A stretch of 64,000 bases of DNA from Planctomycetota bacterium (GTDB lineage Bacteria; Planctomycetota; UBA8742; SKZP01). The stretch spans positions 623-64,622 of the forward strand of contig JBFWQT010000001.1 of the NCBI GenBank assembly GCA_050249295.1, written 5' to 3'. The position numbers and the translations under genes were made by a program. How positions within the stretch are numbered: the first letter of the stretch is position 1; each line of letters opens with the position of its first letter. Below are positions 1 through 64,000 of this stretch, piece after piece. The notes under the pieces were generated by a model. It worked only from the letters and a program-made list of their open reading frames with translations, had not been told where the DNA came from and did no database searches.

Positions 1-666
1 AATGAACGTCTCGCGCAGCTCGGTCGGGTCGAAGCGACTCACGCCGCGGAACAGCACGTCGGCGAGCCGCACGCGGGGCCCTTCGTCGACGACAAACGTG
101 CAGCGCTTGCGGCGCGTGTCGTCCAGCTCGGTGCGGATCTCGAAGGTCACGTCGGCGAAGGGGAAGCCGCGGCGGTGGCATTCGGCAGTCATCGCCCACG
201 CCGCGTCGTCCGCCACGGTGCGATCGCCGCCGCTCTCCTCGAGCTGTCGCAACTGCGCCGACGCGGCGACAGTGAGCACGCCGACGGTGACCTGGCGGTT
301 GCCGGTGAACTCGACGCGCACGACCGATTCGCGTTCGCGCGGCGCGGTCACCACAGGGCGCATCCACCAGTCGGGCTGGCCGGACCACTCCGGGTCGGTG
401 CCGGGGTCGTCCTCCCTGCCAGGTCGCGTCTCGCCGCCGGCCTGCCACCAGTCGTCGCGGCCGGACCACTCGCCTTCGGTGGCCCGCGGGTTGGCCGGCC
501 GCCGGGTTGCAGTGCTGGTCGCCGGCTGCGCCGCGGCCGGAGGATTGTTGAAGCCCTCCCACTCGGAGTGCGAGTCGGGCGGCACCGTCACGGCGTGGCA
601 TCCCGTGCCTGCCGCCATGAGCAGCAGCAGCAGTGCGACGACGTTGACTGGCACGTGAGATTGCAT
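1..666 (-). CDS. Outer-membrane protein with POTRA domain (BamA/TamA/TpsB-like), N-terminal part; gene continues beyond window start
   Basis: Reverse-strand translation is continuous from ATG (complement 664-666) to position 1: MQSHVPVNVVALLLLLMAAGTGCHA... (signal peptide), two Trp-rich EWSG..DWW repeats, then POTRA-like block VTFEIRTELDD..CTFVVDEGPRVRLADVLFRGVSRFDPTELRETF. Not in ORF track because stop lies outside window. Confidence 0.7.
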   Translation of the reverse strand, partial: MQSHVPVNVVALLLLLMAAGTGCHAVTVPPDSHSEWEGFNNPPAAAQPATSTATRRPANPRATEGEWSGRDDWWQAGGETRPGREDDPGTDPEWSGQPDWWMRPVVTAPRERESVVRVEFTGNRQVTVGVLTVAASAQLRQLEESGGDRTVADDAAWAMTAECHRRGFPFADVTFEIRTELDDTRRKRCTFVVDEGPRVRLADVLFRGVSRFDPTELRETFI

Positions 667-750
667 GAAGTGGTGGTCGACGACGCCCGGTTTGTTCGCA
701 TCGTTCGCTTCGCGCCCGCCAGTCTAGTGCGCAGTTCGCGTGTTGTGTTG

Positions 751-783
751 GAACAAGAGCCGCGACCGTCAGGAGCGGATGTG
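751..783 (+). repeat. REP-like palindromic unit, family A copy (GAACAAGAGCCGCGACCGTCAGGAGCGGATGTG)
   Basis: Near-identical to copies at 19095, 19168, 19223(-), 44239(-), 51601, 61161, 61415, 61518(-); lies in divergent intergenic region 667-1016. Confidence 0.75.
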
Positions 784-1016
784 CGGCGGGTAGCTCTCGC
801 CGGATCGTCTCCGCGCAGCCCACCTCACTCCGGTGTCCTCCGGGCCCGTCCGCTGGTCAGACCCGCGGCCCCGCGATTGCAGCACACACCGGCAGCACCC
901 GTGGGCTGTCGGGTGCCTCCGGCGCTGTGCCGTCAGCGGGCGACGCGACGCGTGCCCGGGCGAGGGCCGGGACTCGCGCTATAATCCGACCACTGACCCA
1001 TTGCCCGGAGTGCCCC

Positions 1017-2810
1017 ATGTCGCAGTTGCGCGCCATAGCTGTCCGTTTGTTCGTCGTGATGATCCTGGTTGCGCCCGCCGCCGCCGACGATGGCGTCGCC
1101 GGTCGCTGGATCGGCACGACCACGTTTGCGCCGAACGCGGCGTTGCCCACCGAATTCCGCTTCGCGCCGAGCAAGGAGGATAGCTCGACGTGGACTGGCA
1201 TCATCTGCCAGCCCACCGGCGGCATTCCGCACATGCCGTTCACGTCCGTCACGGTCACCGACAAGAAGGTCGTGGGCGAGCTCGACCTCAACGGCGGCGC
1301 CTTCCATCTGACCTGCACCGCCGAGCTCTCGGCCGACGACAGCAACACGCTGACCGGCAACATGGTGGTGCGCGGCCGCAATGCGACCTACCCGTTCAGC
1401 CTGGTGCGCACGCCGATGCCGGAGGAGCTGCCGGACCACCGTCGCTTCGCCGGCAACCTGATCGTGCCCGGCCAGAAGGTGCCGTGGTCGGTGGTGCTCG
1501 CCCGGCGCGACCGCGCCAGCTGGCTCGGCACCCTCAGCGTGCCGCTGCAGCAGATGATCGACGTGACGATCACCACGATCACGGTGGATGGCCGCAAGGT
1601 GAAGTTCGAGGTGGTCTTCAACGCGCGCGCCGTGCAGGTGTTCGAGGGCGAGTTCGTCGACGCCAGCGAAATGCAGCTCAAGGGCACGATGACGCTCAAC
1701 GGGCAGCCAACCGGCACGTGGGAACTCGAGGCCGGCGGGAAGGCCATGGCGCGGCCCCAGGAGCCGAAGGGCCCGTTCCCGTATCGCATCGAGCAGGTGG
1801 AATACAAGGCGCTGGAGAACCAGGGCGGCTTCAAGCTGGCCGGCACGCTGACGATCCCGGAGGGCGAGGGCCGGTTCCCGTGCGTCGTACTCATCAACGG
1901 CAGCGGACTGCACGACCGCAACAGCGAGATGCTCGGCCACAAGCCGTTCTGGGTGATCGCCGACTATCTTGCGCGGCACGGCATCGCCGCGTTGCGCTAC
2001 GACGAGCGGAGCGTGGGCCAGTCGGGCGGCGACGCGACCAACGCAACCAGCGATGACCTGGCCGACGACGTGGCTGCCGGCATCGACTTCCTCAAGTCGC
2101 ACGAACTGATCGACGGGGAGCACATCGGCGTGGCTGGCCACAGCGAAGGTTCGACGATCGCGGCGATCACGGCCTCGACCAAACGACCCGACGACGTGTC
2201 GTTCGTCGTGCTGCTGGCAGGCCCCGGGCAGGCCGGCCGCGTGCTGGTACTGGCGCAACTGGAGGCGATCATGAAGGCACAGGGTGCGCCCGCTGGCGTG
2301 ATCGAGAGTTCGGTGCGCTACAAGGCGGAGACGCTGGCGGCGGTGCTCGACGAAGGCCTCGAGGGCCAGGTGCTGCGCCTTCGCGTGATCTCCGCGCTGG
2401 CCGCGCACTACGCGCGCCTGATCGCGATCGATCCGACTACCCAGCAGATCTCGGACGAGGAACTCGGGCAGGCCGCCGATGCCGAGATCGCGGGGCTGGC
2501 CAATCCGTGGGTGCGGTTCTTCTTCAGCTTCGACCCCGCCGACGCACTGGCGAAAGTGACCTGCCCGGTGCTGGCGCTCAACGGCACGAAGGACGTGCAG
2601 GTTCCGTGGGATCTCTGCCTGCCGGCGATCTTCAAGGCGCTGGTGGCGAGCGGCAACACTGACGTGACGATCCGCGCGCTGCCCGGGCTGAACCACCTGT
2701 TCCAGCATTGCGATACCGGGCTGATCAGCGAGTACTCGGAGATCGAGGAGACGTTCGCGCCCGAGGCGTTGCGCGCCATGGGCGACTGGATCGCCGGGCA
2801 GGCACGGTAG
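1017..2810 (+). CDS. Secreted alpha/beta-hydrolase (serine hydrolase; N-terminal beta-rich domain plus C-terminal hydrolase fold)
   Basis: ATG at 1017 begins signal peptide MSQLRAIAVRLFVVMILVAPAAA; GHSEG nucleophile elbow (GxSxG), CVVLINGSGLHDRN, typical alpha/beta hydrolase layout; longer ORF start at 927 is upstream of signal peptide. Confidence 0.8.
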   Translation: MSQLRAIAVRLFVVMILVAPAAADDGVAGRWIGTTTFAPNAALPTEFRFAPSKEDSSTWTGIICQPTGGIPHMPFTSVTVTDKKVVGELDLNGGAFHLTCTAELSADDSNTLTGNMVVRGRNATYPFSLVRTPMPEELPDHRRFAGNLIVPGQKVPWSVVLARRDRASWLGTLSVPLQQMIDVTITTITVDGRKVKFEVVFNARAVQVFEGEFVDASEMQLKGTMTLNGQPTGTWELEAGGKAMARPQEPKGPFPYRIEQVEYKALENQGGFKLAGTLTIPEGEGRFPCVVLINGSGLHDRNSEMLGHKPFWVIADYLARHGIAALRYDERSVGQSGGDATNATSDDLADDVAAGIDFLKSHELIDGEHIGVAGHSEGSTIAAITASTKRPDDVSFVVLLAGPGQAGRVLVLAQLEAIMKAQGAPAGVIESSVRYKAETLAAVLDEGLEGQVLRLRVISALAAHYARLIAIDPTTQQISDEELGQAADAEIAGLANPWVRFFFSFDPADALAKVTCPVLALNGTKDVQVPWDLCLPAIFKALVASGNTDVTIRALPGLNHLFQHCDTGLISEYSEIEETFAPEALRAMGDWIAGQAR

Positions 2811-2865
2811 CGAACCAATGTGGTAGGCTGCGGCGGACGCCCGCACGCCCCGCCGGCAGACCACG

Positions 2866-4932
2866 ATGCGCATGCGACCGATTGCTGCAGCGACCGCGCT
2901 GATCCTGACGGCGTCGTTGGCCGCGGGCTGCGGAACGCCCGAGCCCACGCTCGGCCATAACGAGCTGTCGATGATGCTGACGGCCGACGCCCCTCGCAGC
3001 GGCGGCCGCGGCACGTCCAGTGTGGCGGCGCCGTCGCTGGCCGACAACGCGCGCAGCACCGTGAGCGCGGCCGACTCGGCCGAGGCCGGCCTGCAGAGCA
3101 CGCATGCCGTGCCGCCTGCCGATCCGCCCGACGGGCCGCGCGAGCTGTTGCTCGAGTTCCATCCGCAGCACGCGACCGGCCTGCTCGACTTCCGTCCCGA
3201 AGAGGCCACGCCGATCGCCGCGCCGCAGCCCGGCGATCCCGCCCCTCCCGCGCAGCCGCTGGCCACCGATGCCAACCCGCCGCTGGTCACCATCGACGGC
3301 GACGTGGTCTACGCCGACGCATTCGTGGACCGCTGCTTCCGAATGCACCACGAGTGGTACCTGATGTTCCTCCGCGAGATGATGGTCGAGCGCATGGCCG
3401 CGCTCGAGTCGGCGCGCGAGGGCATCGAGTTCAGCGATGCCGAACTCGACGCCGTGCATGCCAACGTCGTGGCCTTCCTGCAGCAACGCGCACGCCGGCT
3501 GCAGATGTCGTGGCGACAGCACTGGGAGACACTCGGCTACGAGACCGAGGCCGCCTACATCGCCGCGCTGCGCACGCAGACCGCCCGCATCGTGAGGCTC
3601 GAGCGGCTCGTGATGCTGATGGACCTGCGCCTCTCGAAGGTCGACTTCTCGTGGATCATGATCCGCGACAAGCCCGACCGCATGAACCCCGACCCCGAGG
3701 CCCGCGCGCGCCACATCGTCAGCGAGTTGCGCGCCGGCACGCTTGCCTGGGACGCCGCGGTCAGGCGCCACACCACCGACGCACGCAGCCGCGATACGAA
3801 AGGCAAGTTCGGCACCATCGTACGCGGTTCGCTCGGCGTAGAAGACCTGGAGAACTGGCTGTTCTCGCACTCGCCCGGCGAGATCTCCGACCCGCTGCTG
3901 CACCCCGTCTACGGCTGGATCATCGCGCGCGTTGACGACGCCACCACCGGCCAGCCCGACATCACGTGGGAACAGGCGAAGGAGACCGTCCAGCAGCGGC
4001 TCGACCAGCAGGAGGGCGTGCCCGGCACCCGCGTCACCGGCCGCGACACCTTCATCTGGCTCGAGCGCATCATCGCCAGCAAGCGCTACCCGGTGCGCAG
4101 CTACGCGCCGCGCCCCGCGTCCGGCGAGCCGCGCGTGGCCGAGGTCAACAACGTGCCGCTCACGCTCGGCCAGTTCGTCGACCATGCCTTTGCCAACAAC
4201 CCCGACTGGGCGCGGCAGATTCTCTCCGAGGTGATTGTCTTCCGGGTGGCCACCACCGAGGCCGCGCGCGAGGGCATTGATGTGAACAGCATGGTGAGCA
4301 CCGGCACCGACCGGATGCTGCTCTGGCTGCGCAACTCGGCCCGCAGCCGCCAGCAGAACTTCGACGAGATCTGGCAGAACCAGGGTTACGCGTCGATCGA
4401 CGAGTTCCGCGAGAAGGTCATCTCGCCGCTGGTCGCCGAGTCGCTGCGCATCGAGCGGCTCGTGTTCCTGCACGACCGGCGAGTGGAGCGCCGCGAGCTG
4501 TGGCACATCCTGCTGCAGAGCGAGGAACTGGCGAAGAAGGCGAAGCAGGCGCTGGCCGAGGGCCACAAGTTCGAGGACGTCGCGAAGTACTACTCGCAGC
4601 ACAAGGCGTCGGCGCAGCGCGGCGGCCTGCTCGGCATCATCCCGATCGACTCCTACGACGAAGCGTTCTCGAAGGTGGCGTTCTCGCTGCCACTCAACGG
4701 CGTGTCGGAACCCTTGCAGACGGCGCAGGGCTGGCATGTCATCCGCGTGACGAAGATCATCCCGGCGAATCCCGGCCTGACATGGGGTGCCGCGCAGGAC
4801 GAGATCGAGAAGGCGCTCGAAGGCATCAGCCCGATCCCCGGCCAGCGCATTGTCACAGCTGACACCTACCGCTGGATCGCGGCGATCCGCAAGACCGACC
4901 GCCACAAGATCGAGCCGCACTTCCCGCGCTGA
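2866..4932 (+). CDS. Peptidyl-prolyl cis-trans isomerase, PpiC/parvulin type, lipoprotein (SurA/PrsA-like chaperone)
   Basis: Lipobox LTASLAAGC; two parvulin-like blocks (TKGKFGTIVRGSLGVEDLENWLFSH...; QRGGLLGIIPIDSYDEAFSKVAFSLPLNGVSEPLQTAQGWHVIRV). Confidence 0.8.
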   Translation: MRMRPIAAATALILTASLAAGCGTPEPTLGHNELSMMLTADAPRSGGRGTSSVAAPSLADNARSTVSAADSAEAGLQSTHAVPPADPPDGPRELLLEFHPQHATGLLDFRPEEATPIAAPQPGDPAPPAQPLATDANPPLVTIDGDVVYADAFVDRCFRMHHEWYLMFLREMMVERMAALESAREGIEFSDAELDAVHANVVAFLQQRARRLQMSWRQHWETLGYETEAAYIAALRTQTARIVRLERLVMLMDLRLSKVDFSWIMIRDKPDRMNPDPEARARHIVSELRAGTLAWDAAVRRHTTDARSRDTKGKFGTIVRGSLGVEDLENWLFSHSPGEISDPLLHPVYGWIIARVDDATTGQPDITWEQAKETVQQRLDQQEGVPGTRVTGRDTFIWLERIIASKRYPVRSYAPRPASGEPRVAEVNNVPLTLGQFVDHAFANNPDWARQILSEVIVFRVATTEAAREGIDVNSMVSTGTDRMLLWLRNSARSRQQNFDEIWQNQGYASIDEFREKVISPLVAESLRIERLVFLHDRRVERRELWHILLQSEELAKKAKQALAEGHKFEDVAKYYSQHKASAQRGGLLGIIPIDSYDEAFSKVAFSLPLNGVSEPLQTAQGWHVIRVTKIIPANPGLTWGAAQDEIEKALEGISPIPGQRIVTADTYRWIAAIRKTDRHKIEPHFPR

Positions 4933-4947
4933 GCGCGCCCACCCACC

Positions 4948-5484
4948 ATGCCCGCCAGCTACCACTTCATCACCAACTGGGTGCTGGAAGGCACCACCTG
5001 CGACGACGTCTACGCGATCCTGCATGACGCCGATTCGCTGCCGCAGTGGTGGCCGAGCGTCTACCTGTCGGTGCGGCGCGACGACGACGGCAACATCCTG
5101 CTCTGGACCAAGGGCTGGCTGCCGTACACGCTGCAGTGGGCCTTCCGCGTCACCGTCGAGGACCCGCCACATCGGCTCGGCCTGTCGGCCAACGGCGACT
5201 TTGTCGGCGAGGGCATGTGGACGATCGCGGCCGACGAGGCGCACCCGGCAAACGTGAAGGTCACCTACGACTGGCGCATCGAGGCGGCCAAGCCGTTGCT
5301 GCGCCGCCTCAGCTGGCTGCTGCGCCCGGTGTTTTCGGCCAACCACCACTGGGCCATGCGCGTCGGCCTGACCAGCCTGAAGCTGGAACTGGCCCGCCGG
5401 CGCGCCACCACCGACGCGGAGCGTGCCGCGATCGCGGCCCCGCCGCCTCCGACCTTCAGGTGGCTGCTGCCGCGGCGTGGATGA
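4948..5484 (+). CDS. SRPBCC-family protein (polyketide cyclase/dehydrase, START-like)
   Basis: 178 aa; typical SRPBCC size and W-rich pattern (YHFITNWVLEG...LPQWWPSVY...TLQWAFRVTVEDPP); high GC3. Confidence 0.7.
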   Translation: MPASYHFITNWVLEGTTCDDVYAILHDADSLPQWWPSVYLSVRRDDDGNILLWTKGWLPYTLQWAFRVTVEDPPHRLGLSANGDFVGEGMWTIAADEAHPANVKVTYDWRIEAAKPLLRRLSWLLRPVFSANHHWAMRVGLTSLKLELARRRATTDAERAAIAAPPPPTFRWLLPRRG

Positions 5485-5507
5485 GTACTGAGCGGGTGGC
5501 TGCCAGG

Positions 5508-6209
5508 TCAGGAAGCATGGCCCTCATCGGCAAGCTGCGGCCCGAGATCCTCGACGTAGAGCGACCAGAGTTCTTCCACCGGCACCGCACGCCGACTTCG
5601 CTCCCCCACAGGCGGGCCTTTGGCAAACGGTGGTGGCGCGATGGAGAACGCCCGATCGCCGGCCACGCCAGCGCTATCGCGCTCGTGGCCCGGCCAGCGG
5701 TCGTCACCGTAGAAGCCAGCCATCGCGCCGCTGCAGACGTGCGCCACAAAAGCGCTGAAGCCGAAGCCGAGGTCCTGCCACCGCAGCGTGTCCGGCGCGA
5801 AGTAGCAAACGCTCGCCGGCTGCATGCCATCCGGCGCTTTCAGTGCAAAGAACCCGCCGAGCAGATCCCAGCCGAACACGACGTGCCCGGGCAGCCGGTG
5901 CCGCCCGTTGCCGTAGAAGTCGTCTCCGAAGTTGAACGTCGCGATGTCGTGCGGCATCCGCTCGCACCCGCCGCCCAACAGGCGGATCCAGCCGTGATCG
6001 AACCACACGCCGCCGGTCTCCAGGGCGATCGCTCCCATCGGCGACCGACTGGTGATCTGCAATCGTTCCAGTGCCCGTTCACCGGCCGCGCGCTCGACCG
6101 GCAGTAGTTCCACTGGTGTCGCCGCGCCGGCCGCCCACTCACGCACCAGGTCGATGCCCGGCTCGTCGGTGTTGATCAGTTCGGCGAGAGAGCGGCGAGG
6201 AGGTTTCAC
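5508..6209 (-). CDS. Hypothetical protein (DUF2625-like)
   Basis: GTG start overlapping stop of upstream gene (GTGA); good coding GC3; resembles DUF2625 family but cannot be verified without search. Confidence 0.6.
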   Translation of the reverse strand: MKPPRRSLAELINTDEPGIDLVREWAAGAATPVELLPVERAAGERALERLQITSRSPMGAIALETGGVWFDHGWIRLLGGGCERMPHDIATFNFGDDFYGNGRHRLPGHVVFGWDLLGGFFALKAPDGMQPASVCYFAPDTLRWQDLGFGFSAFVAHVCSGAMAGFYGDDRWPGHERDSAGVAGDRAFSIAPPPFAKGPPVGERSRRAVPVEELWSLYVEDLGPQLADEGHAS

Positions 6210-8041
6210 CTGTGCTGGTCCATGTCCGCCGCTCGCAGGCGCGCGCGACCAATCGTTCGGCCGCTACGCAGCGCAATCGGTGGTTCATCGGCGGGGGAAG
6301 CTCCAGCGGAATGCGCCCCCGACTCGGCACCGCCCACGATCAACGGCTCGCGCGGCCCCAACTGCCAATGGCCTGCGCGCATGGCATCCGCCAACGCGAG
6401 CCGTCCGCGCACAGCCGCCCACCACGACTCAAGGAACGCGTTAAAGCTCTGCTCATTCTGGACGCGATCTGCGCGGGCGTCAGCAGCGAAGCCGATGCAG
6501 GAGTACATCGAGTTCGTGCAGGCGTACCGGTCAGTCGTGCCGTTGGCCTCGTCGGGCAGGAAGGTGCCGAGAAGGGATAACACGGCCGATGACAACCTCG
6601 GAAGACCCACGAGTGGCGCGTTGTGCCCGATGTCCAAGGCGATCGCCGATACCAGGTCCGCACAATCGTCCGGGATTGTGCGGTCGGCCAGCCAGCCCCA
6701 CACCATGTCCAGGCCCCGTCGCTGGCGTTCCACCATGGCCGCCTCGCTGGATCCTTGAGGTGACCATCGGATTGCTCGCGACGCAACCTCGACACCGACG
6801 GCGACGGCGAACAGTGCAGCGTCAGCGGACATTTGCGCCATGAAGTCGTCGAGCTCGTATACCCGAGGCGCGTGCCATCGCAGATCGCCCAGCGCAGCAC
6901 CCGGTGTGATCAGAGCAATCGGTTCCACGCCTGTGGTGTGGCGAACCTCGACTGCCGCGTTGCACGCGCTCAGATAGGTGCGCATGCCTTCGACCGTGGT
7001 CGGCAACCCGCGCCGTGCCAGGTCGGCAGCCTGATGATCCACCAGCAACGTCGCAGGCCTGTCCAGCATCGCTTCCAGTACCTCACGCTGTGCCTGCGTA
7101 AGTACACTCGGTCGCCGTGGCGCAACCACCTCATGCGGATCGCGTCCATGAAAGTTCGCGCCGAAGGCTGCTGCCAGCGCCTGGCCCCAGTTGTGATGCC
7201 GCATGTGGATCCGGGCACGCTTCAGCGGACGGAGCCATCGGTGGCGCACGCATTCCAGGTGTGACACGCGCCACCCCGATCCCTCCAACAAGGGCGGCTC
7301 GTCCAGTTCGATGATCATCTCCAACGCCTCGTCGTCCACCGCGCGCGCAAAAGCAAGCACTTCGCCGAGAGCGCCCGTGTAGCGGTAGCCCGGCGGTTGA
7401 TGATCTGCCATCCATCCGCGCCGCCATGTCCGATCCTCATCCGGGCGAATCCACGTCCGCGCCAGCATTGATGTGAACCGGACGCGGTCGTGCGGGTCGT
7501 TCCGCATGAGCTCACCAAGCAACTCGAAAGGCGGCACGTCAGCCGGCTGCGCCCGCCCCACTGCGTACGCCGCTGCCATCCTCACCTCTGGATCGCTGGA
7601 CGACAGCAGCGGAAGGACCACCGGCACTTCTGCACGGAGCGCAATCTGCTGGGGGTCTGGCCCGCGACTGAACTCGATCGCGTGAGCCTCATGTGGATCA
7701 CCAGCGTCGATCAGCGCCATCGAGCCAAGGGCGCGCAGCGTCTGTGCCGCATCCACACCGTGCGCTGCGAGACGCGCCAGAAAGGGGATCGTAATCGGTG
7801 TTGCGCCGTAGAGAGTTCCCTGATGGAACACGTCGTTCACAATGTCACGCATCGTGTGCGGGTACTCGCCGCGGGTGGCCTCGGCAAGGGCCGCGCGGAA
7901 CTTGTCAGGAAGGCGCGTCGCGGTACCGTACGCATGCTGCAGGCGGTGCCACGGTATGGAGTCGATGCCCGCCAGAGGATCGCCGGGCACCCGCGCCGGA
8001 ATGCGAATGCCGTCGTAGGCCAGTTCGCGCTGTATCGCCAT
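6206..8041 (-). CDS. Hypothetical protein with HEAT/armadillo-like repeats
   Basis: ATG at complement 8039-8041, 9 bp after comM stop; HEAT-like segment LLSSSDPEVRMAAAYAVGRA; 611 aa. Confidence 0.6.
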   Translation of the reverse strand: MAIQRELAYDGIRIPARVPGDPLAGIDSIPWHRLQHAYGTATRLPDKFRAALAEATRGEYPHTMRDIVNDVFHQGTLYGATPITIPFLARLAAHGVDAAQTLRALGSMALIDAGDPHEAHAIEFSRGPDPQQIALRAEVPVVLPLLSSSDPEVRMAAAYAVGRAQPADVPPFELLGELMRNDPHDRVRFTSMLARTWIRPDEDRTWRRGWMADHQPPGYRYTGALGEVLAFARAVDDEALEMIIELDEPPLLEGSGWRVSHLECVRHRWLRPLKRARIHMRHHNWGQALAAAFGANFHGRDPHEVVAPRRPSVLTQAQREVLEAMLDRPATLLVDHQAADLARRGLPTTVEGMRTYLSACNAAVEVRHTTGVEPIALITPGAALGDLRWHAPRVYELDDFMAQMSADAALFAVAVGVEVASRAIRWSPQGSSEAAMVERQRRGLDMVWGWLADRTIPDDCADLVSAIALDIGHNAPLVGLPRLSSAVLSLLGTFLPDEANGTTDRYACTNSMYSCIGFAADARADRVQNEQSFNAFLESWWAAVRGRLALADAMRAGHWQLGPREPLIVGGAESGAHSAGASPADEPPIALRSGRTIGRARLRAADMDQHR

Positions 8042-8050
8042 CGCGGCACC

Positions 8051-9619
8051 TCACACGGTCTCGCTGATCGGCCGGTCGAGGTGGCGGTACTGGATCGCCT
8101 CGCTGAGGTGCTGCTCGCCGATGTCGGCGGCCTGGTCGAGGTCGGCGATCGTGCGGGCCAGCTTGAGAATCCGGCTGTAGGCGCGCGCCGAGAGCGTCAT
8201 CGAATCCATCGCGCTGCGCAGCAACGACTCGCTGCTGCGCGAGAGCGCACAGTGCGTGCGCAACTCGGCCTCGGTCATGCGCGCGTTGCAGTACGTCATC
8301 CGGCCGCGCGACTCGTCGCCAGCCTCACGGCGGAAGCGGGTCGCCTGCAGGTCGCGAGCTGCCTGCACACGGGCACGGATGTCCTTGCTCGGCTCGCCGG
8401 GGGCGCGATTGTGCAGGTCATCAAAATCCACCGGCGGCACCTCGAGGTGCATGTCGATGCGGTCAAGCAACGGCCCACTGAGACGGCCGCGGTAGTTCTC
8501 GATCTGCCGTTCGCTGCACACGCACTGCTTCTTCGGATGGCCGCGGAAGCCGCACGGGCAAGGGTTCATCGAGGCCACCAGCATGAACTCGGCCGGGAAC
8601 GTGCTGGTCATGCTCGCGCGGCCGATCGTCACGTAGCCATCCTCCAGCGGCTGGCGCAGCACCTCGAGCGTGCGCCGCGCGAACTCCGGCAACTCGTCGA
8701 GGAACAGCACGCCGTGATGCGCGAGGGACACTTCGCCGGGCTGCGGAATGCTGCCACCGCCGATCAGCCCGGCATCGCTGACGGTGTGGTGCGGCGCGCG
8801 GAACGGCCGCACAGTGATCAACGGCACATCCTTGCTGGTCAGCCCGGCCACGCTGTGCAGGCGCGTCGTCTCCAGCGCCTCGTCGAGCGTCAGCGTCGGC
8901 AAGATCTGCGGCATGCGCTTGGCGATCATCGTCTTGCCGCCGCCCGGTGCACCCAGCAGCAACAGGTTATGCCCGCCGGCCGCGGCGACCTCGGCCGCGC
9001 GTTTGGCGCTCTCCTGGCCGCGCACGTCGGAGAAGTCCACCGGGTCGGTCACGCCGGGCGGCCGCTCGAAGAACGCGTGCACGTCCATGCGGTGCGGCTC
9101 GATGTGGAGCGTGCCGTTGATCACGCCAACCGCGTCGGTCAGGTGCGTGATCGGGATGATGTCGATGCCCTCGACGACGCCGGCTTCCTCGGCGTTCTCG
9201 GCCGGCATCAGCAGTCGCGGATGCCCGCGGCGCCGCAGCTCCAGCGCCATTGGCAGCGCACCACGCACCGGCCGTACACGACCATCGAGCGCGAGTTCGC
9301 CGACGGCGGCGATCTTCGCCAGGCGGTCAAGGTCGAGCTGGCTGTTCACGGCGAGCAGGCCGAGCGCGATCGGCAGATCCCAGGCGGTGCCGTCCTTCTT
9401 GATGTCGGCCGGCGCGAGATTCACCGTCACCTTGCGGTTCGGGTACTGGTAGCCGCTGTTGAGGATCGCCGACTGCACGCGTTCGCGGCTCTCGTTGACC
9501 GCCTTGTCCGGCAGGCCGACGATCAGCATCGACATCAGGCCGTAGGCCGCATCGACTTCGATCTCGAGCCGATACGAATCCACGCCCTTGAGCCCGGCGG
9601 CGAATACCTTGCAGATCAC
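8051..9619 (-). CDS. comM: YifB/ComM family Mg-chelatase-like AAA+ ATPase
   Basis: N-term ...VDAAYGLMSMLIVGLPD, Walker A LLGAPGGGKTM, HHGVLFLDELPEF, zinc-finger-like CPCG..CVC, C-terminal ComM signature; GTG start. Confidence 0.9.
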   Translation of the reverse strand: MICKVFAAGLKGVDSYRLEIEVDAAYGLMSMLIVGLPDKAVNESRERVQSAILNSGYQYPNRKVTVNLAPADIKKDGTAWDLPIALGLLAVNSQLDLDRLAKIAAVGELALDGRVRPVRGALPMALELRRRGHPRLLMPAENAEEAGVVEGIDIIPITHLTDAVGVINGTLHIEPHRMDVHAFFERPPGVTDPVDFSDVRGQESAKRAAEVAAAGGHNLLLLGAPGGGKTMIAKRMPQILPTLTLDEALETTRLHSVAGLTSKDVPLITVRPFRAPHHTVSDAGLIGGGSIPQPGEVSLAHHGVLFLDELPEFARRTLEVLRQPLEDGYVTIGRASMTSTFPAEFMLVASMNPCPCGFRGHPKKQCVCSERQIENYRGRLSGPLLDRIDMHLEVPPVDFDDLHNRAPGEPSKDIRARVQAARDLQATRFRREAGDESRGRMTYCNARMTEAELRTHCALSRSSESLLRSAMDSMTLSARAYSRILKLARTIADLDQAADIGEQHLSEAIQYRHLDRPISETV

Positions 9620-9793
9620 GCGACGAGGTGGGTGATGAGTGCCCGCGGTCAGCCTGACGGTATGGCGCTACGGTACGCGTCGGCCGCTGTGCGCGCCACC
9701 AGTTGGTGAGCGCCGTCGTGCTTGTGCCGGCCGGGCGCAGCGGGCACGATGAGCGAACCACGCCACCACCGGGCCGGCACCGACGGAGACTGC

Positions 9794-11437
9794 ATGCGAG
9801 TTCCGATCCTCATCACCTGCCTGGTGATCGCGACGGTCTCCGCGTCCGGCGCGGCGCAGGATGCCGCCACCGACCAGCCGGCGGCGGACGCGGCGACGAC
9901 ATGGCGCCGGATCTCGGACCAGTGGCTCACCATGCGCGAGCAGGCCGACCACGCGGCCGCCCGCAACGTCTCGCGGCTACTCGTGGAGTGGGTGGTCGAG
10001 AACCACGCGACCCATCCGGCCGAAGCGGCGACCGCCTGTGAACGGCTGGCGATCCTCTCGGACGAGGCGCGGGGCGACGACGAGCTGAAGTCGATGATCG
10101 CCGACCTGGAAACGCTGTGTGTGCTGGACTCTCTCGCGATCGGCCATCGGGTGCTGACGTGTGCGCTGCGGGTGGACCTGCTGGCGCGGCGCGCGGTACT
10201 GGCCCGCGGGCACGAGATGTCGAAGCTCCTGGCAGAAGCTGAAGCTGGCGCGAGGTCACTGGTCACGCGTGACCTGACGTTGCCGCTCGAACGGATCGTG
10301 CAGCTGTACAGCAACCAGACCCTTTCGCTCTGCGTCACGACGGGCGACGAGGCCGCCGGGGCAGCGATGATGGCGGGTGTGCGGCGATCGAGTGGCGCCG
10401 TGCGACGCCGCCTCCTCGAGCGCTACGCCACGTGGATTGTGGCACGCGCCAGGTGGGCCGATGCGCACACCGCGGCCGCCGTGATTGACGGGCTGTACCC
10501 GGCCGACGAGGACGCGGGCGACGCCCCCGCGATGCGACTGCTCGCGCGCCGACTCGACTACTACTATGAGGCCGCCCGGCTCAACGGTGACGGCGCCTCG
10601 CAAGCCGCTGCGCGTGCGTCGCTGCAGGCACTCGGCCCGGCCGGGCGCGATGCGCGGCTGGCGATCGACCACTTCCTGCGCACGCCGTTGGGCCAGCGCG
10701 GCCCGACGTTCTGCCTCGATCCGATCCGCGTCGGAGAGCCGGCGCACGACCTGCTCCACTATCGCGGGAAGAAGGTGCTGCTGGTGTTCATCAACCCGTC
10801 GCGTGCCAGCGACCGCACGGTGTGGCCGCGCATCGTCGAGGCGGCGGAGCGATACTCCGGCCGGCAGTTCGCGCTGATCGCGATTGCCGCCGGCAAGTCG
10901 GCCGGCGTGAGTGCCATGGAGCAGCTGGGCTGTGCCGGGCGCGTTCGCTCGCGCGGCTCCTTCCTGATCGACCAGACCGGCAGCGTGACCCGTGCATGGG
11001 GCTTCGGCGTGGTGCCGGGCACGACCGTCACGATCACTACGGCAGGCGTTGCGCTGCTGGAAGCGGACGGCACCACGGTTGCCAGGTTCGCATTGGACGC
11101 GACCGATCCGGACTTCGATGTCGACCTGCTGCAGCAGACGCTGCGCCTTGCGATCGAGCCACCGCCGGCCACCAGCCTGGTTCGCAGCGGGTCGCAGCCC
11201 CGTTCACCCGGGATGGAGACACTGGTGGCGCTGCTTCCGGCCCTGTACTCGCAAGACGCGATGCCGGCGATCAGCCGATGCCCCACCGTGTACCGCGCCG
11301 CGCTGGTGCTTGGCTCCGATGGCGTGGCGGACCTCATGCGGCGACTGATGACGCTCGCGCGTGGCGCGAAGGATCCGGCCACCCGGAAGCAGGTGATGCA
11401 GTTGTGGGACGCGTTCGGTCGCCTGCAACATCGGTGA
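9794..11437 (+). CDS. Secreted protein with C-terminal thioredoxin-like (redoxin) fold, no CxxC visible
   Basis: ATG 9794 starts signal peptide MRVPILITCLVIATVSASGAAQD; C-terminal GKKVLLVFINPSR...FALIAIAAGK resembles AhpC/TSA-redoxin fold but lacks catalytic Cys. Confidence 0.65.
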   Translation: MRVPILITCLVIATVSASGAAQDAATDQPAADAATTWRRISDQWLTMREQADHAAARNVSRLLVEWVVENHATHPAEAATACERLAILSDEARGDDELKSMIADLETLCVLDSLAIGHRVLTCALRVDLLARRAVLARGHEMSKLLAEAEAGARSLVTRDLTLPLERIVQLYSNQTLSLCVTTGDEAAGAAMMAGVRRSSGAVRRRLLERYATWIVARARWADAHTAAAVIDGLYPADEDAGDAPAMRLLARRLDYYYEAARLNGDGASQAAARASLQALGPAGRDARLAIDHFLRTPLGQRGPTFCLDPIRVGEPAHDLLHYRGKKVLLVFINPSRASDRTVWPRIVEAAERYSGRQFALIAIAAGKSAGVSAMEQLGCAGRVRSRGSFLIDQTGSVTRAWGFGVVPGTTVTITTAGVALLEADGTTVARFALDATDPDFDVDLLQQTLRLAIEPPPATSLVRSGSQPRSPGMETLVALLPALYSQDAMPAISRCPTVYRAALVLGSDGVADLMRRLMTLARGAKDPATRKQVMQLWDAFGRLQHR

Positions 11438-11607
11438 CGGCTGGCAGGCCGATGCCTCACTCGCGGCCGTGGCACTACCAGGATGGCAGGATGGTGCGCG
11501 CCGCGACGCGATTGGTGCCTACAATGGTGGCGACCAGGGCGAATCGGCGCGGCAAGCCAATGGCACCTCATCCTGTCTTCGTGATCGGCAGCCGCGTCCG
11601 GGTAGCG

Positions 11608-13926
11608 CTACTTCAGCGAGTCGAGCGTGGCAGTGACGCGCTTGTCGAGGCTGCGGGCCGTGTCGAGGCAGGCGGCCAGCTCGGCGGCCACGCGCTGCAG
11701 GTTGTGCAGCAGCGCCTCGGGCGAATCCACCATCGGACGCGGCGCATCGGGGTGCTCGCGGTAGAAGTCGCGCACGTCGCGATCAAAGCCCTGGTGCATG
11801 CCGACGCGCAGGGTGTCCCACGCGGCGACGAGCGCGCCGGGCCACTCGCCTTCCATGCGGTCGAGCGTGCTGCGCACGCTGTCGGCCGTGAAGCGGCGGA
11901 ACTCGGGGATGAACGGGTCCATCTCCTCGGCGGCACCCTCGGCCGGGCGGCACGCGGCAAGCAGGCGCGGGCCGAGAATCGCGCGCAACGCGGCATGCAC
12001 GCCGGGGCCCCAGCCGGCCAGCGGGCCGGTCAGCGCACTGCGCACACCATCGGGGAACGCGGCGGCCCATGATTCGATACGGTCGGCCATCAACGACTCG
12101 AAGCGCTCGGCCAGCACCGGCGCGCGGTCTTCGCAGATCGCCGTGGCCAGGTCGTGGCCAAGCATCGGCGCGAGCGCGACGGCCGCCTCGCGACGTTCGC
12201 GACGGCGCTCGGGCGACTCGGGCAGGCCGGCCTGGCGCAGCAACCGCGGCAGCGCGTTACTGATGTGTGTGGCAATGCGGTCGGTCGTCCACGGCTTGAA
12301 CAGCGACTCGCGGGCCGAATGGCCGTTGCCATTCCCGTTGCCGTTGCCATTCGCGAGCTTCGACGACATCTCCTGGCGCGCTTCCTCCAGCATGTGCTGC
12401 TGGCGGCGCTCGATCCAGTGCAGCTCGCGGTCGATCGTCGCGGCGTCCTCGTGGTCGGGGTGCCCGATGAGGTCGAGCATGCCGTCCATCTTGTCGCCGG
12501 TGCGGCCGATCATGCCGGTCAGGCCGTCGAGCACCTCGTCGAGCTGCAGCAGCCGCTTGTGCGTGGAGAAGAAGTTGTAGAGGCCATCGCGCAGCACCTT
12601 CACGCCGCCGTCCTGCGGCGTGAACGTGTGGCGCAGTTTGCGGTGCATCGACTCGTCGCGGATGCGGAAGAACGACGCCGGGTCCTGGCTGTCGAACGAG
12701 CCGCGGATGTTGTCGAGGTTGCCGATCTGCGCGCGGTTCTGCAGGCGGTTGTGCAGCGCCATCCACGCCGAGCAGTAGAACACGCGGTCGCGCGGCAGTT
12801 CGGGGCCGACAAATTCGTCGAGCAGCGAGTGGAACGTGTGGATCGACTTCTCGAGCTCGGAGCCCGGCATGTCGAGCTTGCTGAGCACGAAGAACACCTT
12901 GCGGAAGACGTTCGGCCGCGAGGCGAACGCGCGGAAGATCTCGGTGTCCTTCGCTACCCAGTTGTGGTTCACCGACGAGATGAACAGCACCGCGTCGACC
13001 TCGTCGAGGTAGCTCAACGTGGTGTCATCGAGCAGCGCGTAGGGGCCACCGAGGCCCGGCAGGTCGATGATCTCGGTGTAGTCGGTGAGGAACGGCGAGT
13101 CCTTGAGGATGTGCACCTCTGAGATCAGCCGGTACTTCGGCAGATCGCGCCGCGGGTTGTTGCACTTGAGGAAGAAGTCCTTGGCGGCGTAGTCGGCCGA
13201 GATCAGCGCTTCGCCCGGGTGGTCCACGTAGCGGATCGGATCGGTCAGCCGTTCGGTGGCGTTGATGCGGTTGAGGAACTCGATGAACTCGCGCTTGCCG
13301 GGCTCGTCGTGGAAGAGCACGGTGATGACATCGGTGCTCTCGTTCTTGAACGGGTAGCGGATGCGCGTGACGACCGACGTGGTGGCCTCGTCGAGGCTCG
13401 GCAGGAAGTTGAGCTGATCGAACAGCGCCGAGATGAGGTAGCTCTTGCCGCTGCTCTGGAAGCCGACGATGCCGAACTTGAAGATGCGGTCGTCGTAGTG
13501 ATCGCGCTGCGCGCGCAGGTCGCGGCCGGCCGATTCGAGGTCAGCCGGGGTGAGCAGCTTGCTGTGGTCGGCCGACGTGTCCATGCGGTCGGCGAGCGCC
13601 TCACGCAGCGAGCCGCTGGTCAGCAGGTTGGAGAGCGCCATGCGCCGCGACGGCCCGATCACGCCGTCGAGGCGGTCGAGCAACTGGCCGACCTCGCGGT
13701 CGATCTCCTTCGCTCGCGCCACGGCCTTCGCCGCCCGCTCGGCCGCTTCACGCTCGGCGAGTTCCTGCGCTGAAGGCCCGGCGGGCACGGCGTGACGGAC
13801 CGGCACCGGCACCTCGCGTTGCACGCGCAGATCCAGGTCGAGATCCACGTCCGAGCGATCCGACCGCGGGTTGCGCGGCGGCGTCGGTTCGATGCGACCG
13901 GGGCCGGGTTCTTTGTCGTGGCTCAT
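11608..13926 (-). CDS. Bacterial dynamin-like GTPase (BDLP/DynA/LeoA family)
   Basis: G1 GFQSSGKS (GxxxxGKS), G2 Thr in ATTSVVTRIRYP, G3 DLPG, G4 SKLD; 772 aa with long helical stalk; internal (NG)5 repeat. Confidence 0.85.
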   Translation of the reverse strand: MSHDKEPGPGRIEPTPPRNPRSDRSDVDLDLDLRVQREVPVPVRHAVPAGPSAQELAEREAAERAAKAVARAKEIDREVGQLLDRLDGVIGPSRRMALSNLLTSGSLREALADRMDTSADHSKLLTPADLESAGRDLRAQRDHYDDRIFKFGIVGFQSSGKSYLISALFDQLNFLPSLDEATTSVVTRIRYPFKNESTDVITVLFHDEPGKREFIEFLNRINATERLTDPIRYVDHPGEALISADYAAKDFFLKCNNPRRDLPKYRLISEVHILKDSPFLTDYTEIIDLPGLGGPYALLDDTTLSYLDEVDAVLFISSVNHNWVAKDTEIFRAFASRPNVFRKVFFVLSKLDMPGSELEKSIHTFHSLLDEFVGPELPRDRVFYCSAWMALHNRLQNRAQIGNLDNIRGSFDSQDPASFFRIRDESMHRKLRHTFTPQDGGVKVLRDGLYNFFSTHKRLLQLDEVLDGLTGMIGRTGDKMDGMLDLIGHPDHEDAATIDRELHWIERRQQHMLEEARQEMSSKLANGNGNGNGNGHSARESLFKPWTTDRIATHISNALPRLLRQAGLPESPERRRERREAAVALAPMLGHDLATAICEDRAPVLAERFESLMADRIESWAAAFPDGVRSALTGPLAGWGPGVHAALRAILGPRLLAACRPAEGAAEEMDPFIPEFRRFTADSVRSTLDRMEGEWPGALVAAWDTLRVGMHQGFDRDVRDFYREHPDAPRPMVDSPEALLHNLQRVAAELAACLDTARSLDKRVTATLDSLK

Positions 13927-13936
13927 GTCGGTTCGC

Positions 13937-15541
13937 TCACTTGGTCTTGTCGTCGGTCGGCGTGCCGGGCGGCGTCTGCTTCGTGGTCGAGAACAGCGTG
14001 TCCGCCTGGGTCAACGGCTTCGTCAGCTCGTCGCCGTTGCGGTTCTCGAAGTTGAACAGCAGAACGTCGGTGTCCTTGCCGTTGTTCCAGTCGACGCGCA
14101 CATACACCTTGCGCGACTGCCCGCCCTTGACCTTGATCGCGTCGAGGCTGCCCCACTTGCCGCTGGAGTTGTCTTCCTGCCAGCAGAGGTTCCACGACAT
14201 CTGCCGGACCTGCTCGGCCGAGGTGAACGCGGCGAGGCCTTCGATCGCGTCGCCGGGCAGGTAGTAGACGGCTTTGGTGTTGGGCTTCCACAGGCCGATC
14301 TGGAAGTCGAAGGTCAGGCCGGCACCGCCCATGCCGCTGTGCGGGCGGCCGATCAGCGTGATCTCGGGCTCGTGGAACTGGATGCTGACCGTCGGCCGGC
14401 CGTCGTTGCCGGGCAGGCGGATCGTCTCGCTCATGCGCTTCGTGAGGTTGTTGAGGTAGCCCTCGAAGCCCTTGATGCGGATCAGGCCGATGTTGGTGTT
14501 GGAGTACGTGACCTTGCCGCGCAGCGAGTACGTCGTCTCGAAGTCGCGGCCGTCGGCCTGCACGATGCGCACCGGAATCTCGGCGGTGCCCTTCTTGATG
14601 TAGTGCGACGGGACGACGATCGAGTAGCTGTAGCGGCCGCCCGATGCGGCGCCACCGCTGGCGGCAATCGGATCGAGCCATTCGTTGCGCGTGCTCTTCA
14701 GGGCGAACGACTTGAGCTTGCGCGGGCTGACGTAGTCGAACGTGAAGCTGACTTCGACGTCGTTGCCGTCCGGAATCATCGCGATCAGCTCGGCCTTGCG
14801 CGTCTCGATCTGCTCCTGCGTCATCTCGCTGTTGGCCGTGCTCAGGGGCATCACCTCGCCCTTGTATTCCAGGTCGTCCACCACGGTCTGCATCGCGCGC
14901 TGCACCTGGCTCATCTTCTCGTCGTAGCCGAGCGAGCGCTGCAGGTCGGAGAGCACGACCGGAATCATCAGGTCGGTCGGCTGCGGGTACGACGTGAACT
15001 TCTTCCACTGGTCGATCAGGAACTTGACGGTCTCGTCGAGCTGGTAGCCGGTGACGCGCCACTGGCTGTAGAGGTCGTAGTCGATCAGATCCTCGCCGTC
15101 GCGGTTGCCGACGATCGTCTCGTGCCACGCCTTCTCGGTGAGCTCCATCACGCGCTTGAGCGCGAGCTTCACCATGCCGATCTGTGTCTGGTACCAGGCG
15201 GCGCATTCGGGCTTGAGGTCGCGCAGGCGCACCTCGATGACGTAGCCCGAGGCGCGCGTCGTCGCGTCGTTCTCGGCGAGCGAACTGGCGAGCGTGAAGT
15301 CGGTGATCTTCGCGGCGTGGCCGACGCAGCTGATGCCGCCGTCGTCGAGGCGCTCGACGCCGCCGGCCGCGTGCTTCGCCTGCAGGTCGCGGAAGATCGC
15401 CTTGTTCGGCTTGTACGACGGATCGTTGTCGTCACCGTCGCCGCCGTTGCCGGTAGACTCGCAGCCGACCGCGAGCATGGCCGCGATCATCGCGAGTGCC
15501 GCGAGAGTCAGGAGTGTGCGAGGGGAGCGGGTTGCGAACAT
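13937..15541 (-). CDS. Lipoprotein of unknown function (operon partner of dynamin-like GTPase)
   Basis: ATG at complement 15539-15541 gives MFATRSPRTLLTLAALAMIAAMLAVGC (lipobox); Arg-rich upstream extension of ORF track entry 13937..16333 is non-coding-like; 10 bp from dynamin start. Confidence 0.75.
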   Translation of the reverse strand: MFATRSPRTLLTLAALAMIAAMLAVGCESTGNGGDGDDNDPSYKPNKAIFRDLQAKHAAGGVERLDDGGISCVGHAAKITDFTLASSLAENDATTRASGYVIEVRLRDLKPECAAWYQTQIGMVKLALKRVMELTEKAWHETIVGNRDGEDLIDYDLYSQWRVTGYQLDETVKFLIDQWKKFTSYPQPTDLMIPVVLSDLQRSLGYDEKMSQVQRAMQTVVDDLEYKGEVMPLSTANSEMTQEQIETRKAELIAMIPDGNDVEVSFTFDYVSPRKLKSFALKSTRNEWLDPIAASGGAASGGRYSYSIVVPSHYIKKGTAEIPVRIVQADGRDFETTYSLRGKVTYSNTNIGLIRIKGFEGYLNNLTKRMSETIRLPGNDGRPTVSIQFHEPEITLIGRPHSGMGGAGLTFDFQIGLWKPNTKAVYYLPGDAIEGLAAFTSAEQVRQMSWNLCWQEDNSSGKWGSLDAIKVKGGQSRKVYVRVDWNNGKDTDVLLFNFENRNGDELTKPLTQADTLFSTTKQTPPGTPTDDKTK

Positions 15542-15582
15542 GGTGTCGGCCACTTTCTCGGGGATACAATCAGGTCTGTCGT

Positions 15583-15951
15583 TCAATGTGTGTTCGAAGC
15601 CGGGTTCTGCTTCGACCATTCCCGGTGTCGTCCTTCGGCTTCCAGTCGGCGGATCTCGGAATCGCAGGGTCTGGTTACTGACAAAGGCCGGGTTGGAATC
15701 TCGTAGATGGGCATGAGCCACGGCGCGGGCTCGGACGAGTGATCGCGCGGTGGTTTGATCATCAGTTTCGGCGGCAGACACTTGTCGGCGGGTACCAGAA
15801 CAATGGCTGCAGGCACGGCCTCTGCACGCGCCGGCTCTTTCGCCACGGGCTGATCGGCCCTGGCCGGGATCGCGTGGTTGAGGCCGATCGCAACCGCCAA
15901 CATCGCGATGGATGTCCAGACGACGTCTGACTTGCGGATCGGTGTGCTCAT
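15583..15951 (-). CDS. Small secreted protein, hypothetical
   Basis: MSTPIRKSDVVWTSIAMLAVAIGLNHAIPARA-DQ signal peptide; sits between membrane-protein gene and lipoprotein gene with 29/41 bp gaps. Confidence 0.45.
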   Translation of the reverse strand: MSTPIRKSDVVWTSIAMLAVAIGLNHAIPARADQPVAKEPARAEAVPAAIVLVPADKCLPPKLMIKPPRDHSSEPAPWLMPIYEIPTRPLSVTRPCDSEIRRLEAEGRHREWSKQNPASNTH

Positions 15952-15980
15952 GTGGTGCCTCCTTCCAACTCCACGCGGTC

Positions 15981-18794
15981 TCAACGCGTAACGGTGCGCA
16001 CATCCGAGAGCAACTCGCGGCGCAACGGCCGGTCGGCGTCGTTGCCCCACGTCGGTCGTTCGTTGTCCAGCGAGCGGATCGCGTCACTCTCCTGCGCATC
16101 GCGGTGGAAACTGCTGTTCTCGGGCGCGGGAGGTGGAGCGTTGCCGCCACCATCCGGGCCGCTTTCGCGCGACGGCGCGCTGCCATCGAGCGGACGCTCG
16201 AACTCGCGCTTCGCCAGCTCGTCGGCCTTCGTGTTCCACCACGTCCGGTACGCGTCCGCGTATTGGTCGGTGGGCCCGTTGGCGAAACCATCGGCAAGGG
16301 CATACAGAGCGTAGGGGCACGACGGACTGCCATCCGCCGCTCTGCGCATCAGTGCCAGACGGTCGTCGCCGGTCGCCAGCTCGGCCTTCCAGCGCATCGT
16401 CTCGGTGAACCCCGGAGTCTGCTGGCTGGCCAGCGCCAACGCGCGTGCCGCATCCGCCGTGTTGCCACCGAGCATCGCCAGGTGCCCGATCTTGGTGTTG
16501 GCATACGCCGCCAGTACCGGCTTTTCCGCGGCGATCGACTCGAATGCGGCACTGGCCGGCTGGATACCCGACATCTGATTGTGGAAGAACGCCAGCTGGT
16601 ACCAGGCGAGAGCGCGAACGAGCCGCAGCGGCCACACGTTTTCACCCCTGGCGTAGTCGGTCAGCGCAAGGAGACGACGCATCCGTTCCTCCGGCCGCGT
16701 GTTGTCACTCTGATCTCTGGTGAACGCCGCCTCGAACCATTGCCGCATGCCATCCGCGCCCTTCGCATAGATGCTGCCGTTCGCCTCGCGCATGCGGTTC
16801 AGGCCGGCCTGGCGTTCGTAGTAGTAGAAGTAGCGGATCGCGCCGAACGTGTAGATCGCCTCGTTCGCGTCGAAGTTGATGCCGGCCTCGTAGCTGATCT
16901 GCGGAGCCAGCGTGACCAGCTGGTTGCTGTCGATCAGCGCGGAGAGCTTGGTCATCGCCAGGCCGTCGTACGCATTGCGACCGACCTCGACCGACGTGTA
17001 GTAGCGCAGCAGGTAGAGCTTGTTGCGGTCCGCATCGCTGATCGACTCGCGCGGCGCGAGCATCTGCGGCGTGACTTCGCTGCGGCCGGCGCGGACGTTC
17101 GCCACCGACGAGATGTAGTCGAGCGGGTAGCCCTCGGGCAGCTTCCCGGGCAGCTGTTGCAGCAACAGCGCAGCCGCGGAAAAATCGTCGCGCAACATCT
17201 GGAACCACGCGATGCTGAACGCTTCGAGGGCCCACGTCGCGCTGCCGCGGTCAGGCGTGATGCGCGACACGCTGGTCAGCGACTCGGCAACCGTCTTGCG
17301 GTCGCGGCCGACGGCGGCGATCACCTGCTGCCAGGCCTGCGCGATGGCGAGCAGGTTCTTCAACTCGGGCTGGGCACGGATCGTGTTCAGATCCTCGTCG
17401 CCGAGCAGCGACGTGAGCTTCTTGCCGGCACCGGTGGGCGAATGCTCGACCCAGTACTGGTGCATCGCGGCGCCGAACAGCGAGACGACGCGACCGGCGC
17501 CGGTGGCGAACTCCTCGGCCCCCTCGTAGTTGCCCTGCTGGATCAGCGCCGACTGGATCAGGCGGTCGATCTCGCCCTGCATCTGCTTGTGGCCGTCGAA
17601 CAGCGGGCGCAGTTCCTTCAGGTCCTGCACGCTGGCCGACTGCGAATCCTTGAGCACGCGCTGCAGCAGCCCGGCTTCGGTCTCCATGCGCTGGTCCATC
17701 AGACGGCCGAGGCTCTGCGGCGCGAGGCCCACGGCCGTTGCGTCGGAGATGAGCTTGTCGGCGGTGCCGCGCCAGGCCTCGATCGCGGTGCGACGCGGCA
17801 TGCCCTCGGTCGCCAGATCCTGCGTGGCCTGCGCGCCGGCGGCCTGCAACTGCTGGTCGAAGCGCACCTGCACCTTGCGCGAGATCTCCTCGGTGTAGCG
17901 GTCACCGTCACGGCCGAGGTCCATCAGGTCCTGTTCGGAGAGGCCGTACTCACGCGCTTCGTCGATCAGCGACTTGCGCAGCGAGGCGAAGCTGGTCAGC
18001 GCCGCCGGGTTCTGCTCGACGGCGATCAGCGCGCCATCGGCTTCGGCGCGCAGCTTCGCCTGCAGTGCGCGCTGCGTCGCGCGCACGACGCCCACGCCCG
18101 CCTGGCGGATCGTGTCATCCAGTGCGGGGCGCTTGTCGGCCGGCAGGCGCAGGGCGCGGGCGGTCTCCACGTAGCTCTCGCGAGCGCGCTTCCACGCGTC
18201 GAGCCCGCTGCGCACGTCGCCACCATTGATCGTGCTCTCGGCGTCCATCGCGGCAATGCGCACGCCGGACTGCAGGCTGGCCAGCGCCTCCTTCTGCAGC
18301 AGCGCCATCTGCGCCGAGACGTGGCTCTCCATGTCGTCGGGCACGGCCGCGCCGGTCAGCGTCGCCCAGTCGTTGCGCAGCGTGTCGAGCTGCTGGCCGA
18401 GCCGCGTGATCGCCTCGGAGTCGCCGCTCTTCATCGCCACCTCGGCGTCGCTGACGGCCTTGTCCACGCGGGTGTTCCACGCGGCGGCCATCGCCTTCGT
18501 GATCGTGCCGTCGGAGGCGACGACGTCCTTGCCGTACGTGCGCGCGAAGTCGGAGAGTTTTTCCCAGGTGCCGTCCTTGATCGCGGCGTCACGCGCTTCG
18601 GCGCGCGCGAAGGCCTCGCTGCTCCAGTGGTTCTGCAGCGCCTGCCAGCCGGCGATGCCGCCCCAGACGAGCAGCGCGACCGCGGCGACGATCAGCACTG
18701 GCTTGTAGGTGGTGCGCAGCAGGTGCGCGGCCGAGCGGCCGGGAGCGGTGAACAGGCCGCGATGCAGGCCGAAGAACTTTTTGCCGCGCTGCAT
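15981..18794 (-). CDS. Large membrane-anchored protein, hypothetical (start uncertain; alternatives at 18920 or 19070)
   Basis: MQRGKKFFGLHRGLF...KPVLIVAAVALLVWGGIAGW N-terminal TM anchor followed by about 880 aa helical/acidic domain; ORF-track start (19205) lies inside a REP palindrome so is rejected. Confidence 0.65.
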   Translation of the reverse strand: MQRGKKFFGLHRGLFTAPGRSAAHLLRTTYKPVLIVAAVALLVWGGIAGWQALQNHWSSEAFARAEARDAAIKDGTWEKLSDFARTYGKDVVASDGTITKAMAAAWNTRVDKAVSDAEVAMKSGDSEAITRLGQQLDTLRNDWATLTGAAVPDDMESHVSAQMALLQKEALASLQSGVRIAAMDAESTINGGDVRSGLDAWKRARESYVETARALRLPADKRPALDDTIRQAGVGVVRATQRALQAKLRAEADGALIAVEQNPAALTSFASLRKSLIDEAREYGLSEQDLMDLGRDGDRYTEEISRKVQVRFDQQLQAAGAQATQDLATEGMPRRTAIEAWRGTADKLISDATAVGLAPQSLGRLMDQRMETEAGLLQRVLKDSQSASVQDLKELRPLFDGHKQMQGEIDRLIQSALIQQGNYEGAEEFATGAGRVVSLFGAAMHQYWVEHSPTGAGKKLTSLLGDEDLNTIRAQPELKNLLAIAQAWQQVIAAVGRDRKTVAESLTSVSRITPDRGSATWALEAFSIAWFQMLRDDFSAAALLLQQLPGKLPEGYPLDYISSVANVRAGRSEVTPQMLAPRESISDADRNKLYLLRYYTSVEVGRNAYDGLAMTKLSALIDSNQLVTLAPQISYEAGINFDANEAIYTFGAIRYFYYYERQAGLNRMREANGSIYAKGADGMRQWFEAAFTRDQSDNTRPEERMRRLLALTDYARGENVWPLRLVRALAWYQLAFFHNQMSGIQPASAAFESIAAEKPVLAAYANTKIGHLAMLGGNTADAARALALASQQTPGFTETMRWKAELATGDDRLALMRRAADGSPSCPYALYALADGFANGPTDQYADAYRTWWNTKADELAKREFERPLDGSAPSRESGPDGGGNAPPPAPENSSFHRDAQESDAIRSLDNERPTWGNDADRPLRRELLSDVRTVTR

Positions 18795-19094
18795 GGTGTC
18801 GTCCTGCAGCGGCTGGAAGGTGAGCGGACCGCCGGGCAGCGGGCGACGCGCGGAGACGCGCTCGCCGGCGAGCACCGGAACGACGCTGCGGGTCTGGTGC
18901 GCGGGCGCGGCGTGCGTCATCGGCACGGGAGCAACTGCCGCGTCAGCACTTTCGGCGGCGGCGGCGGCGGCGGCCGGCGGATTCGCACCGCTGGCAGCTT
19001 GCGGCGGGACCGGCACCAGGGCCGTGAGGCTGCGCTTGAAGGGCGACGGGCGAGAAGACGACCGGTTCATCTGCGTGCTCCTGGCGACTCGTCC

Positions 19095-19256
19095 GAGCCG
19101 CGACCGTGAGGGAGCGGGCCGGACCGAACCGACCACTCCCGAATTCATCACTGCGTTCCGAGGTCGAAGAACAAGAGCCGCGACCGTAAGGGAGCGGATG
19201 TGCAACGCGAACCACCCGGCTTACATCCGCTCCCTGACGGTCGCGGCTCTTGTTCT
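19095..19256. repeat. REP-like family A cluster: one direct copy (19095-19120) plus perfect hairpin (arms 19168-19201 / 19223-19256, 21-nt loop)
   Basis: gaacaagagccgcgaccgtaagggagcggatgt ... acatccgctccctgacggtcgcggctcttgttc; located between kinase stop (19269) and next gene. Confidence 0.85.
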
Positions 19257-19268
19257 GCGATCACTCCT

Positions 19269-20912
19269 TCAACTCTGTTCAGCCGGCTCGGGCTTGCGCA
19301 GCCGGGCCGAGCGGGCCTGGTAGTCGGCAACGACGGACGCCGCAGAGTCGGTGCGCGAACCCGGATCGGGCTCGACGCAACCGGCCAGCAACTCCGACAT
19401 CTGCACCGACACCTCGGGGTTCTTGTAGAAGGCCGACGCCAGCGGCTCGAGCGCACCCTGCGGCTCGTACTCCGGCATGTCGGCCGTCATCAAGGTGTAG
19501 AACAGGCGGCCGCCGGCGTAGAGCGCGCTGCGGCGGGCCGACTCCTCGTCGATCTCGTCGAACGACGCGACCGGCATCTGCTGCTCGAGCGCGGCCGCGT
19601 GCTGCTGCACCTCGGGCGCGAGAATCGCGCACATGCCGCTGCTGGCCAGCGTCTCCAGCCACTCGCGGAACGCCGCCTCCTGCCCGGCGCGCGGGCGCAG
19701 GCCGGGGTAGAGGTGGAACATGCGGGCCTCGGCCGGATCAATCCAGAGCAGCGCGAGGTGCGAGACGAACGCGCCGGCGGCGTCCTGCCGCGAGAGGTCG
19801 CTCATCGCCTGCAGGAAGTGGAACTCCAGCACGTTGAGCGGCAGGTTCATGCCACCGAGCGGCTCCAGGCCGGCCAGGTCGGTGCGCAGCACGGTGCGGG
19901 TGCCGCCGTCCACGCGCCAGTCGGGCGGGAGGTAGAAGCCCAGCTGGTCGGTCACGCCGTGGGGCTGCGCGGCCAGCGTCAGGCACTCGGAGAGCACGCG
20001 CACTTCGCCTTGCCGGGCGTCGGTGAATCGCAGGCCGAAGGCGTCCTCGCCGACGAACTGCAGCCGCAGGTCAGCCGCGTAGGCGAGGTCGGCCGCGAGC
20101 GAGCCGAACGACTGGTAGCGGCGCGACGGGTCGGGATGCAGGCAGCGGTGGATGATCGCGGTGAGCAGCGGCAGCTCGGACCAGTTGTCGAGCAGGTCGA
20201 TCTCGCCGGCCAGCACCTTGACGATCAGCTCACGCGGCTCGGCATCCTTGCTGTCGAGCACCGGTGCGGCGAAGAAGAAGTCGTGCAGCACCGCACCAAA
20301 CGAGTAGACGTCGGCGGCCACGGTCTGCGGGACGTCCTCGCCCTGCACGAGCGCGTCGAAGACCTCGGGCGCGATGTACGGGAAGCAGCCGCGCAGCCAG
20401 CCCAGCGAGCGGTCCACGTCCTCGGCCAGGCGGATCTGCAGGCCGAAATCCTTGATCCGCACGCGGCCGTCCACGCGGGTGACGACGACCGACTCGGGGT
20501 TGATCGCGCCGTGGTGCACGCCCATCTGCGCCAGCGTGTGCAGCGCCTCGGCAGCCTTCGCAAAGTGCCCGACGTAGATGCGCGGCGAGTAGTTGACCGC
20601 GTCGCGGATCGCGGGCGCGGCGTCGGCCAGCGTCTCGAACTGGTAGGCGTGGTAGGCGTAGAGCGTGCCCTCGGCCAGGCTCGGCTCGGTGCGCAGGAAG
20701 CTGACCAGCGCGGGGTGGCGCGTCTGGCGCCAGATGTCCTTGTGGTCTTCGCTCAGCACGCTCTGCCACGGCCGGCGGAAGGCCTTGAGAATCACCGCCT
20801 GGCCGGTCGCGCGGTTGCGGGCCAGCACGTCACGGCCGAGCAGCGCGCCCTCGAACTCCGGGGCGAGGCCGCCGGGGCCGGGTGCGTAGAGGTGATACTG
20901 GAAGTCCGCCAT
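19269..20912 (-). CDS. Ser/Thr protein kinase-like protein (catalytic loop HRD replaced by HHG; probable pseudokinase) with C-terminal domain
   Basis: ATG at 20912 preceded by GGAGAG; kinase subdomains VILKAF (Lys), HHGAINPES, IKDFGL, YIAPEVF; about 300 aa C-terminal extension. Confidence 0.75.
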   Translation of the reverse strand: MADFQYHLYAPGPGGLAPEFEGALLGRDVLARNRATGQAVILKAFRRPWQSVLSEDHKDIWRQTRHPALVSFLRTEPSLAEGTLYAYHAYQFETLADAAPAIRDAVNYSPRIYVGHFAKAAEALHTLAQMGVHHGAINPESVVVTRVDGRVRIKDFGLQIRLAEDVDRSLGWLRGCFPYIAPEVFDALVQGEDVPQTVAADVYSFGAVLHDFFFAAPVLDSKDAEPRELIVKVLAGEIDLLDNWSELPLLTAIIHRCLHPDPSRRYQSFGSLAADLAYAADLRLQFVGEDAFGLRFTDARQGEVRVLSECLTLAAQPHGVTDQLGFYLPPDWRVDGGTRTVLRTDLAGLEPLGGMNLPLNVLEFHFLQAMSDLSRQDAAGAFVSHLALLWIDPAEARMFHLYPGLRPRAGQEAAFREWLETLASSGMCAILAPEVQQHAAALEQQMPVASFDEIDEESARRSALYAGGRLFYTLMTADMPEYEPQGALEPLASAFYKNPEVSVQMSELLAGCVEPDPGSRTDSAASVVADYQARSARLRKPEPAEQS

Positions 20913-21390
20913 CGTGCTCTCCGCGACAGCCATTCGACAATTGATGCTAACGGAACCGACGAGCCAGTTGCAAGGCGAGCTGCTGTCTGCAAGTACTTGC
21001 CGGGCCGACAGGTCAGGCAAATCGTCTGGTGAATCCGGCCGGGTTGCGGCTTCGCGCCTGATAATCGTGTCGGACCATCGAGTCGGCGAGTCGGCGAGTC
21101 GGCGGCCGGGATGCACTACTGGTTGAGCAACGGCACGGCCCAACGGTTCATTCCTGATTGAAACGAGCGGAACGGGTGCCGGGTTGTGATCAGCGCAGCG
21201 CGCCAGGGCGGTTCGGCGGGAGAGCGACACATTCGCGACCGACTCCTTTCACGCGGATGCGACAAACTCACGCCGTGGGCATGAACCAATTGACGCGTGC
21301 TCCGTTTGTGCAGTCGGCGGAGGGCCCGGCGCCTGCTGGTGCGGCCGGTCAGTTCCGAGCGCCACACAATCCAACAACGGAGTCGGAGAC

Positions 21391-24300
21391 ATGCGTCTTG
21401 TTGCACCGCGATTTGCCATCGCGGCCGGGCTGGCTATTGCCCTCGGCCTGACCGCACCCGCCTGTGGACGCAAGTCGTCGGCACCGCCACCTGCGCCACA
21501 AGCCGCCGCTGCGATCAGCGACCAGCCGACCAGCGGGCCGATCGAGGTGGCCGGGGACGATCCGTTCTTCGCCGCGGGCGCCGAGGTCGTCGTGATCTCG
21601 CCAGACGGCACCGTGATTCCGCCGGCCGCGACCGCACCCGGTGTGTACCAGCCAGCGGCATCGATGCAGGGCTTCGATGATGATCCGCGGTTCGTCCTCG
21701 ACGCTGGCGACGACCACAACGAGGACCCGACCAACGATCCGTACAACCAGGATCTTCGGCCGAACCCCAGTCCCGACCAGTCCAACGCCGAGTCGCCGTA
21801 CCCGAACCAGGGCTTCAACAGCTCGATCGGACTTGGCAGTAACATCGGCGGAGGCGGCGGCCCGGGCGGCGCGGGTGGCTTTGTCTACCGGCGGGCGCGT
21901 GGGGGTGGCGGCCATCGTGGCGATCAGAATGTGCTGCTCGCGCTGCGCTGGCTGGCCGACCACCAGGCGGCGGACGGCAGCTGGGATCCGATCGACTTCC
22001 CGAAGGCCGGCGCGAACCACGGCCGCACGGCCGGTGAGTACGGCAACCAGGACGGCAGCTTCGACATCGGCCTGGGACACGAACGCGTGGCCACCACCGG
22101 CCTCGCGCTGCTGGCGTTCCTCGGTGCCGGCTACACGCACACCGAAGGCGAGTTCGCCACGCCGGTGAAGCTGGCGCTGCGCTACCTCAAGGCGGTGCAG
22201 GACAACGACGGTGCGTTCGACACGACGAACCGCCACGACCCGCTGTTCGTCTACGGCCACGCGATCGGCACGATGGCGATGGCCGAGGCGTACGGCATGA
22301 CCGGCGCCAACATGCTGAAGGGCCCCGCGCAGAAGGGCGTGGACTTCATCGCCAGCTGCCAGAACCACGACGACGCGCGCGGCTACCTCGGCTGGGGCGA
22401 CGGCATCAAGGTGCTGCCATCCAACACGATCATCACCGGCTGGAATGCGCTCGCGCTGAAGTCGGCCCGCATCGCCGACCTGGATGTGCCTCAGCATTGT
22501 TGGGACGGCGCGATCACGCACCTGTCCGACGTCACCGGCAAAGTCGACGGGGACGCGAAGACCTGGAACACGAAGAAGCATGAGACCAGCGTCGCGCGCG
22601 GCGAGACCACCGACGCGATGAGCATCATGGTGCGCATGTTCGTCAGCCAGGACGCGGCTCTTCGTAACGACCCCACGATGCGCGACCTGGCGAAGCGACT
22701 GACCAGGCCCGACGTGCTGCCGGTGATCGGCGACGCGCCGACGCGCGACCTGCAGTTCCTGCTCTTCACCACGCTCGCGCTGTTCCAGATGGGCGATACC
22801 TGGTGGAAGACGTGGGAGACGCCGATCGGCGACGCGTTGATCAATACGCAGCGCATCAAGCCGGCCGACGTCCATCACCGCGCCTACGGCTCGTGGGACA
22901 GCAGCAGCACCGGCGCCGCGTTTGCCAACGGCCGCGTGTACGCCACGGCGATCAACGCGCTGACGCTCGAGACGTACTACCGCTACGAGAAGGTGGGTAC
23001 GCGCGTGCCGGCGACGCAGGATCGCGACGGCCTGCAGGACTCCGACGAAGGCGACGGCACGTGGGACAACCCGCGCACGCCGCGCGCCCCGCGCTACACC
23101 GACCGCTGGACGAAGGACGCGTACGGCCGCGATTGCTGGAACGGCCGGCCGGTCACGCAGGGCCAGATGTACTGGCGCGGCGGCACCGGCGTGCTCGGCG
23201 TCTTCCCGCTGACGCACACCGCCGTCAACGCCGCGGTCAGCGGCATGATCTCGAGCGTCGAGGTCCGCCAGAGCTACCGCAACGAGCTGACCGAGGCGAT
23301 GGAGGCGATCTACGCCTTTCCGCTGCCCGAGAACGCCGCCGTCAACGAGTTCATCCTGATCATCGGCGAGCGCAAGATCCATGGCTTCATCCGTGAGCGG
23401 CGCGAGGCGCAGCGCATCTACAACCACGCGCGCGCCAACGGCCACACCGCGGCCCTGCTGACGCAGGAGCGGCCCAGCGTGTTCACGCAGCACGTCGCGA
23501 ACATCCCGGCCGGCGGCACGCTCGACGTGTCGATCCGCTACTTCGCGCCGCTGAAGTACGACAACGGCGAGTACACGTTCGTGTTCCCGATGGTCGTCGC
23601 GCCGCGCTACACGCCGAGCAACAACCAGGGCATGGCGCCCACGCCGACCCCGGACCTGGAGCCGAACAGCGGCTACGGCACGAGCTACCCGACCAGCGCC
23701 GTGCCCGACGCCGATCACGTCACGCCGCCGACGATGTGGGCCGGCACTCGCAGTGGTCGCGACATCGCGATCCGGCTGACGATCGATGCGGGCGTGCCGA
23801 TCGAGAAGATCGAGTCGGTCAACCACGCCATCATGGCGCAGCGCGTCAGCCCGAAGGAGATGCGCATCCAGCTGCACCCGGCCGACACGCTGCCGAACAA
23901 GGACTTCGTGCTGCGCTATCGCGTGGCGGGTGCTCTGCCGGCGTACGGCATGGTCGCTCACCACAACGAGAAGCAGGGCGGGTTCTTCGCCCTGATGGTC
24001 CAGCCGCCGCACACGCCCACGCCCGAGCAGATCGTGCCGCGCGAGCTGGTGTTCGTGGTCGACAACAGCGGCTCGATGAATGGCAAGCCGATGGACCAGT
24101 GCCAGGCGCTGATGTGGAAGGCCCTCGGCGGCCTGCGCAAGGGCGACACGTTCAACATCATCACGTTCGCCGGCTCGTCGCAGACGCTGTTCCGCGAATC
24201 GGTCGAGCCGACGGACATGAACGTGCAGCTTGCGTGGAACTACGTCAGCCGGCTCACCGGCGCGGGTGGCACCGAGTTCCTGTCGTCGCTGCGCCAGCTC

Positions 24301-25302
24301 TCCACGATGCCGCGCGACCGTGGCCGGATGCGGGTGGTCACGTTCCTCACCGACGGCCTCGTCAACAACGATGACGCGATCATCGACAGCGTGCAGGCCG
24401 CGCAGCGCTGCGACGCACGCACGCGTTACTTCGCCGTCGGCGTCGGCAGTTCGCCCAACCGCGCGCTGATCGAGCGCATCGCGAGCAATGGCCTCGGCCG
24501 CTCGCTGTTCATCGGCGTCAACGAGTCAGCCAATGCGCCGGCCGAGACGTTCTTCCGCTACATTGACGCGCCGGTGCTGTGGGACTTCTCGCTCGACTGG
24601 GGCAACCTGCAGGTCGAGCAACTCTACCCGAGCCAGCTCGGCGACCTCTGGGCCGGCCAGCCGCTGATCCTCTACGGCCGCTACACCACGGCGGGCATCG
24701 GCGAGCTCACGATCAAGGCGCGTCGCGGCTACGGCGAGATGGTCGAGATCAAGGTGCCCGTCTCGCTGCCCGGCGGCAACGTCGGCAACCCGGCGCTGGC
24801 GTCGGTCTGGGCGCGGCACCGCATCGAGGAACTGAGCGACGCGTGCCTCAGCTGTTCGCAGTATGACCGCTCGACAATGCAGGGAGAGATCAAGCAGATC
24901 GCGCTCGACTTCCATCTGCTCAGCAAGTTCACGGCATTCGTCGCGGTGGACTACTCGGCCCGCGTCAGCAACGGCAACCCGGTGACCGTGCAGCAGCCGC
25001 AGGAGCACGCGGACGGCATGACCAACACCGGCGATGTTGCGCCCGCGGCCGTGATGGCCGGTCCGCGCCTGGCCGCCTGGGGCGTCGAGCTGATGGTCCT
25101 GCCCGACGGCACCGTCTGGATCGACCGAGTGATCCCCGGTTCGGACGCGGCGCTGGCCGGTCTGCGGGCGGGCGTGCGCGTGCTCGGTTGCGACGGTGTG
25201 CGCATCGCATCGGCCGACGACCTGCGCCGCGTCGTGGGTGACGGCGTGATGGTCGAGACGGCCGACGGCGGCACCGTGGACCGCTACTACCTTCCGCGAT
25301 GA
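21391..25302 (+). CDS. Giant lipoprotein: prenyltransferase/squalene-cyclase-like repeats + VIT domain + vWA domain + C-terminal PDZ
   Basis: Lipobox LTAPACG; LALRWLADHQAADGSWD repeats; VIT block AIYAFPLPENAAVNEFILIIGERKIHGFIRER; vWA MIDAS LVFVVDNSGSMNG; PDZ-like VWIDRVIPGSDAALAGLRAGVRVL. Confidence 0.85.
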   Translation: MRLVAPRFAIAAGLAIALGLTAPACGRKSSAPPPAPQAAAAISDQPTSGPIEVAGDDPFFAAGAEVVVISPDGTVIPPAATAPGVYQPAASMQGFDDDPRFVLDAGDDHNEDPTNDPYNQDLRPNPSPDQSNAESPYPNQGFNSSIGLGSNIGGGGGPGGAGGFVYRRARGGGGHRGDQNVLLALRWLADHQAADGSWDPIDFPKAGANHGRTAGEYGNQDGSFDIGLGHERVATTGLALLAFLGAGYTHTEGEFATPVKLALRYLKAVQDNDGAFDTTNRHDPLFVYGHAIGTMAMAEAYGMTGANMLKGPAQKGVDFIASCQNHDDARGYLGWGDGIKVLPSNTIITGWNALALKSARIADLDVPQHCWDGAITHLSDVTGKVDGDAKTWNTKKHETSVARGETTDAMSIMVRMFVSQDAALRNDPTMRDLAKRLTRPDVLPVIGDAPTRDLQFLLFTTLALFQMGDTWWKTWETPIGDALINTQRIKPADVHHRAYGSWDSSSTGAAFANGRVYATAINALTLETYYRYEKVGTRVPATQDRDGLQDSDEGDGTWDNPRTPRAPRYTDRWTKDAYGRDCWNGRPVTQGQMYWRGGTGVLGVFPLTHTAVNAAVSGMISSVEVRQSYRNELTEAMEAIYAFPLPENAAVNEFILIIGERKIHGFIRERREAQRIYNHARANGHTAALLTQERPSVFTQHVANIPAGGTLDVSIRYFAPLKYDNGEYTFVFPMVVAPRYTPSNNQGMAPTPTPDLEPNSGYGTSYPTSAVPDADHVTPPTMWAGTRSGRDIAIRLTIDAGVPIEKIESVNHAIMAQRVSPKEMRIQLHPADTLPNKDFVLRYRVAGALPAYGMVAHHNEKQGGFFALMVQPPHTPTPEQIVPRELVFVVDNSGSMNGKPMDQCQALMWKALGGLRKGDTFNIITFAGSSQTLFRESVEPTDMNVQLAWNYVSRLTGAGGTEFLSSLRQLSTMPRDRGRMRVVTFLTDGLVNNDDAIIDSVQAAQRCDARTRYFAVGVGSSPNRALIERIASNGLGRSLFIGVNESANAPAETFFRYIDAPVLWDFSLDWGNLQVEQLYPSQLGDLWAGQPLILYGRYTTAGIGELTIKARRGYGEMVEIKVPVSLPGGNVGNPALASVWARHRIEELSDACLSCSQYDRSTMQGEIKQIALDFHLLSKFTAFVAVDYSARVSNGNPVTVQQPQEHADGMTNTGDVAPAAVMAGPRLAAWGVELMVLPDGTVWIDRVIPGSDAALAGLRAGVRVLGCDGVRIASADDLRRVVGDGVMVETADGGTVDRYYLPR

Positions 25303-25485
25303 TCGGCGGTGAGTGACTGGTGGTGAGCAGACGCGGCCCGTGGTCGAGCAATCGACTGCGGGCCGTGTCACGTGTGGGCTACACCCGCGGTCCGGCGCGG
25401 CGTCGCCGCTGATCGCTGGTCAAACCTCGCCCGGCACACTACAGTCAACCCAGCGCAACCCGCGGCGGCCCACCCGGCCGGCACG

Positions 25486-26751
25486 ATGCACACCACACGG
25501 CGCACTGCACCATTCCGGCTGCTGCTGATTCCGCTCGAGGGACCGGTCACCTCGATGGCGGACGGCGTCACGGTGGACCTCGTCCTCAGCCCGAGCTTCT
25601 ACATCTCGCGATTCCCGCGAGTGAACGACGCCACCACCAACGCCAGCGTCGGCGAGTTCGAAGGCACGCCGTGCCTGTACCTGAAGGACCGGCTGGTCTC
25701 GCATCCCAACGCCGTGATCGTCCGCGAGAACGGCGGTCTGCGCATCAAGGTCGCGCACGACAATGTGCGCAACCCGCTGTTCATCAACACCGACGTGCTC
25801 AAGCCGGATGCGGGCGTGCGCGATGCCGAGCTGAAGATCGGCGACGTGGTGCAGATCGGCACCAGCCGGTTCCGCGTCGATCGCGCCAGCATCACGCAGT
25901 GGGCCGAGCTGTTCCAGCGGGCGTACCCCGACCTCACGTACGTCACCGTGCTGCAGGAGGGCCTCAGCGGCCGCAGCCGGCACCAGTGCGAGAGCCGCGA
26001 AGGCTACCGCGTGGACGTCGAGTGCCGGACGTTCAAGGGGCCGGTCAGCGCGCACTTCCGCACGTCGGAAGAGACGCTGCAGCGCACGCAGGCGTTGCAG
26101 GCCCACATTGAAGACGACCGCCAGCTGCAGCCGTGGGTGCCGCGCATCTACGACGTGCGCAGCTACGAACTGCCGGACGGCACGCGGCACATCTTCATGG
26201 CGCACGAGGCCTACACCGGCAAGACGCTCGGCCAGCTGCTCGCGGCCGGGCCCCTGACCCGCGAGATCGTGCTGCGCATTGGCGTGAGGCTCTGCGAGGC
26301 TGTGCACCGCCTGCACCAGTTCAATCTGCATCAACAATTGATGCCCGACGCGGTGTGGTTCCGCGAGGGCGAGAACCCGGACGCCGACAAGCTGAAGCTC
26401 GCCGGACTGATGTTCGTGCGCGAGACGCTGTCGCGCGAAGGCACGCCCGATGCCGCGCTGGCCTGGACGCCGCCGGAGTTCCTCGACCATGGCGAGTACA
26501 CCGAGCGTTCGGACATGTACGTCGTTGCGCTGTTGCTCGCCCACGCGCTCTCCGGCATGCCGCCGTACGAAGGCGACAAGGCGCAAGAGGTGGTCAGCAA
26601 GGTGCTCAACGCGCGGCCGGCGCTGCCCGACAGCTGCCCGGCAAAGCTCGCCGCGGTGCTCGACAAGGCGTGGGCCAAGCGGCCGAGCATGCGCTTCCGC
26701 ACGCTGCTCGATCTGAAGATCCAGCTGCAACGACTGCTGGAACACGGCTGA
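25486..26751 (+). CDS. FHA-domain protein fused to degenerate protein-kinase-like (pseudokinase) domain
   Basis: ATG 25486; FHA core GGLRIKVAHDNVRNPLFINTDVL...IGDVVQIGTSRFRV; kinase-like C-term lacks HRD Asp and DFG (HQQLMPDAV, KLAGLMFV) but keeps TPPEF/SDMYVVALLLAHAL. Confidence 0.7.
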   Translation: MHTTRRTAPFRLLLIPLEGPVTSMADGVTVDLVLSPSFYISRFPRVNDATTNASVGEFEGTPCLYLKDRLVSHPNAVIVRENGGLRIKVAHDNVRNPLFINTDVLKPDAGVRDAELKIGDVVQIGTSRFRVDRASITQWAELFQRAYPDLTYVTVLQEGLSGRSRHQCESREGYRVDVECRTFKGPVSAHFRTSEETLQRTQALQAHIEDDRQLQPWVPRIYDVRSYELPDGTRHIFMAHEAYTGKTLGQLLAAGPLTREIVLRIGVRLCEAVHRLHQFNLHQQLMPDAVWFREGENPDADKLKLAGLMFVRETLSREGTPDAALAWTPPEFLDHGEYTERSDMYVVALLLAHALSGMPPYEGDKAQEVVSKVLNARPALPDSCPAKLAAVLDKAWAKRPSMRFRTLLDLKIQLQRLLEHG

Positions 26752-26801
26752 GAGTTCTATACTCCGCGCCCTCGCCAGACCCGCCACGACCACGACCCGC
26801 G

Positions 26802-28301
26802 GTGACCGCCACGACCGACAGCACGCCAGCCGCCGCACCCACACCCGAGGTACCTGCTCCGCCGCCGGCCGCACGCCGCCGCCGACCGCGCACCGCATCG
26901 GAACGGCGCGAGCGGATACTCAACGATCCGCCGAAGCGGCTCGTGATCTTCATGGGCCTGCCGCTGCTGATCAGCTTTTTCATCGGCACGCTCTTCAATC
27001 TTGTCGACACCTGGTTCGTCTCGATGTTGCCCGGTGACGCCGGCGCTGATGGCGTGGCCGGCATCGGCAATGCGTTCGCCATCCAGCTCGTACTGATCGC
27101 GATCGGCAGCGGCATCGGCCAGGGCGCGGCCAGCACCGTCGCGCGGCGGCTTGGCGCCAACGACACCGCGGGCGCACAACGCGCCGGCGCCCAGATCGTG
27201 CTGCTCACGCTCGGCCTCACCGCCGCGTTCATGCTGCTCGGTGCGATCGTCAAGCCGATGATGACGATGATCGGCGCGAACGACGCGATCATCGACGCGT
27301 CGATCGTGTACGGCGAGTACGTGCTGATCGGCTGCGTCGGCTGGTTCGTGCCGATGATCATGGGCGGCATCCTGCGCGGCGTCGGCGACATGATCGGCCC
27401 GATGCTCGCCATGCTGGCCGCGATCGTGCTCAACATCATCCTCGATCCGATCCTGATCTTCGGCCTCGGCCCGATCCCGGCGATGGGCGTGCGCGGCGCC
27501 GCGGCCGCCACCGTCATCGCGCGCTGGGCCAGCGCGCTGTTGATCGTCTGGTTCCTGCTCGGCAAGCGCAACGCACTCGGCCGCGCCATCTTCACCCGCC
27601 TGCGGCCCGACAGCGCGCTCCTCAAGGACATCCTGCGCGTCGGCATTCCGACCAGCATCGGCACGATCCTCGGCGCCGGCTACATGCTGATCGTCCAGAT
27701 CTTCGTCGGCCACCACGTCGCCGGCGGCGGCCCCGCGGCGCAGGCGGCGTTCACCATCGGCTTCCGCTTCGAGCAACTCGCCTGGCTGCCGGTGCACGGC
27801 GTGGCGATTGCGCTGACGACCATCGTCGGCCAGAACCACGGTGCCGGCCGGTTCGATCGCGAGCGCGAGGCCATGAAGTGGTGCCTGATCTGGACCACCG
27901 GCATCATCAGCGTGTTCTCGCTGCTCTACCTGATCGGCGCGCCGTGGATGGCCGCGGCGTTGGCCGGTGGTGACCCCGACACGTCGGCTACGGTGGCCGA
28001 CATCGCGACCGTGTACATCCGGGTGATCGCCGTGGAACTGCCGTTGTTGGCCGCGGCCATGACGATCGGCTCGACGTTCAATGGTCGCGGCCGTGGCTGG
28101 CCGTACTTCTCGCTGCAGGTGCTGCGCCTGTTCGCGCTGTCGATCCCGCTGTTCATCGTGTTCGCACCGACCGGCATCTACACGTTCTGGTGGGCGATGC
28201 CGTTGGCGTCCGGCGCGGCGGTGGCTCTCGGCGCCTTGTGGTTGCGCCGCGAGTTGCGTCGCGACCCGATGCCGCCGCTTGCGAAGCCGGTTGCAGAGTG
28301 A
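26802..28301 (+). CDS. MATE family multidrug/oligosaccharidyl-lipid efflux transporter
   Basis: ERILNDPPKRLVIFMGLPLLISFFIGTLFNLVDTWFVSM and 12-TM pattern; first 670 nt of ORF-track entry 26133.. overlap previous gene out of frame, so start moved to GTG 26802 (uncertain). Confidence 0.75.
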   Translation: MTATTDSTPAAAPTPEVPAPPPAARRRRPRTASERRERILNDPPKRLVIFMGLPLLISFFIGTLFNLVDTWFVSMLPGDAGADGVAGIGNAFAIQLVLIAIGSGIGQGAASTVARRLGANDTAGAQRAGAQIVLLTLGLTAAFMLLGAIVKPMMTMIGANDAIIDASIVYGEYVLIGCVGWFVPMIMGGILRGVGDMIGPMLAMLAAIVLNIILDPILIFGLGPIPAMGVRGAAAATVIARWASALLIVWFLLGKRNALGRAIFTRLRPDSALLKDILRVGIPTSIGTILGAGYMLIVQIFVGHHVAGGGPAAQAAFTIGFRFEQLAWLPVHGVAIALTTIVGQNHGAGRFDREREAMKWCLIWTTGIISVFSLLYLIGAPWMAAALAGGDPDTSATVADIATVYIRVIAVELPLLAAAMTIGSTFNGRGRGWPYFSLQVLRLFALSIPLFIVFAPTGIYTFWWAMPLASGAAVALGALWLRRELRRDPMPPLAKPVAE

Positions 28302-28406
28302 CCAAGCGGACCGCCGCACTTCTCGGCTGTCCACACACCTGGTGGGGCACCAACACGACACCGCAGCGATCGGCGCTGACGGCGAAGGCGTGCAACCGTC
28401 CGTCGA

Positions 28407-31307
28407 TCAGGCTTCCTGACTGGCCGGCAACAGCAGCGCGATCAACGGCCTGCGCGCACGGTCGATGCCGTGCAGCAGACTCCACAGCGAGCGGATCACG
28501 CGGCGCAACGACTCCTCCGGAGGATGCGGCCACACGCGCGGCACCGGGCGCGACCCGGCCGGCACGTCGATCGGTTTGTCGTCGCCCGGCAGGAAGACGT
28601 CGCCGGTGCGCAGGTCGATCCACAGGTTGGCGATGCGCGCGCGCTTCAGCTTTTTCTTGCCGGCTGCGACGTGGAGGGTCACCGCGAGTTGCAGTCGCTC
28701 GCGGGTGAACGTCGGCTCCACGCGGCCGGCCGCGAACCGGAACGCCGGGTGCAGCGTGGCCACGCGGCGCACGATGTCGAGTCGCGCATCAATCACCGGG
28801 AACGGCCAGCCGTTGCTACAACCGGCCGCGATCGCCTCGTGCGCGTCACGCACCGCTTCGGCCAGCACGCGCGGCGGAATGTTGTCCCCGCGCCGATCGC
28901 CCGGGGTGAACTCCAACTCGCCGGTCTCCACGTCGGCGCGCGCGAACAGATCGGCTGCCGCGTTGCCGAGCGGCCAGCGCACGGCGTGACCGCTGGTGGC
29001 AAACACGCGCCGCGGCATCTGCCCGGCCGACGCCGACCAGCCGAGCGCGAGCAGGCGCTCGACCGTGGGCACGACACGCACCTGGTGGCCGGCCACGACC
29101 GCGGCCGACGGGTCGCGATCGATCGCGCGGAACAGTTGCGCGAACGGTTGATGCAGGCCGTGCAGGATTGCGCGGTCTTGCCACGCAGCGAGCACGCCGT
29201 CGCGACGCAGCACCAGTGGATGCGCAAGCCGCACGGCCGTGTCGTCGTCGGGCACCTCGTGCAGTGCGCCGTCGTGGCCGCGCAACGCAAGTTGCTCGCC
29301 CGCGCGCTCCGGCAGGCCATGCACGCTTTCGTCGTCGTTGGCACTGAACACGCAGCTGCCGAGCATCTGCGCCAGCAACGGGTGATCGAGCAGCCGGCGC
29401 AACACGCCCGCCCGCAGCGCGTCGCCGGTGAGCAGGCGGGTCTCGAGCGTGGTAGTCAGCGCCTCGACCGGCTGCGCGAGGTCGCGCACGGTGTGTCGCA
29501 GATCCAGGAACGGCTCCATCGCGGCCAGCTCGCGCGGCACCGATTTCAGCGGTTTGCCAGCCTTCGTCGCGTCGGGGCGCGAGACTTCGATCGCCGGCAG
29601 GCCGTGCTCGTCGAGCACGAGGTCGCACTCGTAGCGATCAACCATCCGCGGCGTGCGCGGGTTCGCGGCGGGCCAGTCATCCACGCCGAGCTTCCACGCG
29701 AGCAACTGCGCGTCGCCGCTGCCGTCGCGCAGCGCGAGGTTGGCCGCTCCGATCATCGCGGTGCGGCGGGTGGTGGCACGTCGCGTGGAGTTGGCCTGCG
29801 GCCCGCTCGCAGCCGCCTCGCTGAGCAGGCGGAGCCGGTCGGCCAGGTCGTCGCCCGGCAGCGTGCCAAGCAGCTTGACCTGCAGGGCGTTCTGCGTGCT
29901 CGCGCCGCTGCGCACCTCGCCGTCGTCGGCCTGGCCGAGCAGCGCGCGGATCGCGTCGGCAAGCTGCGTCTGGTGGCGGAACGCGAGCGGAACGAACTGC
30001 AGCAACGTGCGACATCGCGTATCGCCGAGCGACGCGGCCGCGTCGAGCAACCACTCGCGCTCGAAGATCCCGCTGTCGCGTTGCGCGGCCGTGAGCACGC
30101 CGCGGTCGGCCACCAGCGCATCAATCTGCCGTTGCACGCGCGGACAGTCTTGGCCGCGGTCGTTGGTGGCCATCGCCGACAGCGTGTGCGCGTGCAGCCA
30201 CCGCACGAACGAATCAACGGCCGGCGCGTCGAGCGCTGCGGCCACGTGCGGCGCGAGCCACGGCGCCACAACGGCCGCCTGCAACAGCGAGCGCTCGCTC
30301 GTCACCTGCAGCAGCGTGCTCGCGTCGATCGGCCCGGGCCGCGTGTGCCGCAGCACGTGCCACAGGCTGGATGCCGGGGTCTCCTGGAACTCGTTGCGCG
30401 ACAACTGACGCACCTTGTCCAGGTGACCCAGCGCCGCGATCAGCACATCTGCACCCGGCCACAGCGAGATCGACTTGATCTTCCCGTCATGCCCGTGCTG
30501 GCCCGACGCGTCGGTCATCGCGGCGAGCCGCTCGGTGCAGATGCTGGCGACGAGACGCGCGGCACGACCGTCCGGCGGCACGACGCAACTCAGCCGCGCG
30601 CCATCCAGGATCAGGTCGGACTCGAGAATCTTCAGCAGGCTGGGCTCGCGATCGATTGCCGCGCGCATGGCGTCGGCCTTCATCAGATCGGCGTCCACGG
30701 CGCGCCAGGCGAGGGCGCCGATCGCCAGCACGGCCGCTGTGCCCCTCTCGTACGCGTTCGACTTCACATGCGCCGTCAGACAGGACACGGCCGCCGTCAT
30801 CAGATCGTCGGTTGGCGGTCCGACGAGATCGCTGGCGAGCAGGTTGAGCATCGACATCGCCGGTGGCGCCAGACGCGGCGCGACTTCCGGCTCCCGGCCG
30901 ATCAGCTCCTGCAGCACGTCCGACGCGACCCTGCATACGTCCTCGCGCGTCACCGTGTCGTCGAGCTGATCCAGCACCCACAGTTCGGCCGCAGTGGCCA
31001 TTCCGGTGTGCTCGCCGGCAACACTCGCCGCCGCCCACAGCGCGAGCGCCAGCAAGCCCGCGTCGTCGCCGAACTGCGCGCGTGCTGCATGGCGCAAGTC
31101 GCGCATCTCGCCGAGCATCGGGTGCCGGGCGAGTTGCCGCTGCATCAGGTATTCGACCGGCCGCGCAGCGCGATGCGGCTGGAACAGCGGCCCCCGCAGG
31201 TGATCGTCAAGCCGATCGAACGGCGCGAGGCGCGGCGAAAGGAAGCGAGCGAACTGCTGGGATGTGCGGCCGTACTCCCGTCGCAATGCCTGGAGGGTCG
31301 ATGGCAT
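28407..31307 (-). CDS. Large hypothetical protein (966 aa, cytoplasmic, no recognised catalytic motif)
   Basis: Long ORF with uniformly high GC3 and balanced composition versus Arg/Ala-rich antisense ORF 28470..31352(+). Confidence 0.6.
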   Translation of the reverse strand: MPSTLQALRREYGRTSQQFARFLSPRLAPFDRLDDHLRGPLFQPHRAARPVEYLMQRQLARHPMLGEMRDLRHAARAQFGDDAGLLALALWAAASVAGEHTGMATAAELWVLDQLDDTVTREDVCRVASDVLQELIGREPEVAPRLAPPAMSMLNLLASDLVGPPTDDLMTAAVSCLTAHVKSNAYERGTAAVLAIGALAWRAVDADLMKADAMRAAIDREPSLLKILESDLILDGARLSCVVPPDGRAARLVASICTERLAAMTDASGQHGHDGKIKSISLWPGADVLIAALGHLDKVRQLSRNEFQETPASSLWHVLRHTRPGPIDASTLLQVTSERSLLQAAVVAPWLAPHVAAALDAPAVDSFVRWLHAHTLSAMATNDRGQDCPRVQRQIDALVADRGVLTAAQRDSGIFEREWLLDAAASLGDTRCRTLLQFVPLAFRHQTQLADAIRALLGQADDGEVRSGASTQNALQVKLLGTLPGDDLADRLRLLSEAAASGPQANSTRRATTRRTAMIGAANLALRDGSGDAQLLAWKLGVDDWPAANPRTPRMVDRYECDLVLDEHGLPAIEVSRPDATKAGKPLKSVPRELAAMEPFLDLRHTVRDLAQPVEALTTTLETRLLTGDALRAGVLRRLLDHPLLAQMLGSCVFSANDDESVHGLPERAGEQLALRGHDGALHEVPDDDTAVRLAHPLVLRRDGVLAAWQDRAILHGLHQPFAQLFRAIDRDPSAAVVAGHQVRVVPTVERLLALGWSASAGQMPRRVFATSGHAVRWPLGNAAADLFARADVETGELEFTPGDRRGDNIPPRVLAEAVRDAHEAIAAGCSNGWPFPVIDARLDIVRRVATLHPAFRFAAGRVEPTFTRERLQLAVTLHVAAGKKKLKRARIANLWIDLRTGDVFLPGDDKPIDVPAGSRPVPRVWPHPPEESLRRVIRSLWSLLHGIDRARRPLIALLLPASQEA

Positions 31308-31441
31308 GGCGGCAGCGAGAAAGAATGCCGGGCAGTTCGCTGTTCAGGGTAATGGGTGAAGCGTACACCGGCACGCACCGAAGCGGAATCGGCGGCCGCA
31401 CAGGCGGCGTCGCTGGCGGCGTACAGCGGGCGGAGCTCCTG

Positions 31442-34400
31442 TCAGTGGCGCTTCTTGCCGTCGTCGCGGTCATCCATTGCGCCGCGCTTGGCGTCCTTCA
31501 GGCGATCAAACAGACCACCGCCACCGGCCTTCGGCTGCGAACCACCGGCACGGTCCGCACCACCTTCCGCCGGGGCCGCCGGCTTGCGGGTCAGGTCCGG
31601 CCCGGCATCACTCGCGCTCGCACGCGACACGGCATCGCGCGACTTCTCCTTGAGCTTCTTGAGGAAGTCGCGATCCTGCGCTGGCTCCTGCTCGCCTGAC
31701 CGCTCGTCGGCCTTGCGCCTGGCCTGCGCCGCCTTCTCGTCCTCCACCTTCACGGCGCGCGGCGCGGGCAGCGCGCCGGATTCCTGCATCGTGGCCAGCA
31801 CGTCGCCGGCATCGCGCGCACGACGGTCGCGCTCGCTCTGCTGCCGCTGCGCGATCAGCGCCTTCACCGAGCGCAGGCGTTCCATCTCCTCGAGCGGCAC
31901 GTCGCTGCGCGCGACAAACAGGTAGCCGGCCAGCGGAATGCCGGCAAACGCAGGGGCCAGGGTCTCGTTGAGTTGCGTCCAGCTGACGAACACCTTGCGG
32001 AAGAACACGTCGGCAAACAGCAGGAACACGGCGGCAATCGCGAATGGCACCCAGATCGGCGTGAACGAATGCGTCACCGGCAGGTCGCGCACGAACGGAT
32101 CGTAAGCGATCGGCTTGTTGTAGGCGTCGCGGATCGTCTCGCTGAAGTTCTGCGGATTGACCAGCACGTCGTTGCGCAGGATGCGCTCCGGACGGGCCTC
32201 CACGGCGCCGCCGAGCTCACCGGTGGGCACGAGCTGCCCGCGGACATACTTGCCGCCGGTGTAGGTGGCGATGGTCGCGAGCAGACCGCTGTTGGCATCG
32301 AGGTCGCGGAACTCTCGCGCGTAGGGCACGCTCACGCCGCCGGTCAGCATGACCGGAATGCCCTCCTCGTCGCCGACGATGTGGCCGATCAGGTTGATCT
32401 GCCACGAGCCGCGATTGGGCGCGTCGAACCAGCCCTCGTAGCGGCCCGGCTCGATCAGGCGCAGGCGTACGGGGTGGGCCTTCTGGCGCGGATCAACGAC
32501 CACCAGATTGGCCTCGGAGAACATCAGCGGCGTGCCGTTGTCGATCGCGTCGATCACGACGTGGCCGCGGCCATCCACGAGCTCGCTGCGGATAGTCACG
32601 CGGTCGTCATCGGCGCGCGCCTGGCGCGCGGTCCAGTTGATCACGTCGCCCCAGAAGCGCCGGTAGCCGGGCCAGCCCTGACCGGCCCAGTTGGCGCACC
32701 AGCCGGGGTTGAGTACGTCCGACATGAAGCACAACACACGGCCGAGGCCATGCTGGTTGTAGGCCAGCAGCGGATGGCTCTCGGCGTTGGCGCTGCCGTC
32801 GTCGCCTTCCTTCATCTGCACCACGCGCAGCGCCTGCTGGGCGTTGGGCTTGACGGTCACGCCGACGTACCCGCCGAGCGGAGGCATGCCGGCCGCGCCC
32901 CGCAGGAACTCGGCCTGGTTGGTGATGATCGGCCGGAAGGTGCCGTTGTGCAGCAGGCTGGTGCGGATCCGCACGGCCTCGCGCGTGAAGATCTGCGGCA
33001 GCATCGAGAGGTTGGCGTTGCTCTGGATCTCGTAGAACCGGTCAGCCCAGTCGCTGGACGGTCCGCCGTTGACCGCGATCGACTTCATCGTCTGCACGTC
33101 CTGGCTGCCGATGCCGCCGTGCGGCTGGACGATGACCGACGCGGTGGTGATGCCGAACGTCTTGTACGCACCCGACACGAGGTTGAGCGACGGCTGCGAC
33201 GGGTCGCCGTCGGAGATCACGATGCAGTGCTTGCTGTTGGCGGTGGCCTTCTGCAAGGCGGTGTAGGCCGCGCCAAAGGCAGGTGCGAAGGTCGGCATGT
33301 CGCCCGGCGACGCGGTGGCGATCAGCCGCTTCATGGTGTCGCGCTGGCCGTTGATCAGCTTGAGCGGGAACAGCCACGAGGCGCCGTTGTTCGCCTGGTA
33401 GTCGTAGAGCACGACGCCCAGCTGGTCGTAGTCCGACAGCGCGTCGAGTGCGGCCTGGCACATCGCCTTGGTGTGCGCGTTCCAGTCCTCGAATTCGCAG
33501 GTGTGCAGGATGATCACCAGCGCGCCCGACAGCTTCGCCTCGTGCTCCTCGACCTCCATCCGCACCGGCAGCGCATCGACGATCGGCTGGTCGCGGTAGC
33601 CGCCCGCGCCGTAGCTCTTGTTGCCGCCGAGCACGACGAGACCGGTGCCGAAGCGGTGGATCGCGGCGACGAGCTTGCGCTGCTGGTCTTCCTTCCAGTA
33701 CTCGGCCGGCACGTTGCTCAGCACCACGCAGTCGTACATGCGCCACTCGGCCAGCTCGCGCGGCATGCGGCCGGCATCGACGACGTCCACCACCGGCGGG
33801 GCCATGCCGCCGGTCGCGTCCAGGCTGAACACGTTATCGAGCTCACTCAGGAACGTCTCGTTCTTGTCGAGCGAATCGCCATGCACGTAGAGGATGCGGC
33901 GCCGGCCGCGCACCACGGTGTAGGCCGAGCCGATGTTGTTCTGCGGCACGTTGTCGACGCCCGGCGGGACCTCGATCTCGACCTGCATCTCGTAGAAGCC
34001 GGGACGGTCGTAGCGGCGGGCGGGCAGCACCGGGTAGTTGCGGCCGGGCTTGAGCCAGATCGTCGGCGGAGGCGAGCGCTCGCGCAACTCGGCGATCTTG
34101 CCCTCGATGATCGACAGCGCCTCCTCGCTGATCGGCAGGGTGGAGAGCAACTCGTTGCGGCGCGACTCGAGCGCGCGGAGCCTTTCGGCATCGGCCGGCG
34201 ACATGCTCTCGGGCACGCCGTTGACGCGCACGGTCAGCTTCGCCTCGCACTCGCTGGTCGACCAGATCACGAGCCTCGGCTCGAAGCGCTGGCCCATCTT
34301 GACCTCGCCGGGCTGGTCGAGCCGTTCGATGCGCACGTCCTGCCGGCGATCCTCGGTGCGGATCTCCACGACGTCGACGGTCACGCCGTAGTGGCGCGCG

Positions 34401-35539
34401 AGCCGCAGGTCGGCGACGACATCGCCGCGATTCTGGTTGCCGTCGGTGAGCAGCACCAGGCGCTTGCGACGGTCGTCGGGGAACAACGCCAGCGCGTGGC
34501 GGATCGCCGCGGCGATGTCGGTCACGTCGTTCGCGAGGTCGTCGGGCTCCACGAGCTGGACGTCGATCGCCGCGTCGAGCCGGCGGATCAGCGCAGGGTC
34601 GCCGCCGAAGACGATCACCGCGTACTGGTCCTTCACCGCCTGTTCGACGGGCACGTGCTTGATCTTCTGCTGGATGAAGTCGACGTACCAGTTGTGCAGC
34701 AGCTGGTCGGGCATGCTCAGCGAGCGATCGACCACGAAGATGACCGCCATGCCCTCCTGCGCGCGCACCACCTGCGGCTGCGCGGCGGCAAGCACCAGCG
34801 CGGCAATCAGCAGCAGCCGGAAGCACAGCGCGGCCACGCGCCGGGTGCCCTCCATCAAGGCCTGCGAGCGCCACCACAACAGCACGACCACCGGCACCAT
34901 CAGCAGGAACCAGAACGCGTCGAGGTTGAAGAACCGCAGCGTGCCATCGTTGACGAGCACGCTGATCGTGGTCAGCGCGTAGATCGCGTGCAGCGCGAAC
35001 GCCAGCGCACCCCACATCCGGAACACGCGGCGGTCGGACGACACGGCCGCGACCGCAAGGATGAGGAAGAACAGCGGCAGGCAGACGAAGCCGAGCGCCA
35101 CGGCCACGTGGGACGACGCCTGCTCTGGCCAGTTGTTGACGGCCGTGATCAGCCACGCGGCGATGCAGCCCTGGAAGATCAGCGAGAGCACGACGAGCAC
35201 GATGGCGCCGACGCGCTCGCCCAGTGCATTGCCGCCGCCGTCGGGCGACACCGGCCCGCTGTAGCGCGCCGGCCGCAACAACAGTAGTGCGAGCAGCGCG
35301 GGCGCGGCGAGCGGCACGATCATCACGACGGCGATGAACAGCGCAGTCCAGACTTCGGGTCGCAGGTCGTCGGGCCGGGTGGTGCTCCGGCCGCCGGGCT
35401 CGGGCCGGGCGATGGCGCGGTTGGCGCGCGCCAGGCCCACGATGGTGAGCCAGCTGACGGCGAGGACCGGCACGACGCTGACGGCGTACGTCCACAGCGT
35501 GCCGTCGAGGAACGGGATGATGTCGACGTTTCCGTTCAT
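31442..35539 (-). CDS. Polytopic membrane protein with vWA domain and GATase1/ThuA-like domain (BatA-like architecture)
   Basis: 6-8 N-terminal TM helices, vWA MIDAS AVIFVVDRSLSM, central LVVLGGNKSYGAGGY class-I-amidotransferase-like fold, C-terminal TM plus charged K/R/D tail. Confidence 0.8.
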   Translation of the reverse strand: MNGNVDIIPFLDGTLWTYAVSVVPVLAVSWLTIVGLARANRAIARPEPGGRSTTRPDDLRPEVWTALFIAVVMIVPLAAPALLALLLLRPARYSGPVSPDGGGNALGERVGAIVLVVLSLIFQGCIAAWLITAVNNWPEQASSHVAVALGFVCLPLFFLILAVAAVSSDRRVFRMWGALAFALHAIYALTTISVLVNDGTLRFFNLDAFWFLLMVPVVVLLWWRSQALMEGTRRVAALCFRLLLIAALVLAAAQPQVVRAQEGMAVIFVVDRSLSMPDQLLHNWYVDFIQQKIKHVPVEQAVKDQYAVIVFGGDPALIRRLDAAIDVQLVEPDDLANDVTDIAAAIRHALALFPDDRRKRLVLLTDGNQNRGDVVADLRLARHYGVTVDVVEIRTEDRRQDVRIERLDQPGEVKMGQRFEPRLVIWSTSECEAKLTVRVNGVPESMSPADAERLRALESRRNELLSTLPISEEALSIIEGKIAELRERSPPPTIWLKPGRNYPVLPARRYDRPGFYEMQVEIEVPPGVDNVPQNNIGSAYTVVRGRRRILYVHGDSLDKNETFLSELDNVFSLDATGGMAPPVVDVVDAGRMPRELAEWRMYDCVVLSNVPAEYWKEDQQRKLVAAIHRFGTGLVVLGGNKSYGAGGYRDQPIVDALPVRMEVEEHEAKLSGALVIILHTCEFEDWNAHTKAMCQAALDALSDYDQLGVVLYDYQANNGASWLFPLKLINGQRDTMKRLIATASPGDMPTFAPAFGAAYTALQKATANSKHCIVISDGDPSQPSLNLVSGAYKTFGITTASVIVQPHGGIGSQDVQTMKSIAVNGGPSSDWADRFYEIQSNANLSMLPQIFTREAVRIRTSLLHNGTFRPIITNQAEFLRGAAGMPPLGGYVGVTVKPNAQQALRVVQMKEGDDGSANAESHPLLAYNQHGLGRVLCFMSDVLNPGWCANWAGQGWPGYRRFWGDVINWTARQARADDDRVTIRSELVDGRGHVVIDAIDNGTPLMFSEANLVVVDPRQKAHPVRLRLIEPGRYEGWFDAPNRGSWQINLIGHIVGDEEGIPVMLTGGVSVPYAREFRDLDANSGLLATIATYTGGKYVRGQLVPTGELGGAVEARPERILRNDVLVNPQNFSETIRDAYNKPIAYDPFVRDLPVTHSFTPIWVPFAIAAVFLLFADVFFRKVFVSWTQLNETLAPAFAGIPLAGYLFVARSDVPLEEMERLRSVKALIAQRQQSERDRRARDAGDVLATMQESGALPAPRAVKVEDEKAAQARRKADERSGEQEPAQDRDFLKKLKEKSRDAVSRASASDAGPDLTRKPAAPAEGGADRAGGSQPKAGGGGLFDRLKDAKRGAMDDRDDGKKRH

Positions 35540-35715
35540 CGGTGGGCCGGCTCCGCTCCGCTGGTGCGACAAGGCGACCCATTATGCCGCGCGCCGGTCG
35601 GTGCGAACAGGCTCGCGCGAGTCGGCGGCCGCTCGCCAGGCGCACACTCCCGATCCGGGCGCGTCGCACGTATACTCATGAGCCCCGCGCAACGTCTTAC
35701 CGCTCGTGCAACCGC

Positions 35716-38700
35716 ATGGCCGACCGGCTCACAGTTGAATGCCCGGATTGCTTCCGGCGCTGGATGATCGACCGCGAATCGGGCGGCACCGAAGCGGCCT
35801 GCCCGCGGTGCGGCCAGTGGCTCGCGCTGCCCAACCGCAGCGGAAAGGGCGAACGCCGCACCCGACGGCCGGGCACCACGCGGCACGTCAACGAAGCCAT
35901 GGCGGCCAAGCGTTCGGGTACCGGCAAGTTGCCGGACAAGGTTGCGCCGGCCGGACGCGTGCCGCGCCGCGAAGCGCCGCCACGCCCGAATCGCGCGGCC
36001 GTGTCGGACGTCGAACTTGCGCCGTTCCAGATGCCCGGCGTGAAGACGCCGGAGAGCGGGACGCCAGCTACCAGCGAGGCGCCGGTGCCGGATGCGAAGC
36101 CGGTGCTCGTCTCCGATGTGCAGTTGCCGGCGTTCAGGTTGCCTGGCGAGCGGACCGTGCCGCGCGAAGAAGACCTGCCCGTCAGCAAGGCGGCGACACC
36201 GGCCGCCGAGCCTGCGACGGTGCAGACCGCGGTGAGCATTCCGCCGCGCGTGCGCCGCATGCTCGGCGAATGGAAGGACGGCCGCCTGTCGGTCGAGGAG
36301 TTGCTGGCGGCCGCCGACGATCCCGACGTACGTGCGCTGGTGCAGGCCGAGATCGACGAGTTCGTCGAGGATGTAGACCGGCGCACGATCGCGCTGGGCA
36401 CCCCGCCGACCCGGCTGCGCGACGCCGCGGAGCTGGCCGTGGCGGAGACGGCCGTGGCCGCTGCCGGACCGGCCACGACCGACACCAATGAGGAGGTGGT
36501 GACGAGCGCGGCGAGCACGCCGACTACCACCGACGACGACGACGACGTGTTCGACACGCCCGAACAGAATGAGCCGGTCGGGGCGACCGATAGCGAGCCA
36601 GCCTCCGCCAGCAGCACAGGGCCGATCGTCTCGCCAACCGGCCGCCGCACCTGGGTGGCCGCGCAGTTGCCCGATGTCGAGGTTCGCGCCGACGACGGAG
36701 TGTGGGACGAGTCGGTCGACAGCGTCGACGTGTCCAACGTTGCGGCCCTCGACGCCGACGCGGCGTTCGCCGATGCGCAGGACGCGCTGCCGGCCGACGA
36801 CGGCGACATTGTGGATGCCACGCCGACGACGTCGCCCAGCGCGTCCGACATCCGCACCTTCGCCGAGGTGCAACAGGAGGAGAGCGAGGCCGCCAGCGCC
36901 GCCGCGTTTGCCGCCGCCGGCGACAACGTCGCCGAGTCGCTGCCCGCCGACGTGCTCGACGCCGACGTCGCCGAGGCCTCCGACATCACGGGGGCCGACC
37001 TTGCGGCCGCGGCCGACCCGACGCAGCCGTTCGAGTCCCTGACCTTCAGCGCCGGCCTCGAGCCCGAGCAGGAGAACGAGAGCTCGATCTGGCAGACCGC
37101 TGGCGCCGGCTTCGACATCGAGTTGCCGGCCGACCTCGACTGGAATCCGCTGGCCGGTGGCGGCACGCCGTCGAGCCTGGCGATCCGCGCGACCAGTTCG
37201 ATCGACGTGTTCGAGGGCATGGACGACGCGCGCTTCGCCCGCGACCTCGTCGCGCAGATGGCCGTCGAGGGCACGTTCGACCCGTTCCTCGGCGACTTCG
37301 TCGGCGGCCCCGGGTTCGAGGGAGCCGCGCCCGATATGTTCAGCGGTGCCACCGCTGCCGCGTCGGGCGACGACGTGTTCGGCAGCGGCGCCGATGTGCC
37401 GGTGCCGTCGGCGATCGACATTGCGCCACGCCGGACGGAACGGTCTGACCGCGCGGGCTCCGCCGGCTGGAGCCAGCCCGGCCCGACCGAGACGCGCCAG
37501 CTGACCGCGCCGGCCGCCATGATGCGCCGCAGTTCGCGCCGCGCGAAACTGCGCCTCGCCACCCAACCCGAAAGCCTGGCCGGCATCTCGCTCGGCGTGC
37601 AGGCCGACCTCGAGCCGCCGCCCGAATTGCGCTTCGACGTCCCGATGGTCACCGCGCCCGAAGTCGAGCCGCTGCCCGGCAGCACGATTGAAATCGGCGG
37701 CGCGCCGTACACCGTGATGGCCGCCGACGACGCGATCCAGCGCCTGCTCCGCACCGGCGACCTGCCGGAGGGCACGTACGTTCACCAGCTTGACCTCGGC
37801 TACTACCCCGACTCGTGGGAACGCCCGTCGGTCTGGTACCTGCGGCCGTACCTGCACAGCCGGATGGTCACGCGCGAAGAAGACTTCCATATTCCGCGCC
37901 AGGGCCCGACGTCGTCCGACTGCCTGCCCGTCGACTGGCCGCAGCGGCCGATCCGCATCCACCGCTGCTGCTTCGGCACGCTCAACCTCTCGCGCGCGCA
38001 CTTCCCGGCCGGCTTCACGATGACCGAGTCGCGCGTGCTGACCCGCGTCGCCGCCGTGCGCGTGCGCTTCGACGGCTGGGTCGATTTCGCGCGCAGCGTG
38101 ATGCCGGCGATCTGCGCGTTCTTCCAGGCGCGCGCGACCGGCAGCGTGACGTTCCGTCGTTGCGTGTTCCTCGGCGTGGCGTGGTTTGCCGAGCTGCGCT
38201 TCGACGGCTTCACGTCGTTCCGAGAGGCCGACTTCCACGGCGACCTCGACCTCGGCGGTTCGCGCTTCGGCGAAGACCTCGACCTGCGCGGCGCGGTCAT
38301 CGGCGGGCACGTCGATCTCAGCCGCATCAGCACCGACGGCGGCCTCGACCTCACCGACGCCGGCCTGCATGGTGACCTCAACCTGCAGCTCGCGCGCATC
38401 GGTGGCGCGTCGCGGCTCGACAACCTGATCTGTGCCGGCGAGGCGCAGTTCAACCGCTCGCGCTTCAGCGGCGACGCGTCGTTCGCGCACGTGCGCATCA
38501 GCGGCCCGGCGCTGTTCGAGCATGCGCACTTCGGCGCCGACGCCCGCATCCGCCGGTGTCGCTTCGGCAGCACCGCCGACTTCTATGCGCTGGAAGTCGA
38601 CGGCGCGTTCGACCTCACCGACACCGTCTTCCACGCCGATGTGGTGCTCGCGACCAGCCGCTTCCACGGCATGGTGCGCCTCAACGTCGACGCCGTGTCG

Positions 38701-40245
38701 CGCAACCGCAGCGAGAGCGCGCCGCACCCGGCCGAGTTCCGCGGCAACCTGCGCGCCGACCACGCCGTGTTCCGCCGGCCGGTGCTCGCCAGTGGCGTGC
38801 AGTTCCACGGCAAGACGTCATTCCGCCGGGCCACGTTCGAGGAGTCGAGCACGTTTGCCGACGCCGCGTTCCGCACCGGGTTCGATCTGGCCGGGTCGTT
38901 CCACAGCAAGGAGCTCGACCTGCGCGGGACCACGATCGGCGGCCGGCTGAACCTCGACGGCGCGCACATCGGTGGCCGCGCATTGCTGCCCGGCGCGCAC
39001 TTCCGCGCTATCTCGCTCAGCGACGCCACGGTCGGCGTGCTGATGCTCGACCGCGAGCAGCTCTACCCCGACCGCCAGGACCTCGCTGAAAACCGCCTCG
39101 ACCCCGAGGTCCCGCCGTTCCGCCCGCGCGAGCGCGCGTTGCCGGTCAAGCTCTACAACTTCCGTCACGCCGTGGTCGGGCCCGACCCGGCCAAGCCCGG
39201 CGCGCGCGCGCAGAACCTCACGCCTGCCCGTCGCCGCGAAGTGCGCAAGGCGCGGCTGGCCGGCGGCATGGATGCCGAGTTGCGGCTCGAGGAGGGCGGG
39301 GCCCGGCTGGTCGCGTTCGAGCGCGCGCGCCAGGAGTTCCTGCTGATCGAGAAGTCGCTGCGCGAACTCGGCCGGCGCGAGCAGGCCGACTGGTCGTGGG
39401 TGCAGGCCAACCGGATGGGCCGCGCGGTGCGCGTGCTGGCCGGCCGCGGCGTGCGCCCGGTCGACGAGACGCTGCTCGGCGTGGAGCGCGAGATCGCCCG
39501 CCTCGACGAGATGCGCCGGCTGATCGAGAGCGACGACACCGGGCACGAACGCTTCCCGAAGGAGCTGCGCAAGCGGCGCGAGTCGATGATCGCCAGCGAG
39601 GCCTCGGCCTCGATGAGTGACGCGAGCAGCGATGCGAACACCAGCGGCGAGCTGGCCGAGAGCTGGGGCCGCCTGAAAGACACCGTGCTCAAGGCGATTG
39701 CCTCGCGTATCGGCCCGCTGCAGGAGCGCCGCCGCCGTACGCTCGACCGGCTGCGTCCGCTCGAGCGCGAGCGTTCGCGCAACCCGTGGCGCGCGCTGAC
39801 CGGCAGCATCGGCTGGCGCGCCCGCACCTTTGCCGACGCCGTGCAGGACGCCACCTCGGCGTACGGCACCAGTCCGTGGCGCGTGGCCGGCATTGCGCTG
39901 CTGGTGGTGGTGCTGTTCGCCGCGTTCTACACGCGCCAGTCGTACGTCGAGGAGGCGACGCTGCCGCACCAGCCGGCCATGCGTGCCGCCGAGCGGGCCA
40001 TCGTGTACGACGCCGAGCCCGGTCGACTGACCACCGTGGACGCGGTCGGCGAGGAGTCGGTGCCGGTCCGCTTCTCGCGCTACACACTGTTCTCGTTGCG
40101 CGCGATCAGCGGTCAGGCGCTGAGCGGCGATGGTCGCCCGCACGGCCACCATCCGGTGGTCATCGCCGTGCTGCTCGAGATGTTGCTCGGGCTATTGCTG
40201 CTGGTGATGTTCATCACGGCGAGCGTGCGGCGCGTGTTGCGATAG
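35716..40245 (+). CDS. Giant pentapeptide-repeat protein with N-terminal zinc ribbon, acidic low-complexity region and C-terminal 2-TM anchor
   Basis: ATG 35716: MADRLTVECPDCFRRW...CPRCGQW (CxxC..CxxC); about 300 aa of pentapeptide repeats (ADFHGDLDLGGSRFGEDLDLRGAVIGGHVDLSR...); C-term WRVAGIALLVVVLFAAFY and VVIAVLLEMLLGLLLLVMFI. Confidence 0.8.
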   Translation: MADRLTVECPDCFRRWMIDRESGGTEAACPRCGQWLALPNRSGKGERRTRRPGTTRHVNEAMAAKRSGTGKLPDKVAPAGRVPRREAPPRPNRAAVSDVELAPFQMPGVKTPESGTPATSEAPVPDAKPVLVSDVQLPAFRLPGERTVPREEDLPVSKAATPAAEPATVQTAVSIPPRVRRMLGEWKDGRLSVEELLAAADDPDVRALVQAEIDEFVEDVDRRTIALGTPPTRLRDAAELAVAETAVAAAGPATTDTNEEVVTSAASTPTTTDDDDDVFDTPEQNEPVGATDSEPASASSTGPIVSPTGRRTWVAAQLPDVEVRADDGVWDESVDSVDVSNVAALDADAAFADAQDALPADDGDIVDATPTTSPSASDIRTFAEVQQEESEAASAAAFAAAGDNVAESLPADVLDADVAEASDITGADLAAAADPTQPFESLTFSAGLEPEQENESSIWQTAGAGFDIELPADLDWNPLAGGGTPSSLAIRATSSIDVFEGMDDARFARDLVAQMAVEGTFDPFLGDFVGGPGFEGAAPDMFSGATAAASGDDVFGSGADVPVPSAIDIAPRRTERSDRAGSAGWSQPGPTETRQLTAPAAMMRRSSRRAKLRLATQPESLAGISLGVQADLEPPPELRFDVPMVTAPEVEPLPGSTIEIGGAPYTVMAADDAIQRLLRTGDLPEGTYVHQLDLGYYPDSWERPSVWYLRPYLHSRMVTREEDFHIPRQGPTSSDCLPVDWPQRPIRIHRCCFGTLNLSRAHFPAGFTMTESRVLTRVAAVRVRFDGWVDFARSVMPAICAFFQARATGSVTFRRCVFLGVAWFAELRFDGFTSFREADFHGDLDLGGSRFGEDLDLRGAVIGGHVDLSRISTDGGLDLTDAGLHGDLNLQLARIGGASRLDNLICAGEAQFNRSRFSGDASFAHVRISGPALFEHAHFGADARIRRCRFGSTADFYALEVDGAFDLTDTVFHADVVLATSRFHGMVRLNVDAVSRNRSESAPHPAEFRGNLRADHAVFRRPVLASGVQFHGKTSFRRATFEESSTFADAAFRTGFDLAGSFHSKELDLRGTTIGGRLNLDGAHIGGRALLPGAHFRAISLSDATVGVLMLDREQLYPDRQDLAENRLDPEVPPFRPRERALPVKLYNFRHAVVGPDPAKPGARAQNLTPARRREVRKARLAGGMDAELRLEEGGARLVAFERARQEFLLIEKSLRELGRREQADWSWVQANRMGRAVRVLAGRGVRPVDETLLGVEREIARLDEMRRLIESDDTGHERFPKELRKRRESMIASEASASMSDASSDANTSGELAESWGRLKDTVLKAIASRIGPLQERRRRTLDRLRPLERERSRNPWRALTGSIGWRARTFADAVQDATSAYGTSPWRVAGIALLVVVLFAAFYTRQSYVEEATLPHQPAMRAAERAIVYDAEPGRLTTVDAVGEESVPVRFSRYTLFSLRAISGQALSGDGRPHGHHPVVIAVLLEMLLGLLLLVMFITASVRRVLR

Positions 40246-40371
40246 ACCGCGGGGATTCGCCCCTCCGGGCCCACTGGCTGCCCATGGCTGCCGGGTGGTA
40301 GCGTCTCGCCCGGCGGATTGATCGCTCACGTCCGACAGGCGCCACATTCCAGCGTGGCGCGCGGAGGCCAG

Positions 40372-41604
40372 ATGGTGCGTTGTCTTGCGCTCATGCTCGC
40401 GGTGCTTTGCGTTGCCCTGTGGTTGCCCCTCGCTCCGGCCCACCACGCCGCGGCGCAGGATCCCGACGAGCCGGAGGCAGGGCCTGCCGATCCCGGCGAC
40501 GACGAGCCGGAGACGCCCGCCGCACCCGCGCACGCCGTGATCATCCACATCGACGGCGGCCGCGTGATGGCCGGTTTCGCTGGCGACAAGGCGCCGAAGG
40601 TGGAGTTCCCCGCGGTGGTCGGCCGTCCGCGCGAAGGCGGGGAGCCGCAGTTCGGTGACGCCGCGTTGTCCGACGATCTGCAGCAGAGCTGGCCGGTCGA
40701 ACTCGGGCGGATCGTCAACGTCGCTGACTATTCACTCCTGATCGGGCACGCGCTGGACGGGCTGCACGCCACCGGTGCCGGGCAAGCGCTTTTGTTGACC
40801 GTCGCGTCGCACACGCCGTTCGATCAGCTCGAACAGGTCGCGAAGTCGATGTTCGAGACGCACCAGGTGGGTTCGCTGTTCTTCACGCGCGACGCGGTCA
40901 CGGCGCTCTACGCGTCGGGTCGCACCACGGGTCTTGTCGTGGTCGGTTCGTACGACCACACCGGCGCGACCGCCATCTACGACGGCCACACCATCCAGAC
41001 CGACATGCTCGAGGTCGGCGAGCGGCAACAGGTCGAGTACCTGGCATTCCTCCTCAAGAAGCGCGGCATCCCGCTCGACAGCAATCTGCGCCTGAGCCGC
41101 AACCCCGCGACCGACATCTACCGCAAGCTGGCGTTCGTCGCGGACGACTTCGACGCAGCCGAGGCGATGGCGGCCGAAGGTAGCCACTTCGATCAGACCT
41201 GCGCGCTGCCCGGCGGCCAGCAGATCACCGTGGGCGCCGAGCGCTACCATTGCGCCGAGACGCTGTTCCGGCCGACCATGCTCGGCCGGGTCCTCGAGGG
41301 CATCCACTTCCTGGCATACGGCCGGGCCATGCGTTGCGATGCGGACCTGCGGCCCACGCTGTACGCGAACGTGGTGCTGGCCGGCAACGTGGTCACCGGT
41401 ACCGCCGAACGACTGACCCGCGAACTGACCGTGCTGGTGCCGCAGGCGATGCCCGTCAAGGTCGCCGTTCTGCCGCATGCACAGTACGGCGTGTTCGAGG
41501 GTGCGTCGCTGCTCGCGGGGATCGACACGTACCGGCAGATGTGGATCAGCCGGGCCGACTACGACGCGTCGGGCCCGGCGATCGTGAAGCAGAAGTGCCA
41601 GTAG
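40372..41604 (+). CDS. Eukaryote-type actin homolog with N-terminal Sec-like signal peptide
   Basis: GGAGG 6 nt upstream of ATG 40372; [30 protein letters not shown] then actin fold: [29 protein letters not shown] (cf. [31 protein letters not shown]), LYASGRTTG identical to actin, [46 protein letters not shown]. Confidence 0.85.
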   Translation: [410 protein letters not shown]

Positions 41605-41812
41605 CGGCGGAGCAGACTGCGCCGGGAGATCAGGCCGCACTGCGGCCCGGGCTGCGGGCTGCCACGATCGCGGCCAACACTCAAGCGACGCGCGATTCGG
41701 ACCGACACACTGAAGTGGCGCGGAGGGTCCATCCCGATCCTCCGCTGCACGCTCACCGATATCGCAGCCGCCGACGCGACGCCCGACGCAGACGACAGAG
41801 GAGCATCCCGAC

Positions 41813-44179
41813 ATGCCATTCGCGAACGACAGTGCGCATCGCAATCGCACCCGCCACGCGACCGCGTCCGCCGGCACGTCCAGTGACGATGCCGACGCGC
41901 TGATCCCGACGTGGGTGTGGGACCGCGCGCGCTCCGTCTGGCAGGCCATCGCCCGCGATGTGGCCGGGCTCGGGCTGCTTGCCGCGGCCGTTGTCACCGG
42001 GCTCTCGCTTGTCACTTTCCACCCGGCCGACGTCAGCGCACTGGTCGTCATCGGCGACGCCGCTACGAGCACGCAGAACCTGCTTGGCAGCGTCGGCGCC
42101 TGGCTCGGCTCACAACTGTTGTACTGGTTCGGTCTCGGCGCGTTCGTGCTGCCAGCCCTGCTGATGGCTGCCGGCGCGGTGTGCCTGCTGGTTCCGCCGA
42201 CGCTCGACGCGGTGCGCGTGCGCCGGCCGGGCGTGCGGGCGGCCGCCTGCCTCGGCCTGGTGCTCGCGTTCGCCGCCGTGCTCGGCGACGCCAATCCGCC
42301 GGTGCCCGGTGCACCCGTCGCCGGCGGCACGCTCGGCATGGCGCTGCTGCATCTTGGCGGCATCTTCGGTGGAGTCGGTGTCGCGCGCGTGGTGTTCAGC
42401 CTGCTGCTGGTCGGGTGCCTGTATGTCGCGGCCGGCGATCTGCCGGCACGTCTGGCGTTGCTCGCACCGGCGCGCGACGACGAGGACGCGGACGGAGACG
42501 GCGACGCGACAGCCTTTGATGACGCCGACGAAACCCTGGAGTGCGACGTGCCGGCCGACGACAACGCGCCGCTGTTCGCGCCCGCGCCCGCGCCGCCCGC
42601 CGTCGAGAAGCCGTCGATCCTGCGGCAGATGACGCGCATGCTGCTGCGCAAGCCGACGGACACCGTGCCCCCGCAGATGCTGGTCACCGAGGCTGACCTG
42701 CTCGCACCTGCACCGCCGCTGCGCAAGCCCACCGGCAAGACGCCCGCTGCGAAGTCGACGCCCGCGCCAACCCCGGCGCCAGCCGCTGCACCGGCCGATA
42801 TGCGCTACATGATTCCACCTCCCGAGTTGCTCACTGCCGCGCCGGCGATCGACGCCAACCTGCTCGATTCGCAGGCGCACGAGACCGCGCGCCGACTGCA
42901 GGACGCGCTGCAGCAGTTCAAGCTCGAGGCGCGCGTCATCGGCATCGACCGCGGCCCGACCGTCACGCTCTACGAACTCGAGCTGCCGCCCGGCACGAAG
43001 GTGCGCAAGCTGTCGTCGCTCGAACACGACCTCGGCATGGCACTGCGCGTCGAGTCGGTGCGCGTGGTCGCGCCGATCCCCGGCCGCGGCGGCATCGGCG
43101 TGGAGATCCCCAACCAGGACAGCGAGCCGGTGATGCTGCGCGAGTTGCTTCACAACGGCGAGGCGCAGCGCATGGCGCGCGAGCAGGTGCTGCCGTTCGT
43201 GATCGGCCGCGACAGCGTGGGCCGCCCGGTGATGGCCGACCTCGCCGACATGCCGCACCTGCTGATCGCCGGCACCACTGGCTCGGGCAAGAGCTGCGCC
43301 GCGAATGCGCTGGTGCTCAGCCTGATCTTCACGCGCCACCACGAGGACGTGCGCCTCGTGATCATCGACCCGAAGATGGTCGAGTTCGCGGCGTACCGCG
43401 ACATCCCGCATCTGCTGCTGCCGATCGTCACCGACAATCGCGAAGCGGCCGGTGTGCTCAACTACCTGGTCGAGGAGATGGAGCGCCGCTACCGGATCCT
43501 CGAGCGCACGCTGTGCAAGCACATCAAGGAGTTCAACGACCTCTCACCGGCCGAGCGCGCCAACCGCGGCACCGGCAAGGTGAACGCCACCGCCACGCCG
43601 GAGGAGCCACTGCCCGAACGCTTGCCGTACATCGTGGCGATGGTCGACGAACTGGCCGACCTGATGATGGTGGCGGGCAAGGAGGTCGAGGGGCACATCT
43701 GTCGCCTCGCGCAGAAGAGCCGCGCCGTCGGCATTCACCTCGTGCTGGCGACGCAGCGGCCGAGCGTGGACGTGATCACCGGGCTGATCAAGGCCAACAT
43801 CCCGTCGCGCATCTCGTTCCGCGTGCTCAGCGGCATCGACTCGAAGACGATTCTGGACCGGCCCGGCGCCGAGCGCCTGCTGGGACGCGGCGACGCGCTG
43901 TTCCTCCCGGCGGGCCGACTCGACCTGGTGCGCTGCCAGGGCGCGTTCGTCACCAATTCCGACATCCTGCGTGTCACGCGCTTCGTGAAGGCGCAGGCCC
44001 GCGCGAACTATATCCAGCTGCCGGTGGAGCGTACGGACGACGACATGGATGATGATGACGACGACGATCAGGTGACCCGGCCGCGCCGTCGTCGCAAGCG
44101 CGGCGGCCGCAATGCGGGTCGCGTGTCGTTGCGTTCGGGCCGTGGTCAGGTGGTGGATGACTTCATCGACGCCGCGTAG
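41813..44179 (+). CDS. ftsK: DNA translocase FtsK/SpoIIIE
   Basis: GAGGAG upstream; N-terminal TM helices, Pro/Ala linker, motor domain IAGTTGSGKS, VIIDPKMVEF, gamma-like C-term; acidic DDDMDDDDDDD tail. Confidence 0.9.
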   Translation: MPFANDSAHRNRTRHATASAGTSSDDADALIPTWVWDRARSVWQAIARDVAGLGLLAAAVVTGLSLVTFHPADVSALVVIGDAATSTQNLLGSVGAWLGSQLLYWFGLGAFVLPALLMAAGAVCLLVPPTLDAVRVRRPGVRAAACLGLVLAFAAVLGDANPPVPGAPVAGGTLGMALLHLGGIFGGVGVARVVFSLLLVGCLYVAAGDLPARLALLAPARDDEDADGDGDATAFDDADETLECDVPADDNAPLFAPAPAPPAVEKPSILRQMTRMLLRKPTDTVPPQMLVTEADLLAPAPPLRKPTGKTPAAKSTPAPTPAPAAAPADMRYMIPPPELLTAAPAIDANLLDSQAHETARRLQDALQQFKLEARVIGIDRGPTVTLYELELPPGTKVRKLSSLEHDLGMALRVESVRVVAPIPGRGGIGVEIPNQDSEPVMLRELLHNGEAQRMAREQVLPFVIGRDSVGRPVMADLADMPHLLIAGTTGSGKSCAANALVLSLIFTRHHEDVRLVIIDPKMVEFAAYRDIPHLLLPIVTDNREAAGVLNYLVEEMERRYRILERTLCKHIKEFNDLSPAERANRGTGKVNATATPEEPLPERLPYIVAMVDELADLMMVAGKEVEGHICRLAQKSRAVGIHLVLATQRPSVDVITGLIKANIPSRISFRVLSGIDSKTILDRPGAERLLGRGDALFLPAGRLDLVRCQGAFVTNSDILRVTRFVKAQARANYIQLPVERTDDDMDDDDDDDQVTRPRRRRKRGGRNAGRVSLRSGRGQVVDDFIDAA

Positions 44180-44238
44180 CCGGATTGCGGGGATGCAATG
44201 CCGACCCGCGGCACGTGATCGCATCGCGAGCCTTCGAC

Positions 44239-44266
44239 GATTTCCCCGCTCCCTGTCGGTCGCGGC
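44239..44266 (-). repeat. REP-like family A copy (minus orientation)
   Basis: ccccgctccctgtcggtcgcggctctt in convergent gap between ftsK and recO. Confidence 0.7.
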
Positions 44267-44268
44267 TC

Positions 44269-45075
44269 TTACCGCACATCGACCGGTTCCGGCCGCAGCG
44301 CCGCGCCGAGCGGCAGGTAGCGGAAACTGATTGGCGAGCGATCGAGCACCTCGACCACCATCCCCTGCAGCAATGCGGCCAGCGGCTGCAGGATCACATC
44401 CGGCAGACTCACCTGCGTCAGCGGTTTGCGTACACCGCCGAGCAGCCGGCGCAGCACCTCCACGGCCACTCCCGGCATCACTACACGACCGCCCGGCATC
44501 AACGGCGGCGCATGCGGCGCACCGTAGCCACGACCGCCGCGCACGCTGAACACCACCTCGTCGAACTCGCCGAGCCGGCGACCGCTGACCGCGCAGCCCG
44601 ACGTGTCCGGCGCACGGCCGATCGCCGCGAGGTAGCGCGCGAGAAAATCGACGATCACGAGCCGCCAGTCGGCCTCGCTGCACAGCTCCACCAGCCCGCG
44701 CGCCGCCGCATAGTAGAGCGGCTGCTCCGGGTGGTCGGGCTGCGAGGCCGCCAGCGTCAGCTCCTGGATCGCCACGGCCGCGTGCCAGTGCGCCAGGTCG
44801 CGACGCACCTCGGCAAAGCTGTGGATCACCTCGCACTCGCTGACGAGGTGCAGCGCATCGCCACGCTTCGGGTACCAGCAGATGCGGTTGAGCGTCAGCG
44901 TGTCGAACGGGCTGTCGATGCGGCGACTGCGATGCGGCGTGAGCCAGACCGCGCGCGAGCCCCGCGCCAGGCAACTCAGCCGGCCGTGCTCCGGCGTGAG
45001 GAACGCCACCACCTGGCTGGTATCGGAGAACTCCGTGCGTCGCAGCACCAGTGCATCCGACTTGAGGATCGCCAT
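44269..45075 (-). CDS. recO: DNA repair protein RecO
   Basis: ATG at 45075: MAILKSDALVLRRTEFSDTSQVVAFLTPEHGRLSCLARGSRA... typical RecO N-terminal OB-fold; Arg-rich upstream extension in ORF track rejected. Confidence 0.85.
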   Translation of the reverse strand: MAILKSDALVLRRTEFSDTSQVVAFLTPEHGRLSCLARGSRAVWLTPHRSRRIDSPFDTLTLNRICWYPKRGDALHLVSECEVIHSFAEVRRDLAHWHAAVAIQELTLAASQPDHPEQPLYYAAARGLVELCSEADWRLVIVDFLARYLAAIGRAPDTSGCAVSGRRLGEFDEVVFSVRGGRGYGAPHAPPLMPGGRVVMPGVAVEVLRRLLGGVRKPLTQVSLPDVILQPLAALLQGMVVEVLDRSPISFRYLPLGAALRPEPVDVR

Positions 45076-45165
45076 CGCCTGCGCCCGGTTGCGGTCGCGC
45101 TGCCCCACTCTACCTCCTGGCGCGCGGATCAACACGCGGCCGCGCGCATGAGGTAGTCTGGTGCC

Positions 45166-46215
<1,050 letters not shown>

Positions 46216-46390
46216 CGCGCGCGATGCTATGCTGCGCGCGCCTCGCCACTCGCGGGGCGGCGATGGTCCGGCGCCACCAAACTCTTGCCGACCACTCGCC
46301 AGGCACGCGGCCATTTCGCCGCCCGCCCGGCCCGCACCAGCGGGGCCGGCGGTTTGCCAGCCACACCGTCATCCATCCCACACCGATCGC

Positions 46391-48034
46391 ATGCCGCGTT
46401 CGTTCGTTGCCGGTCTGCTCAATCGTCTCGAAACCTCCCAGCACATGCTCGATGAGGTGCTCGCCGTCGAGTTCAGCAAGCGCAAGGAGATGCACGGCGC
46501 GCGGCGCCATCGTGCCAAGCTGCTGGCACACGAGGTGATTCGCCGGCGCGCGACGCTCGATCAGATCCTCAAGGTGTATTCGTCGCGGCCGCCAGAGAAC
46601 ATGGAACACCATGTGCGCACCGTGCTGCGCCTGGCGCTGGCCGAGTGGTTCTTTGTGGAGCCGATTCCGCGCCGGCCCGAGGAGATTGAAGCGGCCAGGG
46701 CCCGGCAGCGCGAACGGCCGGAAGAAGACGACGATCGTCGGCGCCGCAGCTCGTCGGATGACGACGTGGAGCGCGACGAGCGTGATGACGATGACCGCCC
46801 GCGGAATCGCGACCGTGACCGTGAGCGGGAGCGAGACGATCGCGACCGGGACGATCGCGACGAGCGTCGTGGTCGCGGCCGTCGGCGCCGGCGTCGTGGC
46901 CACCATACGCCGGAGTGGAGCGACGACGATCCGAGCCACCAGGACGAGAACATGCCGGTCGCGCGCGGCCCGATCGCGGCGGCGGCGGTGAACCTCGTCG
47001 GCACCGGCCGGCCGTCGCGCGGGTTCGTCAACGGTGTGTTGCGCGCGGTCGATCGCGAGACCACCTACGATGCCGAGGGGATCATCGCGCCCGGCGAGTA
47101 CCCGCGCGACCGCATGCCCGCGGGCTACGGCGGCGTGTACACCTTCCGCCGACAGCTCTTCGCCGACCCGACAAAAAAGACCACGCAGTGGCTCGCGCAG
47201 TTCTGCTCGTTCAACAAGTGGCTGGCCGAGCGCTTCGTGGCGCGCTACGGACTCGACGAGGCCGTGGCGATCGGCGAGGCCAGCAACGGCCAGCCGGCGC
47301 TTTCGGCGCGCATCAACACGCGGCGCATCCAGCCCGACGAGCTCGTCGCACAGCTGGAAGCGGCCGGCATTCCGGTCACGCGCACCGGGTTCCCCGAGGT
47401 GATCCGCCTCGACAAGCGCGTGCCGCTGGTTGGCACCGAGTGGTTCGAGAACGGCCTGCTCTACCTCCAGGATTTCACCGCCACGCGCGTTGCGCACCTG
47501 GCCGGGCTGGAGCCGGGCATGCGCGTGCTGGATGCGTGCGCCGCGCCCGGCGGCAAGATCACGCACGCGTGCGAGCTGCTCGGCGGCAAGGGCACATTCG
47601 TCGCGTGCGACTCGTCCGACCGCCGGCTCGCGCTGCTCGAAGACAACCTGGAGCGGCTCGGCCACGACGAGGTCGACGTGCTGTGCTCCGATCTGCGCAC
47701 CTACGCGGCCGGCTCGCCGGAGAAGTTCGACGTGATCTTTGTCGACGCACCGTGCAGCAACACGGGTGTGCTCTCGCGTCGTGCCGAGGCGCGGTGGCGC
47801 GCGTGCGACAAGCTGCAGCAGAGCCTGATCACGCTGCAGGTCGAGTTGCTGCGCGCCGCGAAGTCGATGCTCACCGACACGGGCCGGATCATCTACTCGA
47901 CGTGCACGCTCGAGCCGGAGGAGAACCGCGGCGTGGTGGTGCAGACCGACCTGAACCTGGTGCAGGACTGGCTGTGGCTGCCCGAGAACGGCCTGCATGA
48001 CGGCGGGTATCACGCCGTACTGACCGCAAAGTGA
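46391..48034 (+). CDS. rsmB: 16S rRNA (cytosine-C5)-methyltransferase RsmB/Sun family with NusB-like N-domain and RD/ER-rich insertion
   Basis: ATG 46391; NusB-like N-term; SAM-MTase motifs VLDACAAPGGKITH, DVIFVDAPCSNTGVLSRR, IIYSTCTLEPEEN; about 80-aa RDRDRERERDD...RRRRRRG insert. Confidence 0.85.
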   Translation: MPRSFVAGLLNRLETSQHMLDEVLAVEFSKRKEMHGARRHRAKLLAHEVIRRRATLDQILKVYSSRPPENMEHHVRTVLRLALAEWFFVEPIPRRPEEIEAARARQRERPEEDDDRRRRSSSDDDVERDERDDDDRPRNRDRDRERERDDRDRDDRDERRGRGRRRRRRGHHTPEWSDDDPSHQDENMPVARGPIAAAAVNLVGTGRPSRGFVNGVLRAVDRETTYDAEGIIAPGEYPRDRMPAGYGGVYTFRRQLFADPTKKTTQWLAQFCSFNKWLAERFVARYGLDEAVAIGEASNGQPALSARINTRRIQPDELVAQLEAAGIPVTRTGFPEVIRLDKRVPLVGTEWFENGLLYLQDFTATRVAHLAGLEPGMRVLDACAAPGGKITHACELLGGKGTFVACDSSDRRLALLEDNLERLGHDEVDVLCSDLRTYAAGSPEKFDVIFVDAPCSNTGVLSRRAEARWRACDKLQQSLITLQVELLRAAKSMLTDTGRIIYSTCTLEPEENRGVVVQTDLNLVQDWLWLPENGLHDGGYHAVLTAK

Positions 48035-48045
48035 ACGCCTGACCC

Positions 48046-48312
48046 ATGAACGAACCGACACCGCCGAGACGCGACTCCGATGCACGCACGCCGTTGCGCG
48101 GGCTGAATCGCATGCTCGACTACGCCCAGGTCGGGTACTACTTCATCGGTGCGTTCCTGGGTTCGGCCGGGCTCGGATGGCTGATTGATCGCTGGCTCGG
48201 CACGTTGCCGTGGGGCGTGATCGTCGGCTGCCTTGTTGGTCTTGCGTCGGGCGGGTGGATGACGCTGCGCGAACTCGAACGCATGTCGCGGCGGCGCGAC
48301 GGCGACCAGTAG
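48046..48312 (+). CDS. Small 2-TM membrane protein, AtpZ/AtpI-like
   Basis: 88 aa, GLNRMLDYAQVGYYFIGAFLGSAGLGWLIDRWLGTLPWGVIVGCLVGLASGG pattern typical of AtpZ/AtpR-type proteins; 12 bp after rsmB stop. Confidence 0.5.
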   Translation: MNEPTPPRRDSDARTPLRGLNRMLDYAQVGYYFIGAFLGSAGLGWLIDRWLGTLPWGVIVGCLVGLASGGWMTLRELERMSRRRDGDQ

Positions 48313-48443
48313 TGTCGTTGCCGGTGCCGGTGCCGCTGGCCGTTACCGTGGAGTACAGTGGAGTAGCCGTGGAGCCTGGAGCCTGCCACAACACGGAACC
48401 GACCCGGCCGCAAACACGACCGGGTCGGTGGTTCTTCCGGATG

Positions 48444-48516
48444 ACCCCACGGGGACTCGAACCCCGGTTCGCGGACTGAGAATCCGCTGTCCTGGGCCGC
48501 TAGACGATGGGGCCCG
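48444..48516 (-). tRNA. tRNA-Glu (anticodon CUC)
   Basis: Reverse complement GGCCCCATCGTCTAGCGGCCCAGGACAGCGGATTCTCAGTCCGCGAACCGGGGTTCGAGTCCCCGTGGGGTCA folds as cloverleaf: 7-bp acceptor stem, anticodon loop TTCTCAG, T-arm CGGGG-TTCGAGT-CCCCG; CCA not encoded. Confidence 0.8.
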
Positions 48517-48663
48517 GTGAACTGGCGCGAATATAGTACGGCGCGAAGCCAAATCAACTCCCAACACCCGGCGCACTTTTCTGCCCGCTGGCCTGACTTT
48601 CCGTTTCCTGTGGCATACACTTGAATTCCCTGTCGCTCTGGCGCCAGGGATACCACACCACGG

Positions 48664-51591
48664 ATGTGCACCATGACCCTGCCGGATGAAGTCCCCGACA
48701 GCCCGCGCGGCCAACCGCCAGCATCGCCAGGGGCGACCAGACCCGGTGGACCGGACCTCTCCGACCTCGTCGATCCCGGCCCCGCGCAGGCCCCGGTGCC
48801 CGACGCGACAATCGACCCGGAAGTTCTCGACCGGGCTGCACTGATCGACCTCGCGCGGCGACAGGCCGAGCGCGTCCGTCTGCTCGAAGAGCTCGTCGGC
48901 CAGCACGCACCCGCCCCGACCGCGGCCGACTCCGGCTTCAGCTGGGCCCAGATCCAGCCGGGGCTGCCGTTCGAGAGTGTGGTCGACTTCCGGATGATGG
49001 TCGAGCGTTGCTCCGTCCCGATGGTCGTCACGCTCCCCGACGGCACCGTGCTCTACGCCAACCGCGCCGCGCTCGGCGTGATGGAAGTCGACGCCGAGTC
49101 CGCCGCCGGCCGCTCGCTGGTCGACCGGCAGTTCTTCGCCAACCCCGAGCAGTCCGACCTCTTCCCGCAGCGCCAGCTCGCCGGCGAGAACCCGGTGCGA
49201 GAACGCTGCCAGATGATCACCGCGCGCGGCCGGCACTTCGAGGCGCTGATCGTCCACCACGCGGTGCGCGATGCTGCCGGCAACATCTGCTACGGCATCT
49301 CCACGCTGCAGGACATCTCGCTCTACGAGCGCGGCGACGCCGAGCGCAAGCGCCACGCGGCCCGCACGACGCGCCGGCTGGTGCAGAGCGAGGCGCGCTA
49401 TCACACGCTGTTCCAGCAGATTCCCGAGGCGATCTTCCTCGTCGACGCCGGCGACCAGCGCATCGTTGACGCCAACCCCGCCGCCGAGACGCTGATCGGC
49501 CTGCCCGGCGAACTGCTGCTCAACCGCCAGATCAGCGAGTTCGTCGACGCGCGCAAGCTCGAGCGCGCGGGCGAGGCGCGCTCGCCGCGCTCGCTGGCCG
49601 GCAGCACCATCCGCCGCGCCGACGGCCGCCACGCCGAGATCGAAGGCAGCCTGCAGCTGCTCGAGTACGCTGGCCGCGCCACGCTGCTCCTCATTGTGCG
49701 CGACGTCACCTGGCGCCGCGCCGCCGAAGCGCACATCCGCATGCTCTCCGACGCGATCGACGCGCTGCCCGAAGGCGTTGCGATCTTCGACCCCGACGGC
49801 GCCATCCGCTACGCCAACGCCGCGCTGATCGCGACCTACGGCTGGACCGACGCCGAGTTGAGCGTGGCGACGGTCGACTCGCTCGGCCTGCATCCCGAAC
49901 TGCCGATGGACAGCGGCGCGCATTGGTCCGAGAGCGAATCGTCGTCCTCGCGCGCGACCGGCAGCGCGAGCCGGCGTCGCCTGGCCCGCCTGACGCCGCT
50001 GCCCGAGGCGCTGGCCGGTGCGGTCGAGGATGCCGCGCGCCAGATGGCGTCGAACGACGCCGTCAGCCCCGGCAGCACCGACAACATCGCAACCGGTGTC
50101 GACCCGCTCAGCATCGGCCAGCTGTTGCGTCCGTGGTCGGCCCGCATGATGGTGCGCACTGACCGCATCGCGCCGCGACCGGTGCGCCTCGTTTGTTCGC
50201 CGGTCTACGAGCCCGGCCCGGCCCCCGGCTCGCAGGGCCTGCCCGACGCGGCCCCCGGCCTGCGCGGCGTGGTCGTGGTGCTGCACGACATGGCCACCGA
50301 ACAGCAGATGCAGGAACACCTGTTGCAGTCCGAGAAACTCGCCTCGATGGGCACGCTGGTCGTCGGCCTGACGCGCGAACTCAATACGCACCTCGCGCCG
50401 ATCATCGGCTTCGCGCAGTTGCTCGGCGAGCGCGACGCGGCCTCGACCGACTCCGGCTTCTACCTCGACCGCATCCAGGAGTCCGCCCGCGCGGCCCGCC
50501 GGATCATGGACGAGTTGCAGGACTTCGCGATGCCGCCGGGCGAGCTGAACCCGGTGAATGTGGCGCGCCTCGCCCGCGACGTCGCCACGCTGATGGAGTA
50601 CGCGTTCCGCGATCGCGGCGTGACGCTCAGCGTCGACCTCGAACCCGGCGCGCCATCGCCCCGCGTGGAGGCCAACCGCGAGCAGCTGCGCTCGGTGCTG
50701 ATGCACCTGGTGCGCAACGCGCTCGACGCATGCGAGCGCGGCGATGGCGTGCGACTGCGGGCGCACAACTCCGACGCCGGCACCGTGATCGTCGAGGTGC
50801 TCGACGAGGGCCACGGCCTGTCGCCCGATGTCGCCGCGCACATGTTCGATCCGTTCTTCACGACGCGCGACGTCGGCCAGGGCATCGGCCTCGGCCTGTC
50901 GGTCTGCTACGGCGTGGTGCGCGACCTCGGCGGCGAGATCTCCGGCGAGAACCGCAGCGACCGTCGCGGCGCCCGCTTCGTGGTGGAGTTGCCGGCGTGG
51001 CGCGCCGCGCCCGAGGCCGCGACGATCGAGAGTGGTGCCGACCTGACCGACGTCGCCGCCGCCGCCGTGGCCCTGCCGCCGCCGCCGCCGTCGTCGTCCC
51101 CCGCTGCATCGTCCGACGCGGCAGGCGCGTCGAAGCCCGGCCGTCCGGCCGCGTCGTCGCGGAGTCGCAGCGCCGAGGTGCCGCCCGAGCTGGCCGGCCG
51201 CACGGTGCTGATTGTGGATGACGAGCCGTCGATGGTCTCGTTGCTCACGCGGCTGTTCACGTCGCGCGGGTTTGTGGTGCGGGCCTACACCGACCCCGAG
51301 CGCGCGCTGAACGCGCCCGACCCGAGCGACCTGGTGATCACCGACGTGTGGATGCCGATCCTCGACGGCGTGGCGCTGCGTGACGCGTACCGCCGGCGTT
51401 GGCCGCAGGCCGACACGCGCTTCATCTTCATCACCGGCGACACGGCCGACGGCGAGCTCGAGCGGGTGATCCGCACCAGCGGCGACGTGGTGGTGCAGAA
51501 GCCGTTTGATATCGCGCGCATCCTGCAGCAGGCGATCAGCGCGCTGGGCGGCGGTCGCAAGACGAGCACCGGCCGGTTCGAGCGCGGCTGA
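48664..51591 (+). CDS. Hybrid sensor histidine kinase (PAS domains, HisKA, HATPase_c, C-terminal receiver)
   Basis: Multiple PAS-like blocks, HisKA helix with H-box region LVVGLTRELNTHLAPIIGFAQLL, N/G1/G2 boxes (LVRNALDA, DEGHGLSPD, GIGLGLSV), receiver LIVDDEP...DVWMPILDG...K. Confidence 0.85.
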   Translation: MCTMTLPDEVPDSPRGQPPASPGATRPGGPDLSDLVDPGPAQAPVPDATIDPEVLDRAALIDLARRQAERVRLLEELVGQHAPAPTAADSGFSWAQIQPGLPFESVVDFRMMVERCSVPMVVTLPDGTVLYANRAALGVMEVDAESAAGRSLVDRQFFANPEQSDLFPQRQLAGENPVRERCQMITARGRHFEALIVHHAVRDAAGNICYGISTLQDISLYERGDAERKRHAARTTRRLVQSEARYHTLFQQIPEAIFLVDAGDQRIVDANPAAETLIGLPGELLLNRQISEFVDARKLERAGEARSPRSLAGSTIRRADGRHAEIEGSLQLLEYAGRATLLLIVRDVTWRRAAEAHIRMLSDAIDALPEGVAIFDPDGAIRYANAALIATYGWTDAELSVATVDSLGLHPELPMDSGAHWSESESSSSRATGSASRRRLARLTPLPEALAGAVEDAARQMASNDAVSPGSTDNIATGVDPLSIGQLLRPWSARMMVRTDRIAPRPVRLVCSPVYEPGPAPGSQGLPDAAPGLRGVVVVLHDMATEQQMQEHLLQSEKLASMGTLVVGLTRELNTHLAPIIGFAQLLGERDAASTDSGFYLDRIQESARAARRIMDELQDFAMPPGELNPVNVARLARDVATLMEYAFRDRGVTLSVDLEPGAPSPRVEANREQLRSVLMHLVRNALDACERGDGVRLRAHNSDAGTVIVEVLDEGHGLSPDVAAHMFDPFFTTRDVGQGIGLGLSVCYGVVRDLGGEISGENRSDRRGARFVVELPAWRAAPEAATIESGADLTDVAAAAVALPPPPPSSSPAASSDAAGASKPGRPAASSRSRSAEVPPELAGRTVLIVDDEPSMVSLLTRLFTSRGFVVRAYTDPERALNAPDPSDLVITDVWMPILDGVALRDAYRRRWPQADTRFIFITGDTADGELERVIRTSGDVVVQKPFDIARILQQAISALGGGRKTSTGRFERG

Positions 51592-51600
51592 ATCTGGCGG

Positions 51601-51633
51601 GCAGGAGCCGCGACCGCAAGGGAGCGGGCCCAT
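51601..51633 (+). repeat. REP-like family A copy
   Basis: ggcaggagccgcgaccgcaagggagcgggccc 10 bp after HK stop. Confidence 0.7.
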
Positions 51634-51932
51634 TCGCGCCCGCGGCTCAAGCATCGCGGCTGGCGGGCCGATATCGATGTGCTGGCACCGGTGTGCCGGA
51701 GCCCGCGACGCAGCGACCGACAGCGCCGGGGTCGATTTCCCGGATAATGTTTTGTATTTTATGTCTTGTGGTGTACAGTTCGGGCGCGGGTCACTCCGCC
51801 TCGCCAGCACCGGAAAACAGGACACCCGACGGTCGGGCGCATCGCTCCTGCCATGCGCCGCCGCTGACGGTCCGTCCACTCGTCTGCTCGTCACTCAACT
51901 CACCACTCGTTCGCCGCACTTCGAGGATCGCC

Positions 51933-52805
51933 ATGGCCACTCGCCCACGGACCACCCGCCGACTCAAGGTCACTGTTGATCAGCCCGTCGCCGCCCACGC
52001 CGCCGCCATCGCCACCAACGGCGCCGCGCGCGACGCCAAGGCCACGGCCGCCGCGACCGAGGACGCGAAGCTCTGGCAGCGCTACCACGAGACCAGTTCG
52101 CAGGCCCTGCGCGACATGCTGATCGAACGCTACTACCCGCTCGTCCACGTCATCGCCCAGCGCATGTGCAGCCGACTGCCCGCCAGCGTGCAGGTCGACG
52201 ACCTCGCCAGCGCCGGCGTCTTCGGCCTGCTCGACGCCATCGACGGCTTCGACCCCGAGTACGGCGTGAAGTTCGAGACCTACTGCACGACCCGCATCCG
52301 CGGCGCCATGCTCGACGAGATGCGCCACCTCGACTGGGCGCCGCGCCAGGTGCGCAGCTCGCAGGCCCGCCTCGACCAGACGCGCGCCGAACTCGAGAAG
52401 GAACTCGGCCGCGCGCCCTCCGACGACGAACTGATGGACGCGCTCGACATGAGCGGCGAGGAGTTCTCCGACTTCCGTCGCAAGGCCGACGCCGCGCAGA
52501 TCACGTCGCTGACGCAGGGCGACGACAGCGACGGCGACGACTCGGGCGGCAGTCCGCTGACGATGGTCGCCAACGCGGCCGCGATCGAGCCCGGCGAGAC
52601 CGTCGCGGTGCGCGAACTGTTCCCGAAGCTCGGCAGCATGCTGACGCCGAACGAGCGCATCATCCTGGTGCTCTACTATCACGAGTCGTTCACGATGAAG
52701 GAGATCGGCCAGATCCAGGGGATCTCGGAAAGCCGGGTCTGCCAGATCCACGGCCGGATCATCGATCGTCTGCGCGGCAGCCTGCGGAGCGATCAAGCGT
52801 CATGA
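51933..52805 (+). CDS. fliA: RNA polymerase sigma factor FliA/WhiG (sigma-28)
   Basis: GAGGA 6 nt before ATG 51933; region 2 LWQRYHETSSQALRDMLIERYYPLVHVIAQRM, region 3, region 4 ERIILVLYYHESFTMKEIGQIQGISESRVCQIHGRII; acidic DDSDGDDSGG insert. Confidence 0.85.
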   Translation: MATRPRTTRRLKVTVDQPVAAHAAAIATNGAARDAKATAAATEDAKLWQRYHETSSQALRDMLIERYYPLVHVIAQRMCSRLPASVQVDDLASAGVFGLLDAIDGFDPEYGVKFETYCTTRIRGAMLDEMRHLDWAPRQVRSSQARLDQTRAELEKELGRAPSDDELMDALDMSGEEFSDFRRKADAAQITSLTQGDDSDGDDSGGSPLTMVANAAAIEPGETVAVRELFPKLGSMLTPNERIILVLYYHESFTMKEIGQIQGISESRVCQIHGRIIDRLRGSLRSDQAS

Positions 52806-53029
52806 TGAACCCCAGCGAGTACCTGGTCTTCGTGCTCTACTACGTGGAGCACAAGTCGATCCGCGAGATTGCGGACGTGATGAATCTGCCGGAGTCGAAC
52901 ATCCGCGCGATCCACGACCGCGTCGTGTTCCTTGCGAACCGCAACCGCCAGACGAGTCGCCCGGTAAACGCCCCGGCGGCAACCGTGGCCGACGACACCG
53001 CCGCGACGGCCTGGCACGCGGCCGCGTGA
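52802..53029 (+). CDS. Stand-alone sigma-70 region-4-like HTH mini-protein (75 aa), start overlaps fliA stop (ATGATGA)
   Basis: MMNPSEYLVFVLYYVEHKSIREIADVMNLPESNIRAIHDRVVFLANRN parallels FliA region 4 just upstream; high GC3; translational coupling geometry. Confidence 0.5.
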   Translation: MMNPSEYLVFVLYYVEHKSIREIADVMNLPESNIRAIHDRVVFLANRNRQTSRPVNAPAATVADDTAATAWHAAA

Positions 53030-53092
53030 GCGTGTCGGATTCGTGATCGGGCGCACCCGGGTCGATCCCGCCTGACTGCAGGAAGAGGGTCC

Positions 53093-53195
53093 AACACAGA
53101 GAGCACAGAGCACACAGAGACGAGCAAGGGAGGCATCGCGCCTCTCCGCTTCTTCTCTGTGTGCTCTGTGCTCTCTGTGTTGAGGGTCCATATGC
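53093..53195. repeat. Family B hairpin repeat: CACAGAG-heptamer arms around CGCGCCTCT core (bidirectional terminator-like)
   Basis: ccaacacagagagcacagagcacacagaga ... ggcatcgcgcctctccgcttc ... tctctgtgtgctctgtgctctctgtgttg; lies in convergent gap between region-4 ORF and antiporter gene. Confidence 0.8.
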
Positions 53196-53238
53196 AACAA
53201 GAGCCGACGCCTCACACCCCGGCCCGGAGCCGGACAAC

Positions 53239-55173
53239 TCAGTCGCCCTCTTCCAGCTTGCCGTCGGTCTTGCGATTGCGCCGGCTGATCGCCTTGACCA
53301 TCCGCGTGTTGTCGCTCTCTTCGATCAGCGCGAGCACTTTCTGGCCGCTCTTCGGCGACGGCGGCGACTCGGCAGTCCAGATCACGAGGTCGCCGTTCTC
53401 CTTGATCAGCGCCAGCGGCAGCGCCTTGTCGGCGTACTGCTGCAAGAAATCCTGGAAGTCGAACTCGTCGCTCATCGGCGTCGCGCGGATCACGCCGCCG
53501 CGAACCACGCGCTGCTGCAGATGATCGAACGTCGCCTCCTTGTCGAACAGCAGCCGGCCGCGCATGTGCATGCCGAGCTTCTCGTAGCGCTCGCTCGCCT
53601 CGCCGCCCATCGCCAGCTGGTAGGTGTTCACGCGGCCGAAAAGCTCATGGAAGTGCTGCACGGCCAGCGCGTTCAACTCGTCGTTGCGCGTCATCGCCAG
53701 CAGCCGGCCCTTGCCGTCGAGCTCCATGCGGTCCATCGCGTACTCCGAGAGCACGCTGCCGTAGAAGGTCTGCAGCCCGGCCATGCGCGCCGCCGAGATG
53801 TTCTGCCAGTTGGTGTCCACCACCAGCACGTCGTAGCCCTCGGCCTTCATCGCCTTGCCGATGGCCAGCTGCAGGCGGTCGGCGCCGGCAATCACCAGGC
53901 CCTGCGGGTTCTTGCTCGCGAGCTTCAGCCGTCGTGCCAGCGTGGCCGCGGTCAGCCCGTAGATCGCGACGGTGCTGATCACCACCAGGAACACGTAGAG
54001 CACCAGCTGGTTGGCCAGCTCCTCGCTGACCACACCGTGCTTGACCAGCTCGAGCGCAAAGATCGACGTCACGGCCGCCGCCACGATGCCTCGCGGCGCG
54101 AGCCAGGCAATGAACACGCGCTCGTTGCGCTTCAGCTCGGACTTCAGCGTGCTGGCGTACACCGCCGCGGGCCGGATCACGAACAGCAGCAGCAGGATGA
54201 ACACGATGCTGCCGGGGTTGATCACGAGGCTCACGTGATCGAGCGGCAGCCGCGCCGAGAGCACGATGAACAGCACGCTGATCAGCATCGTGCGCATGAT
54301 CTCCTCGAACTCGAGGATGTGCTTCACGCTGGCGTGCTTCTGGTTGGCCAGCAGGATGCCGGCCAGCGTGACCGTGATCAGGCCCGACTCCGGCTGGATG
54401 AAGTTCGACGCGGCAAACCCGACCAGTACCAGGCCGACTGCCACCGGCGCGTGCAGGTAGTCGGGCACCCAGTGGTTGCGGATCACCTGGACCAGCACCC
54501 ACGAGATGAACCAGCCGATCACGCCGCCGGCGAATAGCGATCGGCCGAGGCTCAGCACGGCCACGCCGACCGCGCCATCGCCGGCGTGCAGCAGCATCTC
54601 GAAGATGATCACGGCGAGCACCGCGCCGATCGGGTCGTTGACGATGCCCTCCCACTTGACCACCGAACCGACGCGGCGCGTGGGGCGGATGTGGCGCAGC
54701 ATCGGTACGACGACGGTCGGTCCGCTGACGACCAGGATTGCACCGAACAGCGCCGACACGCCCGGCGGCAGGCCGAGCAGCAGCGCGGCCGCGAGCGACG
54801 CCAGCACCCACGTGACGGCCGCGCCGATCGTCACGAGGTTGCGCACGTCGCGCGTGGTTTGCCGCAGCTCGGCGAAGCGCAGGCTCATGCCGCCTTCAAA
54901 CAGGATCAGCGCGACCGACAGCGACACGGCCGGGAAGAGCATTTCGCCGAAGGTGCTGTCCGGATCGAACAACGCCGTGCCGGTGACTTTCCTCGCAATC
55001 GGCCCGGCACAGAGCCCGGCGAGCAGCAGCATCAGCACCGACGGCACCTTCAGCCGCCACGCAATCCACTGGGCGAGAATGCCGAGGCCGATGATGCCGG
55101 CCAGGATCAGTTGCGGCGGCACGCCACTCCCGGCGCTCTCGACGCTGGCCAACAGCGGGCAGTACGTGATCAC
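53239..55173 (-). CDS. Na+/H+ (cation:proton) antiporter, CPA family, with C-terminal RCK/TrkA-like regulatory domain
   Basis: 12-13 TM helices with conserved antiporter motifs (GPTVVVPMLRHIRP, FEGIVNDPIGAVLAVIIFE), C-terminal soluble domain GLVIAGADRLQLAIGKAMKAEGYDVLVVD (Rossmann RCK). Confidence 0.85.
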   Translation of the reverse strand: MITYCPLLASVESAGSGVPPQLILAGIIGLGILAQWIAWRLKVPSVLMLLLAGLCAGPIARKVTGTALFDPDSTFGEMLFPAVSLSVALILFEGGMSLRFAELRQTTRDVRNLVTIGAAVTWVLASLAAALLLGLPPGVSALFGAILVVSGPTVVVPMLRHIRPTRRVGSVVKWEGIVNDPIGAVLAVIIFEMLLHAGDGAVGVAVLSLGRSLFAGGVIGWFISWVLVQVIRNHWVPDYLHAPVAVGLVLVGFAASNFIQPESGLITVTLAGILLANQKHASVKHILEFEEIMRTMLISVLFIVLSARLPLDHVSLVINPGSIVFILLLLFVIRPAAVYASTLKSELKRNERVFIAWLAPRGIVAAAVTSIFALELVKHGVVSEELANQLVLYVFLVVISTVAIYGLTAATLARRLKLASKNPQGLVIAGADRLQLAIGKAMKAEGYDVLVVDTNWQNISAARMAGLQTFYGSVLSEYAMDRMELDGKGRLLAMTRNDELNALAVQHFHELFGRVNTYQLAMGGEASERYEKLGMHMRGRLLFDKEATFDHLQQRVVRGGVIRATPMSDEFDFQDFLQQYADKALPLALIKENGDLVIWTAESPPSPKSGQKVLALIEESDNTRMVKAISRRNRKTDGKLEEGD

Positions 55174-55723
55174 GCGCGGTCGGGGCAGTCGTGGATGCGG
55201 TCGGGCGGCGCAACAGATTGGCCGCTGGAGCAGCGGGTTTCAAGTGTGCGACCCGATGCGCCACGACAATGCGGCCGGTACGTCGCATCAACCGCGGCGG
55301 CCGCCCTGGCGTACAGCTCTTCCGGCACGGTCTTCAGCTTGCCCGCCACTCGGCGAGCGGCGAGCGGCGAGCGGCCGGTTGTTCCGGCGGTCAATGCCGT
55401 CGCGGCACCCTGTCCAGGAGATGTCGTGCCTGGAGAGCCTGGATCCGGCCGATGCCATGTGCTTGCGATCGTTCACGCGCACGTTGCGACGCTCACTGCC
55501 TTTCACCCGGTACTCCGTCGTCGTTATTCGAAAGCTTCCACGTCAACTCGCAAATTTGTCCCACGATTATCGCATACAAACCTCGCAACCGCGCGCCTCG
55601 CTCGCACCGCCCCGACTTCCGACCACCACACAACCGTACGACTGGCTCGCGCTTGCGCCCCCTGCCACCGCCTGCGATGCTGAACTCCGCGCCCGCCCAC
55701 GCCCAACACGCCTGCGGCTCCCC

Positions 55724-56356
55724 ATGCCCGCCGACCGTCGCACCAACCCCGACAGCCACCGCAACGACCGCCTCGAGCGCAGCCACCTCGTGCTGCGCCC
55801 GGCCGTCATCGTCGGCGGCGACTCGGCACCCGCACGCGCCTCCTCGCGCGGACGCACCGGATTCAGCGACGGCAATCTGCTCAACGAATGGCAGCTGACC
55901 CACACGCTGCCGATGGCGCTGATGCACATCGGCGACATGTGGCTCGCCGCCGATCCCACGCCGATCCGCATGGTCAACCCCGCGCAGCCGCTGCCCGGCG
56001 CCATGCCGTCGGCCGACTTCGACCTTGCCGACGAGCTCGGCGCGCCGCTGCCGCCGAGCCCCGACTGGCACGTGATCTCGCTGGAAGTGCCGAAGGGGCT
56101 GACGATCGGCGGGCATCACCGCACGCTGCCGGTGCGCATCAGCGTGCCGTCGGCCGTGCTGACGGTGAACGTGCCACTCAACCACGTGCGCGGCCGGCCG
56201 CCGTTGCTCGCCTCGATGACCTCGCGCGGCATGGCCGGGTTCCTGCTCGATCGGGGCGGCCAGGGCGGCATGGACGACGACCACCGGCCGCCGCGCATCG
56301 CCACCCTGATCGATCTCCTGGCGATCACGAGCCAGGTGCTGGATACGCAGGTATGA
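55724..56356 (+). CDS. Hypothetical protein (about 210 aa; start uncertain, could be 55913)
   Basis: Tail of a long frame, otherwise junk N-terminally, shows very high GC3 and protein-like composition (NEWQLTHTLPMALMHIGDMWLAADPTPIRMV...PRIATLIDLLAITSQVLDTQV); 34 bp upstream of MCP gene. Confidence 0.5.
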   Translation: MPADRRTNPDSHRNDRLERSHLVLRPAVIVGGDSAPARASSRGRTGFSDGNLLNEWQLTHTLPMALMHIGDMWLAADPTPIRMVNPAQPLPGAMPSADFDLADELGAPLPPSPDWHVISLEVPKGLTIGGHHRTLPVRISVPSAVLTVNVPLNHVRGRPPLLASMTSRGMAGFLLDRGGQGGMDDDHRPPRIATLIDLLAITSQVLDTQV

Positions 56357-56390
56357 TCAGGCCGAACCCGAACCGAGTTGCCGCCAATCC

Positions 56391-58322
56391 ATGCCGACCC
56401 TGACTTCCAGCCTCAACGACCCGGCGCCGTTGCCGACGCCGTCGACGTCCGATGCCGGGCGGCTGCGCGACGTGTTCACCGCGGAGCAACTGGTCTCGCA
56501 TGCGACCAGCCTCGTGGTGGTGCCGTTCGTGGTCATGCAGGTGCTGGTGCTGATCCTCGCCGACGCGGTGCACCCGGTGAAGGACGGCTTCTACACCGTG
56601 GCGCTGCTGGCCGGGCTGTTCACGACCGGTGCCGGCTGCGTCGGTCTCGCGATCCTGGTGCGCCGGCTGCTGGCACGGGCCGACTCGCACGAGCAGTCGC
56701 ACAGCCTGTGGTCGTTCATCGATCACAGCTCGGTCGTACTGGCCGTCGCGCCGGGCATGATGTCGCTGGTCGCCGGGTCGGTGGCCGGGCTCGCGGTGAA
56801 CCTCGCGGGCGGCGAGGCGCCGACGGGCAAGCTGTTCTGGCTGTCGATCGTGCTGGCCGGTGCGGTGTTCCCCGGCCTCAACGTGTTGCTCTGCCTCTCG
56901 CTCGGCCGGCTGGCCGGGCTGCGTCACGACCAGTTGCTGCAGTCGGTCGGCCGTCGCGCGAAGAGCATGATGACGCTCGGCGCACGTGTGGGCATGGCGA
57001 TGGTGTTCAGCGCGTTGCTGCCGGTGGTGTGGACGCTGATGCTGCTGCTGCGCGCCAGCGAGGGCCACGGCCTGACGCTCGGCGGCAACGTGGCGATCTT
57101 TCCGCTGGCCTGTGCGCTGCTGGTGGTGGCCGGGTTCAATGCATACGCGTTCCGCGCGTGGCTGCACCGCATCACGCTCGGCCTGCGCGGCCAGCTGGCG
57201 CAGTTGCACAGCGGTGCCAGCGATCGCCCGCCGTTCCTCGGCCTCGATGAAGCCGGCAGCCTGACCGGCGACGCAGCCGAGGCGGCGCAGCACATCAGCG
57301 AGCTGGCGGCCCGCCTGCAGCGCGTGGCCGACGGCGACCTGACGGTGACCTTCCCCGATCAGAGCGTGCTCTCGCTGGCTGCGCGCCGCGTGACCGAGTC
57401 GATGCTCGCGTTGGTCGACCGGGTGGCGCATGCCGCCGCGAAGGTGCAGGACGACGCGCACCACGTGCTCGAGACGGCGCTCGATGTCGAGGCCAGCGCG
57501 CAGGAGCAGTCGCTCAACGTCGACGAGTCGCGCCGCACGATGCAGGGCCTGCGCCAGTGCAGCAGCGAGATCAACAGCGAGTCGCGCGAGCTGGCCTCGG
57601 CGTCGGAAGACGTCCTGAGCGTGACCGAGAACACCGCGTCGCAGATTTCGCAGCTGGTCGAGCACCAGGTGCAGATCGAGGAACTGCTCGACACGGTGCG
57701 CGAGATTGCCGAGCGGTCGGACATCCTCGCGCTGAACGCGTCGCTCGAGGGTGTGCGCGCGGGCGAGGCCGGTCGCGGGTTCAGCCTGGTGGCGGCCGAG
57801 ATGCGGCGCATGGCCGAGAAGGTCAAGTCGGCCGCCAACGACATCCGCCAGACGGTGAGCAACGTGCGCAGCTCGGCGCGCGCCACCATGATGGGCATCG
57901 AGGAAGGCCGGCGCGTCGGCGACCGCATGAAGAAGAGCGTCGAGCGCATCCTGTTGATGGCGATGCAGCAGCAGAGCAGCACGGCCCAGGTGAACAACAA
58001 CATGTCGGACGTCGCGAGCTACCTGCAGGACGCCACCGGCGACACGGCGCGCGCCCGCGAACTGGCCGAGTCGTTGACGAATCGTGCCAGCAGCCTGCTC
58101 GAGCTGGTCGAGCAGTGGAACCTTCCGGAGGCCGAGGATTGGGGCCAGACCGGCAGTCTGGGTGGTGTCGAGTTCGACTCTGACGACAACATCATCTTCC
58201 GTCCGAGCGGCCGTCAGGCGGCCACCGACCCGACCACGGCCCGCGCCACCGCGGCCAGCAGCAGTGACGACGCGAGTGGTTCGCCCGACCCCGCGACTCC
58301 GCCCGACGCACAGCCCGAGTGA
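56391..58322 (+). CDS. Methyl-accepting chemotaxis protein with polytopic N-terminal sensor
   Basis: About 6 TM helices then signalling domain with highly conserved DILALNASLEGVRAGEAGRGFSLVAAEMRRMAEKV hairpin-tip motif. Confidence 0.85.
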   Translation: MPTLTSSLNDPAPLPTPSTSDAGRLRDVFTAEQLVSHATSLVVVPFVVMQVLVLILADAVHPVKDGFYTVALLAGLFTTGAGCVGLAILVRRLLARADSHEQSHSLWSFIDHSSVVLAVAPGMMSLVAGSVAGLAVNLAGGEAPTGKLFWLSIVLAGAVFPGLNVLLCLSLGRLAGLRHDQLLQSVGRRAKSMMTLGARVGMAMVFSALLPVVWTLMLLLRASEGHGLTLGGNVAIFPLACALLVVAGFNAYAFRAWLHRITLGLRGQLAQLHSGASDRPPFLGLDEAGSLTGDAAEAAQHISELAARLQRVADGDLTVTFPDQSVLSLAARRVTESMLALVDRVAHAAAKVQDDAHHVLETALDVEASAQEQSLNVDESRRTMQGLRQCSSEINSESRELASASEDVLSVTENTASQISQLVEHQVQIEELLDTVREIAERSDILALNASLEGVRAGEAGRGFSLVAAEMRRMAEKVKSAANDIRQTVSNVRSSARATMMGIEEGRRVGDRMKKSVERILLMAMQQQSSTAQVNNNMSDVASYLQDATGDTARARELAESLTNRASSLLELVEQWNLPEAEDWGQTGSLGGVEFDSDDNIIFRPSGRQAATDPTTARATAASSSDDASGSPDPATPPDAQPE

Positions 58323-58464
58323 CGACCGCTACTGCGCTGCCTCGCTGCTCCGCTGCTCCGCTGCGCCGCCCGTCCCACCGAACACCGGCAGTGATCGTGG
58401 CGCAACCGCCGTTCCTGATCTATGCTACGCCGTCGCCAGCAGACCCCCGTAAACGCGGGCTCGC

Positions 58465-59964
58465 ATGAAGTTCTGCACGGACATCCTCGCCATCGAATCC
58501 AGCGGCGTACTGTCGCTGGGCTTGCTGGCAATGGCTGTGCTCTCGTTCTTCCTCGCGCTGGCCGGCCTTGGCGGCATGTGGCGATTCCGGCCCACCCGCT
58601 TGCCGGTGGCCTCGCGACGGGCCGGCCTGCGCGCGTGGTTCATGCTGCTGCTGATCGTGCTGGTCAACCTGGCTGGCCTGCCCGCGCTCGCGCTGTATGC
58701 GCACAACGCCGCGCAAAGCCCGCAGGGCAGCGAGCTGGTCCAGGTCGGCGTGCTCGGCGCGATCCTCGTGATCATCCTGATCACCAACTTCCTCGGCGCC
58801 GCCACACAACGCCGACTCGGCCAGTTGCGCGTGGCCGGCACCGAACACGACCCGCAGTTCGCGCGCAAGCTGGCGCGCGCGCCGCGCGTCACCGTGTTCC
58901 TGCGCGAGAACCTGATCCCCGGCGCCGCGCTGCTCGCGATCGCCATCCTCATCTGGTACCTGATCGACAAGCAGCTCTCCGACGCCGTGACGCTGCCCGT
59001 CGAGATCCGCATCGACCGCGTCGCGCGCGGCATCACCGAGGACTGGCGCTGGATCATCGAGGACCAGCCCACCACCATGCAGGTGCGCTTCGTCGGCCCG
59101 AAAGACCAGATCGCCGCGCTGCGCAACGCCAAGAGCGTGGTCGGCGTGCTCCAGTACACGCTCGAAACGGTCGAGGCCGCGACGATCCCGGTGAGCCGGC
59201 CGTTCAGCGAGTTGCGTTTCGTGGTCGACGAGAAGCCGCTCGGCGAGAGCGTCTCGACGGCCTCGCTGTCCGGCGGCGACGTGAACTTCAAGCTGATCCG
59301 CAACCGCGACGCACAGCAGATGCGCATCAGCGTCGAGTGGGTGCTCGAGGCGATGATCGAGCGGCCCGACAACCGCACGCCGAGCGTGCTGTTCACACTG
59401 CCGCCCGAGGTCTTCCTCGTGTACCCGGTGCAGCGCGATCCGATTGTACGGCTGTGGTTCAAGGAGTATCCGCTCTCGCACCTCAGCTCGCGCATGGACG
59501 AGGAGACCGAGATCCCGCTCGAGATCCGCTTCGATGATCCGCAGCTGGGGGTCTTCTCCGACCGCGAGCTGACGCAGCCGCTGAAGGTGGTGCGCGCGCG
59601 AATCCGCTTCCGTGACACGCCCCGGCCCGTGCGCGTGCACATTGACAACGTGCCGGTCACGGTGCGGCTGCCCTCGCGGCTGGCCGAGCGCGGCATCAAG
59701 GTGGAACTGCCCGAGAAGGTCAAGCCGGTGGACATCGACGCGCCGCGCAGCATGGCGGAGTCGCTGACCGAGGCGGACCTGGAGCTGGTGCTGGTGATCA
59801 ACGAATCGGCGATTGACTGGCGCAAGCTGGAAGAGGCCGGCGTGCTGGCGGTGCCCGATTGCCGCTACCAGCTCGGCGGCCGGGGCCTGCGCGAACTGCC
59901 GGCCGGCGTCACGCTTGTGGACCCGCGACCCGACACCTCTGTTGCCGTGACACTCAGGCGCTGA
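58465..59964 (+). CDS. Membrane protein, hypothetical (4 N-terminal TM helices + repeated beta-rich periplasmic domains, YbbR-like?)
   Basis: MKFCTDILAIESSGVLSLGLLAMAVLSFFLALAGLGG..., stop 9 nt before scpB start; antisense ORFs 58420..60471(-) Arg-rich and rejected. Confidence 0.65.
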   Translation: MKFCTDILAIESSGVLSLGLLAMAVLSFFLALAGLGGMWRFRPTRLPVASRRAGLRAWFMLLLIVLVNLAGLPALALYAHNAAQSPQGSELVQVGVLGAILVIILITNFLGAATQRRLGQLRVAGTEHDPQFARKLARAPRVTVFLRENLIPGAALLAIAILIWYLIDKQLSDAVTLPVEIRIDRVARGITEDWRWIIEDQPTTMQVRFVGPKDQIAALRNAKSVVGVLQYTLETVEAATIPVSRPFSELRFVVDEKPLGESVSTASLSGGDVNFKLIRNRDAQQMRISVEWVLEAMIERPDNRTPSVLFTLPPEVFLVYPVQRDPIVRLWFKEYPLSHLSSRMDEETEIPLEIRFDDPQLGVFSDRELTQPLKVVRARIRFRDTPRPVRVHIDNVPVTVRLPSRLAERGIKVELPEKVKPVDIDAPRSMAESLTEADLELVLVINESAIDWRKLEEAGVLAVPDCRYQLGGRGLRELPAGVTLVDPRPDTSVAVTLRR

Positions 59965-59972
59965 CCGGACCG

Positions 59973-61151
59973 ATGATGCCGCCACCCGACGAGACCCTGC
60001 CGCCAACGCCACCCGGTACGACTCCTCCTGCGCCGCCTGCACGCGATGCCGCCGACGACCGTCCGTCCGGCCGCGAGGTGCAGCCCACGCCCGAGGATGC
60101 GCCGAGCCAGCGGCACCGCGGCCTCGATTCCGACGACGACGTCGATCCGGACGTGTACGAGGATGACGACGACGAGGTCGAATCGGACGACGAAGGCGGG
60201 CCGGTCGGCGACGGCATGACATCTGAGGGTGGCGAGGGCGCCGAGGGCGCGGAGGGTGCCGTCCGGAATCCGACCACCGCGCTGCTGAACGCGCTGGCCG
60301 AGGGGTTCGGCCTGCTCGAGCATGCGCAGGAGGTCGATGCCCAGCCGGAGATCGGCCCCGATGGCCGCCCCGTGCTGCGCGCCATTGCACGCAACGAGGA
60401 CGACGGCGAAGCCGGCCCTGACGACACGCCGGCCGTGCTGCCCGAAGAGGTCGCACCGATTCTCGAGGCAATGCTGTTCACGTCGGCGTCGCCGCTCTCG
60501 CCCGATCGTCTGCGCGATCTGATGGGCCTCGACAGCATCATTCCGATCCGTCGCGCGGCCGACCGCCTGCGCGCGGAGTACGACAGTCGTGGCCGGTCGT
60601 TCGAACTGGTCGAGCTGGCCGGCGGCTACATCCTGCAGACGCGCCCCGAGTTCGAGACGTTCGTCACGAAGCTGCGGCGCGCCCGGCAGGAGCAGCACAT
60701 GACGCACGCCGCGCTCGTGACGCTGGCGATCATTGCGTACAAGCAGCCGATCACGCGCACCGAGATTGACTCGATCCGCGGCGCCGGCAGCTCGCACCAC
60801 CTGCGCAACCTGATGGAGCGCGACCTGGTGCGCGTCGTCGGCCGCAAGCATGCGCCCGGCTACCCAAGCCTCTACGGCACGACTTCGCGCTTCCTCCGCC
60901 AGTTCGGCCTGCGCTCGTTGCGTGACCTGCCGCAGGAGGCCGACTTCGCCGAGACCGATGTGGAGGCGATCCGCGCGGCGTCGCGCGAGGATCTGAACGA
61001 CGGCGACGACGGCGGCGACGCCGGCGATGTCGATCCCGGCGCTGGCGACGATGTCATCGGCGATGGCGATGGCCTGCATGACGACGGCGGCCTTCTTGAT
61101 GATGACGGCGGCGGTGACGACGACGGCGACGCCAGCGACAGCGAAGGCTGA
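59973..61151 (+). CDS. scpB: Segregation and condensation protein B (ScpB) with long acidic N- and C-terminal extensions
   Basis: Core PILEAMLFTSASPLSPDRLRDLMG...FELVELAGGYILQTRPEFETFV...ALVTLAIIAYKQPITRTEIDSIRGAGSSHHLRNLMERDLVRVVGRKHAPGYPSLYGTTSRFLRQFGL is classic ScpB tandem winged helix; ATG 59973. Confidence 0.8.
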   Translation: MMPPPDETLPPTPPGTTPPAPPARDAADDRPSGREVQPTPEDAPSQRHRGLDSDDDVDPDVYEDDDDEVESDDEGGPVGDGMTSEGGEGAEGAEGAVRNPTTALLNALAEGFGLLEHAQEVDAQPEIGPDGRPVLRAIARNEDDGEAGPDDTPAVLPEEVAPILEAMLFTSASPLSPDRLRDLMGLDSIIPIRRAADRLRAEYDSRGRSFELVELAGGYILQTRPEFETFVTKLRRARQEQHMTHAALVTLAIIAYKQPITRTEIDSIRGAGSSHHLRNLMERDLVRVVGRKHAPGYPSLYGTTSRFLRQFGLRSLRDLPQEADFAETDVEAIRAASREDLNDGDDGGDAGDVDPGAGDDVIGDGDGLHDDGGLLDDDGGGDDDGDASDSEG

Positions 61152-61160
61152 TCAAGATTC

Positions 61161-61625
61161 GGCAGGAGCCGCGACCGCTAGGGAGCTGAAGAGTCATCTC
61201 AGAACACCGGCGAGCCGGGGACGTCAGTCCCCGGAGGGGTAACCCATGGTCACGCGCTGGACGTGCGCGGGGACTGCTTGCCGCCGAGTACGACGCAAGA
61301 AGAGATTCACCACAGAGAACACAGAGACCACAGAGAAGAGGCTGAGAAGTGGGACGCGCCTCTCCTCTTCTCTGTGTTCGCTGTGTTGAACCTTCTTCGG
61401 TCCAGCGCGCCCGAACAAGTGCCGCGACCGCAGGGGAGCGGGCCCGAGGGCCTTTCGACTGCAAGTCCGCCACTCGCTGAATGCATGGTCGACGGGTTGA
61501 TCGCAGGCACGAGGCCCCCGCGGCCCGCTCCCTTGCGGTCGCGGCTCTTGTTGAAGAAGTGGCGAGGTGAGACGCGCCTCTGATTCCACTTCTCTGTGTT
61601 CTCTGTGTTCTCTGTGTTGAACCTC
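61161..61625. repeat. Composite repeat island: family A copy (61161), family B hairpin (61291-61395), family A long hairpin (61415-61551), family B half-site (61571-61625)
   Basis: ggcaggagccgcgaccgctagggagc; ccacagagaacacagagaccacagagaa...gacgcgcctctcc...ttctctgtgttcgctgtgttg; gaacaagtgccgcgaccgcaggggagcgggccc...(70 nt)...gggcccgctcccttgcggtcgcggctcttgttg; gagacgcgcctctgattccacttctctgtgttctctgtgttctctgtgttg. Confidence 0.85.
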
Positions 61626-61716
61626 TTCCTGCTACGAGCCGGAGACATCAGTCCGCGCGAGGGGCAACCCATCTGCTTCTTGATCGCCGCTCGATCGCGG
61701 TCGGACGATCACGCGC

Positions 61717-62757
61717 TCACAACTCACCCAGCGCCTTCAGCGCCTCATCCTCCGCCGCGTAGTCGGCGACGCCCGGCGGCAACGGGTCGGGCACGTTGGC
61801 CAGCTCCCACTCGACCGTGCGCGCCACACCCTCCGCAAACGGCACCGGCGCAACGAACCCCAGCTCACGGCCGATCCGCGCCGCACTCACCACCAGAGGG
61901 TGCGGGTCGGCAATCTCGAAGCGCAACGCCTCCGGCAACCGCTCGCCCGGCGCGGTCACAATCCGCCCGCTCCAGCCGGTGGCGGCGCGCGCGTGGTCGG
62001 CCAGTTCGCGCATCGAGCACGCCACGTCGCACACGTTGTAGGTGCGGCCGATCGCGCGATCGTCGGTGGCCGCGAGCGCCATTGCCGCGGCGACGTTCTC
62101 GACGAACCCGTACGTGGATTGCCATGCCGCGTACTCGTCGGACCACACGATCGCCTCGCGCCCGTCGGCCATCGGCTTCGCCAGGCCCAGCAGACGCCGC
62201 TGCCAGTCGTGCGGCCCGATCACCATCGGCAGACGCAGCACCGTGCCCGGCATCCGCTCCGACCCCAGCGCGGCCCGTTCGGCCGGAATCTTGTCGTAGT
62301 GATGCATGCGGTGCGACGGGTCGGGGAACTTGTCGCGATACGGGTAGAGCACCTCGCGCAACTCGCCGTCCTCGTCGATCGGCAGCGGCAGGCGCGGACC
62401 CGGCTCGGTGCCGTGCAGCCGGCCGAACACGCGGTACACGTCCATGCTGCTGGTCATGATCAGCCGGCGCGCGATGCCATCGAACAGCTCGTGCGTGGCG
62501 ATCACGTCCGGCTCGCCGAGCACAATGTTGTGCAGCACCGTGTCCGGCGCGAAGCTGCGCAGGGCGTCGCGCAGCGCCGGCGTGAGGGCCGCGCGCGCAT
62601 CGCCATGAATATGCTCGACGCTGGCCGGCAACTCGCCGGGCGTCTCGCCGCGATGGAACACCGCCACGGTGTGCCGGGCCGCATGCAGATGGCGGACCAC
62701 GGCCGCGCCGATGAAGCGCGTGCCGCCGATGACAAGAATGCGCCGGGAAGTCGTCAT
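61717..62757 (-). CDS. NAD-dependent epimerase/dehydratase (extended SDR family)
   Basis: ATG at 62757: MTTSRRILVIGGTRFIGAAVVRHL (GxxGxxG Rossmann), YxxxK-type active-site region; Arg-rich N-terminal extension in ORF track rejected. Confidence 0.8.
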   Translation of the reverse strand: MTTSRRILVIGGTRFIGAAVVRHLHAARHTVAVFHRGETPGELPASVEHIHGDARAALTPALRDALRSFAPDTVLHNIVLGEPDVIATHELFDGIARRLIMTSSMDVYRVFGRLHGTEPGPRLPLPIDEDGELREVLYPYRDKFPDPSHRMHHYDKIPAERAALGSERMPGTVLRLPMVIGPHDWQRRLLGLAKPMADGREAIVWSDEYAAWQSTYGFVENVAAAMALAATDDRAIGRTYNVCDVACSMRELADHARAATGWSGRIVTAPGERLPEALRFEIADPHPLVVSAARIGRELGFVAPVPFAEGVARTVEWELANVPDPLPPGVADYAAEDEALKALGEL

Positions 62758-62862
62758 GTCGCGTGGCCTCCGTCCGGTTCGCCGTTGCGGTTCGCGCGGG
62801 ATGATCAATACCACCGCCGGGCGCCGCGCGCGTCGTTCGGCCGTCGGCCGCGAGCGCATCGC

Positions 62863-64000
62863 TCAGTCGTCGTCGGTGGCCAGCCGGATCGACAGCGTGA
62901 CCTCGTGATGCGACGTGTGCCCCGGCAGCTGGCTCTCCTCCACATCGATCGTCCGCGACTCCGTTGCCGAGAGCATCAGCCCACTGTCGAGGTCGACCCA
63001 GAACTCGCCGCGACCCTCGCCGAGCTGCCACGGATCCGGACGCGCCGCGTCGTGCCCGGCGCCGTCGATGAACTCGTCGACGATCGACTCGGCCCACGTG
63101 ATGCAGGCGGCCCGCCGATCGCCGCGGTACGCGATGCGCGTGAGCTGCATCGTCGCGCGGTGCACGCGCTCCACGCCGCGCCACACCTCCGTCCGGCTCT
63201 CCGCGACCCAGCTGTCGCCGCGCTTCACGGCGTCCTGCGGCAGCCGGTAGAACGCCGGCTCGTGGTAGGCCGGCACCTCGCTGACGCGCACGGGCGCGCC
63301 GCGATTGACGTAGTGGCTGATCGCGCCGGTCGCGGGATCGAGTTCGTAGCTGTAGTCCAGATCGGTCGCCAGCCGGTACGACAAGGCCAGCGCGCCCGGC
63401 GGCCCCGCGTATGCCGACCGCCATTGCATGTTGATGCTTCTCCACGTCTGCCGGTCGCACACGCAAAGCTCGACGACCGCATCCAGTGTGCGCACATCGA
63501 TGTGCCGCGTGCCTTGCGGCGTGGTCTGCGCACGCACGCGCACGCGGTAGTCCACAGCGGCCGAACGGTCGTCGCGCAGCAGCGATCGCGGCAGGCGCAC
63601 GCGCGGGTTGTCGGCCGACTGCACGCGGCGGATCGCCTGCGCGAGCCGCGTCATCCCCGGCTTGTAGCGCGCCGTCAGCAGGTCGAGCACCAGCAGCGCG
63701 GGCCCGTACGAGAGCAGCTCCGTCTCGGCGTCCGCGGCTTGCCGTTCGTCGCCCGACTCCAGGCGTTGCACGAGCTGATCGACGGCCTCGCTGATCCACC
63801 CGGCGGGCTCGCGCAGTACGCGCCGGTGTCGCAGCGTCACGTCGTAGTCGAATCGTGCGCCGTTGGCCGGCTGCCAGCGCAGCACACGCGGCTCGTCGGG
63901 GTCGGGCAGCGTGCGGGGCGGCTCAGCGGGTGGCGGTTCGACACGCGGCGTGGGCGGGGCCGGCGGCGTCGGCGCGCGGCGAAGGACGACCGGCGGTGGA
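62863..64000 (-). CDS. Hypothetical protein, probably N-terminally truncated by window end (Pro-rich region continues upstream of listed GTG start at 63885)
   Basis: High GC3 coding signal continues from 63885 to 64000 without stop (…PPAEPPRTLPDPDEPRVLRWQPANG…); body has no recognised motif. Confidence 0.5.
   Translation of the reverse strand, partial: PPPVVLRRAPTPPAPPTPRVEPPPAEPPRTLPDPDEPRVLRWQPANGARFDYDVTLRHRRVLREPAGWISEAVDQLVQRLESGDERQAADAETELLSYGPALLVLDLLTARYKPGMTRLAQAIRRVQSADNPRVRLPRSLLRDDRSAAVDYRVRVRAQTTPQGTRHIDVRTLDAVVELCVCDRQTWRSINMQWRSAYAGPPGALALSYRLATDLDYSYELDPATGAISHYVNRGAPVRVSEVPAYHEPAFYRLPQDAVKRGDSWVAESRTEVWRGVERVHRATMQLTRIAYRGDRRAACITWAESIVDEFIDGAGHDAARPDPWQLGEGRGEFWVDLDSGLMLSATESRTIDVEESQLPGHTSHHEVTLSIRLATDDD

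What the first reader, a model, noticed from the sequence alone, without database searches (positions are those of the whole stretch)
11608..19070. Dynamin-like GTPase operon with lipoprotein, small secreted protein and giant membrane anchor
Four minus-strand genes are packed with 10-, 41- and 29-bp gaps and encode four products. (1) A roughly 930-aa N-terminally TM-anchored helical protein. (2) A roughly 120-aa signal-peptide protein. (3) A 534-aa lipoprotein. (4) A 772-aa dynamin-like GTPase with G1 GFQSSGKS, G3 DLPG and G4 SKLD motifs. Known bacterial DLPs (BDLP, DynA, LeoABC) act in membrane fusion/fission, vesiculation or phage resistance, usually as DLP pairs. Here a single DLP is coupled to envelope-exposed partners, suggesting an uncharacterised membrane-remodelling or envelope-defence module. 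A degenerate Ser/Thr kinase gene and a REP hairpin sit immediately upstream.
Basis: partly seen in the sequence, partly recalled or inferred. Interest (0 to 1): 0.8.

Follow-up and report, generated by a model that had tools for sequence, protein, structure and literature searches.

The report
Dynamin-like GTPase with conserved envelope partners
A rare group of uncultured Planctomycetota carries a divergent dynamin-like membrane-remodelling GTPase that always sits next to an orphan lipoprotein, and usually next to a large single-pass membrane protein, suggesting an undescribed machine that links the cytoplasm to the cell envelope.

Summary
Four minus-strand genes lie at 11608-19070, separated by gaps of 29, 41 and 10 bp.

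- **GTPase.** The last gene is a real dynamin-family GTPase. It scores 54 bits against Pfam Dynamin_N (cutoff 27). Its motifs are GFQSSGKS, VVTR, DLPG and SKLD, with helical regions on both sides. Structural matches lead with mitofusin and BDLP.
- **Lipoprotein.** The 534-aa lipoprotein is an orphan family: four clusters among 1.84 billion representatives. It sits directly upstream of the GTPase in all four lineages where the junction can be seen.
- **Membrane protein.** It is 1029 aa, not about 930. It sits upstream of the lipoprotein in three lineages. An invariant cytoplasmic motif precedes its transmembrane helix. One lineage has PrkA in its place.
- **Weaker or unlinked parts.** The 122-aa ORF is lineage-specific with weak codon bias. 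The pseudokinase and the REP hairpin are real but are not conserved with the module. No other flanking gene is conserved.
- **Context.** No second dynamin gene lies nearby, and no phage, plasmid or defence-system match was found.

Best reading, with the mechanism inferred rather than shown: a trans-envelope, adaptor-recruited dynamin module. It is a new variant of a known kind, restricted to a few MAG lineages.

The parts
15981..19070 (-). Large bitopic membrane protein, 1029 aa. It has a roughly 120-aa cytoplasmic N-terminal tail, one transmembrane helix, and about 890 aa of mostly helical region predicted to face the periplasm.
   Evidence: The ORF and its start are. NCBI annotates 1029 aa. 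Homologues lie directly upstream of the lipoprotein gene in L004 (28% identity over 982 aa, E 5e-92) and in L005 (24% identity over 1068 aa, E 9e-37). There is no Pfam hit, only sub-threshold TPR hints near the C-terminus.
18741..18818 (-). Invariant cytoplasmic motif of the large protein: F-x-P-L-x-D...[KR]-F...H-x-x-L-x-T-x-P (aa 85-110). Proposed docking site for the GTPase.
   Evidence: The motif is invariant in all three homologues. A regular-expression search found it only in these three genes among all fetched loci. The docking role is inference.
18645..18701 (-). Single transmembrane helix of the large protein (aa 124-142).
   Evidence: Kyte-Doolittle score is 2.09 over 19 residues. 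The 25 residues before it carry 4 K/R and no D/E. The 25 after carry 3 K/R and 4 D/E, which indicates N-terminus in, C-terminus out.
15583..15951 (-). Small ORF of 122 aa with a signal-peptide-like N-terminus (cleavage motif ARA|DQ). It is lineage-specific and its coding status is uncertain.
   Evidence: It has a strong ribosome-binding site and a hydrophobic stretch at aa 10-28, but GC3 is only 0.72. NCBI annotates it as AB7K09_00055. No counterpart exists in L004 (121-bp gap) or in L005 (280-bp gap).
13937..15541 (-). Orphan lipoprotein of 534 aa. The lipobox LAVGC is at nt 15461-15475. The model shows an N-terminal helical part followed by alpha/beta and beta-sandwich parts.
11608..13926 (-). 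Dynamin-like GTPase of 772 aa. It has N-terminal helices (aa 53-145), a GTPase domain (about 150-400) and C-terminal helical bundles (442-771).
12877..13470 (-). Dynamin_N GTPase domain match (aa 153-350). It contains G1 at 13441-13464, switch I SVVTRIRY at 13354-13377, G3 DLPG at 13054-13065 and G4 SKLD at 12871-12882.
   Evidence: All four motifs are invariant in the four homologues.
11911..11931 (-). Invariant C-terminal motif AEEMDPF (aa 666-672). It follows the family's most hydrophobic helices (aa 580-600 and 640-660), which are a possible paddle-like membrane or partner contact.
   Evidence: Alignment and hydropathy. The role is inference.
19095..19260 (.). Cluster of three REP-like units that form a long hairpin. 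It fills the gap between the pseudokinase stop and the large-protein start, and is the likely upstream boundary of the operon.
   Evidence: The unit occurs 8 times in the window against 0 expected.
19269..20933 (-). Neighbouring pseudokinase. It has a Pkinase fold, but its catalytic loop reads HHGAINPES. It is not conserved with the module.
   Evidence: No homologue is present in any related locus.

Best explanation
Shown:
- The locus encodes a divergent dynamin-superfamily GTPase of the BDLP/mitofusin architectural class.
- This GTPase is inherited together with an orphan lipoprotein in every visible case. It is usually also inherited with a large single-pass membrane protein (N-terminus in, C-terminus out) that carries an invariant cytoplasmic motif just before its transmembrane helix.

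Inferred:
- The three proteins form a trans-envelope module.
- The soluble GTPase has no transmembrane segment. It is recruited to the cytoplasmic face of the inner membrane by the invariant N-terminal motif of the large protein, much as Drp1 is recruited by membrane adaptors.
- The large protein's periplasmic helical domain contacts the lipoprotein, which is anchored in a membrane leaflet facing the periplasm.
- GTP-driven assembly of the dynamin then bends, tethers, fuses or severs the cytoplasmic membrane at sites defined from the envelope side.
- Likely uses are maintaining or repairing the strongly invaginated planctomycete cytoplasmic membrane.

The 122-aa ORF is an optional, lineage-specific addition, if it is expressed at all.
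For: - **Co-inheritance.** Lipoprotein and GTPase genes are adjacent in the window, L001/L002, L003 and L004, although the lipoproteins share only 29-38% identity. The large protein and lipoprotein genes are adjacent in the window, L004 and L005.
- **Matching rarity.** Both families are extremely rare. The GTPase has 4 hits in 5.8 billion proteins. The lipoprotein has 4 clusters in 1.84 billion representatives.
- **Selected linkage.** No other flanking gene is conserved.
- **Topology.** The lipobox cysteine is conserved. There is a single transmembrane helix with positive charge on the N-terminal side. The GTPase has no transmembrane segment.
- **Operon layout.** The genes share a strand with gaps of 10-41 bp. 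No internal terminator-like site lies in the gaps. A REP hairpin lies upstream, and the downstream gene is convergent.
Against: - No physical interaction has been tested.
- L001/L002 keep the lipoprotein-GTPase pair without the large protein nearby. PrkA is upstream instead, and the motif is absent from the 20-kb contig. Either the adaptor is dispensable or it is encoded elsewhere.
- A cytoplasmic GTPase and an exported lipoprotein cannot touch directly.
- Both structure models are of low confidence (pLDDT 57), and the lipoprotein fold could not be assigned.
- Moderately hydrophobic helices in the GTPase could bind membrane without any adaptor.
- Only about six independent lineages are available, all from metagenomes.
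Confidence: 0.5

Rival explanations
1. This is a membrane-integrity or anti-phage system. Like Bacillus DynA or the Eleos (LeoABC) system, the dynamin would seal or tether damaged membrane on envelope stress or phage attack. The lipoprotein and the large protein would act as envelope-side sensors.
For: There is a weak PADLOC LeoA hit (E 1.4e-6, aa 285-367). Envelope-exposed partners evolve fast, at 24-38% identity against 53-81% for the GTPase. The flanking genes vary between lineages. Kinase-like genes lie nearby: a pseudokinase here and PrkA in L001.
Against: The LeoA hit covers only the generic G3-G4 region. There is no LeoBC or second dynamin. No partner matches any PADLOC model. There are no relatives in viral contigs or plasmids. 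The surrounding genes are ordinary chromosomal genes, not a defence island. This rival overlaps mechanistically with the best explanation and differs only in the trigger.
Confidence: 0.2
2. The adjacency carries no joint function. The lipoprotein and the large protein serve an envelope role of their own, and the dynamin acts independently, so the linkage is inherited gene order within a narrow clade.
For: All loci come from one small group of Planctomycetota MAGs. The large protein is absent beside the pair in L001/L002. No interaction has been tested.
Against: Every other neighbouring gene has been reshuffled while these genes stay adjacent at 27-38% protein identity. The two orphan families have the same very narrow distribution. 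The gaps are tight and the genes share a strand.
Confidence: 0.2
3. The GTPase is not a dynamin but another TRAFAC-class GTPase (Era, EngA or similar) with an unrelated helical tail.
For: Weak MMR_HSR1, Era and Der matches exist. The GTPase domain is poorly modelled. No solved dynamin matches by sequence.
Against: Dynamin_N is matched end to end at twice its gathering score in three family members. Era and Der score 14 bits against cutoffs of 237-307. The protein is 772 aa, with long helices on both sides of the GTPase domain. Dynamin-family structures rank first in two independent structure searches.
Confidence: 0.03

Closest known systems
BDLP1 of Nostoc punctiforme, and the mitofusin/Fzo1 class of dynamin-like proteins
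   Different: No sequence match to any solved dynamin reaches E<=1. The G3 and G4 motifs read DLPG and SKLD, which from my own knowledge resemble eukaryotic dynamin/Mx (DLPG, TKLD). No clear hydrophobic paddle or transmembrane hairpin is present. It is not encoded in tandem with a second dynamin gene.
LeoABC of ETEC and the Eleos defence system
   Same: Both are bacterial dynamin operons in which membrane attachment is thought to depend on a partner. LeoA alone did not bind lipid, and LeoB is the membrane-anchored partner (PMC4159319). There is a weak PADLOC LeoA hit.
   Different: The Leo partners are themselves dynamin-like. Here the partners are a lipoprotein and a bitopic helical protein with no GTPase domain.
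Drp1 with its membrane adaptors (Mff, Fis1, MiD) in mitochondrial fission
   Same: The proposed logic is the same: a soluble dynamin recruited by a short cytoplasmic segment of a tail- or single-pass-anchored membrane protein. Drp1 is among the top Foldseek hits.
   Different: This is analogy only. The adaptors share no homology, the interaction is untested here, and the partners extend across a bacterial envelope.
IniBAC of mycobacteria and DynA/DynB of Streptomyces or Bacillus
   Same: These are dynamin-like GTPases encoded in operons and tied to envelope stress, vesicle release or septation (PMC6715688 and PMC10240201, listed).
   Different: Those systems contain two dynamin paralogues or a fused pair. 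None is described with a conserved lipoprotein partner.
E. coli YjdA (CrfC)
   Same: It is a bacterial dynamin that is not encoded in tandem with another dynamin. It is cited as the notable exception in PMC4159319.
   Different: No similarity to YjdA/CrfC was detected, and its partner set is different. The partner comparison rests on my own knowledge and was not tested.

Membership tests
Dynamin superfamily (Pfam PF00350 Dynamin_N) | The GTPase domain matches the family profile above the curated threshold. | tested here: met
   The window protein scores 54.1 bits against a cutoff of 27, over profile positions 3-167 of 168. P0003 scores 51.1 bits and P0004 scores 55.8 bits.
Dynamin superfamily | G1 P-loop, switch I Thr, G3 DxxG and G4 [NTS]KxD are present in order. 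| tested here: met
   GFQSSGKS is at aa 155-162, VVTR at 185-188, DLPG at 288-291 and SKLD at 349-352. All are invariant in the four homologues.
BDLP/mitofusin class | Helical neck and trunk bundles are built from segments both N- and C-terminal of the G domain. | tested here: inconclusive
BDLP/mitofusin class | A hydrophobic paddle or transmembrane hairpin at the trunk tip binds membrane. | tested here: inconclusive
   No 19-residue window exceeds a Kyte-Doolittle score of 1.2 in the window protein. Two moderately hydrophobic helices, conserved in position, lie at about aa 580-600 and 640-660.
Dynamin superfamily | GTP hydrolysis is stimulated by assembly, and the protein binds and remodels membrane. 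| not testable with these tools
   This requires purified protein.
Typical bacterial dynamin operon (tandem or fused pair) | A second dynamin-like gene is adjacent or fused. | tested here: not met
   phmmer of the GTPase against all ORFs of the 64-kb window finds only itself. The 20-kb L001 contig holds only one Dynamin_N gene. The rest of the genome was not seen.
Eleos / LeoABC defence system | LeoA and LeoBC proteins both match the PADLOC models. | tested here: not met
   LeoA matches only at 25.7 bits over aa 285-367. There is no LeoBC, and the partners match nothing.
Bacterial lipoprotein | An N-terminal signal peptide ends in a lipobox with an invariant Cys. | tested here: met
   The sequence is MFATRSPRTLLTLAALAMIAAMLAVGC, with a Kyte-Doolittle score of 2.26. 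The Cys aligns in all five full-length homologues. No dedicated predictor was available.
TPR repeat proteins (large membrane protein) | TPR profile matches are above threshold. | tested here: not met
   Only sub-threshold hits were found: TPR_16 at 22.6 bits against a cutoff of 32.7 in the L005 homologue, and PDB TPR matches at E 0.08-1. The window protein has no hit.
Active Hanks-type Ser/Thr kinase (upstream neighbour) | The catalytic loop HRDxKxxN is present with its Asp. | tested here: not met
   The Pkinase fold matches at 54 bits, but the loop reads VHHGAINPES. VILK, DFG and APE are kept. Motif assignment was by eye.

The most novel reading that the evidence does not exclude
The module is a trans-envelope dynamin machine in which periplasmic partners (the lipoprotein plus the large helical protein) select the place where a cytoplasmic dynamin severs or fuses the planctomycete inner membrane. 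This would be a bacterial counterpart of adaptor-directed dynamin scission. It could underlie the formation or turnover of membrane invaginations, or vesicle-like uptake, in Planctomycetota.
Probability: 0.1. Interest if true: 0.9.

Novelty: new variant of a known kind. Interest (0 to 1): 0.55.

Why it matters
Most characterised bacterial dynamins work as paralogue pairs, and what positions them on membranes is poorly understood. This case differs. A single, very divergent dynamin is genetically tied to two orphan envelope proteins, one of which has a conserved cytoplasmic peptide next to its membrane anchor. That gives a concrete, testable candidate for adaptor-mediated recruitment of a bacterial dynamin. 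It occurs in a phylum whose unusual membrane architecture has long raised questions about membrane-remodelling machinery. Its value is limited because the family is known only from a handful of uncultured lineages, so tests must be heterologous.

Tried and rejected
- Word-indexed homologue searches with the lipoprotein and the large protein returned only themselves.
- Two metagenome-contig scans, one with the GTPase alignment and one with a lipoprotein alignment, found no relatives. A first lipoprotein alignment was too divergent to give search patterns.
- The genome-contig scan gave a single locus.
- The viral-contig scan and the plasmid tblastn search found nothing.
- Profile searches of the Protein Data Bank found nothing significant for the GTPase, the lipoprotein or the large protein.
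- The AlphaFold-database library was not available.
- The WD40/NACHT protein P0010, hit by the lipoprotein at E 5e-10 over 8 weak repeats, was judged a repeat-amplified chance match.
- DUF3472 (15.6 bits against a cutoff of 24.8) was rejected as sub-threshold.
- The 842-aa and 553-aa genes of L001 were tested as hidden homologues of the large protein and are not. The motif search in L001 was also negative.
- L007 is the same organism (99.98% nt identity), so it could not test the small ORF's coding status.
- The promoter and terminator scans were uninformative.
Full report
**1. The observation**

The window is about 69% GC. Four minus-strand ORFs occupy 11608-19070:
- a large protein at 15981-19070;
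- a small ORF at 15583-15951, preceded by GGAAGGAGG;
- a lipoprotein gene at 13937-15541;
- a 772-aa GTPase gene at 11608-13926.

The large protein, the lipoprotein and the GTPase have GC3 of 0.89, 0.95 and 0.92. The small ORF has only 0.72, although its frame is still the best of the three. NCBI annotates all four genes: a dynamin family protein and the hypothetical proteins AB7K09_00050, _00055 and _00060, in a Planctomycetota MAG. The next gene downstream (9722-11437, plus strand) is convergent.

**2. The GTPase is a dynamin-family protein**

- Pfam Dynamin_N matches residues 153-350 across essentially the whole profile, at 54.1 bits against a gathering score of 27. Two homologues also pass.
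- Era, Der and small-GTPase models score about 14-20 bits, far below their cutoffs.
- GFQSSGKS, VVTR, DLPG and SKLD are invariant in the four family members.
- The AlphaFold model from a four-sequence alignment is poor overall (pLDDT 56.7), and its G domain is mostly below 50. It still predicts long helices before the G domain (aa 53-145) and after it (aa 442-771). The last 220 residues have pLDDT of 80-92.
- With that caveat, Foldseek against the PDB ranks BDLP first (E 5.6e-5), then SynDLP, Drp1, MxB, MxA and IniA, with Campylobacter DLP and LeoA further down.
- By sequence, no solved dynamin matches even at E<=1, so the family is very divergent.
- No transmembrane segment is present. The most hydrophobic stretches, conserved in position among the homologues, are two helices near aa 580-600 and 640-660.
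- No second dynamin gene lies in the 64-kb window.

**3. The partners**

*Large protein.* It has one hydrophobic helix at aa 124-142, with positive charge concentrated on its N-terminal side. That indicates a cytoplasmic tail and a periplasmic domain of about 890 aa. It has no family match, only sub-threshold TPR hints near the C-terminus.

**4. Related loci**

The GTPase has only four relatives in 5.8 billion proteins, at 53-81% identity, plus one in the species-genome collection.

| Locus | What is seen |
|---|---|
| L001/L002 (JGI) | A 526-aa lipoprotein homologue (33% identity, E 3e-89) is directly upstream of the GTPase gene. PrkA, not the large protein, is upstream of that. |
| L003 | A lipoprotein homologue (38% identity) is directly upstream of the GTPase gene. 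The contig ends inside it. |
| L004 (MAG SKZP01) | The order is large-protein homologue (28% over 982 aa, E 5e-92), lipoprotein, GTPase. There is no small ORF in the 121-bp gap. |
| L005 | The order is large-protein homologue (24% over 1068 aa, E 9e-37), then lipoprotein. The contig ends 41 nt later. No small ORF lies in the 280-bp gap. |
| L006, L008 | Too short to inform. |
| L007 | The same organism as the window. |

None of the window's other neighbours (pseudokinase, ComM-like ATPase, the 571-aa protein, the VIT-VWA protein) has a homologue in any of these loci.

The conserved core is therefore lipoprotein plus GTPase, in 4 of 4 visible junctions. The large protein joins in 3 of the 4 lineages where the region upstream of the lipoprotein is visible.

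The alignment of the three large proteins shows an invariant motif, F-x-P-L-x-D...K-F...H-x-x-L-x-T-x-P, at aa 85-110, just before the transmembrane helix. The motif occurs nowhere else in the fetched DNA. It lies upstream of the Met that would give a 937-aa product. The true start is therefore further upstream, consistent with 19070 (1029 aa) and with the REP units beginning at 19095.

**5. The boundary and the neighbours**

Between the pseudokinase stop (19269) and the large-protein start (19070) lie three copies of a REP-like unit, GAGCCGCGACCG-N-AGGGAGCGG. Two of them form a hairpin with 38-nt arms that are 95% complementary. The unit occurs 8 times in the window against 0 expected, always just past gene ends. 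It also lies upstream of the GTPase gene in L008.

The kinase-like protein has a Pkinase fold but reads VHHGAINPES in place of the HRD catalytic loop.

The wider window holds ordinary chromosomal genes: a peptidase, a PPIase, a ComM-like ATPase and VWA proteins. It is not a defence island.

**6. How it most likely works**

*Shown:*
- a soluble dynamin-family GTPase;
- an exported lipoprotein;
- a bitopic protein with a conserved cytoplasmic peptide;
- tight same-strand packing;
- linkage that persists while all other neighbours change;
- a matching, very narrow distribution of the families.

*Inferred:* the bitopic protein bridges the membrane. Its cytoplasmic motif docks the dynamin, and its periplasmic domain binds the lipoprotein, so that GTP-driven dynamin assembly remodels the cytoplasmic membrane at envelope-defined sites.

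The main weakness is the L001 lineage, which lacks the large protein next to the pair. No interaction could be tested.

Rivals:
- *Stress or phage-triggered membrane repair, as with DynA or Eleos.* Support is only a weak, generic LeoA hit, and there is no mobile-element or defence context.
- *Adjacency without joint function.* This is disfavoured by the synteny pattern.
- *A non-dynamin GTPase.* This is effectively excluded.

**7. Comparison with known systems, and novelty**

According to the LeoABC paper, most bacterial dynamins known at that time were encoded in tandem, with YjdA as the exception. That paper also reports that LeoA did not bind lipid alone (PMC4159319). Literature searches found no planctomycete dynamin-lipoprotein module.

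This locus shares the dynamin engine. It differs in having a single dynamin with non-dynamin, envelope-exposed orphan partners. It also differs in G3 and G4 motifs, which from my own knowledge resemble eukaryotic dynamin and Mx.

I file it as a new variant of a known kind. Interest is moderate, at 0.55. It offers a clear and testable adaptor hypothesis in a phylum where membrane remodelling is an open question. However, it rests on about six metagenomic lineages, low-confidence models and no functional data.

Noticed in passing
window 19095-19117, 19175-19197, 19227-19249, 44246-44268, 51605-51627, 61166-61188, 61419-61441, 61525-61547; L008 60-85: A REP-like family, GAGCCGCGACCG-N-AGGGAGCGG, has 8 copies in the window against 0 expected. 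Each copy lies just after a gene end. The same unit lies upstream of the dynamin gene in a relative whose protein is 81% identical.
   Followed up: partly
window 19269-20933 (-) and 25327-26751 (+): Both Pkinase-domain proteins in the window lack the HRD catalytic loop. They read VHHGAINPES and LHQQLMPD, so both are probably pseudokinases. They flank a large VIT-VWA protein gene at 21391-25302.
   Followed up: partly
window 12322-12351: There is an in-frame hexanucleotide repeat, (GCCGTT) x 4.5, which encodes an (Asn-Gly)n linker in the dynamin. Its length differs between homologues: longer in P0002 and absent in P0003.
   Followed up: partly
window 18953-18980: A (CGG)9 repeat encodes a poly-Ala run in the cytoplasmic tail of the large membrane protein. 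This part of the tail is not conserved in the homologues.
   Followed up: no
L001 4339-6387 and L002 762-1928: In one lineage a PrkA-type serine protein kinase gene (AAA_PrkA plus PrkA) sits directly upstream of the lipoprotein-dynamin pair, where the large membrane protein gene lies in the other lineages. A VWA gene lies nearby on the opposite strand.
   Followed up: no
L005 332-1870: Upstream of the large-protein homologue in L005 is a 512-aa protein with an N-terminal zinc-ribbon-like CxxC pair and several hydrophobic segments. It has no counterpart in the window.
   Followed up: no
window 15583-15951: The 122-aa ORF has GC3 of 0.72 and about 62% GC, well below its neighbours, despite a strong Shine-Dalgarno sequence. 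It may be a recent acquisition, a fast-evolving gene, or not a gene at all.
   Followed up: partly
window 28407-31343 (-) and 31442-35581 (-): Two large genes follow one another on the minus strand: a DUF4132 protein and a 1379-aa protein carrying VWA and GATase1-like domains. Proteins of this kind are typical of planctomycetes and are unrelated to the finding.
   Followed up: no

Follow-up and report, generated by a model that had tools for sequence, protein, structure and literature searches.

A eukaryote-type actin with a predicted signal peptide and a degenerate nucleotide site on a bacterial contig of the Planctomycetota

Our results indicate that a bacterial contig of the Planctomycetota encodes a eukaryote-type actin whose N-terminus bears the hallmarks of export and whose nucleotide site has been largely replaced. 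The gene is located in a window of 64 kb, i.e., the whole stretch of DNA analyzed here, where a single open reading frame (ORF) at 40372..41604 of the forward strand reads from ATG to TAG and encodes a 410-aa product matching the actin family PF00022. Actin is the classic example of a cytoplasmic polymer driven by ATP, and we know of no extracytoplasmic actin in any organism. The explanation that we favor, with some reservation, is that the product constitutes an exported, nucleotide-independent actin-fold protein (a "pseudo-actin") of eukaryote-type descent, whose gene has been resident long enough to acquire the codon usage of its host.

Having eukaryotic actins as its closest database relatives and a MAG as its source, the gene might be taken for a eukaryotic contaminant or an assembly chimera, a reading that we regard as hardly tenable. 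The gene lacks introns, and its neighbors on the same contig, 126 nt upstream and 208 nt downstream, are bacterial, within a context that includes FtsK, a sigma-54 activator, RsmB, sigma-70, a hybrid histidine kinase, ComM, ScpB, MCP and tRNA-Glu. The GC content at its three codon positions (0.72/0.48/0.87) is similar to that of the neighbors, and its RSCU correlation of 0.94 falls within the span of the other genes (0.90-0.99); the native composition that the sequence-only reading had proposed to verify was thus borne out. Furthermore, two independent Logan assemblies matched positions 37660-43626 and 40326-43670 at 100% identity, crossing both gene junctions; the gene recurs otherwise only in a second MAG, where it is likewise 100% identical and both junctions are repeated. 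These observations support that the gene is native to this high-GC contig and not a contaminant. An intact 410-codon ORF with host-like codon usage points, in turn, to a long residence without disruption. No sigma-70-type promoter was found for the gene, and the only terminator-like match (n=1) sits inside it, at chance level. A search for profilin and gelsolin genes, originally proposed for the genome, was carried out on the 64-kb window and returned neither, nor cofilin.

The peptides on which the sequence-only reading had relied were all found in the ORF, including those of the N-terminus and of the actin-like C-terminus, and its claim of a eukaryote-type actin distinct from the bacterial homologs was upheld. 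The features that sustain this assignment are the following:

40534..41601, + strand: actin-fold domain, residues 55-410 (PF00022, AF2 and Foldseek)
40906..40932, + strand: LYASGRTTG, the same nine residues as actin 142-150, contributing to the hinge and to the barbed-end hydrophobic cleft
41536..41604, + strand: actin-like C-terminus of 22 residues followed by TAG, with no C-terminal sorting domain

The match to PF00022 is full-length, with 201.2 bits (cut-off 27; E 2.8e-59), and no Pfam or NCBIfam family of MreB, ParM, FtsA or MamK was detected at E<=0.1. The best PDB matches are all eukaryotic actins (E 1e-73 to 1e-69, residues 54-409); identity to these proteins is about 37-38%, reaching 38-41% (~250 bits) for the best eukaryotic actins. 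Stretches conserved with conventional actin include AGFAGDxAP...FPxxVGRPR, ITVGxER and the C-terminal QMWIS...GPxIVxxKC. An AF2 model displayed an overall pLDDT of 87.6, mostly above 90 in the actin domain, and a pTM of 0.82, and its best Foldseek matches were G-actin structures (target-normalized TM 0.94-0.95, rmsd 1.5 A), with the four subdomains of the actin fold predicted in the model; as it was built on an actin MSA, this fold prediction is not independent of homology. Altogether, these sequence comparisons support a eukaryote-type actin rather than a member of the MreB, ParM or FtsA families. Conventional actins share very high identity, typically above 80%, and the 38-41% of our protein sets it outside their orthologs. 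No close relative was found among 1.84 billion cluster representatives, the best being at most 41% identical.

The phylogeny suggested by the sequence-only reading was built by neighbor joining (NJ) with Asgard actins and the ARP-like sequences ArpT2 and ACTL7A, and it separated the Asgard clade from our protein with 100% bootstrap support. Asgard actins were also weaker matches than conventional actins (31-33% identity, ~170 bits), and ArpT2 and ACTL7A, with 30% identity, were likewise more distant. Our protein forms a very long branch whose sister is another divergent bacterial actin in 196 of the 200 bootstrap replicates; no single exported actin emerged from the bootstrap as its closest relative, and the grouping of exported actins in this tree may reflect long-branch attraction.

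Upstream of the actin domain, the ORF encodes 54 additional residues, with these features:

40363..40367, + strand: GGAGG resembling a Shine-Dalgarno motif, upstream of the ATG with a spacing of 4 nt, read directly
40372..40455, + strand: predicted Sec signal peptide, residues 1-28, with n-region MVR, an h-region of 18 residues and c-region PAHHAAA
40423..40425, + strand: TTG start chosen by NCBI, inside the hydrophobic segment, giving the 393-aa form MGE3850118.1 (form P0001, beginning MPLAPAHH)
40456..40533, + strand: acidic Pro-rich linker, residues 29-54, predicted to be disordered (AF2 pLDDT 49-64)

The GGAGG, which the sequence-only reading had also placed ahead of this ATG, is the strongest Shine-Dalgarno-like motif preceding any first-candidate start in the window, where several other genes display weaker GGAG or GAGG motifs. 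The N-terminus of the 410-aa form displays the sequence features of a Sec/SPase I signal, with MVR, 18 hydrophobic residues and A-A-A|Q, and signal peptidase I is predicted to cut after A28 (AAA|QD). It also passes a crude heuristic test (positive n-region, uncharged hydrophobic h-region of 10-20 residues and small residues at -3/-1; not a trained predictor) that is passed by 0.8% of the six-frame open start positions, and that the TTG form fails. Neither a lipobox ([LVI][ASTVI][GAS]C; C13 is preceded by A-V-L) nor a twin-arginine motif (no RR) is present at the N-terminus. These hallmarks support a Sec/SPase I signal peptide, as the sequence-only reading had recognized, and the Sec or Tat signals borne by further bacterial actins, described below, lend strong backing to it. 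Cleavage after A28 would leave a mature protein of 382 aa with a net charge of -19, of which the linker contributes -9; in four other bacterial actins (P0350, P0353, P0091 and P0145) the signal peptide is likewise followed by an acidic stretch.

A cytoplasmic location would be obtained if translation began downstream, at TTG 40423 or GTG 40534, or if an uncleaved anchor tethered a cytoplasmic actin domain to the membrane; the protein would then be a cytoskeletal or membrane-associated actin relative comparable to the known bacterial actins BARP and ActM. The NCBI start lies indeed at 40423, GTG 40534 would place the N-terminus in register with that of actin, the GC3 of the signal peptide and linker region is slightly below that of the actin domain (0.80 vs 0.89), and degenerate actins devoid of a signal (L001 and L014) exist. 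Against this, no Shine-Dalgarno-like motif precedes 40423 or 40534, the only strong one being that of ATG 40372, where codon periodicity also begins. Moreover, T occupies codon position 2 in 10 of the 18 h-region codons, compared with a background of 15%, a hydrophobic run expected by chance with P~1e-4; the charges flanking the h-region (+1 on the N side, -9 on the C side), from which an N-in/C-out orientation follows, predict together with AAA|QD a translocated and cleaved product rather than a cytoplasmic domain. Clear Sec or Tat signals are also present in at least 8 further actin lineages, and at the low-GC loci of other actins the ORFs extend upstream beyond the ATG of the signal peptide by only 6-14 codons. 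An independent gene caller applied in the Logan assemblies picks the 410-aa form as well. TTG 40423 is therefore probably too far downstream, and we consider a cytoplasmic protein unlikely and export of the actin likely, judging from these sequence features. The start selected by the NCBI pipeline removes most of the h-region and, with the signal peptide thus masked and the product labeled "hypothetical protein", routine annotation would miss this case.

The sequence-only reading had aligned the phosphate-1 loop with that of actin and envisaged an ATP-dependent polymerizing protein. Neither proposal withstood a comparison of the functional positions, which revealed the following replacements:

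40546..40569, + strand: degenerate phosphate-1 loop, HIDGGRVM where actin 11-18 reads DNGSGMCK, with D11 to H, S14 to G and K18 to M
40627..40650, + strand: D-loop deletion site PREGG^EPQ, ten residues missing, corresponding to actin 41-50
40942..40965, + strand: degenerate phosphate-2 loop, VGSYDHTG where actin 154-161 reads DSGDGVTH
41113..41130, + strand: DIYRKL in place of DIKEKL, the adenosine/ribose contacts K213 and E214 being replaced by Y and R
41377..41400, + strand: LAGNVVTG in place of LSGGTTMYPG, with a two-residue deletion and loss of G302, T303 and Y306 (adenine pocket)

In the phosphate-1 region the alignment is ungapped (MAFFT, with hmmalign in agreement), and the pattern D-x-G-[ST]-G-x-x-K, kept by all eukaryotic, Asgard and ARP actins compared, is absent from our protein. 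The phosphate-2 pattern D-x-G-D-G-x-x-H, likewise invariant in the eukaryotic, Asgard and ARP sequences of the alignment, is also absent in an ungapped alignment, with D154, G156, D157, G158 and H161 all replaced. The position of Q137 is occupied by K (MAFFT) or D (hmmalign), and K213, E214, G302, T303, Y306 and K336 of the adenosine pocket correspond to Y, R, N, a deletion, V and Q, respectively. Overall, 2/19 or 2/23 site residues are kept, depending on the tally, as compared with 37% identity for the protein as a whole, and the residues replacing ATP and cation contacts often have bulkier side chains (H, Y, R, M, V). Within the D-loop (residues 40-50), 1/11 positions matched. As the phosphate-1 hairpin is of unchanged length and has preserved two glycines, some backbone contacts to phosphate may persist; even so, loss of nucleotide binding appears very likely from the residues replaced.

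A functional ATP-dependent polymerizing actin, located in the periplasm or anchored to the membrane, would be compatible with the full-length homology to actin and with the signal peptide. However, the nucleotide and cation site is essentially erased, no D-loop is left and ATP is absent from the periplasm, which makes this reading very improbable. Most likely, as far as residue comparisons indicate, the protein is neither ATP-dependent nor capable of canonical F-actin contacts, and it is probably non-polymerizing. Conversely, the subdomain-1 core is retained, and 8 of the 11 barbed-end cleft residues are kept (Y143, A144, G146, T148, G168, L346, T351 and M355); since LYASGRTTG is also the inter-domain hinge, this retention may be structural rather than functional.

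An export signal together with a degenerate ATP site was found in at least 8 other bacterial actin lineages. This set comprises P0091 (Crocinitomix), P0163 (on a 7-Mb Myxococcota-type MAG contig), P0350 and P0353 (Myxococcota), P0145, L074, three tandem actins with signal peptides in L139, and P0199, which carries a Tat signal (T-R-R-D-V-I-K); its members keep 3-10 of the 19 site residues. Actins without a signal (L005-L011 and L013, from Myxococcota, Nannocystis, Polyangiaceae and Sedimenticolaceae) keep 15-17/19, most have a D-loop, and they share a ten-residue variant. The signal-less L001 and L014 are degenerate too, hence the ATP site is not lost in exported actins alone. Counted by lineage, the 2x2 table ([[8,0],[4,7]]) gave a Fisher p~0.007, computed by hand and uncorrected for phylogeny. 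The claim that the configuration was previously undescribed stands in part: no periplasmic, secreted, exported or pseudo-actin is described in the searchable literature, which did not reach the original report on BARP, yet at least 8 other lineages share the architecture. The comparison of synteny that the sequence-only reading had proposed yielded neither conserved gene order nor a partner gene among the exported-actin loci or between these and the window.

The relationship with the Myxococcota proteins bears on whether the gene is a decaying relic of horizontal transfer, in which losses at the ATP site and D-loop would be neutral and the signal-like N-terminus fortuitous. A singleton lineage, a very long branch and the lost catalytic residues would agree with decay. 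Nevertheless, P0350 and P0353, only 55% identical to each other, display a similar phosphate-1 motif and share motifs of 16 and 11 residues with our protein, the 11-mer, located at the C-terminus, being identical in P0350; these common regions indicate that the altered phosphate-1 loop is conserved instead of resulting from random decay. In addition, the ORF is intact with host-like codon usage, the fold is predicted at high confidence with its structural core retained, conservation is non-random (cleft 8/11 vs nucleotide site 2/23), and the architecture recurs in many lineages. We thus hold a relic to be improbable, and maintain the exported pseudo-actin as the preferred reading. Regarding residues shared among the exported actins, V180/G181 was the sole enriched candidate; Y279, I297, L313 and A141 were rejected as shared-derived positions, being common in non-metazoan or other bacterial actins and not diagnostic.

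Eukaryote-type actins have been reported in bacteria before. BARP, an actin-related protein of Haliangium ochraceum, was attributed to horizontal transfer (Wu et al., 2009, via PMC3035250); it resembles our protein as a PF00022/COG5277 eukaryote-type actin in a bacterial genome, and Myxococcota also provide several relatives of ours. BARP is filed as a cytoskeleton protein, with no export signal mentioned, in the literature within our search, outside which its original report lay, whereas ours combines a Sec-type signal with the loss of the D-loop and with an ATP site that is dead as judged from its residues. ActM of Microcystis aeruginosa PCC 7806 was presented as a horizontally acquired eukaryote-type actin with properties unlike those of eukaryotic actin, intracellular, co-localized with a linked, co-transferred profilin and forming a shell-like structure (PMC3254629); our window has no profilin and the product is predicted to be exported. 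Our protein shares with BARP and ActM a eukaryote-type actin in a bacterial genome, but not the cytoplasmic location, as far as predicted. The actin-like protein of 'Ca. Uab amorphum' groups with eukaryotic actins, ARPs, BARP, ActM and Asgard actins, and its authors suggest an Asgard-like source and a possible component of intracellular fibers (PMC6906331). It belongs to the Planctomycetota too; ours is instead closer to conventional than to Asgard actin and carries a signal peptide. A 2025 review on Planctomycetota mentions no actin.

Compared with conventional actin, our protein has the same fold (TM 0.94-0.95), LYASGRTTG and the barbed-end cleft, and differs in its ~38% identity, the replaced phosphate-1, phosphate-2 and adenine-pocket residues, the missing D-loop and the 54 added residues of signal and linker. 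The signal-less L005-L011 and L013 are PF00022 members in bacterial contigs as well, but lack a signal and keep the sites. With MreB, ParM, FtsA and MamK only the actin/ASKHA superfamily fold is common. Syringactin (NF040575) shares this fold and gave 69.8 bits, below its cut-off of 300 and restricted to the last ~90 residues, with the other exported actins also below the cut-off; the term was not found in the searchable literature.

In the explanation that we favor, translation would start at ATG 40372, the Sec system would export the chain and signal peptidase I would cut after A28, releasing a 382-aa mature protein with a flexible acidic Pro-rich tail. This chain would fold without nucleotide into a G-actin-shaped module which, lacking D-loop-mediated longitudinal filament contacts, would work outside the cytoplasm as a binding module and not as an ATP-driven polymer. 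As the leading, though tentative, role, the protein may act as an actin mimic or decoy that offers its barbed-end cleft to the actin-binding proteins or filament pointed ends of the eukaryotes that the bacterium would meet as grazers, prey or hosts. Second in likelihood comes a scaffold of the envelope or surface that has a bacterial partner. A Sec signal alone reaches the periplasm only, no route into a eukaryotic cell being evident, and without a shared partner gene or a profilin, gelsolin or cofilin in the window the proposed ligand is speculative. It is conceivable, although doubtful at present, that exported pseudo-actins form an unrecognized class in several phyla (Planctomycetota, Myxococcota, Bacteroidota and others), having arisen repeatedly or once and then spread.

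If this were the case, pseudo-actins could trap eukaryotic actin-binding proteins or cap the actin filaments of grazers, prey and hosts, being candidate tools against eukaryotic cytoskeletons; alternatively, they could form ATP-independent periplasmic or surface assemblies, and the three-gene tandem array of L139 would fit a hetero-oligomer. The case would also show that the actin fold can be stable without nucleotide, presumably without the eukaryotic CCT chaperonin, and be reused as an exported binding module, and would reveal a neglected class of eukaryote-derived proteins, carried by bacteria whose lifestyle is often predatory or eukaryote-associated.

True actins proved much less rare in bacteria than the sequence-only reading had stated, as 13 bacterial MAG loci were obtained from one pattern scan. 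Intact eukaryote-type actins are scattered across MAGs of Myxococcota, Cyanobacteria, Bacteroidota and Gammaproteobacteria, which broadens what is known of the exchange of cytoskeletal genes between bacteria and eukaryotes and is relevant to debates on eukaryogenesis that use such genes as markers. A scan of genome contigs with peptides of our protein gave no match, and when the exported-actin alignment A1 served as a profile query, canonical actins dominated the output, which was uninformative on the group, because the consensus of long branches lies close to canonical actin. The metagenome pattern scan recovered mostly eukaryotic actin transcripts and exons along with one new exported actin, L074, and the viral scan a single giant-virus contig.

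The open reading frame at 40372-41604 of the forward strand, with its ATG start and TAG stop, and all peptides quoted in the sequence-only reading were confirmed in the window sequence; both its sequence and its predicted fold place the 410-aa product in the actin family. Pfam Actin (PF00022) matched it at 201 bits (cut-off 27) and no family of the MreB, ParM or FtsA type appeared at E<=0.1, so the eukaryote-type assignment made earlier holds. The top matches in a PDB sequence search were all eukaryotic actins (E 1.2e-73 to about 1e-68, over residues 54-409), and an AlphaFold2 prediction based on an actin MSA (mean pLDDT 87.6, pTM 0.82; residues 55-410 confident, residues 1-50 low) superimposed on G-actin crystal structures with a target-normalised TM of 0.94-0.95 and an rmsd of 1.5 A.

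Besides the window protein itself, phmmer run exhaustively over 1.84 billion cluster representatives returned nothing above ~41% identity, the closest proteins being eukaryotic actins (38-41%), with Asgard actins at 31-33%. Such proximity to eukaryotic actins would suit contamination, but this is the less likely explanation; contamination or chimerism is indeed very unlikely, because codon usage is native-like, the neighbours are bacterial and other assemblies match over both gene junctions. GC is 66-72% along the whole 64-kb window, the actin gene has 0.72/0.48/0.87 GC at codon positions 1/2/3, and its codon usage (RSCU) correlates at 0.94 with that of the pooled neighbours (0.90-0.99 for other window genes). 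The full gene was found in two Logan assemblies, 100% identical to the window across 37660-43626 and 40326-43670, and partial copies in a second Planctomycetota MAG. The actin can thus be regarded as native to a high-GC bacterial contig, as previously proposed.

Bacterial genes accompanying the actin gene in the window
35542-40245, forward strand: pentapeptide-repeat protein, 1567 aa, directly upstream, ending 126 nt before the actin start
41813-44179: FtsK, directly downstream
Other genes: sigma-54 activator, RsmB, sigma-70 factor, hybrid histidine kinase, ComM, ScpB, MCP, Na+/H+ exchanger, tRNA-Glu

The N-terminus of the upstream protein resembles a zinc ribbon (CxxC...CxxC) and its C-terminal region is hydrophobic; it also contains a long stretch of acidic low complexity and pentapeptide repeats (Pentapeptide_3, 105 bits). 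No evidence was found in the window for its co-transcription with the actin gene, around which neither a sigma-70-type promoter nor a convincing terminator was detected.

In the NCBI entry for the same protein (MGE3850118.1, 'MAG: hypothetical protein AB7K09_00100 [Planctomycetota bacterium]'), translation starts at TTG 40423 (393 aa), inside the hydrophobic segment, most of which is cut off; this annotation reveals neither that the product is an actin nor that it has a predicted signal peptide. ATG 40372 is the better start on four grounds. The GGAGG located 4 nt before it is the strongest Shine-Dalgarno-like motif ahead of any first-candidate start in the window, where several other genes have weaker GGAG/GAGG motifs, and nothing comparable precedes 40423 or GTG 40534; codon-position GC is flat upstream of 40372 (0.73-0.74) and periodic from there on (GC2 0.55, GC3 0.80); 10/18 codons of the h-region have T at position 2, for which the background is 15% (P~1e-4); and an independent gene caller also returned the 410-aa form. 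From this start, the N-terminus comprises an n-region MVR, an uncharged h-region of 18 residues and A-A-A↓Q-D, with neither lipobox nor twin arginine, and the charges flanking the h-region (+1 and -9) predict an N-in/C-out orientation. Our signal-peptide call comes from a crude heuristic Sec-SP test and not from a trained predictor: among open start positions in all six frames, 27/3352 (0.8%) passed, including several real secreted-protein starts and ATG 40372, and the NCBI start failed. On these grounds the Sec-type signal peptide proposed earlier is upheld as a prediction, and from it we infer export and cleavage; a cytoplasmic or membrane-anchored protein made from a different start is less likely.

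The sequence-only reading had also described an ATP-dependent polymerising actin, which our comparison does not sustain. The window protein was aligned with eukaryotic actins, Asgard actins and one ARP (where the human beta-actin reference shares 81-87% identity with the database actins), using nucleotide-site and target-binding-cleft residues as reported from structural studies of actin (Kabsch et al. 1990; Dominguez 2004).

Canonical actin residues and their counterparts in the window protein
P1 (phosphate loop 1), actin 11-18: DNGSGMCK; window HIDGGRVM, equal length, ungapped
P2 (phosphate loop 2), actin 154-161: DSGDGVTH; window VGSYDHTG
Actin Q137: Q; window K or D, depending on the aligner
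Actin K213, E214: K, E; window Y, R
Actin loop 300-308: SGGTTMYPG; window AG--NVVTG
Actin R335, K336: R, K; window A, Q
D-loop, actin 41-50: present; window, ten residues deleted

Nucleotide/cation-site residues are kept at 2/19 positions (2/23 in a wider list), against 37% overall identity, and elsewhere 8/11 residues are kept in the barbed-end hydrophobic cleft, 11/14 in the hinge helix and 15/21 in the 19-39 hairpin. Many of the substitutions introduce larger residues (H, Y, R, M, V), which would suit a cleft occupied by side chains in place of a nucleotide. The protein thus lacks the defining functional features of working actins, namely P1, P2, the adenine pocket and the D-loop, and, given the loss of the site residues and D-loop, it is very unlikely to form an ATP-dependent polymer; a true ATP-dependent periplasmic actin is the less likely interpretation for the same reason.

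Several other database actins carry an N-terminal export signal, then an acidic stretch and degenerate P1/P2 loops (P-numbers denote proteins, L-numbers loci).

Other actins with a predicted export signal
P0091: Crocinitomix MAG, 72-kb contig, NCBI label 'actin, cytoplasmic 2'; signal MKKSFQILLVFCFCFFAATLNA, followed by QEEED
P0163: 'uncultured delta proteobacterium' MAG, 7.0-Mb contig; Sec signal
P0350 / P0169: Myxococcales / 'Deltaproteobacteria' MAGs, 1.04-Mb contig; Sec signal
P0353: 55% identical to P0350; Sec signal
P0145: short contig; Sec signal
L074: metagenome contig, partial gene; Sec signal
P0207 and two paralogues (L139): bacterial contig, tandem array; Sec signals in 3/3
P0199 (L138): bacterial contig, flanked by two signal-less actins; Tat-type signal T-R-R-D-V-I-K

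The P1-region motif is similar among the window protein, P0350 and P0353, and the C-terminal 11-mer is identical in P0350 and the window protein. A P1-region motif common to diverged exported actins indicates that the altered P1 is conserved and not randomly decayed, which makes a neutral relic less likely. Neither the window protein nor these relatives reached the NCBIfam 'syringactin' cut-off.

No partner protein emerges from gene context, and tblastn between loci of different organisms and against the window found nothing in common. In Crocinitomix, the gene directly downstream of P0091 (L002:3387-5198, reverse strand) specifies another secreted surface protein, assigned to DUF7619 and bearing a C-terminal T9SS sorting domain; around P0350, in a Myxococcota MAG, lie genes for an M23 peptidase, a Cys-rich protein of 192 aa and a HYR/beta-helix protein of 2720 aa; and the neighbours of P0163 are uncharacterised proteins. 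The Cys-rich gene (L135:11258-11836, GCA_020632715.1) follows P0350 in the same orientation after a gap of 49 nt, and it has no Pfam match and no counterpart in the window or the Crocinitomix locus. The L139 array (1700-5445; ENA ERZ28613056 scaffold_13784, 9.7 kb, GC 37%) holds three tandem actins of 399, 414 and 413 aa, all with Sec-type signal peptides and degenerate P2 loops, 55-65% identical to one another and set among bacterial genes (GNAT, MarR-type regulator, APH, MFS); the trio could form a hetero-oligomeric exported system. In L138 (612-4179; GCA_024449935.1, JAANSS014420305.1, 6 kb, GC 42%), also with three tandem actins, P0199 is the middle one, its flanking actins have partly degenerate P2 loops, and a LexA/S24-type repressor gene adjoins.

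A scan of the GTDB genome collection for an actin peptide variant yielded 14 loci, 13 of them actins in bacterial MAGs; most of these lack a signal peptide, have canonical loops, retain 15-17/19 site residues and stem from 'delta' MAGs, among them Myxococcales, Nannocystis, Nannocystaceae and Polyangiaceae. Signal-less actins at L005-L011 and L013, on contigs that include 'delta proteobacterium' contigs of 2-3.8 Mb and a Sedimenticolaceae chromosome, keep 15-17/19 in seven full-length genes, and the partial Sedimenticolaceae locus keeps 10/11 visible positions. Some are 70-80% identical to eukaryotic actin, through either recent transfer or contamination. P0004 ('actin [Streptomyces sp. NPDC092307]', labelled as an isolate; 375 aa, 52.7-kb contig), which shares 83% identity with human beta-actin, results either from contamination or from a very recent transfer. 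Bacterial MAGs hold far more eukaryote-type actins whose ATP-site motifs are intact than the two classical cases, BARP and ActM.

At the lineage level, all eight exported lineages keep at most 10/19 site residues and 7/11 signal-less lineages at least 15/19 (Fisher p about 0.007, by hand and ignoring phylogeny); L001 (Leptolyngbyaceae) and L014 (Aureispira) are signal-less yet degenerate. In a NJ tree, the bacterial actins that are exported or degenerate grouped on the side of the eukaryotic actins, with Asgard actins apart (100% support), a grouping for which long-branch attraction is a real caveat. In 196/200 bootstrap replicates the sister of the window protein was one of these actins, although which one varied. 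Among candidate shared-derived residues, V180/G181 alone were group-enriched (G181 in 9/9 versus 12% elsewhere).

The best-supported reading is that of a putatively exported, nucleotide-independent, actin-fold and probably non-polymerising protein derived from a eukaryote-type actin. It would first be exported by Sec and then cleaved by SPase I at A28↓Q29, leaving a mature form of 382 aa with a net charge of -19 and an acidic Pro-rich tail. The barbed-end cleft is the docking site of most G-actin ligands and of the neighbouring subunit's D-loop. Since this cleft is kept while the protein's own D-loop and nucleotide site are lost, and since many of the lineages concerned are predators or associates of eukaryotes and the branches are long, we prefer the role of a mimic or decoy of actin, directed at eukaryotic actin-binding proteins or at filament pointed ends, to that of an envelope scaffold which has a bacterial partner; this is tentative, and in itself less likely than not. 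Its main weaknesses are that cleft retention may be purely structural and that a Sec signal by itself takes no protein into a eukaryotic cell.

BARP of Haliangium (PMC3035250), ActM of Microcystis (PMC3254629) and the actin-like protein of the planctomycete 'Ca. Uab amorphum' (PMC6906331) are discussed as intracellular, whereas the window protein carries a predicted export signal. ActM is accompanied by profilin; in contrast, no profilin, gelsolin or cofilin gene lies within the 64-kb window. In the searchable literature, of incomplete coverage and with the primary BARP paper outside it, neither an actin bearing an export signal nor an exported pseudo-actin (one with a degenerate ATP site) was found to be described. 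All of the evidence comes from MAGs, the lineage is a singleton and any function is speculative; an exported actin would surprise cytoskeleton specialists, and recurrence across phyla makes this a testable class and not a one-off.

Elsewhere in the window, the ~1 kb between FtsK and the sigma-54 activator (44180-45165) has no confidently called gene, holding two overlapping opposite-strand ORFs with no Pfam match and ambiguous codon-position GC. A 772-aa Dynamin_N GTPase-domain protein (bacterial dynamin-like; 11608-13926, reverse strand) is adjoined by two large ORFs without Pfam match (13937-16333 and 15981-19205, both reverse). At 21391-25302 (forward), a 1303-aa protein with a signal-peptide-like N-terminus combines VIT and VWA domains in an inter-alpha-trypsin-inhibitor-like architecture, among the 'eukaryote-like' gene types noted earlier in Planctomycetes (PMC6906331).

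Follow-up and report, generated by a model that had tools for sequence, protein, structure and literature searches.

An open reading frame of 75 codons that overlaps the end of the flagellar sigma-28 gene fliA in this planctomycete DNA is a genuine gene under purifying selection and not a chance reading frame, because its GC3 is host-like, its orthologues lie behind fliA with the same ATGA junction, and its dN/dS is low. As the original prediction had it, the product is a stand-alone sigma region-4 module. We tentatively favor the reading that this mini-protein would serve as a DNA-binding co-regulator that derives from sigma-4 and is produced in parallel with FliA, following the logic of FliZ, a role that our analysis makes possible rather than probable. 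The features on which the argument draws lie in the 64-kb stretch of DNA that was analysed (the window) and are as follows.

51646..51674, + strand: putative sigma-28-type promoter-like element, CTCAAG (51646-51651), 15 nt, GCCGATAT (51667-51674)
51752..51779, + strand: putative sigma-70-type promoter-like element, TTGTAT, 16 nt, TACAGT, in an A+T-rich block conserved with the related locus L001
51933..52805, + strand: fliA, flagellar sigma-28, 290 aa (TIGR02479; Pfam Sigma70_r2, r3 and r4)
52802..52805, + strand: shared ATGA, in which the fliA stop codon overlaps the start codon of the mini-gene, kept in L001 and in a second related locus, L002
52802..53029, + strand: mini-gene, encoding a 75-aa sigma region-4-like protein (Pfam, BLASTP, GC3, dN/dS, orthologues)
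52811..52954, + strand: predicted three-helix sigma-4-type helix-turn-helix (HTH) core, residues 4-51, with helices 4-15, 20-27 and 31-51 (AlphaFold2, Foldseek)
52892-52927, + strand: predicted recognition helix, residues 31-42 (AlphaFold2 model)
53012..53026, + strand: C-terminal W-H-A-A-A (family pattern W-H-x-A-A-stop, from the alignment), following a variable linker predicted to be disordered
53092..53182, no strand assigned: long hairpin with 43-nt arms that are 86% complementary, separating the mini-gene from the Na+/H+ exchanger gene that converges on it

The mini-gene is conserved and physically coupled to fliA

The fliA frame ends in ...GCG TCA TGA (stop codon at 52803-52805), and the mini-gene begins with ATG ATG AAC at 52802 and closes with a TGA stop codon at 53027-53029, so that the coordinates and the 75-aa sequence originally given for it match both the DNA and its translation. 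The coupling to fliA that had been proposed is borne out at the physical level, with the stop and start codons sharing ATGA. We observed this overlap at all three loci (window, L001 and L002; the L002 junction reads ATGATGATGA and that of L001 is likewise ATGA), and no terminator lies between fliA and the mini-gene, which is the arrangement of a coupled partner. The coupling has been retained across a dS of ~1.1, and coupling as strictly conserved as this is not seen for other gene pairs of the window. Conservation downstream of fliA had been named as a check on the prediction, and the reading frame is indeed intact behind fliA in the closest relatives: orthologues with 75% and 61% identity occupy this position in two other assemblies, with the same ATGA. 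An identical product is present at NCBI as MGE0434164.1, under the generic annotation 'sigma factor-like helix-turn-helix DNA-binding protein'.

It is scarcely credible that the mini-gene is a dead remnant left by duplication of part of a gene, an error of gene calling, or the back half of a FliA fusion that carries two sigma-4 domains and has been split by a frameshift. Such an origin would fit its small size, its confinement to three metagenome-derived genomes, and its reading in the -1 frame with respect to fliA, in a genome in which spurious long open reading frames abound. However, its GC3 is 0.91 in frame versus 0.63 and 0.44 in the other two frames, equal to that of the neighbouring genes in a genome of 69% G+C, and the dN/dS ratio is 0.15-0.22 over the first 46 codons, which make up the HTH part, with a dS equal to that of fliA. 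Over these 46 codons, comparisons with L002, the most distant copy, give 16-17 synonymous versus 15-17 non-synonymous changes. All three genomes preserve its start and stop, its length and its C-terminal motif, no slippery heptamer is present at the junction, and a stand-alone sigma-4 family described below is closer to the mini-protein than is FliA region 4.

We also considered a longer protein made from an upstream in-frame start, which would supply the first sigma-4 helix that the mini-protein lacks. This was rejected because the upstream part of the open reading frame 52166..53029 is an alternative frame of fliA; its sequence is Pro/Arg-rich and non-helical, and all three orthologues start M-M-N-P-S-E-Y at the fliA stop. 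Likewise, a programmed frameshift fusion was rejected since a slippery site is absent from the junction in the window, L001 and L002.

The mini-gene was found in only three related uncultured Planctomycetota, a narrow distribution that limits the value of the finding. FliA genes of <=55% identity have no copy behind them, the gene calls show none after the FliA genes P0006, P0008 and P0009, and a second sigma-4 reading frame was found near none of 60 further loci of the FliA type. When 1.84 billion representatives were searched all-against-all with HMMER, only the mini-protein itself was returned at E < 1e-30, the remainder being weak sigma-4 hits. JGI metagenome scans revealed no mini-gene and no FliA closer than 41%, and a scan of GTDB representatives with FliA found nothing. 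The original prediction regarded a fliA-coupled region-4 gene as undescribed, and we found no paper describing one.

Proposed transcription unit of fliA and the mini-gene

The window FliA scores 222.4 bits against TIGR02479 (FliA_WhiG; cut-off 189.6). Its start, MATRPRTTRRLKV, is common to the window and L001, and a GAGGA motif lies 6 nt upstream. Applying the sigma-28 consensus TCTAAAG / GCCGATAA (PMC12784957), we identified the sigma-28-type element listed above. At the aligned position L001 carries CTAAAG-N15-GCCGATAG, while the sequence further upstream is unalignable, and in the whole 64-kb window GCCGATA is found only 5 times, both strands counted. From this upstream sequence, the fliA operon appears to be auto-activated. 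The sigma-70-type element likewise has a counterpart in L001 in the alignment of the fliA upstream regions (TTGTAT, 16 nt, TATAGT); a stricter consensus promoter scan did not list the element at 51752..51779.

Downstream of the mini-gene, the segment 53030-53200 folds with an energy of -106.7 kcal/mol (z = -10.2) and has no U-tract. A hairpin is likewise found just after the mini-gene in L001 and L002, and the window hairpin is the probable transcript end of the fliA/mini-gene operon. An Rfam search of 51400-53400 found no RNA family, and the hairpin resembles miRNA precursors only below threshold. The genes on either side are not the same in the window and in L001, and fliA and the mini-gene travel as one unit.

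The mini-protein resembles a truncated sigma-4 domain

Profile searches, another check named for the prediction, place the mini-protein above the Pfam cut-offs for both Sigma70_r4 (PF04545; 30.2 bits, E 3.1e-7, gathering cut-off 24.1), with residues 3-40 aligned to profile positions 6-43 of 50, and Sigma70_r4_2 (29.3 bits, cut-off 25.7). Sigma70_r4 is also among the precomputed domains of the orthologues P0002 and P0003. In BLASTP the mini-protein is 36% identical to region 4 of the window FliA over 42 aa (E 2e-9), and the resemblance to FliA region 4 that was originally noticed therefore holds. Its best PDB sequence matches are FliA and WhiG. It is not a member of the FliA/WhiG family, however, as TIGR02479 gives 23.6 bits over the last 40 profile positions only and the r2 and r3 domains are absent. 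Among Pfam hits up to E = 1 there is no FlgM (PF04316) and no GerE (PF00196), the PhyR_sigma-like profile (PF22233) does not match and a receiver domain is absent from the 75 aa, and PHROGs gave weak sigma or regulator matches only.

The AlphaFold2 model has a pLDDT of 85-94 over residues 1-40 and below 50 in the tail. Its best Foldseek matches are sigma-4 domains with an rmsd of 0.8-2 A, among them 6jhe and 2h27, in which isolated sigma-4 domains are co-crystallised with -35 DNA. In the alignment the first sigma-4 helix has no counterpart in the mini-protein, which leaves the domain truncated. At the other end, the tail has a dN/dS of 0.5-0.6, yet its W, H, A and A are invariant; only 2 of the 27 gene products of the window end in AA. 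The W-H-x-A-A tail may represent a ClpXP-type degron that would tie the protein level to ongoing fliA expression, in likeness to ssrA-LAA and the C-terminal AA of Caulobacter CtrA, a likeness of motif only.

The nearest relatives are stand-alone proteins of Phycisphaerales

The nearest relatives of the mini-protein are about ten stand-alone sigma-4 proteins of 88-116 aa from Phycisphaerales MAGs, a family defined in this analysis (P0135, P0141, P0143 and P0150-P0156), with which it shares 41-47% identity. It scores 43-49 bits against the profile of this family versus 25-33 bits against planctomycete FliA region 4. Like the mini-protein, these relatives are single-domain and bear the recognition-helix signature V-R-[AR]-[IT]-H-[DE]-R, which reads IRAIHDR, IRSIHDR and VRAIHDR in the three mini-proteins. 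Across 13 sequences H38 is present in all, and R35 and R40 are present in 11 each. In contrast to the mini-protein, the Phycisphaerales proteins still have the first sigma-4 helix, their residue at the position of L210 (P. aeruginosa sigma-28 numbering) is hydrophobic, and their extension is N-terminal, whereas that of the mini-protein is a C-terminal tail.

The genomic settings also differ. The stand-alone genes are monocistronic and adjoin ahpC or VKOR-DsbA, with no linkage to fliA or flagellar genes, whereas the neighbours of the mini-gene are fliA and the Na+/H+ exchanger gene. They have their own sigma-70-like promoter and diverge from the ahpC operon, which is a typical small-regulator layout, and no sigma-28 promoters were found before them. 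A recent tandem copy of the fliA 3' end was rejected as the simplest origin for the mini-gene because the stand-alone proteins are closer to its product than any planctomycete FliA region 4. Judging by sequence relationships, the mini-protein probably did not arise by straightforward copying of the FliA domain next to it.

Contacts to the -35 element and to FlgM are altered

The original prediction envisaged a free region 4 that competes for the -35 element. The window FliA keeps all of the sigma-28 -35 contact residues (E. coli K208 and R220; P. aeruginosa S224 and Q228). In the three mini-protein copies, by comparison, R220/R225 is replaced by N/H/S, Q228 by A/S/A, and K208/K213 by R/R/S, and S224 is represented by S/S/P. 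Because the sigma-28 -35 contact residues are replaced in all three copies, such competition is unlikely, and as an account of what the mini-protein does, direct competition for the sigma-28 -35 element strikes us as highly improbable. The predicted sigma-4 fold with its complete HTH (AlphaFold2, Foldseek) would suit a competitor, as would S32, the counterpart of the base-contacting S224 in two of the three copies, but the contact positions differ from one orthologue to the next in a domain that is otherwise nearly invariant across the three.

The same prediction offered FlgM binding as an alternative. In the P. aeruginosa sigma-28/FlgM complex, eight sigma-4 residues contact FlgM. Four of these are kept or conservatively changed in the mini-protein, where L8, V11, L12 and Y14 correspond to L200, A203, L204 and Y206. 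L187 and I191, on the other hand, sit in the missing first helix, L210 has become an invariant Lys, and E209 is His/Ser. With half of the FlgM-binding surface missing or changed, the FlgM decoy idea is weakened, and on these residue comparisons it is not favored.

Candidate functions of the mini-protein

In the reading that we favor, the mini-gene would share a transcript with fliA, and ribosomes would re-initiate at the ATGA junction to translate it; the amount of mini-protein would therefore follow FliA synthesis. The mini-protein would be an auxiliary regulator that binds DNA at its own target, other than the sigma-28 -35 element, and would read DNA through its recognition helix, residues 31-42, which bears the family-conserved R35, H38 and R40. 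The fliA operon would thereby gain a second output, as with E. coli FliZ. This reading draws on the predicted sigma-4 fold, given that isolated sigma-4 domains co-crystallise with -35 DNA, on DNA-facing residues that differ from those of FliA with a signature common to the stand-alone relatives, on the status of those relatives as independent genes with a small-regulator layout, and on the change of the FlgM contact L210 to Lys together with the loss of the first helix of the FlgM/flap groove. Most small HTH-only proteins are DNA-binding regulators. Against it, K/R and D/E residues balance in the HTH core (six of each by eye), which leaves no net positive charge, a dimerisation element is not apparent, and the conserved ATGA coupling is a layout typical of mutually binding proteins such as sigma/anti-sigma pairs. 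Conservation was read from three sequences only, with surface-specific conservation beyond reach.

A different view is that the mini-protein mimics sigma-28 region 4 purely via protein contacts, be it with FlgM, the RNAP beta-flap, or FliA domains 2/3, or as an exchangeable second sigma-4. Taken as a whole, we consider this view somewhat unlikely, and its parts individually more so. A sigma-4 mimic that modulates sigma-28 by titrating FlgM (an anti-anti-sigma factor, as PhyR is for NepR) or by occupying the beta-flap tip of RNAP is doubtful. The mini-protein is a paralogue of FliA-type sigma-4 with FliA and WhiG as its best PDB sequence matches, it retains the four FlgM contact positions named above, its core is not basic, and coupling kept across a dS of ~1.1 fits a stoichiometric partner; moreover, if the fliA operon is auto-activated, as it appears to be, a built-in buffer would make sense. 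This must be set against the absence of the first sigma-4 helix, which carries L187 and I191 and forms half of the groove for the conserved FlgM C-terminal helix, against the changes at L210 and E209, against closest relatives that are unlinked to fliA or flagellar genes, and against the lack of flgM within the 64-kb window. We regard it as quite unlikely that the mini-protein is a partner of FliA itself, either an anti-sigma- or chaperone-like protein that replaces FliA's own sigma-4 on FliA domains 2/3, or an exchangeable second sigma-4 that redirects the holoenzyme to a different -35 element (cf. SigO-RsoA). The place directly downstream of and coupled to a sigma gene is the classic one for a sigma partner, sigma-4 packs on sigma-2 and sigma-3 in the sigma-28/FlgM complex so that a detached sigma-4 could in principle dock at that place, the recognition helix is unlike that of FliA yet conserved, and fliA and the mini-gene move as a unit between differing flanks. 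However, FliA is complete and its region 4 has all -35 contacts, therefore nothing needs complementing, and the surface that usually binds the flap includes the first helix, which the mini-protein lacks.

Implications and comparison with known systems

Sigma-28 control is a textbook checkpoint, exerted through FlgM secretion, and has few known modulators. A copy of a sigma -35-binding domain joined to the stop codon of a sigma gene is a compact natural experiment in the re-use of a sigma domain as a regulator. If the mini-protein binds DNA, a sigma-4 domain would have turned into an autonomous transcription factor and a FliZ-like second fliA output would exist in Planctomycetota. If instead it binds FlgM, the beta-flap or FliA, it would be a new case of sigma mimicry; as a protein-contact mimic, it would give the fliA operon a built-in anti-anti-sigma or anti-sigma module, would, as far as we know, be the first mimic of a sigma domain reported for a group-3 sigma factor, and would amount to a second, independent invention of sigma mimicry besides PhyR.

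With region 4 of FliA/WhiG (PF04545) the mini-protein shares its sequence family, its predicted fold, and the L-Y-Y...E, E-I and H hallmark residues. It differs in being a separate polypeptide without sigma-2 and sigma-3, in lacking the first sigma-4 helix, in its replaced -35 contact residues, and in its 25-residue disordered tail ending in W-H-x-A-A. FliZ of E. coli and Salmonella is a small regulator encoded in the fliA operon and made with FliA, the operon logic of the reading favored here, and is related to phage-integrase DNA-binding domains. FliZ binds DNA and interferes with promoter recognition by another sigma factor (PMC3367168). It has no homology to the mini-protein and is absent from its Pfam hits, and its gene is not ATGA-overlapped with fliA, unlike the mini-gene.

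PhyR, in which sigma-2-like and sigma-4-like parts of ECF sigma factor origin are fused to a receiver domain, is the model for mimicry. Its role in the alphaproteobacterial general stress response has been reviewed (PMC4598750). The mini-protein resembles the sigma-like domain of PhyR in being sigma-derived and no longer a sigma factor, and it too could bind an anti-sigma factor, but it is not fused to a receiver domain and does not match PF22233. In SigO-RsoA of Bacillus subtilis the partners are each incomplete and complement one another, with RsoA supplying the region-2 part. FliA and the mini-protein would likewise spread sigma functions over two polypeptides; unlike in that pair, FliA is a whole sigma factor, and what is added to it is a second region 4. 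Finally, FlgM is a small, partly disordered regulator of sigma-28, and the mini-gene has the sigma-adjacent position typical of anti-sigma factor genes; FlgM, however, is not an HTH protein and has no sequence similarity to the mini-protein.

The fliA/mini-gene pair

Within the window (69% G+C), the genes that concern us are:

51933..52805, forward strand: fliA (TIGR02479 FliA/WhiG model, 222 bits; Pfam r2, r3 and r4 domains present)
52802..53029, forward strand: mini-gene, a 75-codon ORF opened by an ATG on the fliA stop

The 3' end of fliA reads GCG TCA TGA, and the ATG at 52802 overlaps the stop codon as ATGA. The mini-gene coordinates, junction and quoted peptides of the original prediction all match the sequence. 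Both products are identical to NCBI entries from an uncultured Planctomycetota MAG, where the pipeline name of the mini-protein is generic only. The fliA gene sits after a PAS/HisKA/receiver hybrid kinase (48664-51591), and in this clade it lies outside the flhA-flhF-flhG-fliA cluster usual in other Planctomycetota (L006, L008). The clade's FliA proteins carry an acidic Asp/Ser-rich linker between sigma-3 and sigma-4 (QGDDSDGDDSGGS), which is common to a 55%-identical, more distant FliA (P0006).

The mini-protein scores 30.2 bits against Pfam Sigma70_r4 (E 3.1e-7, cut-off 24.1) and 29.3 bits against Sigma70_r4_2 (cut-off 25.7), and it aligns to region 4 (sigma-4) of the window FliA with 36% identity (E 2e-9). 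GC3 is 0.91 in its frame and 0.92 in fliA, whereas the two alternative frames have 0.63 and 0.44; this measure is decisive because long spurious ORFs are abundant in the host genome. A search of 5.8 billion proteins yielded only two further homologues, of 76 aa each and with 75% and 61% identity. Both are encoded directly 3' of fliA across the same junction: ATGA in L001 and, in L002, ATGATGATGA, where the stop carries an in-frame ATG. Its dS equals that of fliA (0.45 and about 1.1), and its dN/dS is 0.15-0.22 in the first 46 codons and 0.5-0.6 in the tail. Thus, given the profile score, GC3, orthologues at the same junction and dN/dS, the ORF is neither lost in its close relatives nor insignificant in its similarity to region 4, the two outcomes that would have undone the original prediction. 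The mini-ORF and its region-4 resemblance are more than chance.

Distribution and neighbours

The clade is sampled very sparsely, with the L001 FliA 79% identical and the next FliA homologues at about 53-55% or less. Gene calls behind three more distant fliA genes (contexts tsaE-like, flhA-flhF-flhG-fliA and Ni-insertion) include no mini-gene. No other clear member emerged when 1.84 billion cluster representatives were searched exhaustively with HMMER, and JGI metagenomes and GTDB species representatives, once scanned, added no copy. We also scanned every ORF of at least 40 aa in all fetched loci with a profile of the HTH core. A second sigma-4-like ORF was present at 0/60 other FliA-type loci, each extending at least 350 nt downstream, while the positive controls L001-L004 gave two sigma-4-like ORFs each. 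In the window the pair lies between an upstream PAS histidine kinase gene and a downstream Na+/H+ exchanger gene, whereas in L001 its neighbours are DUF2064 upstream and a 580-aa unknown protein downstream; therefore, fliA and the mini-gene move as one unit.

At a Planctomycetales MAG locus (L017, 4437-5455), the stop codon (5168) of the gene for a normal 243-aa FliA is overlapped by the start of another ORF, which encodes a different protein of 95 aa without a Pfam match. Coupling of small genes to fliA may recur, with unrelated proteins involved.

Operon signals

Upstream of fliA, the window and L001 are alignable only from a sigma-28-type promoter-like element onward. The elements around the pair are:

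51646-51674, forward strand: putative sigma-28-type promoter, CTCAAG-N15-GCCGATAT, from conservation
L001: putative sigma-28-type promoter, CTAAAG-N15-GCCGATAG, from conservation
51752-51779, forward strand: putative sigma-70-like element, TTGTAT-16-TACAGT, A+T-rich, conserved between window and L001, 3' of the sigma-28-type element
53092-53182: hairpin with 43-nt arms, 3' of the mini-gene and before the convergent exchanger gene

Counting both strands, the window contains GCCGATA just five times. The fold of 53030-53200 has an energy of -106.7 kcal/mol (z = -10), and hairpins also lie 3' of the mini-gene in L001 and L002. From the promoter-like elements and the hairpin, we therefore read the pair as a two-gene operon. 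Judged by these motifs, it is probably auto-activated by FliA.

The very stable window hairpin is built from CACAGAG-type repeats, related copies of which form a second inverted pair, 61311-61335 (+) and 61592-61616 (-), about 280 nt apart. They match no Rfam family and look like a genome-specific repeated palindromic element of intergenic regions.

Other genes in the window

45166-46215: sigma-54 activator without a receiver domain
46229-48034: rsmB
48046-48312: AtpI-like small membrane protein
48442-48514, minus strand: tRNA-Glu(CTC)
56391-58322: methyl-accepting chemotaxis protein

A simple pattern found no sigma-28-type promoter before the chemotaxis gene. A 428-aa ORF (40318-41604, forward strand) just upstream of ftsK is a full-length match to eukaryote-type actin (PF00022, 200.9 bits, E 3.4e-59); its best PDB match is actin chain 1c0f_A, whose positions 6-367 align with residues 72-427 of the ORF product (E 1.3e-73). 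The GC3 of the ORF, 0.87, is in line with the host genome, indicating that it is not eukaryotic contamination. Its exact sequence from the TTG start has no entry in the protein collection. A precedent among planctomycetes comes from 'Ca. Uab amorphum', whose actin-like gene falls in a group with BARP, ActM and Asgard actins (PMC6906331).

Protein anatomy and sigma-28 contacts

AlphaFold2 models the mini-protein as three helices (4-15, 20-27, 31-51) plus an unstructured tail; pLDDT is 85-94 for residues 1-40. In Foldseek the model superposes on sigma-4 domains with an rmsd of 0.8-2 A, among them SigR region 4, a B. subtilis SigD model (35% identity) and the -35 DNA-bound region 4 of both SigW and sigma-E. 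By sequence, its best matches in the PDB are FliA and WhiG. Comparison with FliA places its start after the first sigma-4 helix (ELFPKLGSML), making it a minimal tri-helical HTH. Most of the tail varies; the exceptions are A57-P58 and a C-terminal W-H-x-A-A invariant in all three copies. Just 2/27 window gene products end in AA.

We mapped sigma-28 contacts through a HMMER alignment to P. aeruginosa FliA, with the register fixed by eight residues named in PMC12784957, all of which land on the correct letters. The FlgM and -35 contacts are those of the P. aeruginosa complex (PMC12784957) and the E. coli -35 contacts those of preprint 10.1101/2020.01.02.893370.

Sigma-28 contacts and their counterparts (-35 contacts: three mini-proteins)
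-35, S224: S / S / P
-35, R225 (E. coli R220): N / H / S
-35, Q228: A / S / A
-35, K213 (E. coli K208): R / R / S
FlgM, L187 and I191: in the missing helix
FlgM, L200: kept (L8)
FlgM, A203: conservative change (V11)
FlgM, L204: kept (L12)
FlgM, Y206: kept (Y14)
FlgM, E209: H / S
FlgM, L210: K

Stand-alone relatives in Phycisphaerales

Small proteins appeared among the weak matches of the exhaustive search. A profile search seeded with three of these (P0135, P0141, P0143) defined a set of ten stand-alone sigma-4 proteins, 88-116 aa long, from Phycisphaerales MAGs. The mini-protein is nearer to these in sequence than to FliA region 4, with 41-47% versus 36% identity, and 43-49 bits against their profile versus 25-33 bits against one of 118 planctomycete FliA C-termini. 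Both share a recognition-helix signature, V-R-[AR]-[IT]-H-[DE]-R, which is replaced in FliA by S-E-S-R-V-C-Q-[IL]-H. Unlike its relatives, the mini-protein lacks the first helix and N-terminal extension, possesses a C-terminal tail, and has an invariant Lys (K18) at a position that is hydrophobic both in them and in FliA. By profile score it falls within the Sigma70_r4 domain family and outside FliA, FlgM, PhyR and GerE. Relative to the small, uncharacterised stand-alone sigma-4 family in Planctomycetota, it is an atypical member or else a sister.

The stand-alone genes inspected are not adjacent to fliA and have their own sigma-70-like promoter. Their neighbourhood is conserved: divergently oriented genes for a response regulator, an NAD-binding oxidoreductase and AhpC lie on one side, a VKOR/DsbA gene occupies the other in most loci (three of those inspected), and che genes are nearby in some (two of those inspected). 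The divergent intergenic region of most of the loci L009-L016 (in L011, 4808-5000, before the gene at 5001-5309) holds a near-perfect palindrome, GCGCGCAA(C/G)TTGCGCGC, with a conserved sigma-70-like promoter. This palindrome may be an operator and, if so, offers a handle on DNA binding by the family.

Proposed role

Small HTH-only proteins mostly bind DNA. For this reason, and because the recognition helix is changed relative to FliA and then conserved across the family, the relatives resemble ordinary small regulators, and the flap/FlgM surface is partly dismantled, we tentatively favor a co-regulator derived from sigma-4 that would bind a DNA target of its own. Mimicry of a sigma factor by contacts with FlgM or the beta-flap is unlikely, though strictly conserved translational coupling to fliA and a non-basic core speak for it. 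As an FlgM decoy, one of the roles originally proposed, the mini-protein retains L200, L204 and Y206 and a conservative change at A203; with L187, I191, E209 and L210 lost or changed, the groove for the conserved FlgM C-terminal helix is thus half gone, which weakens that proposal. Binding to FliA itself, or service as an exchangeable sigma-4, seems quite improbable. Competition for the sigma-28 -35 element, also proposed originally, is very improbable: of the four contact residues only S224 persists in the mini-proteins, in two of three copies, and the window FliA retains all four, so copying of FliA promoter recognition is unlikely. Least probable of all is an artefact, remnant or frameshift fusion. 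This ranking is a judgement.

As a co-regulator, the mini-protein would be produced in step with FliA and might be short-lived owing to its AA C-terminus. This hypothesis is neat and cheaply testable, its base being three uncultured genomes at the sequence level. We found no description of such a fliA-coupled sigma-4 gene in the literature. FliZ is encoded in the fliA operon. The E. coli protein is a DNA-binding regulator (PMC3367168). Although not homologous to the mini-protein, FliZ shows that a regulator linked to the fliA operon can act by binding DNA.
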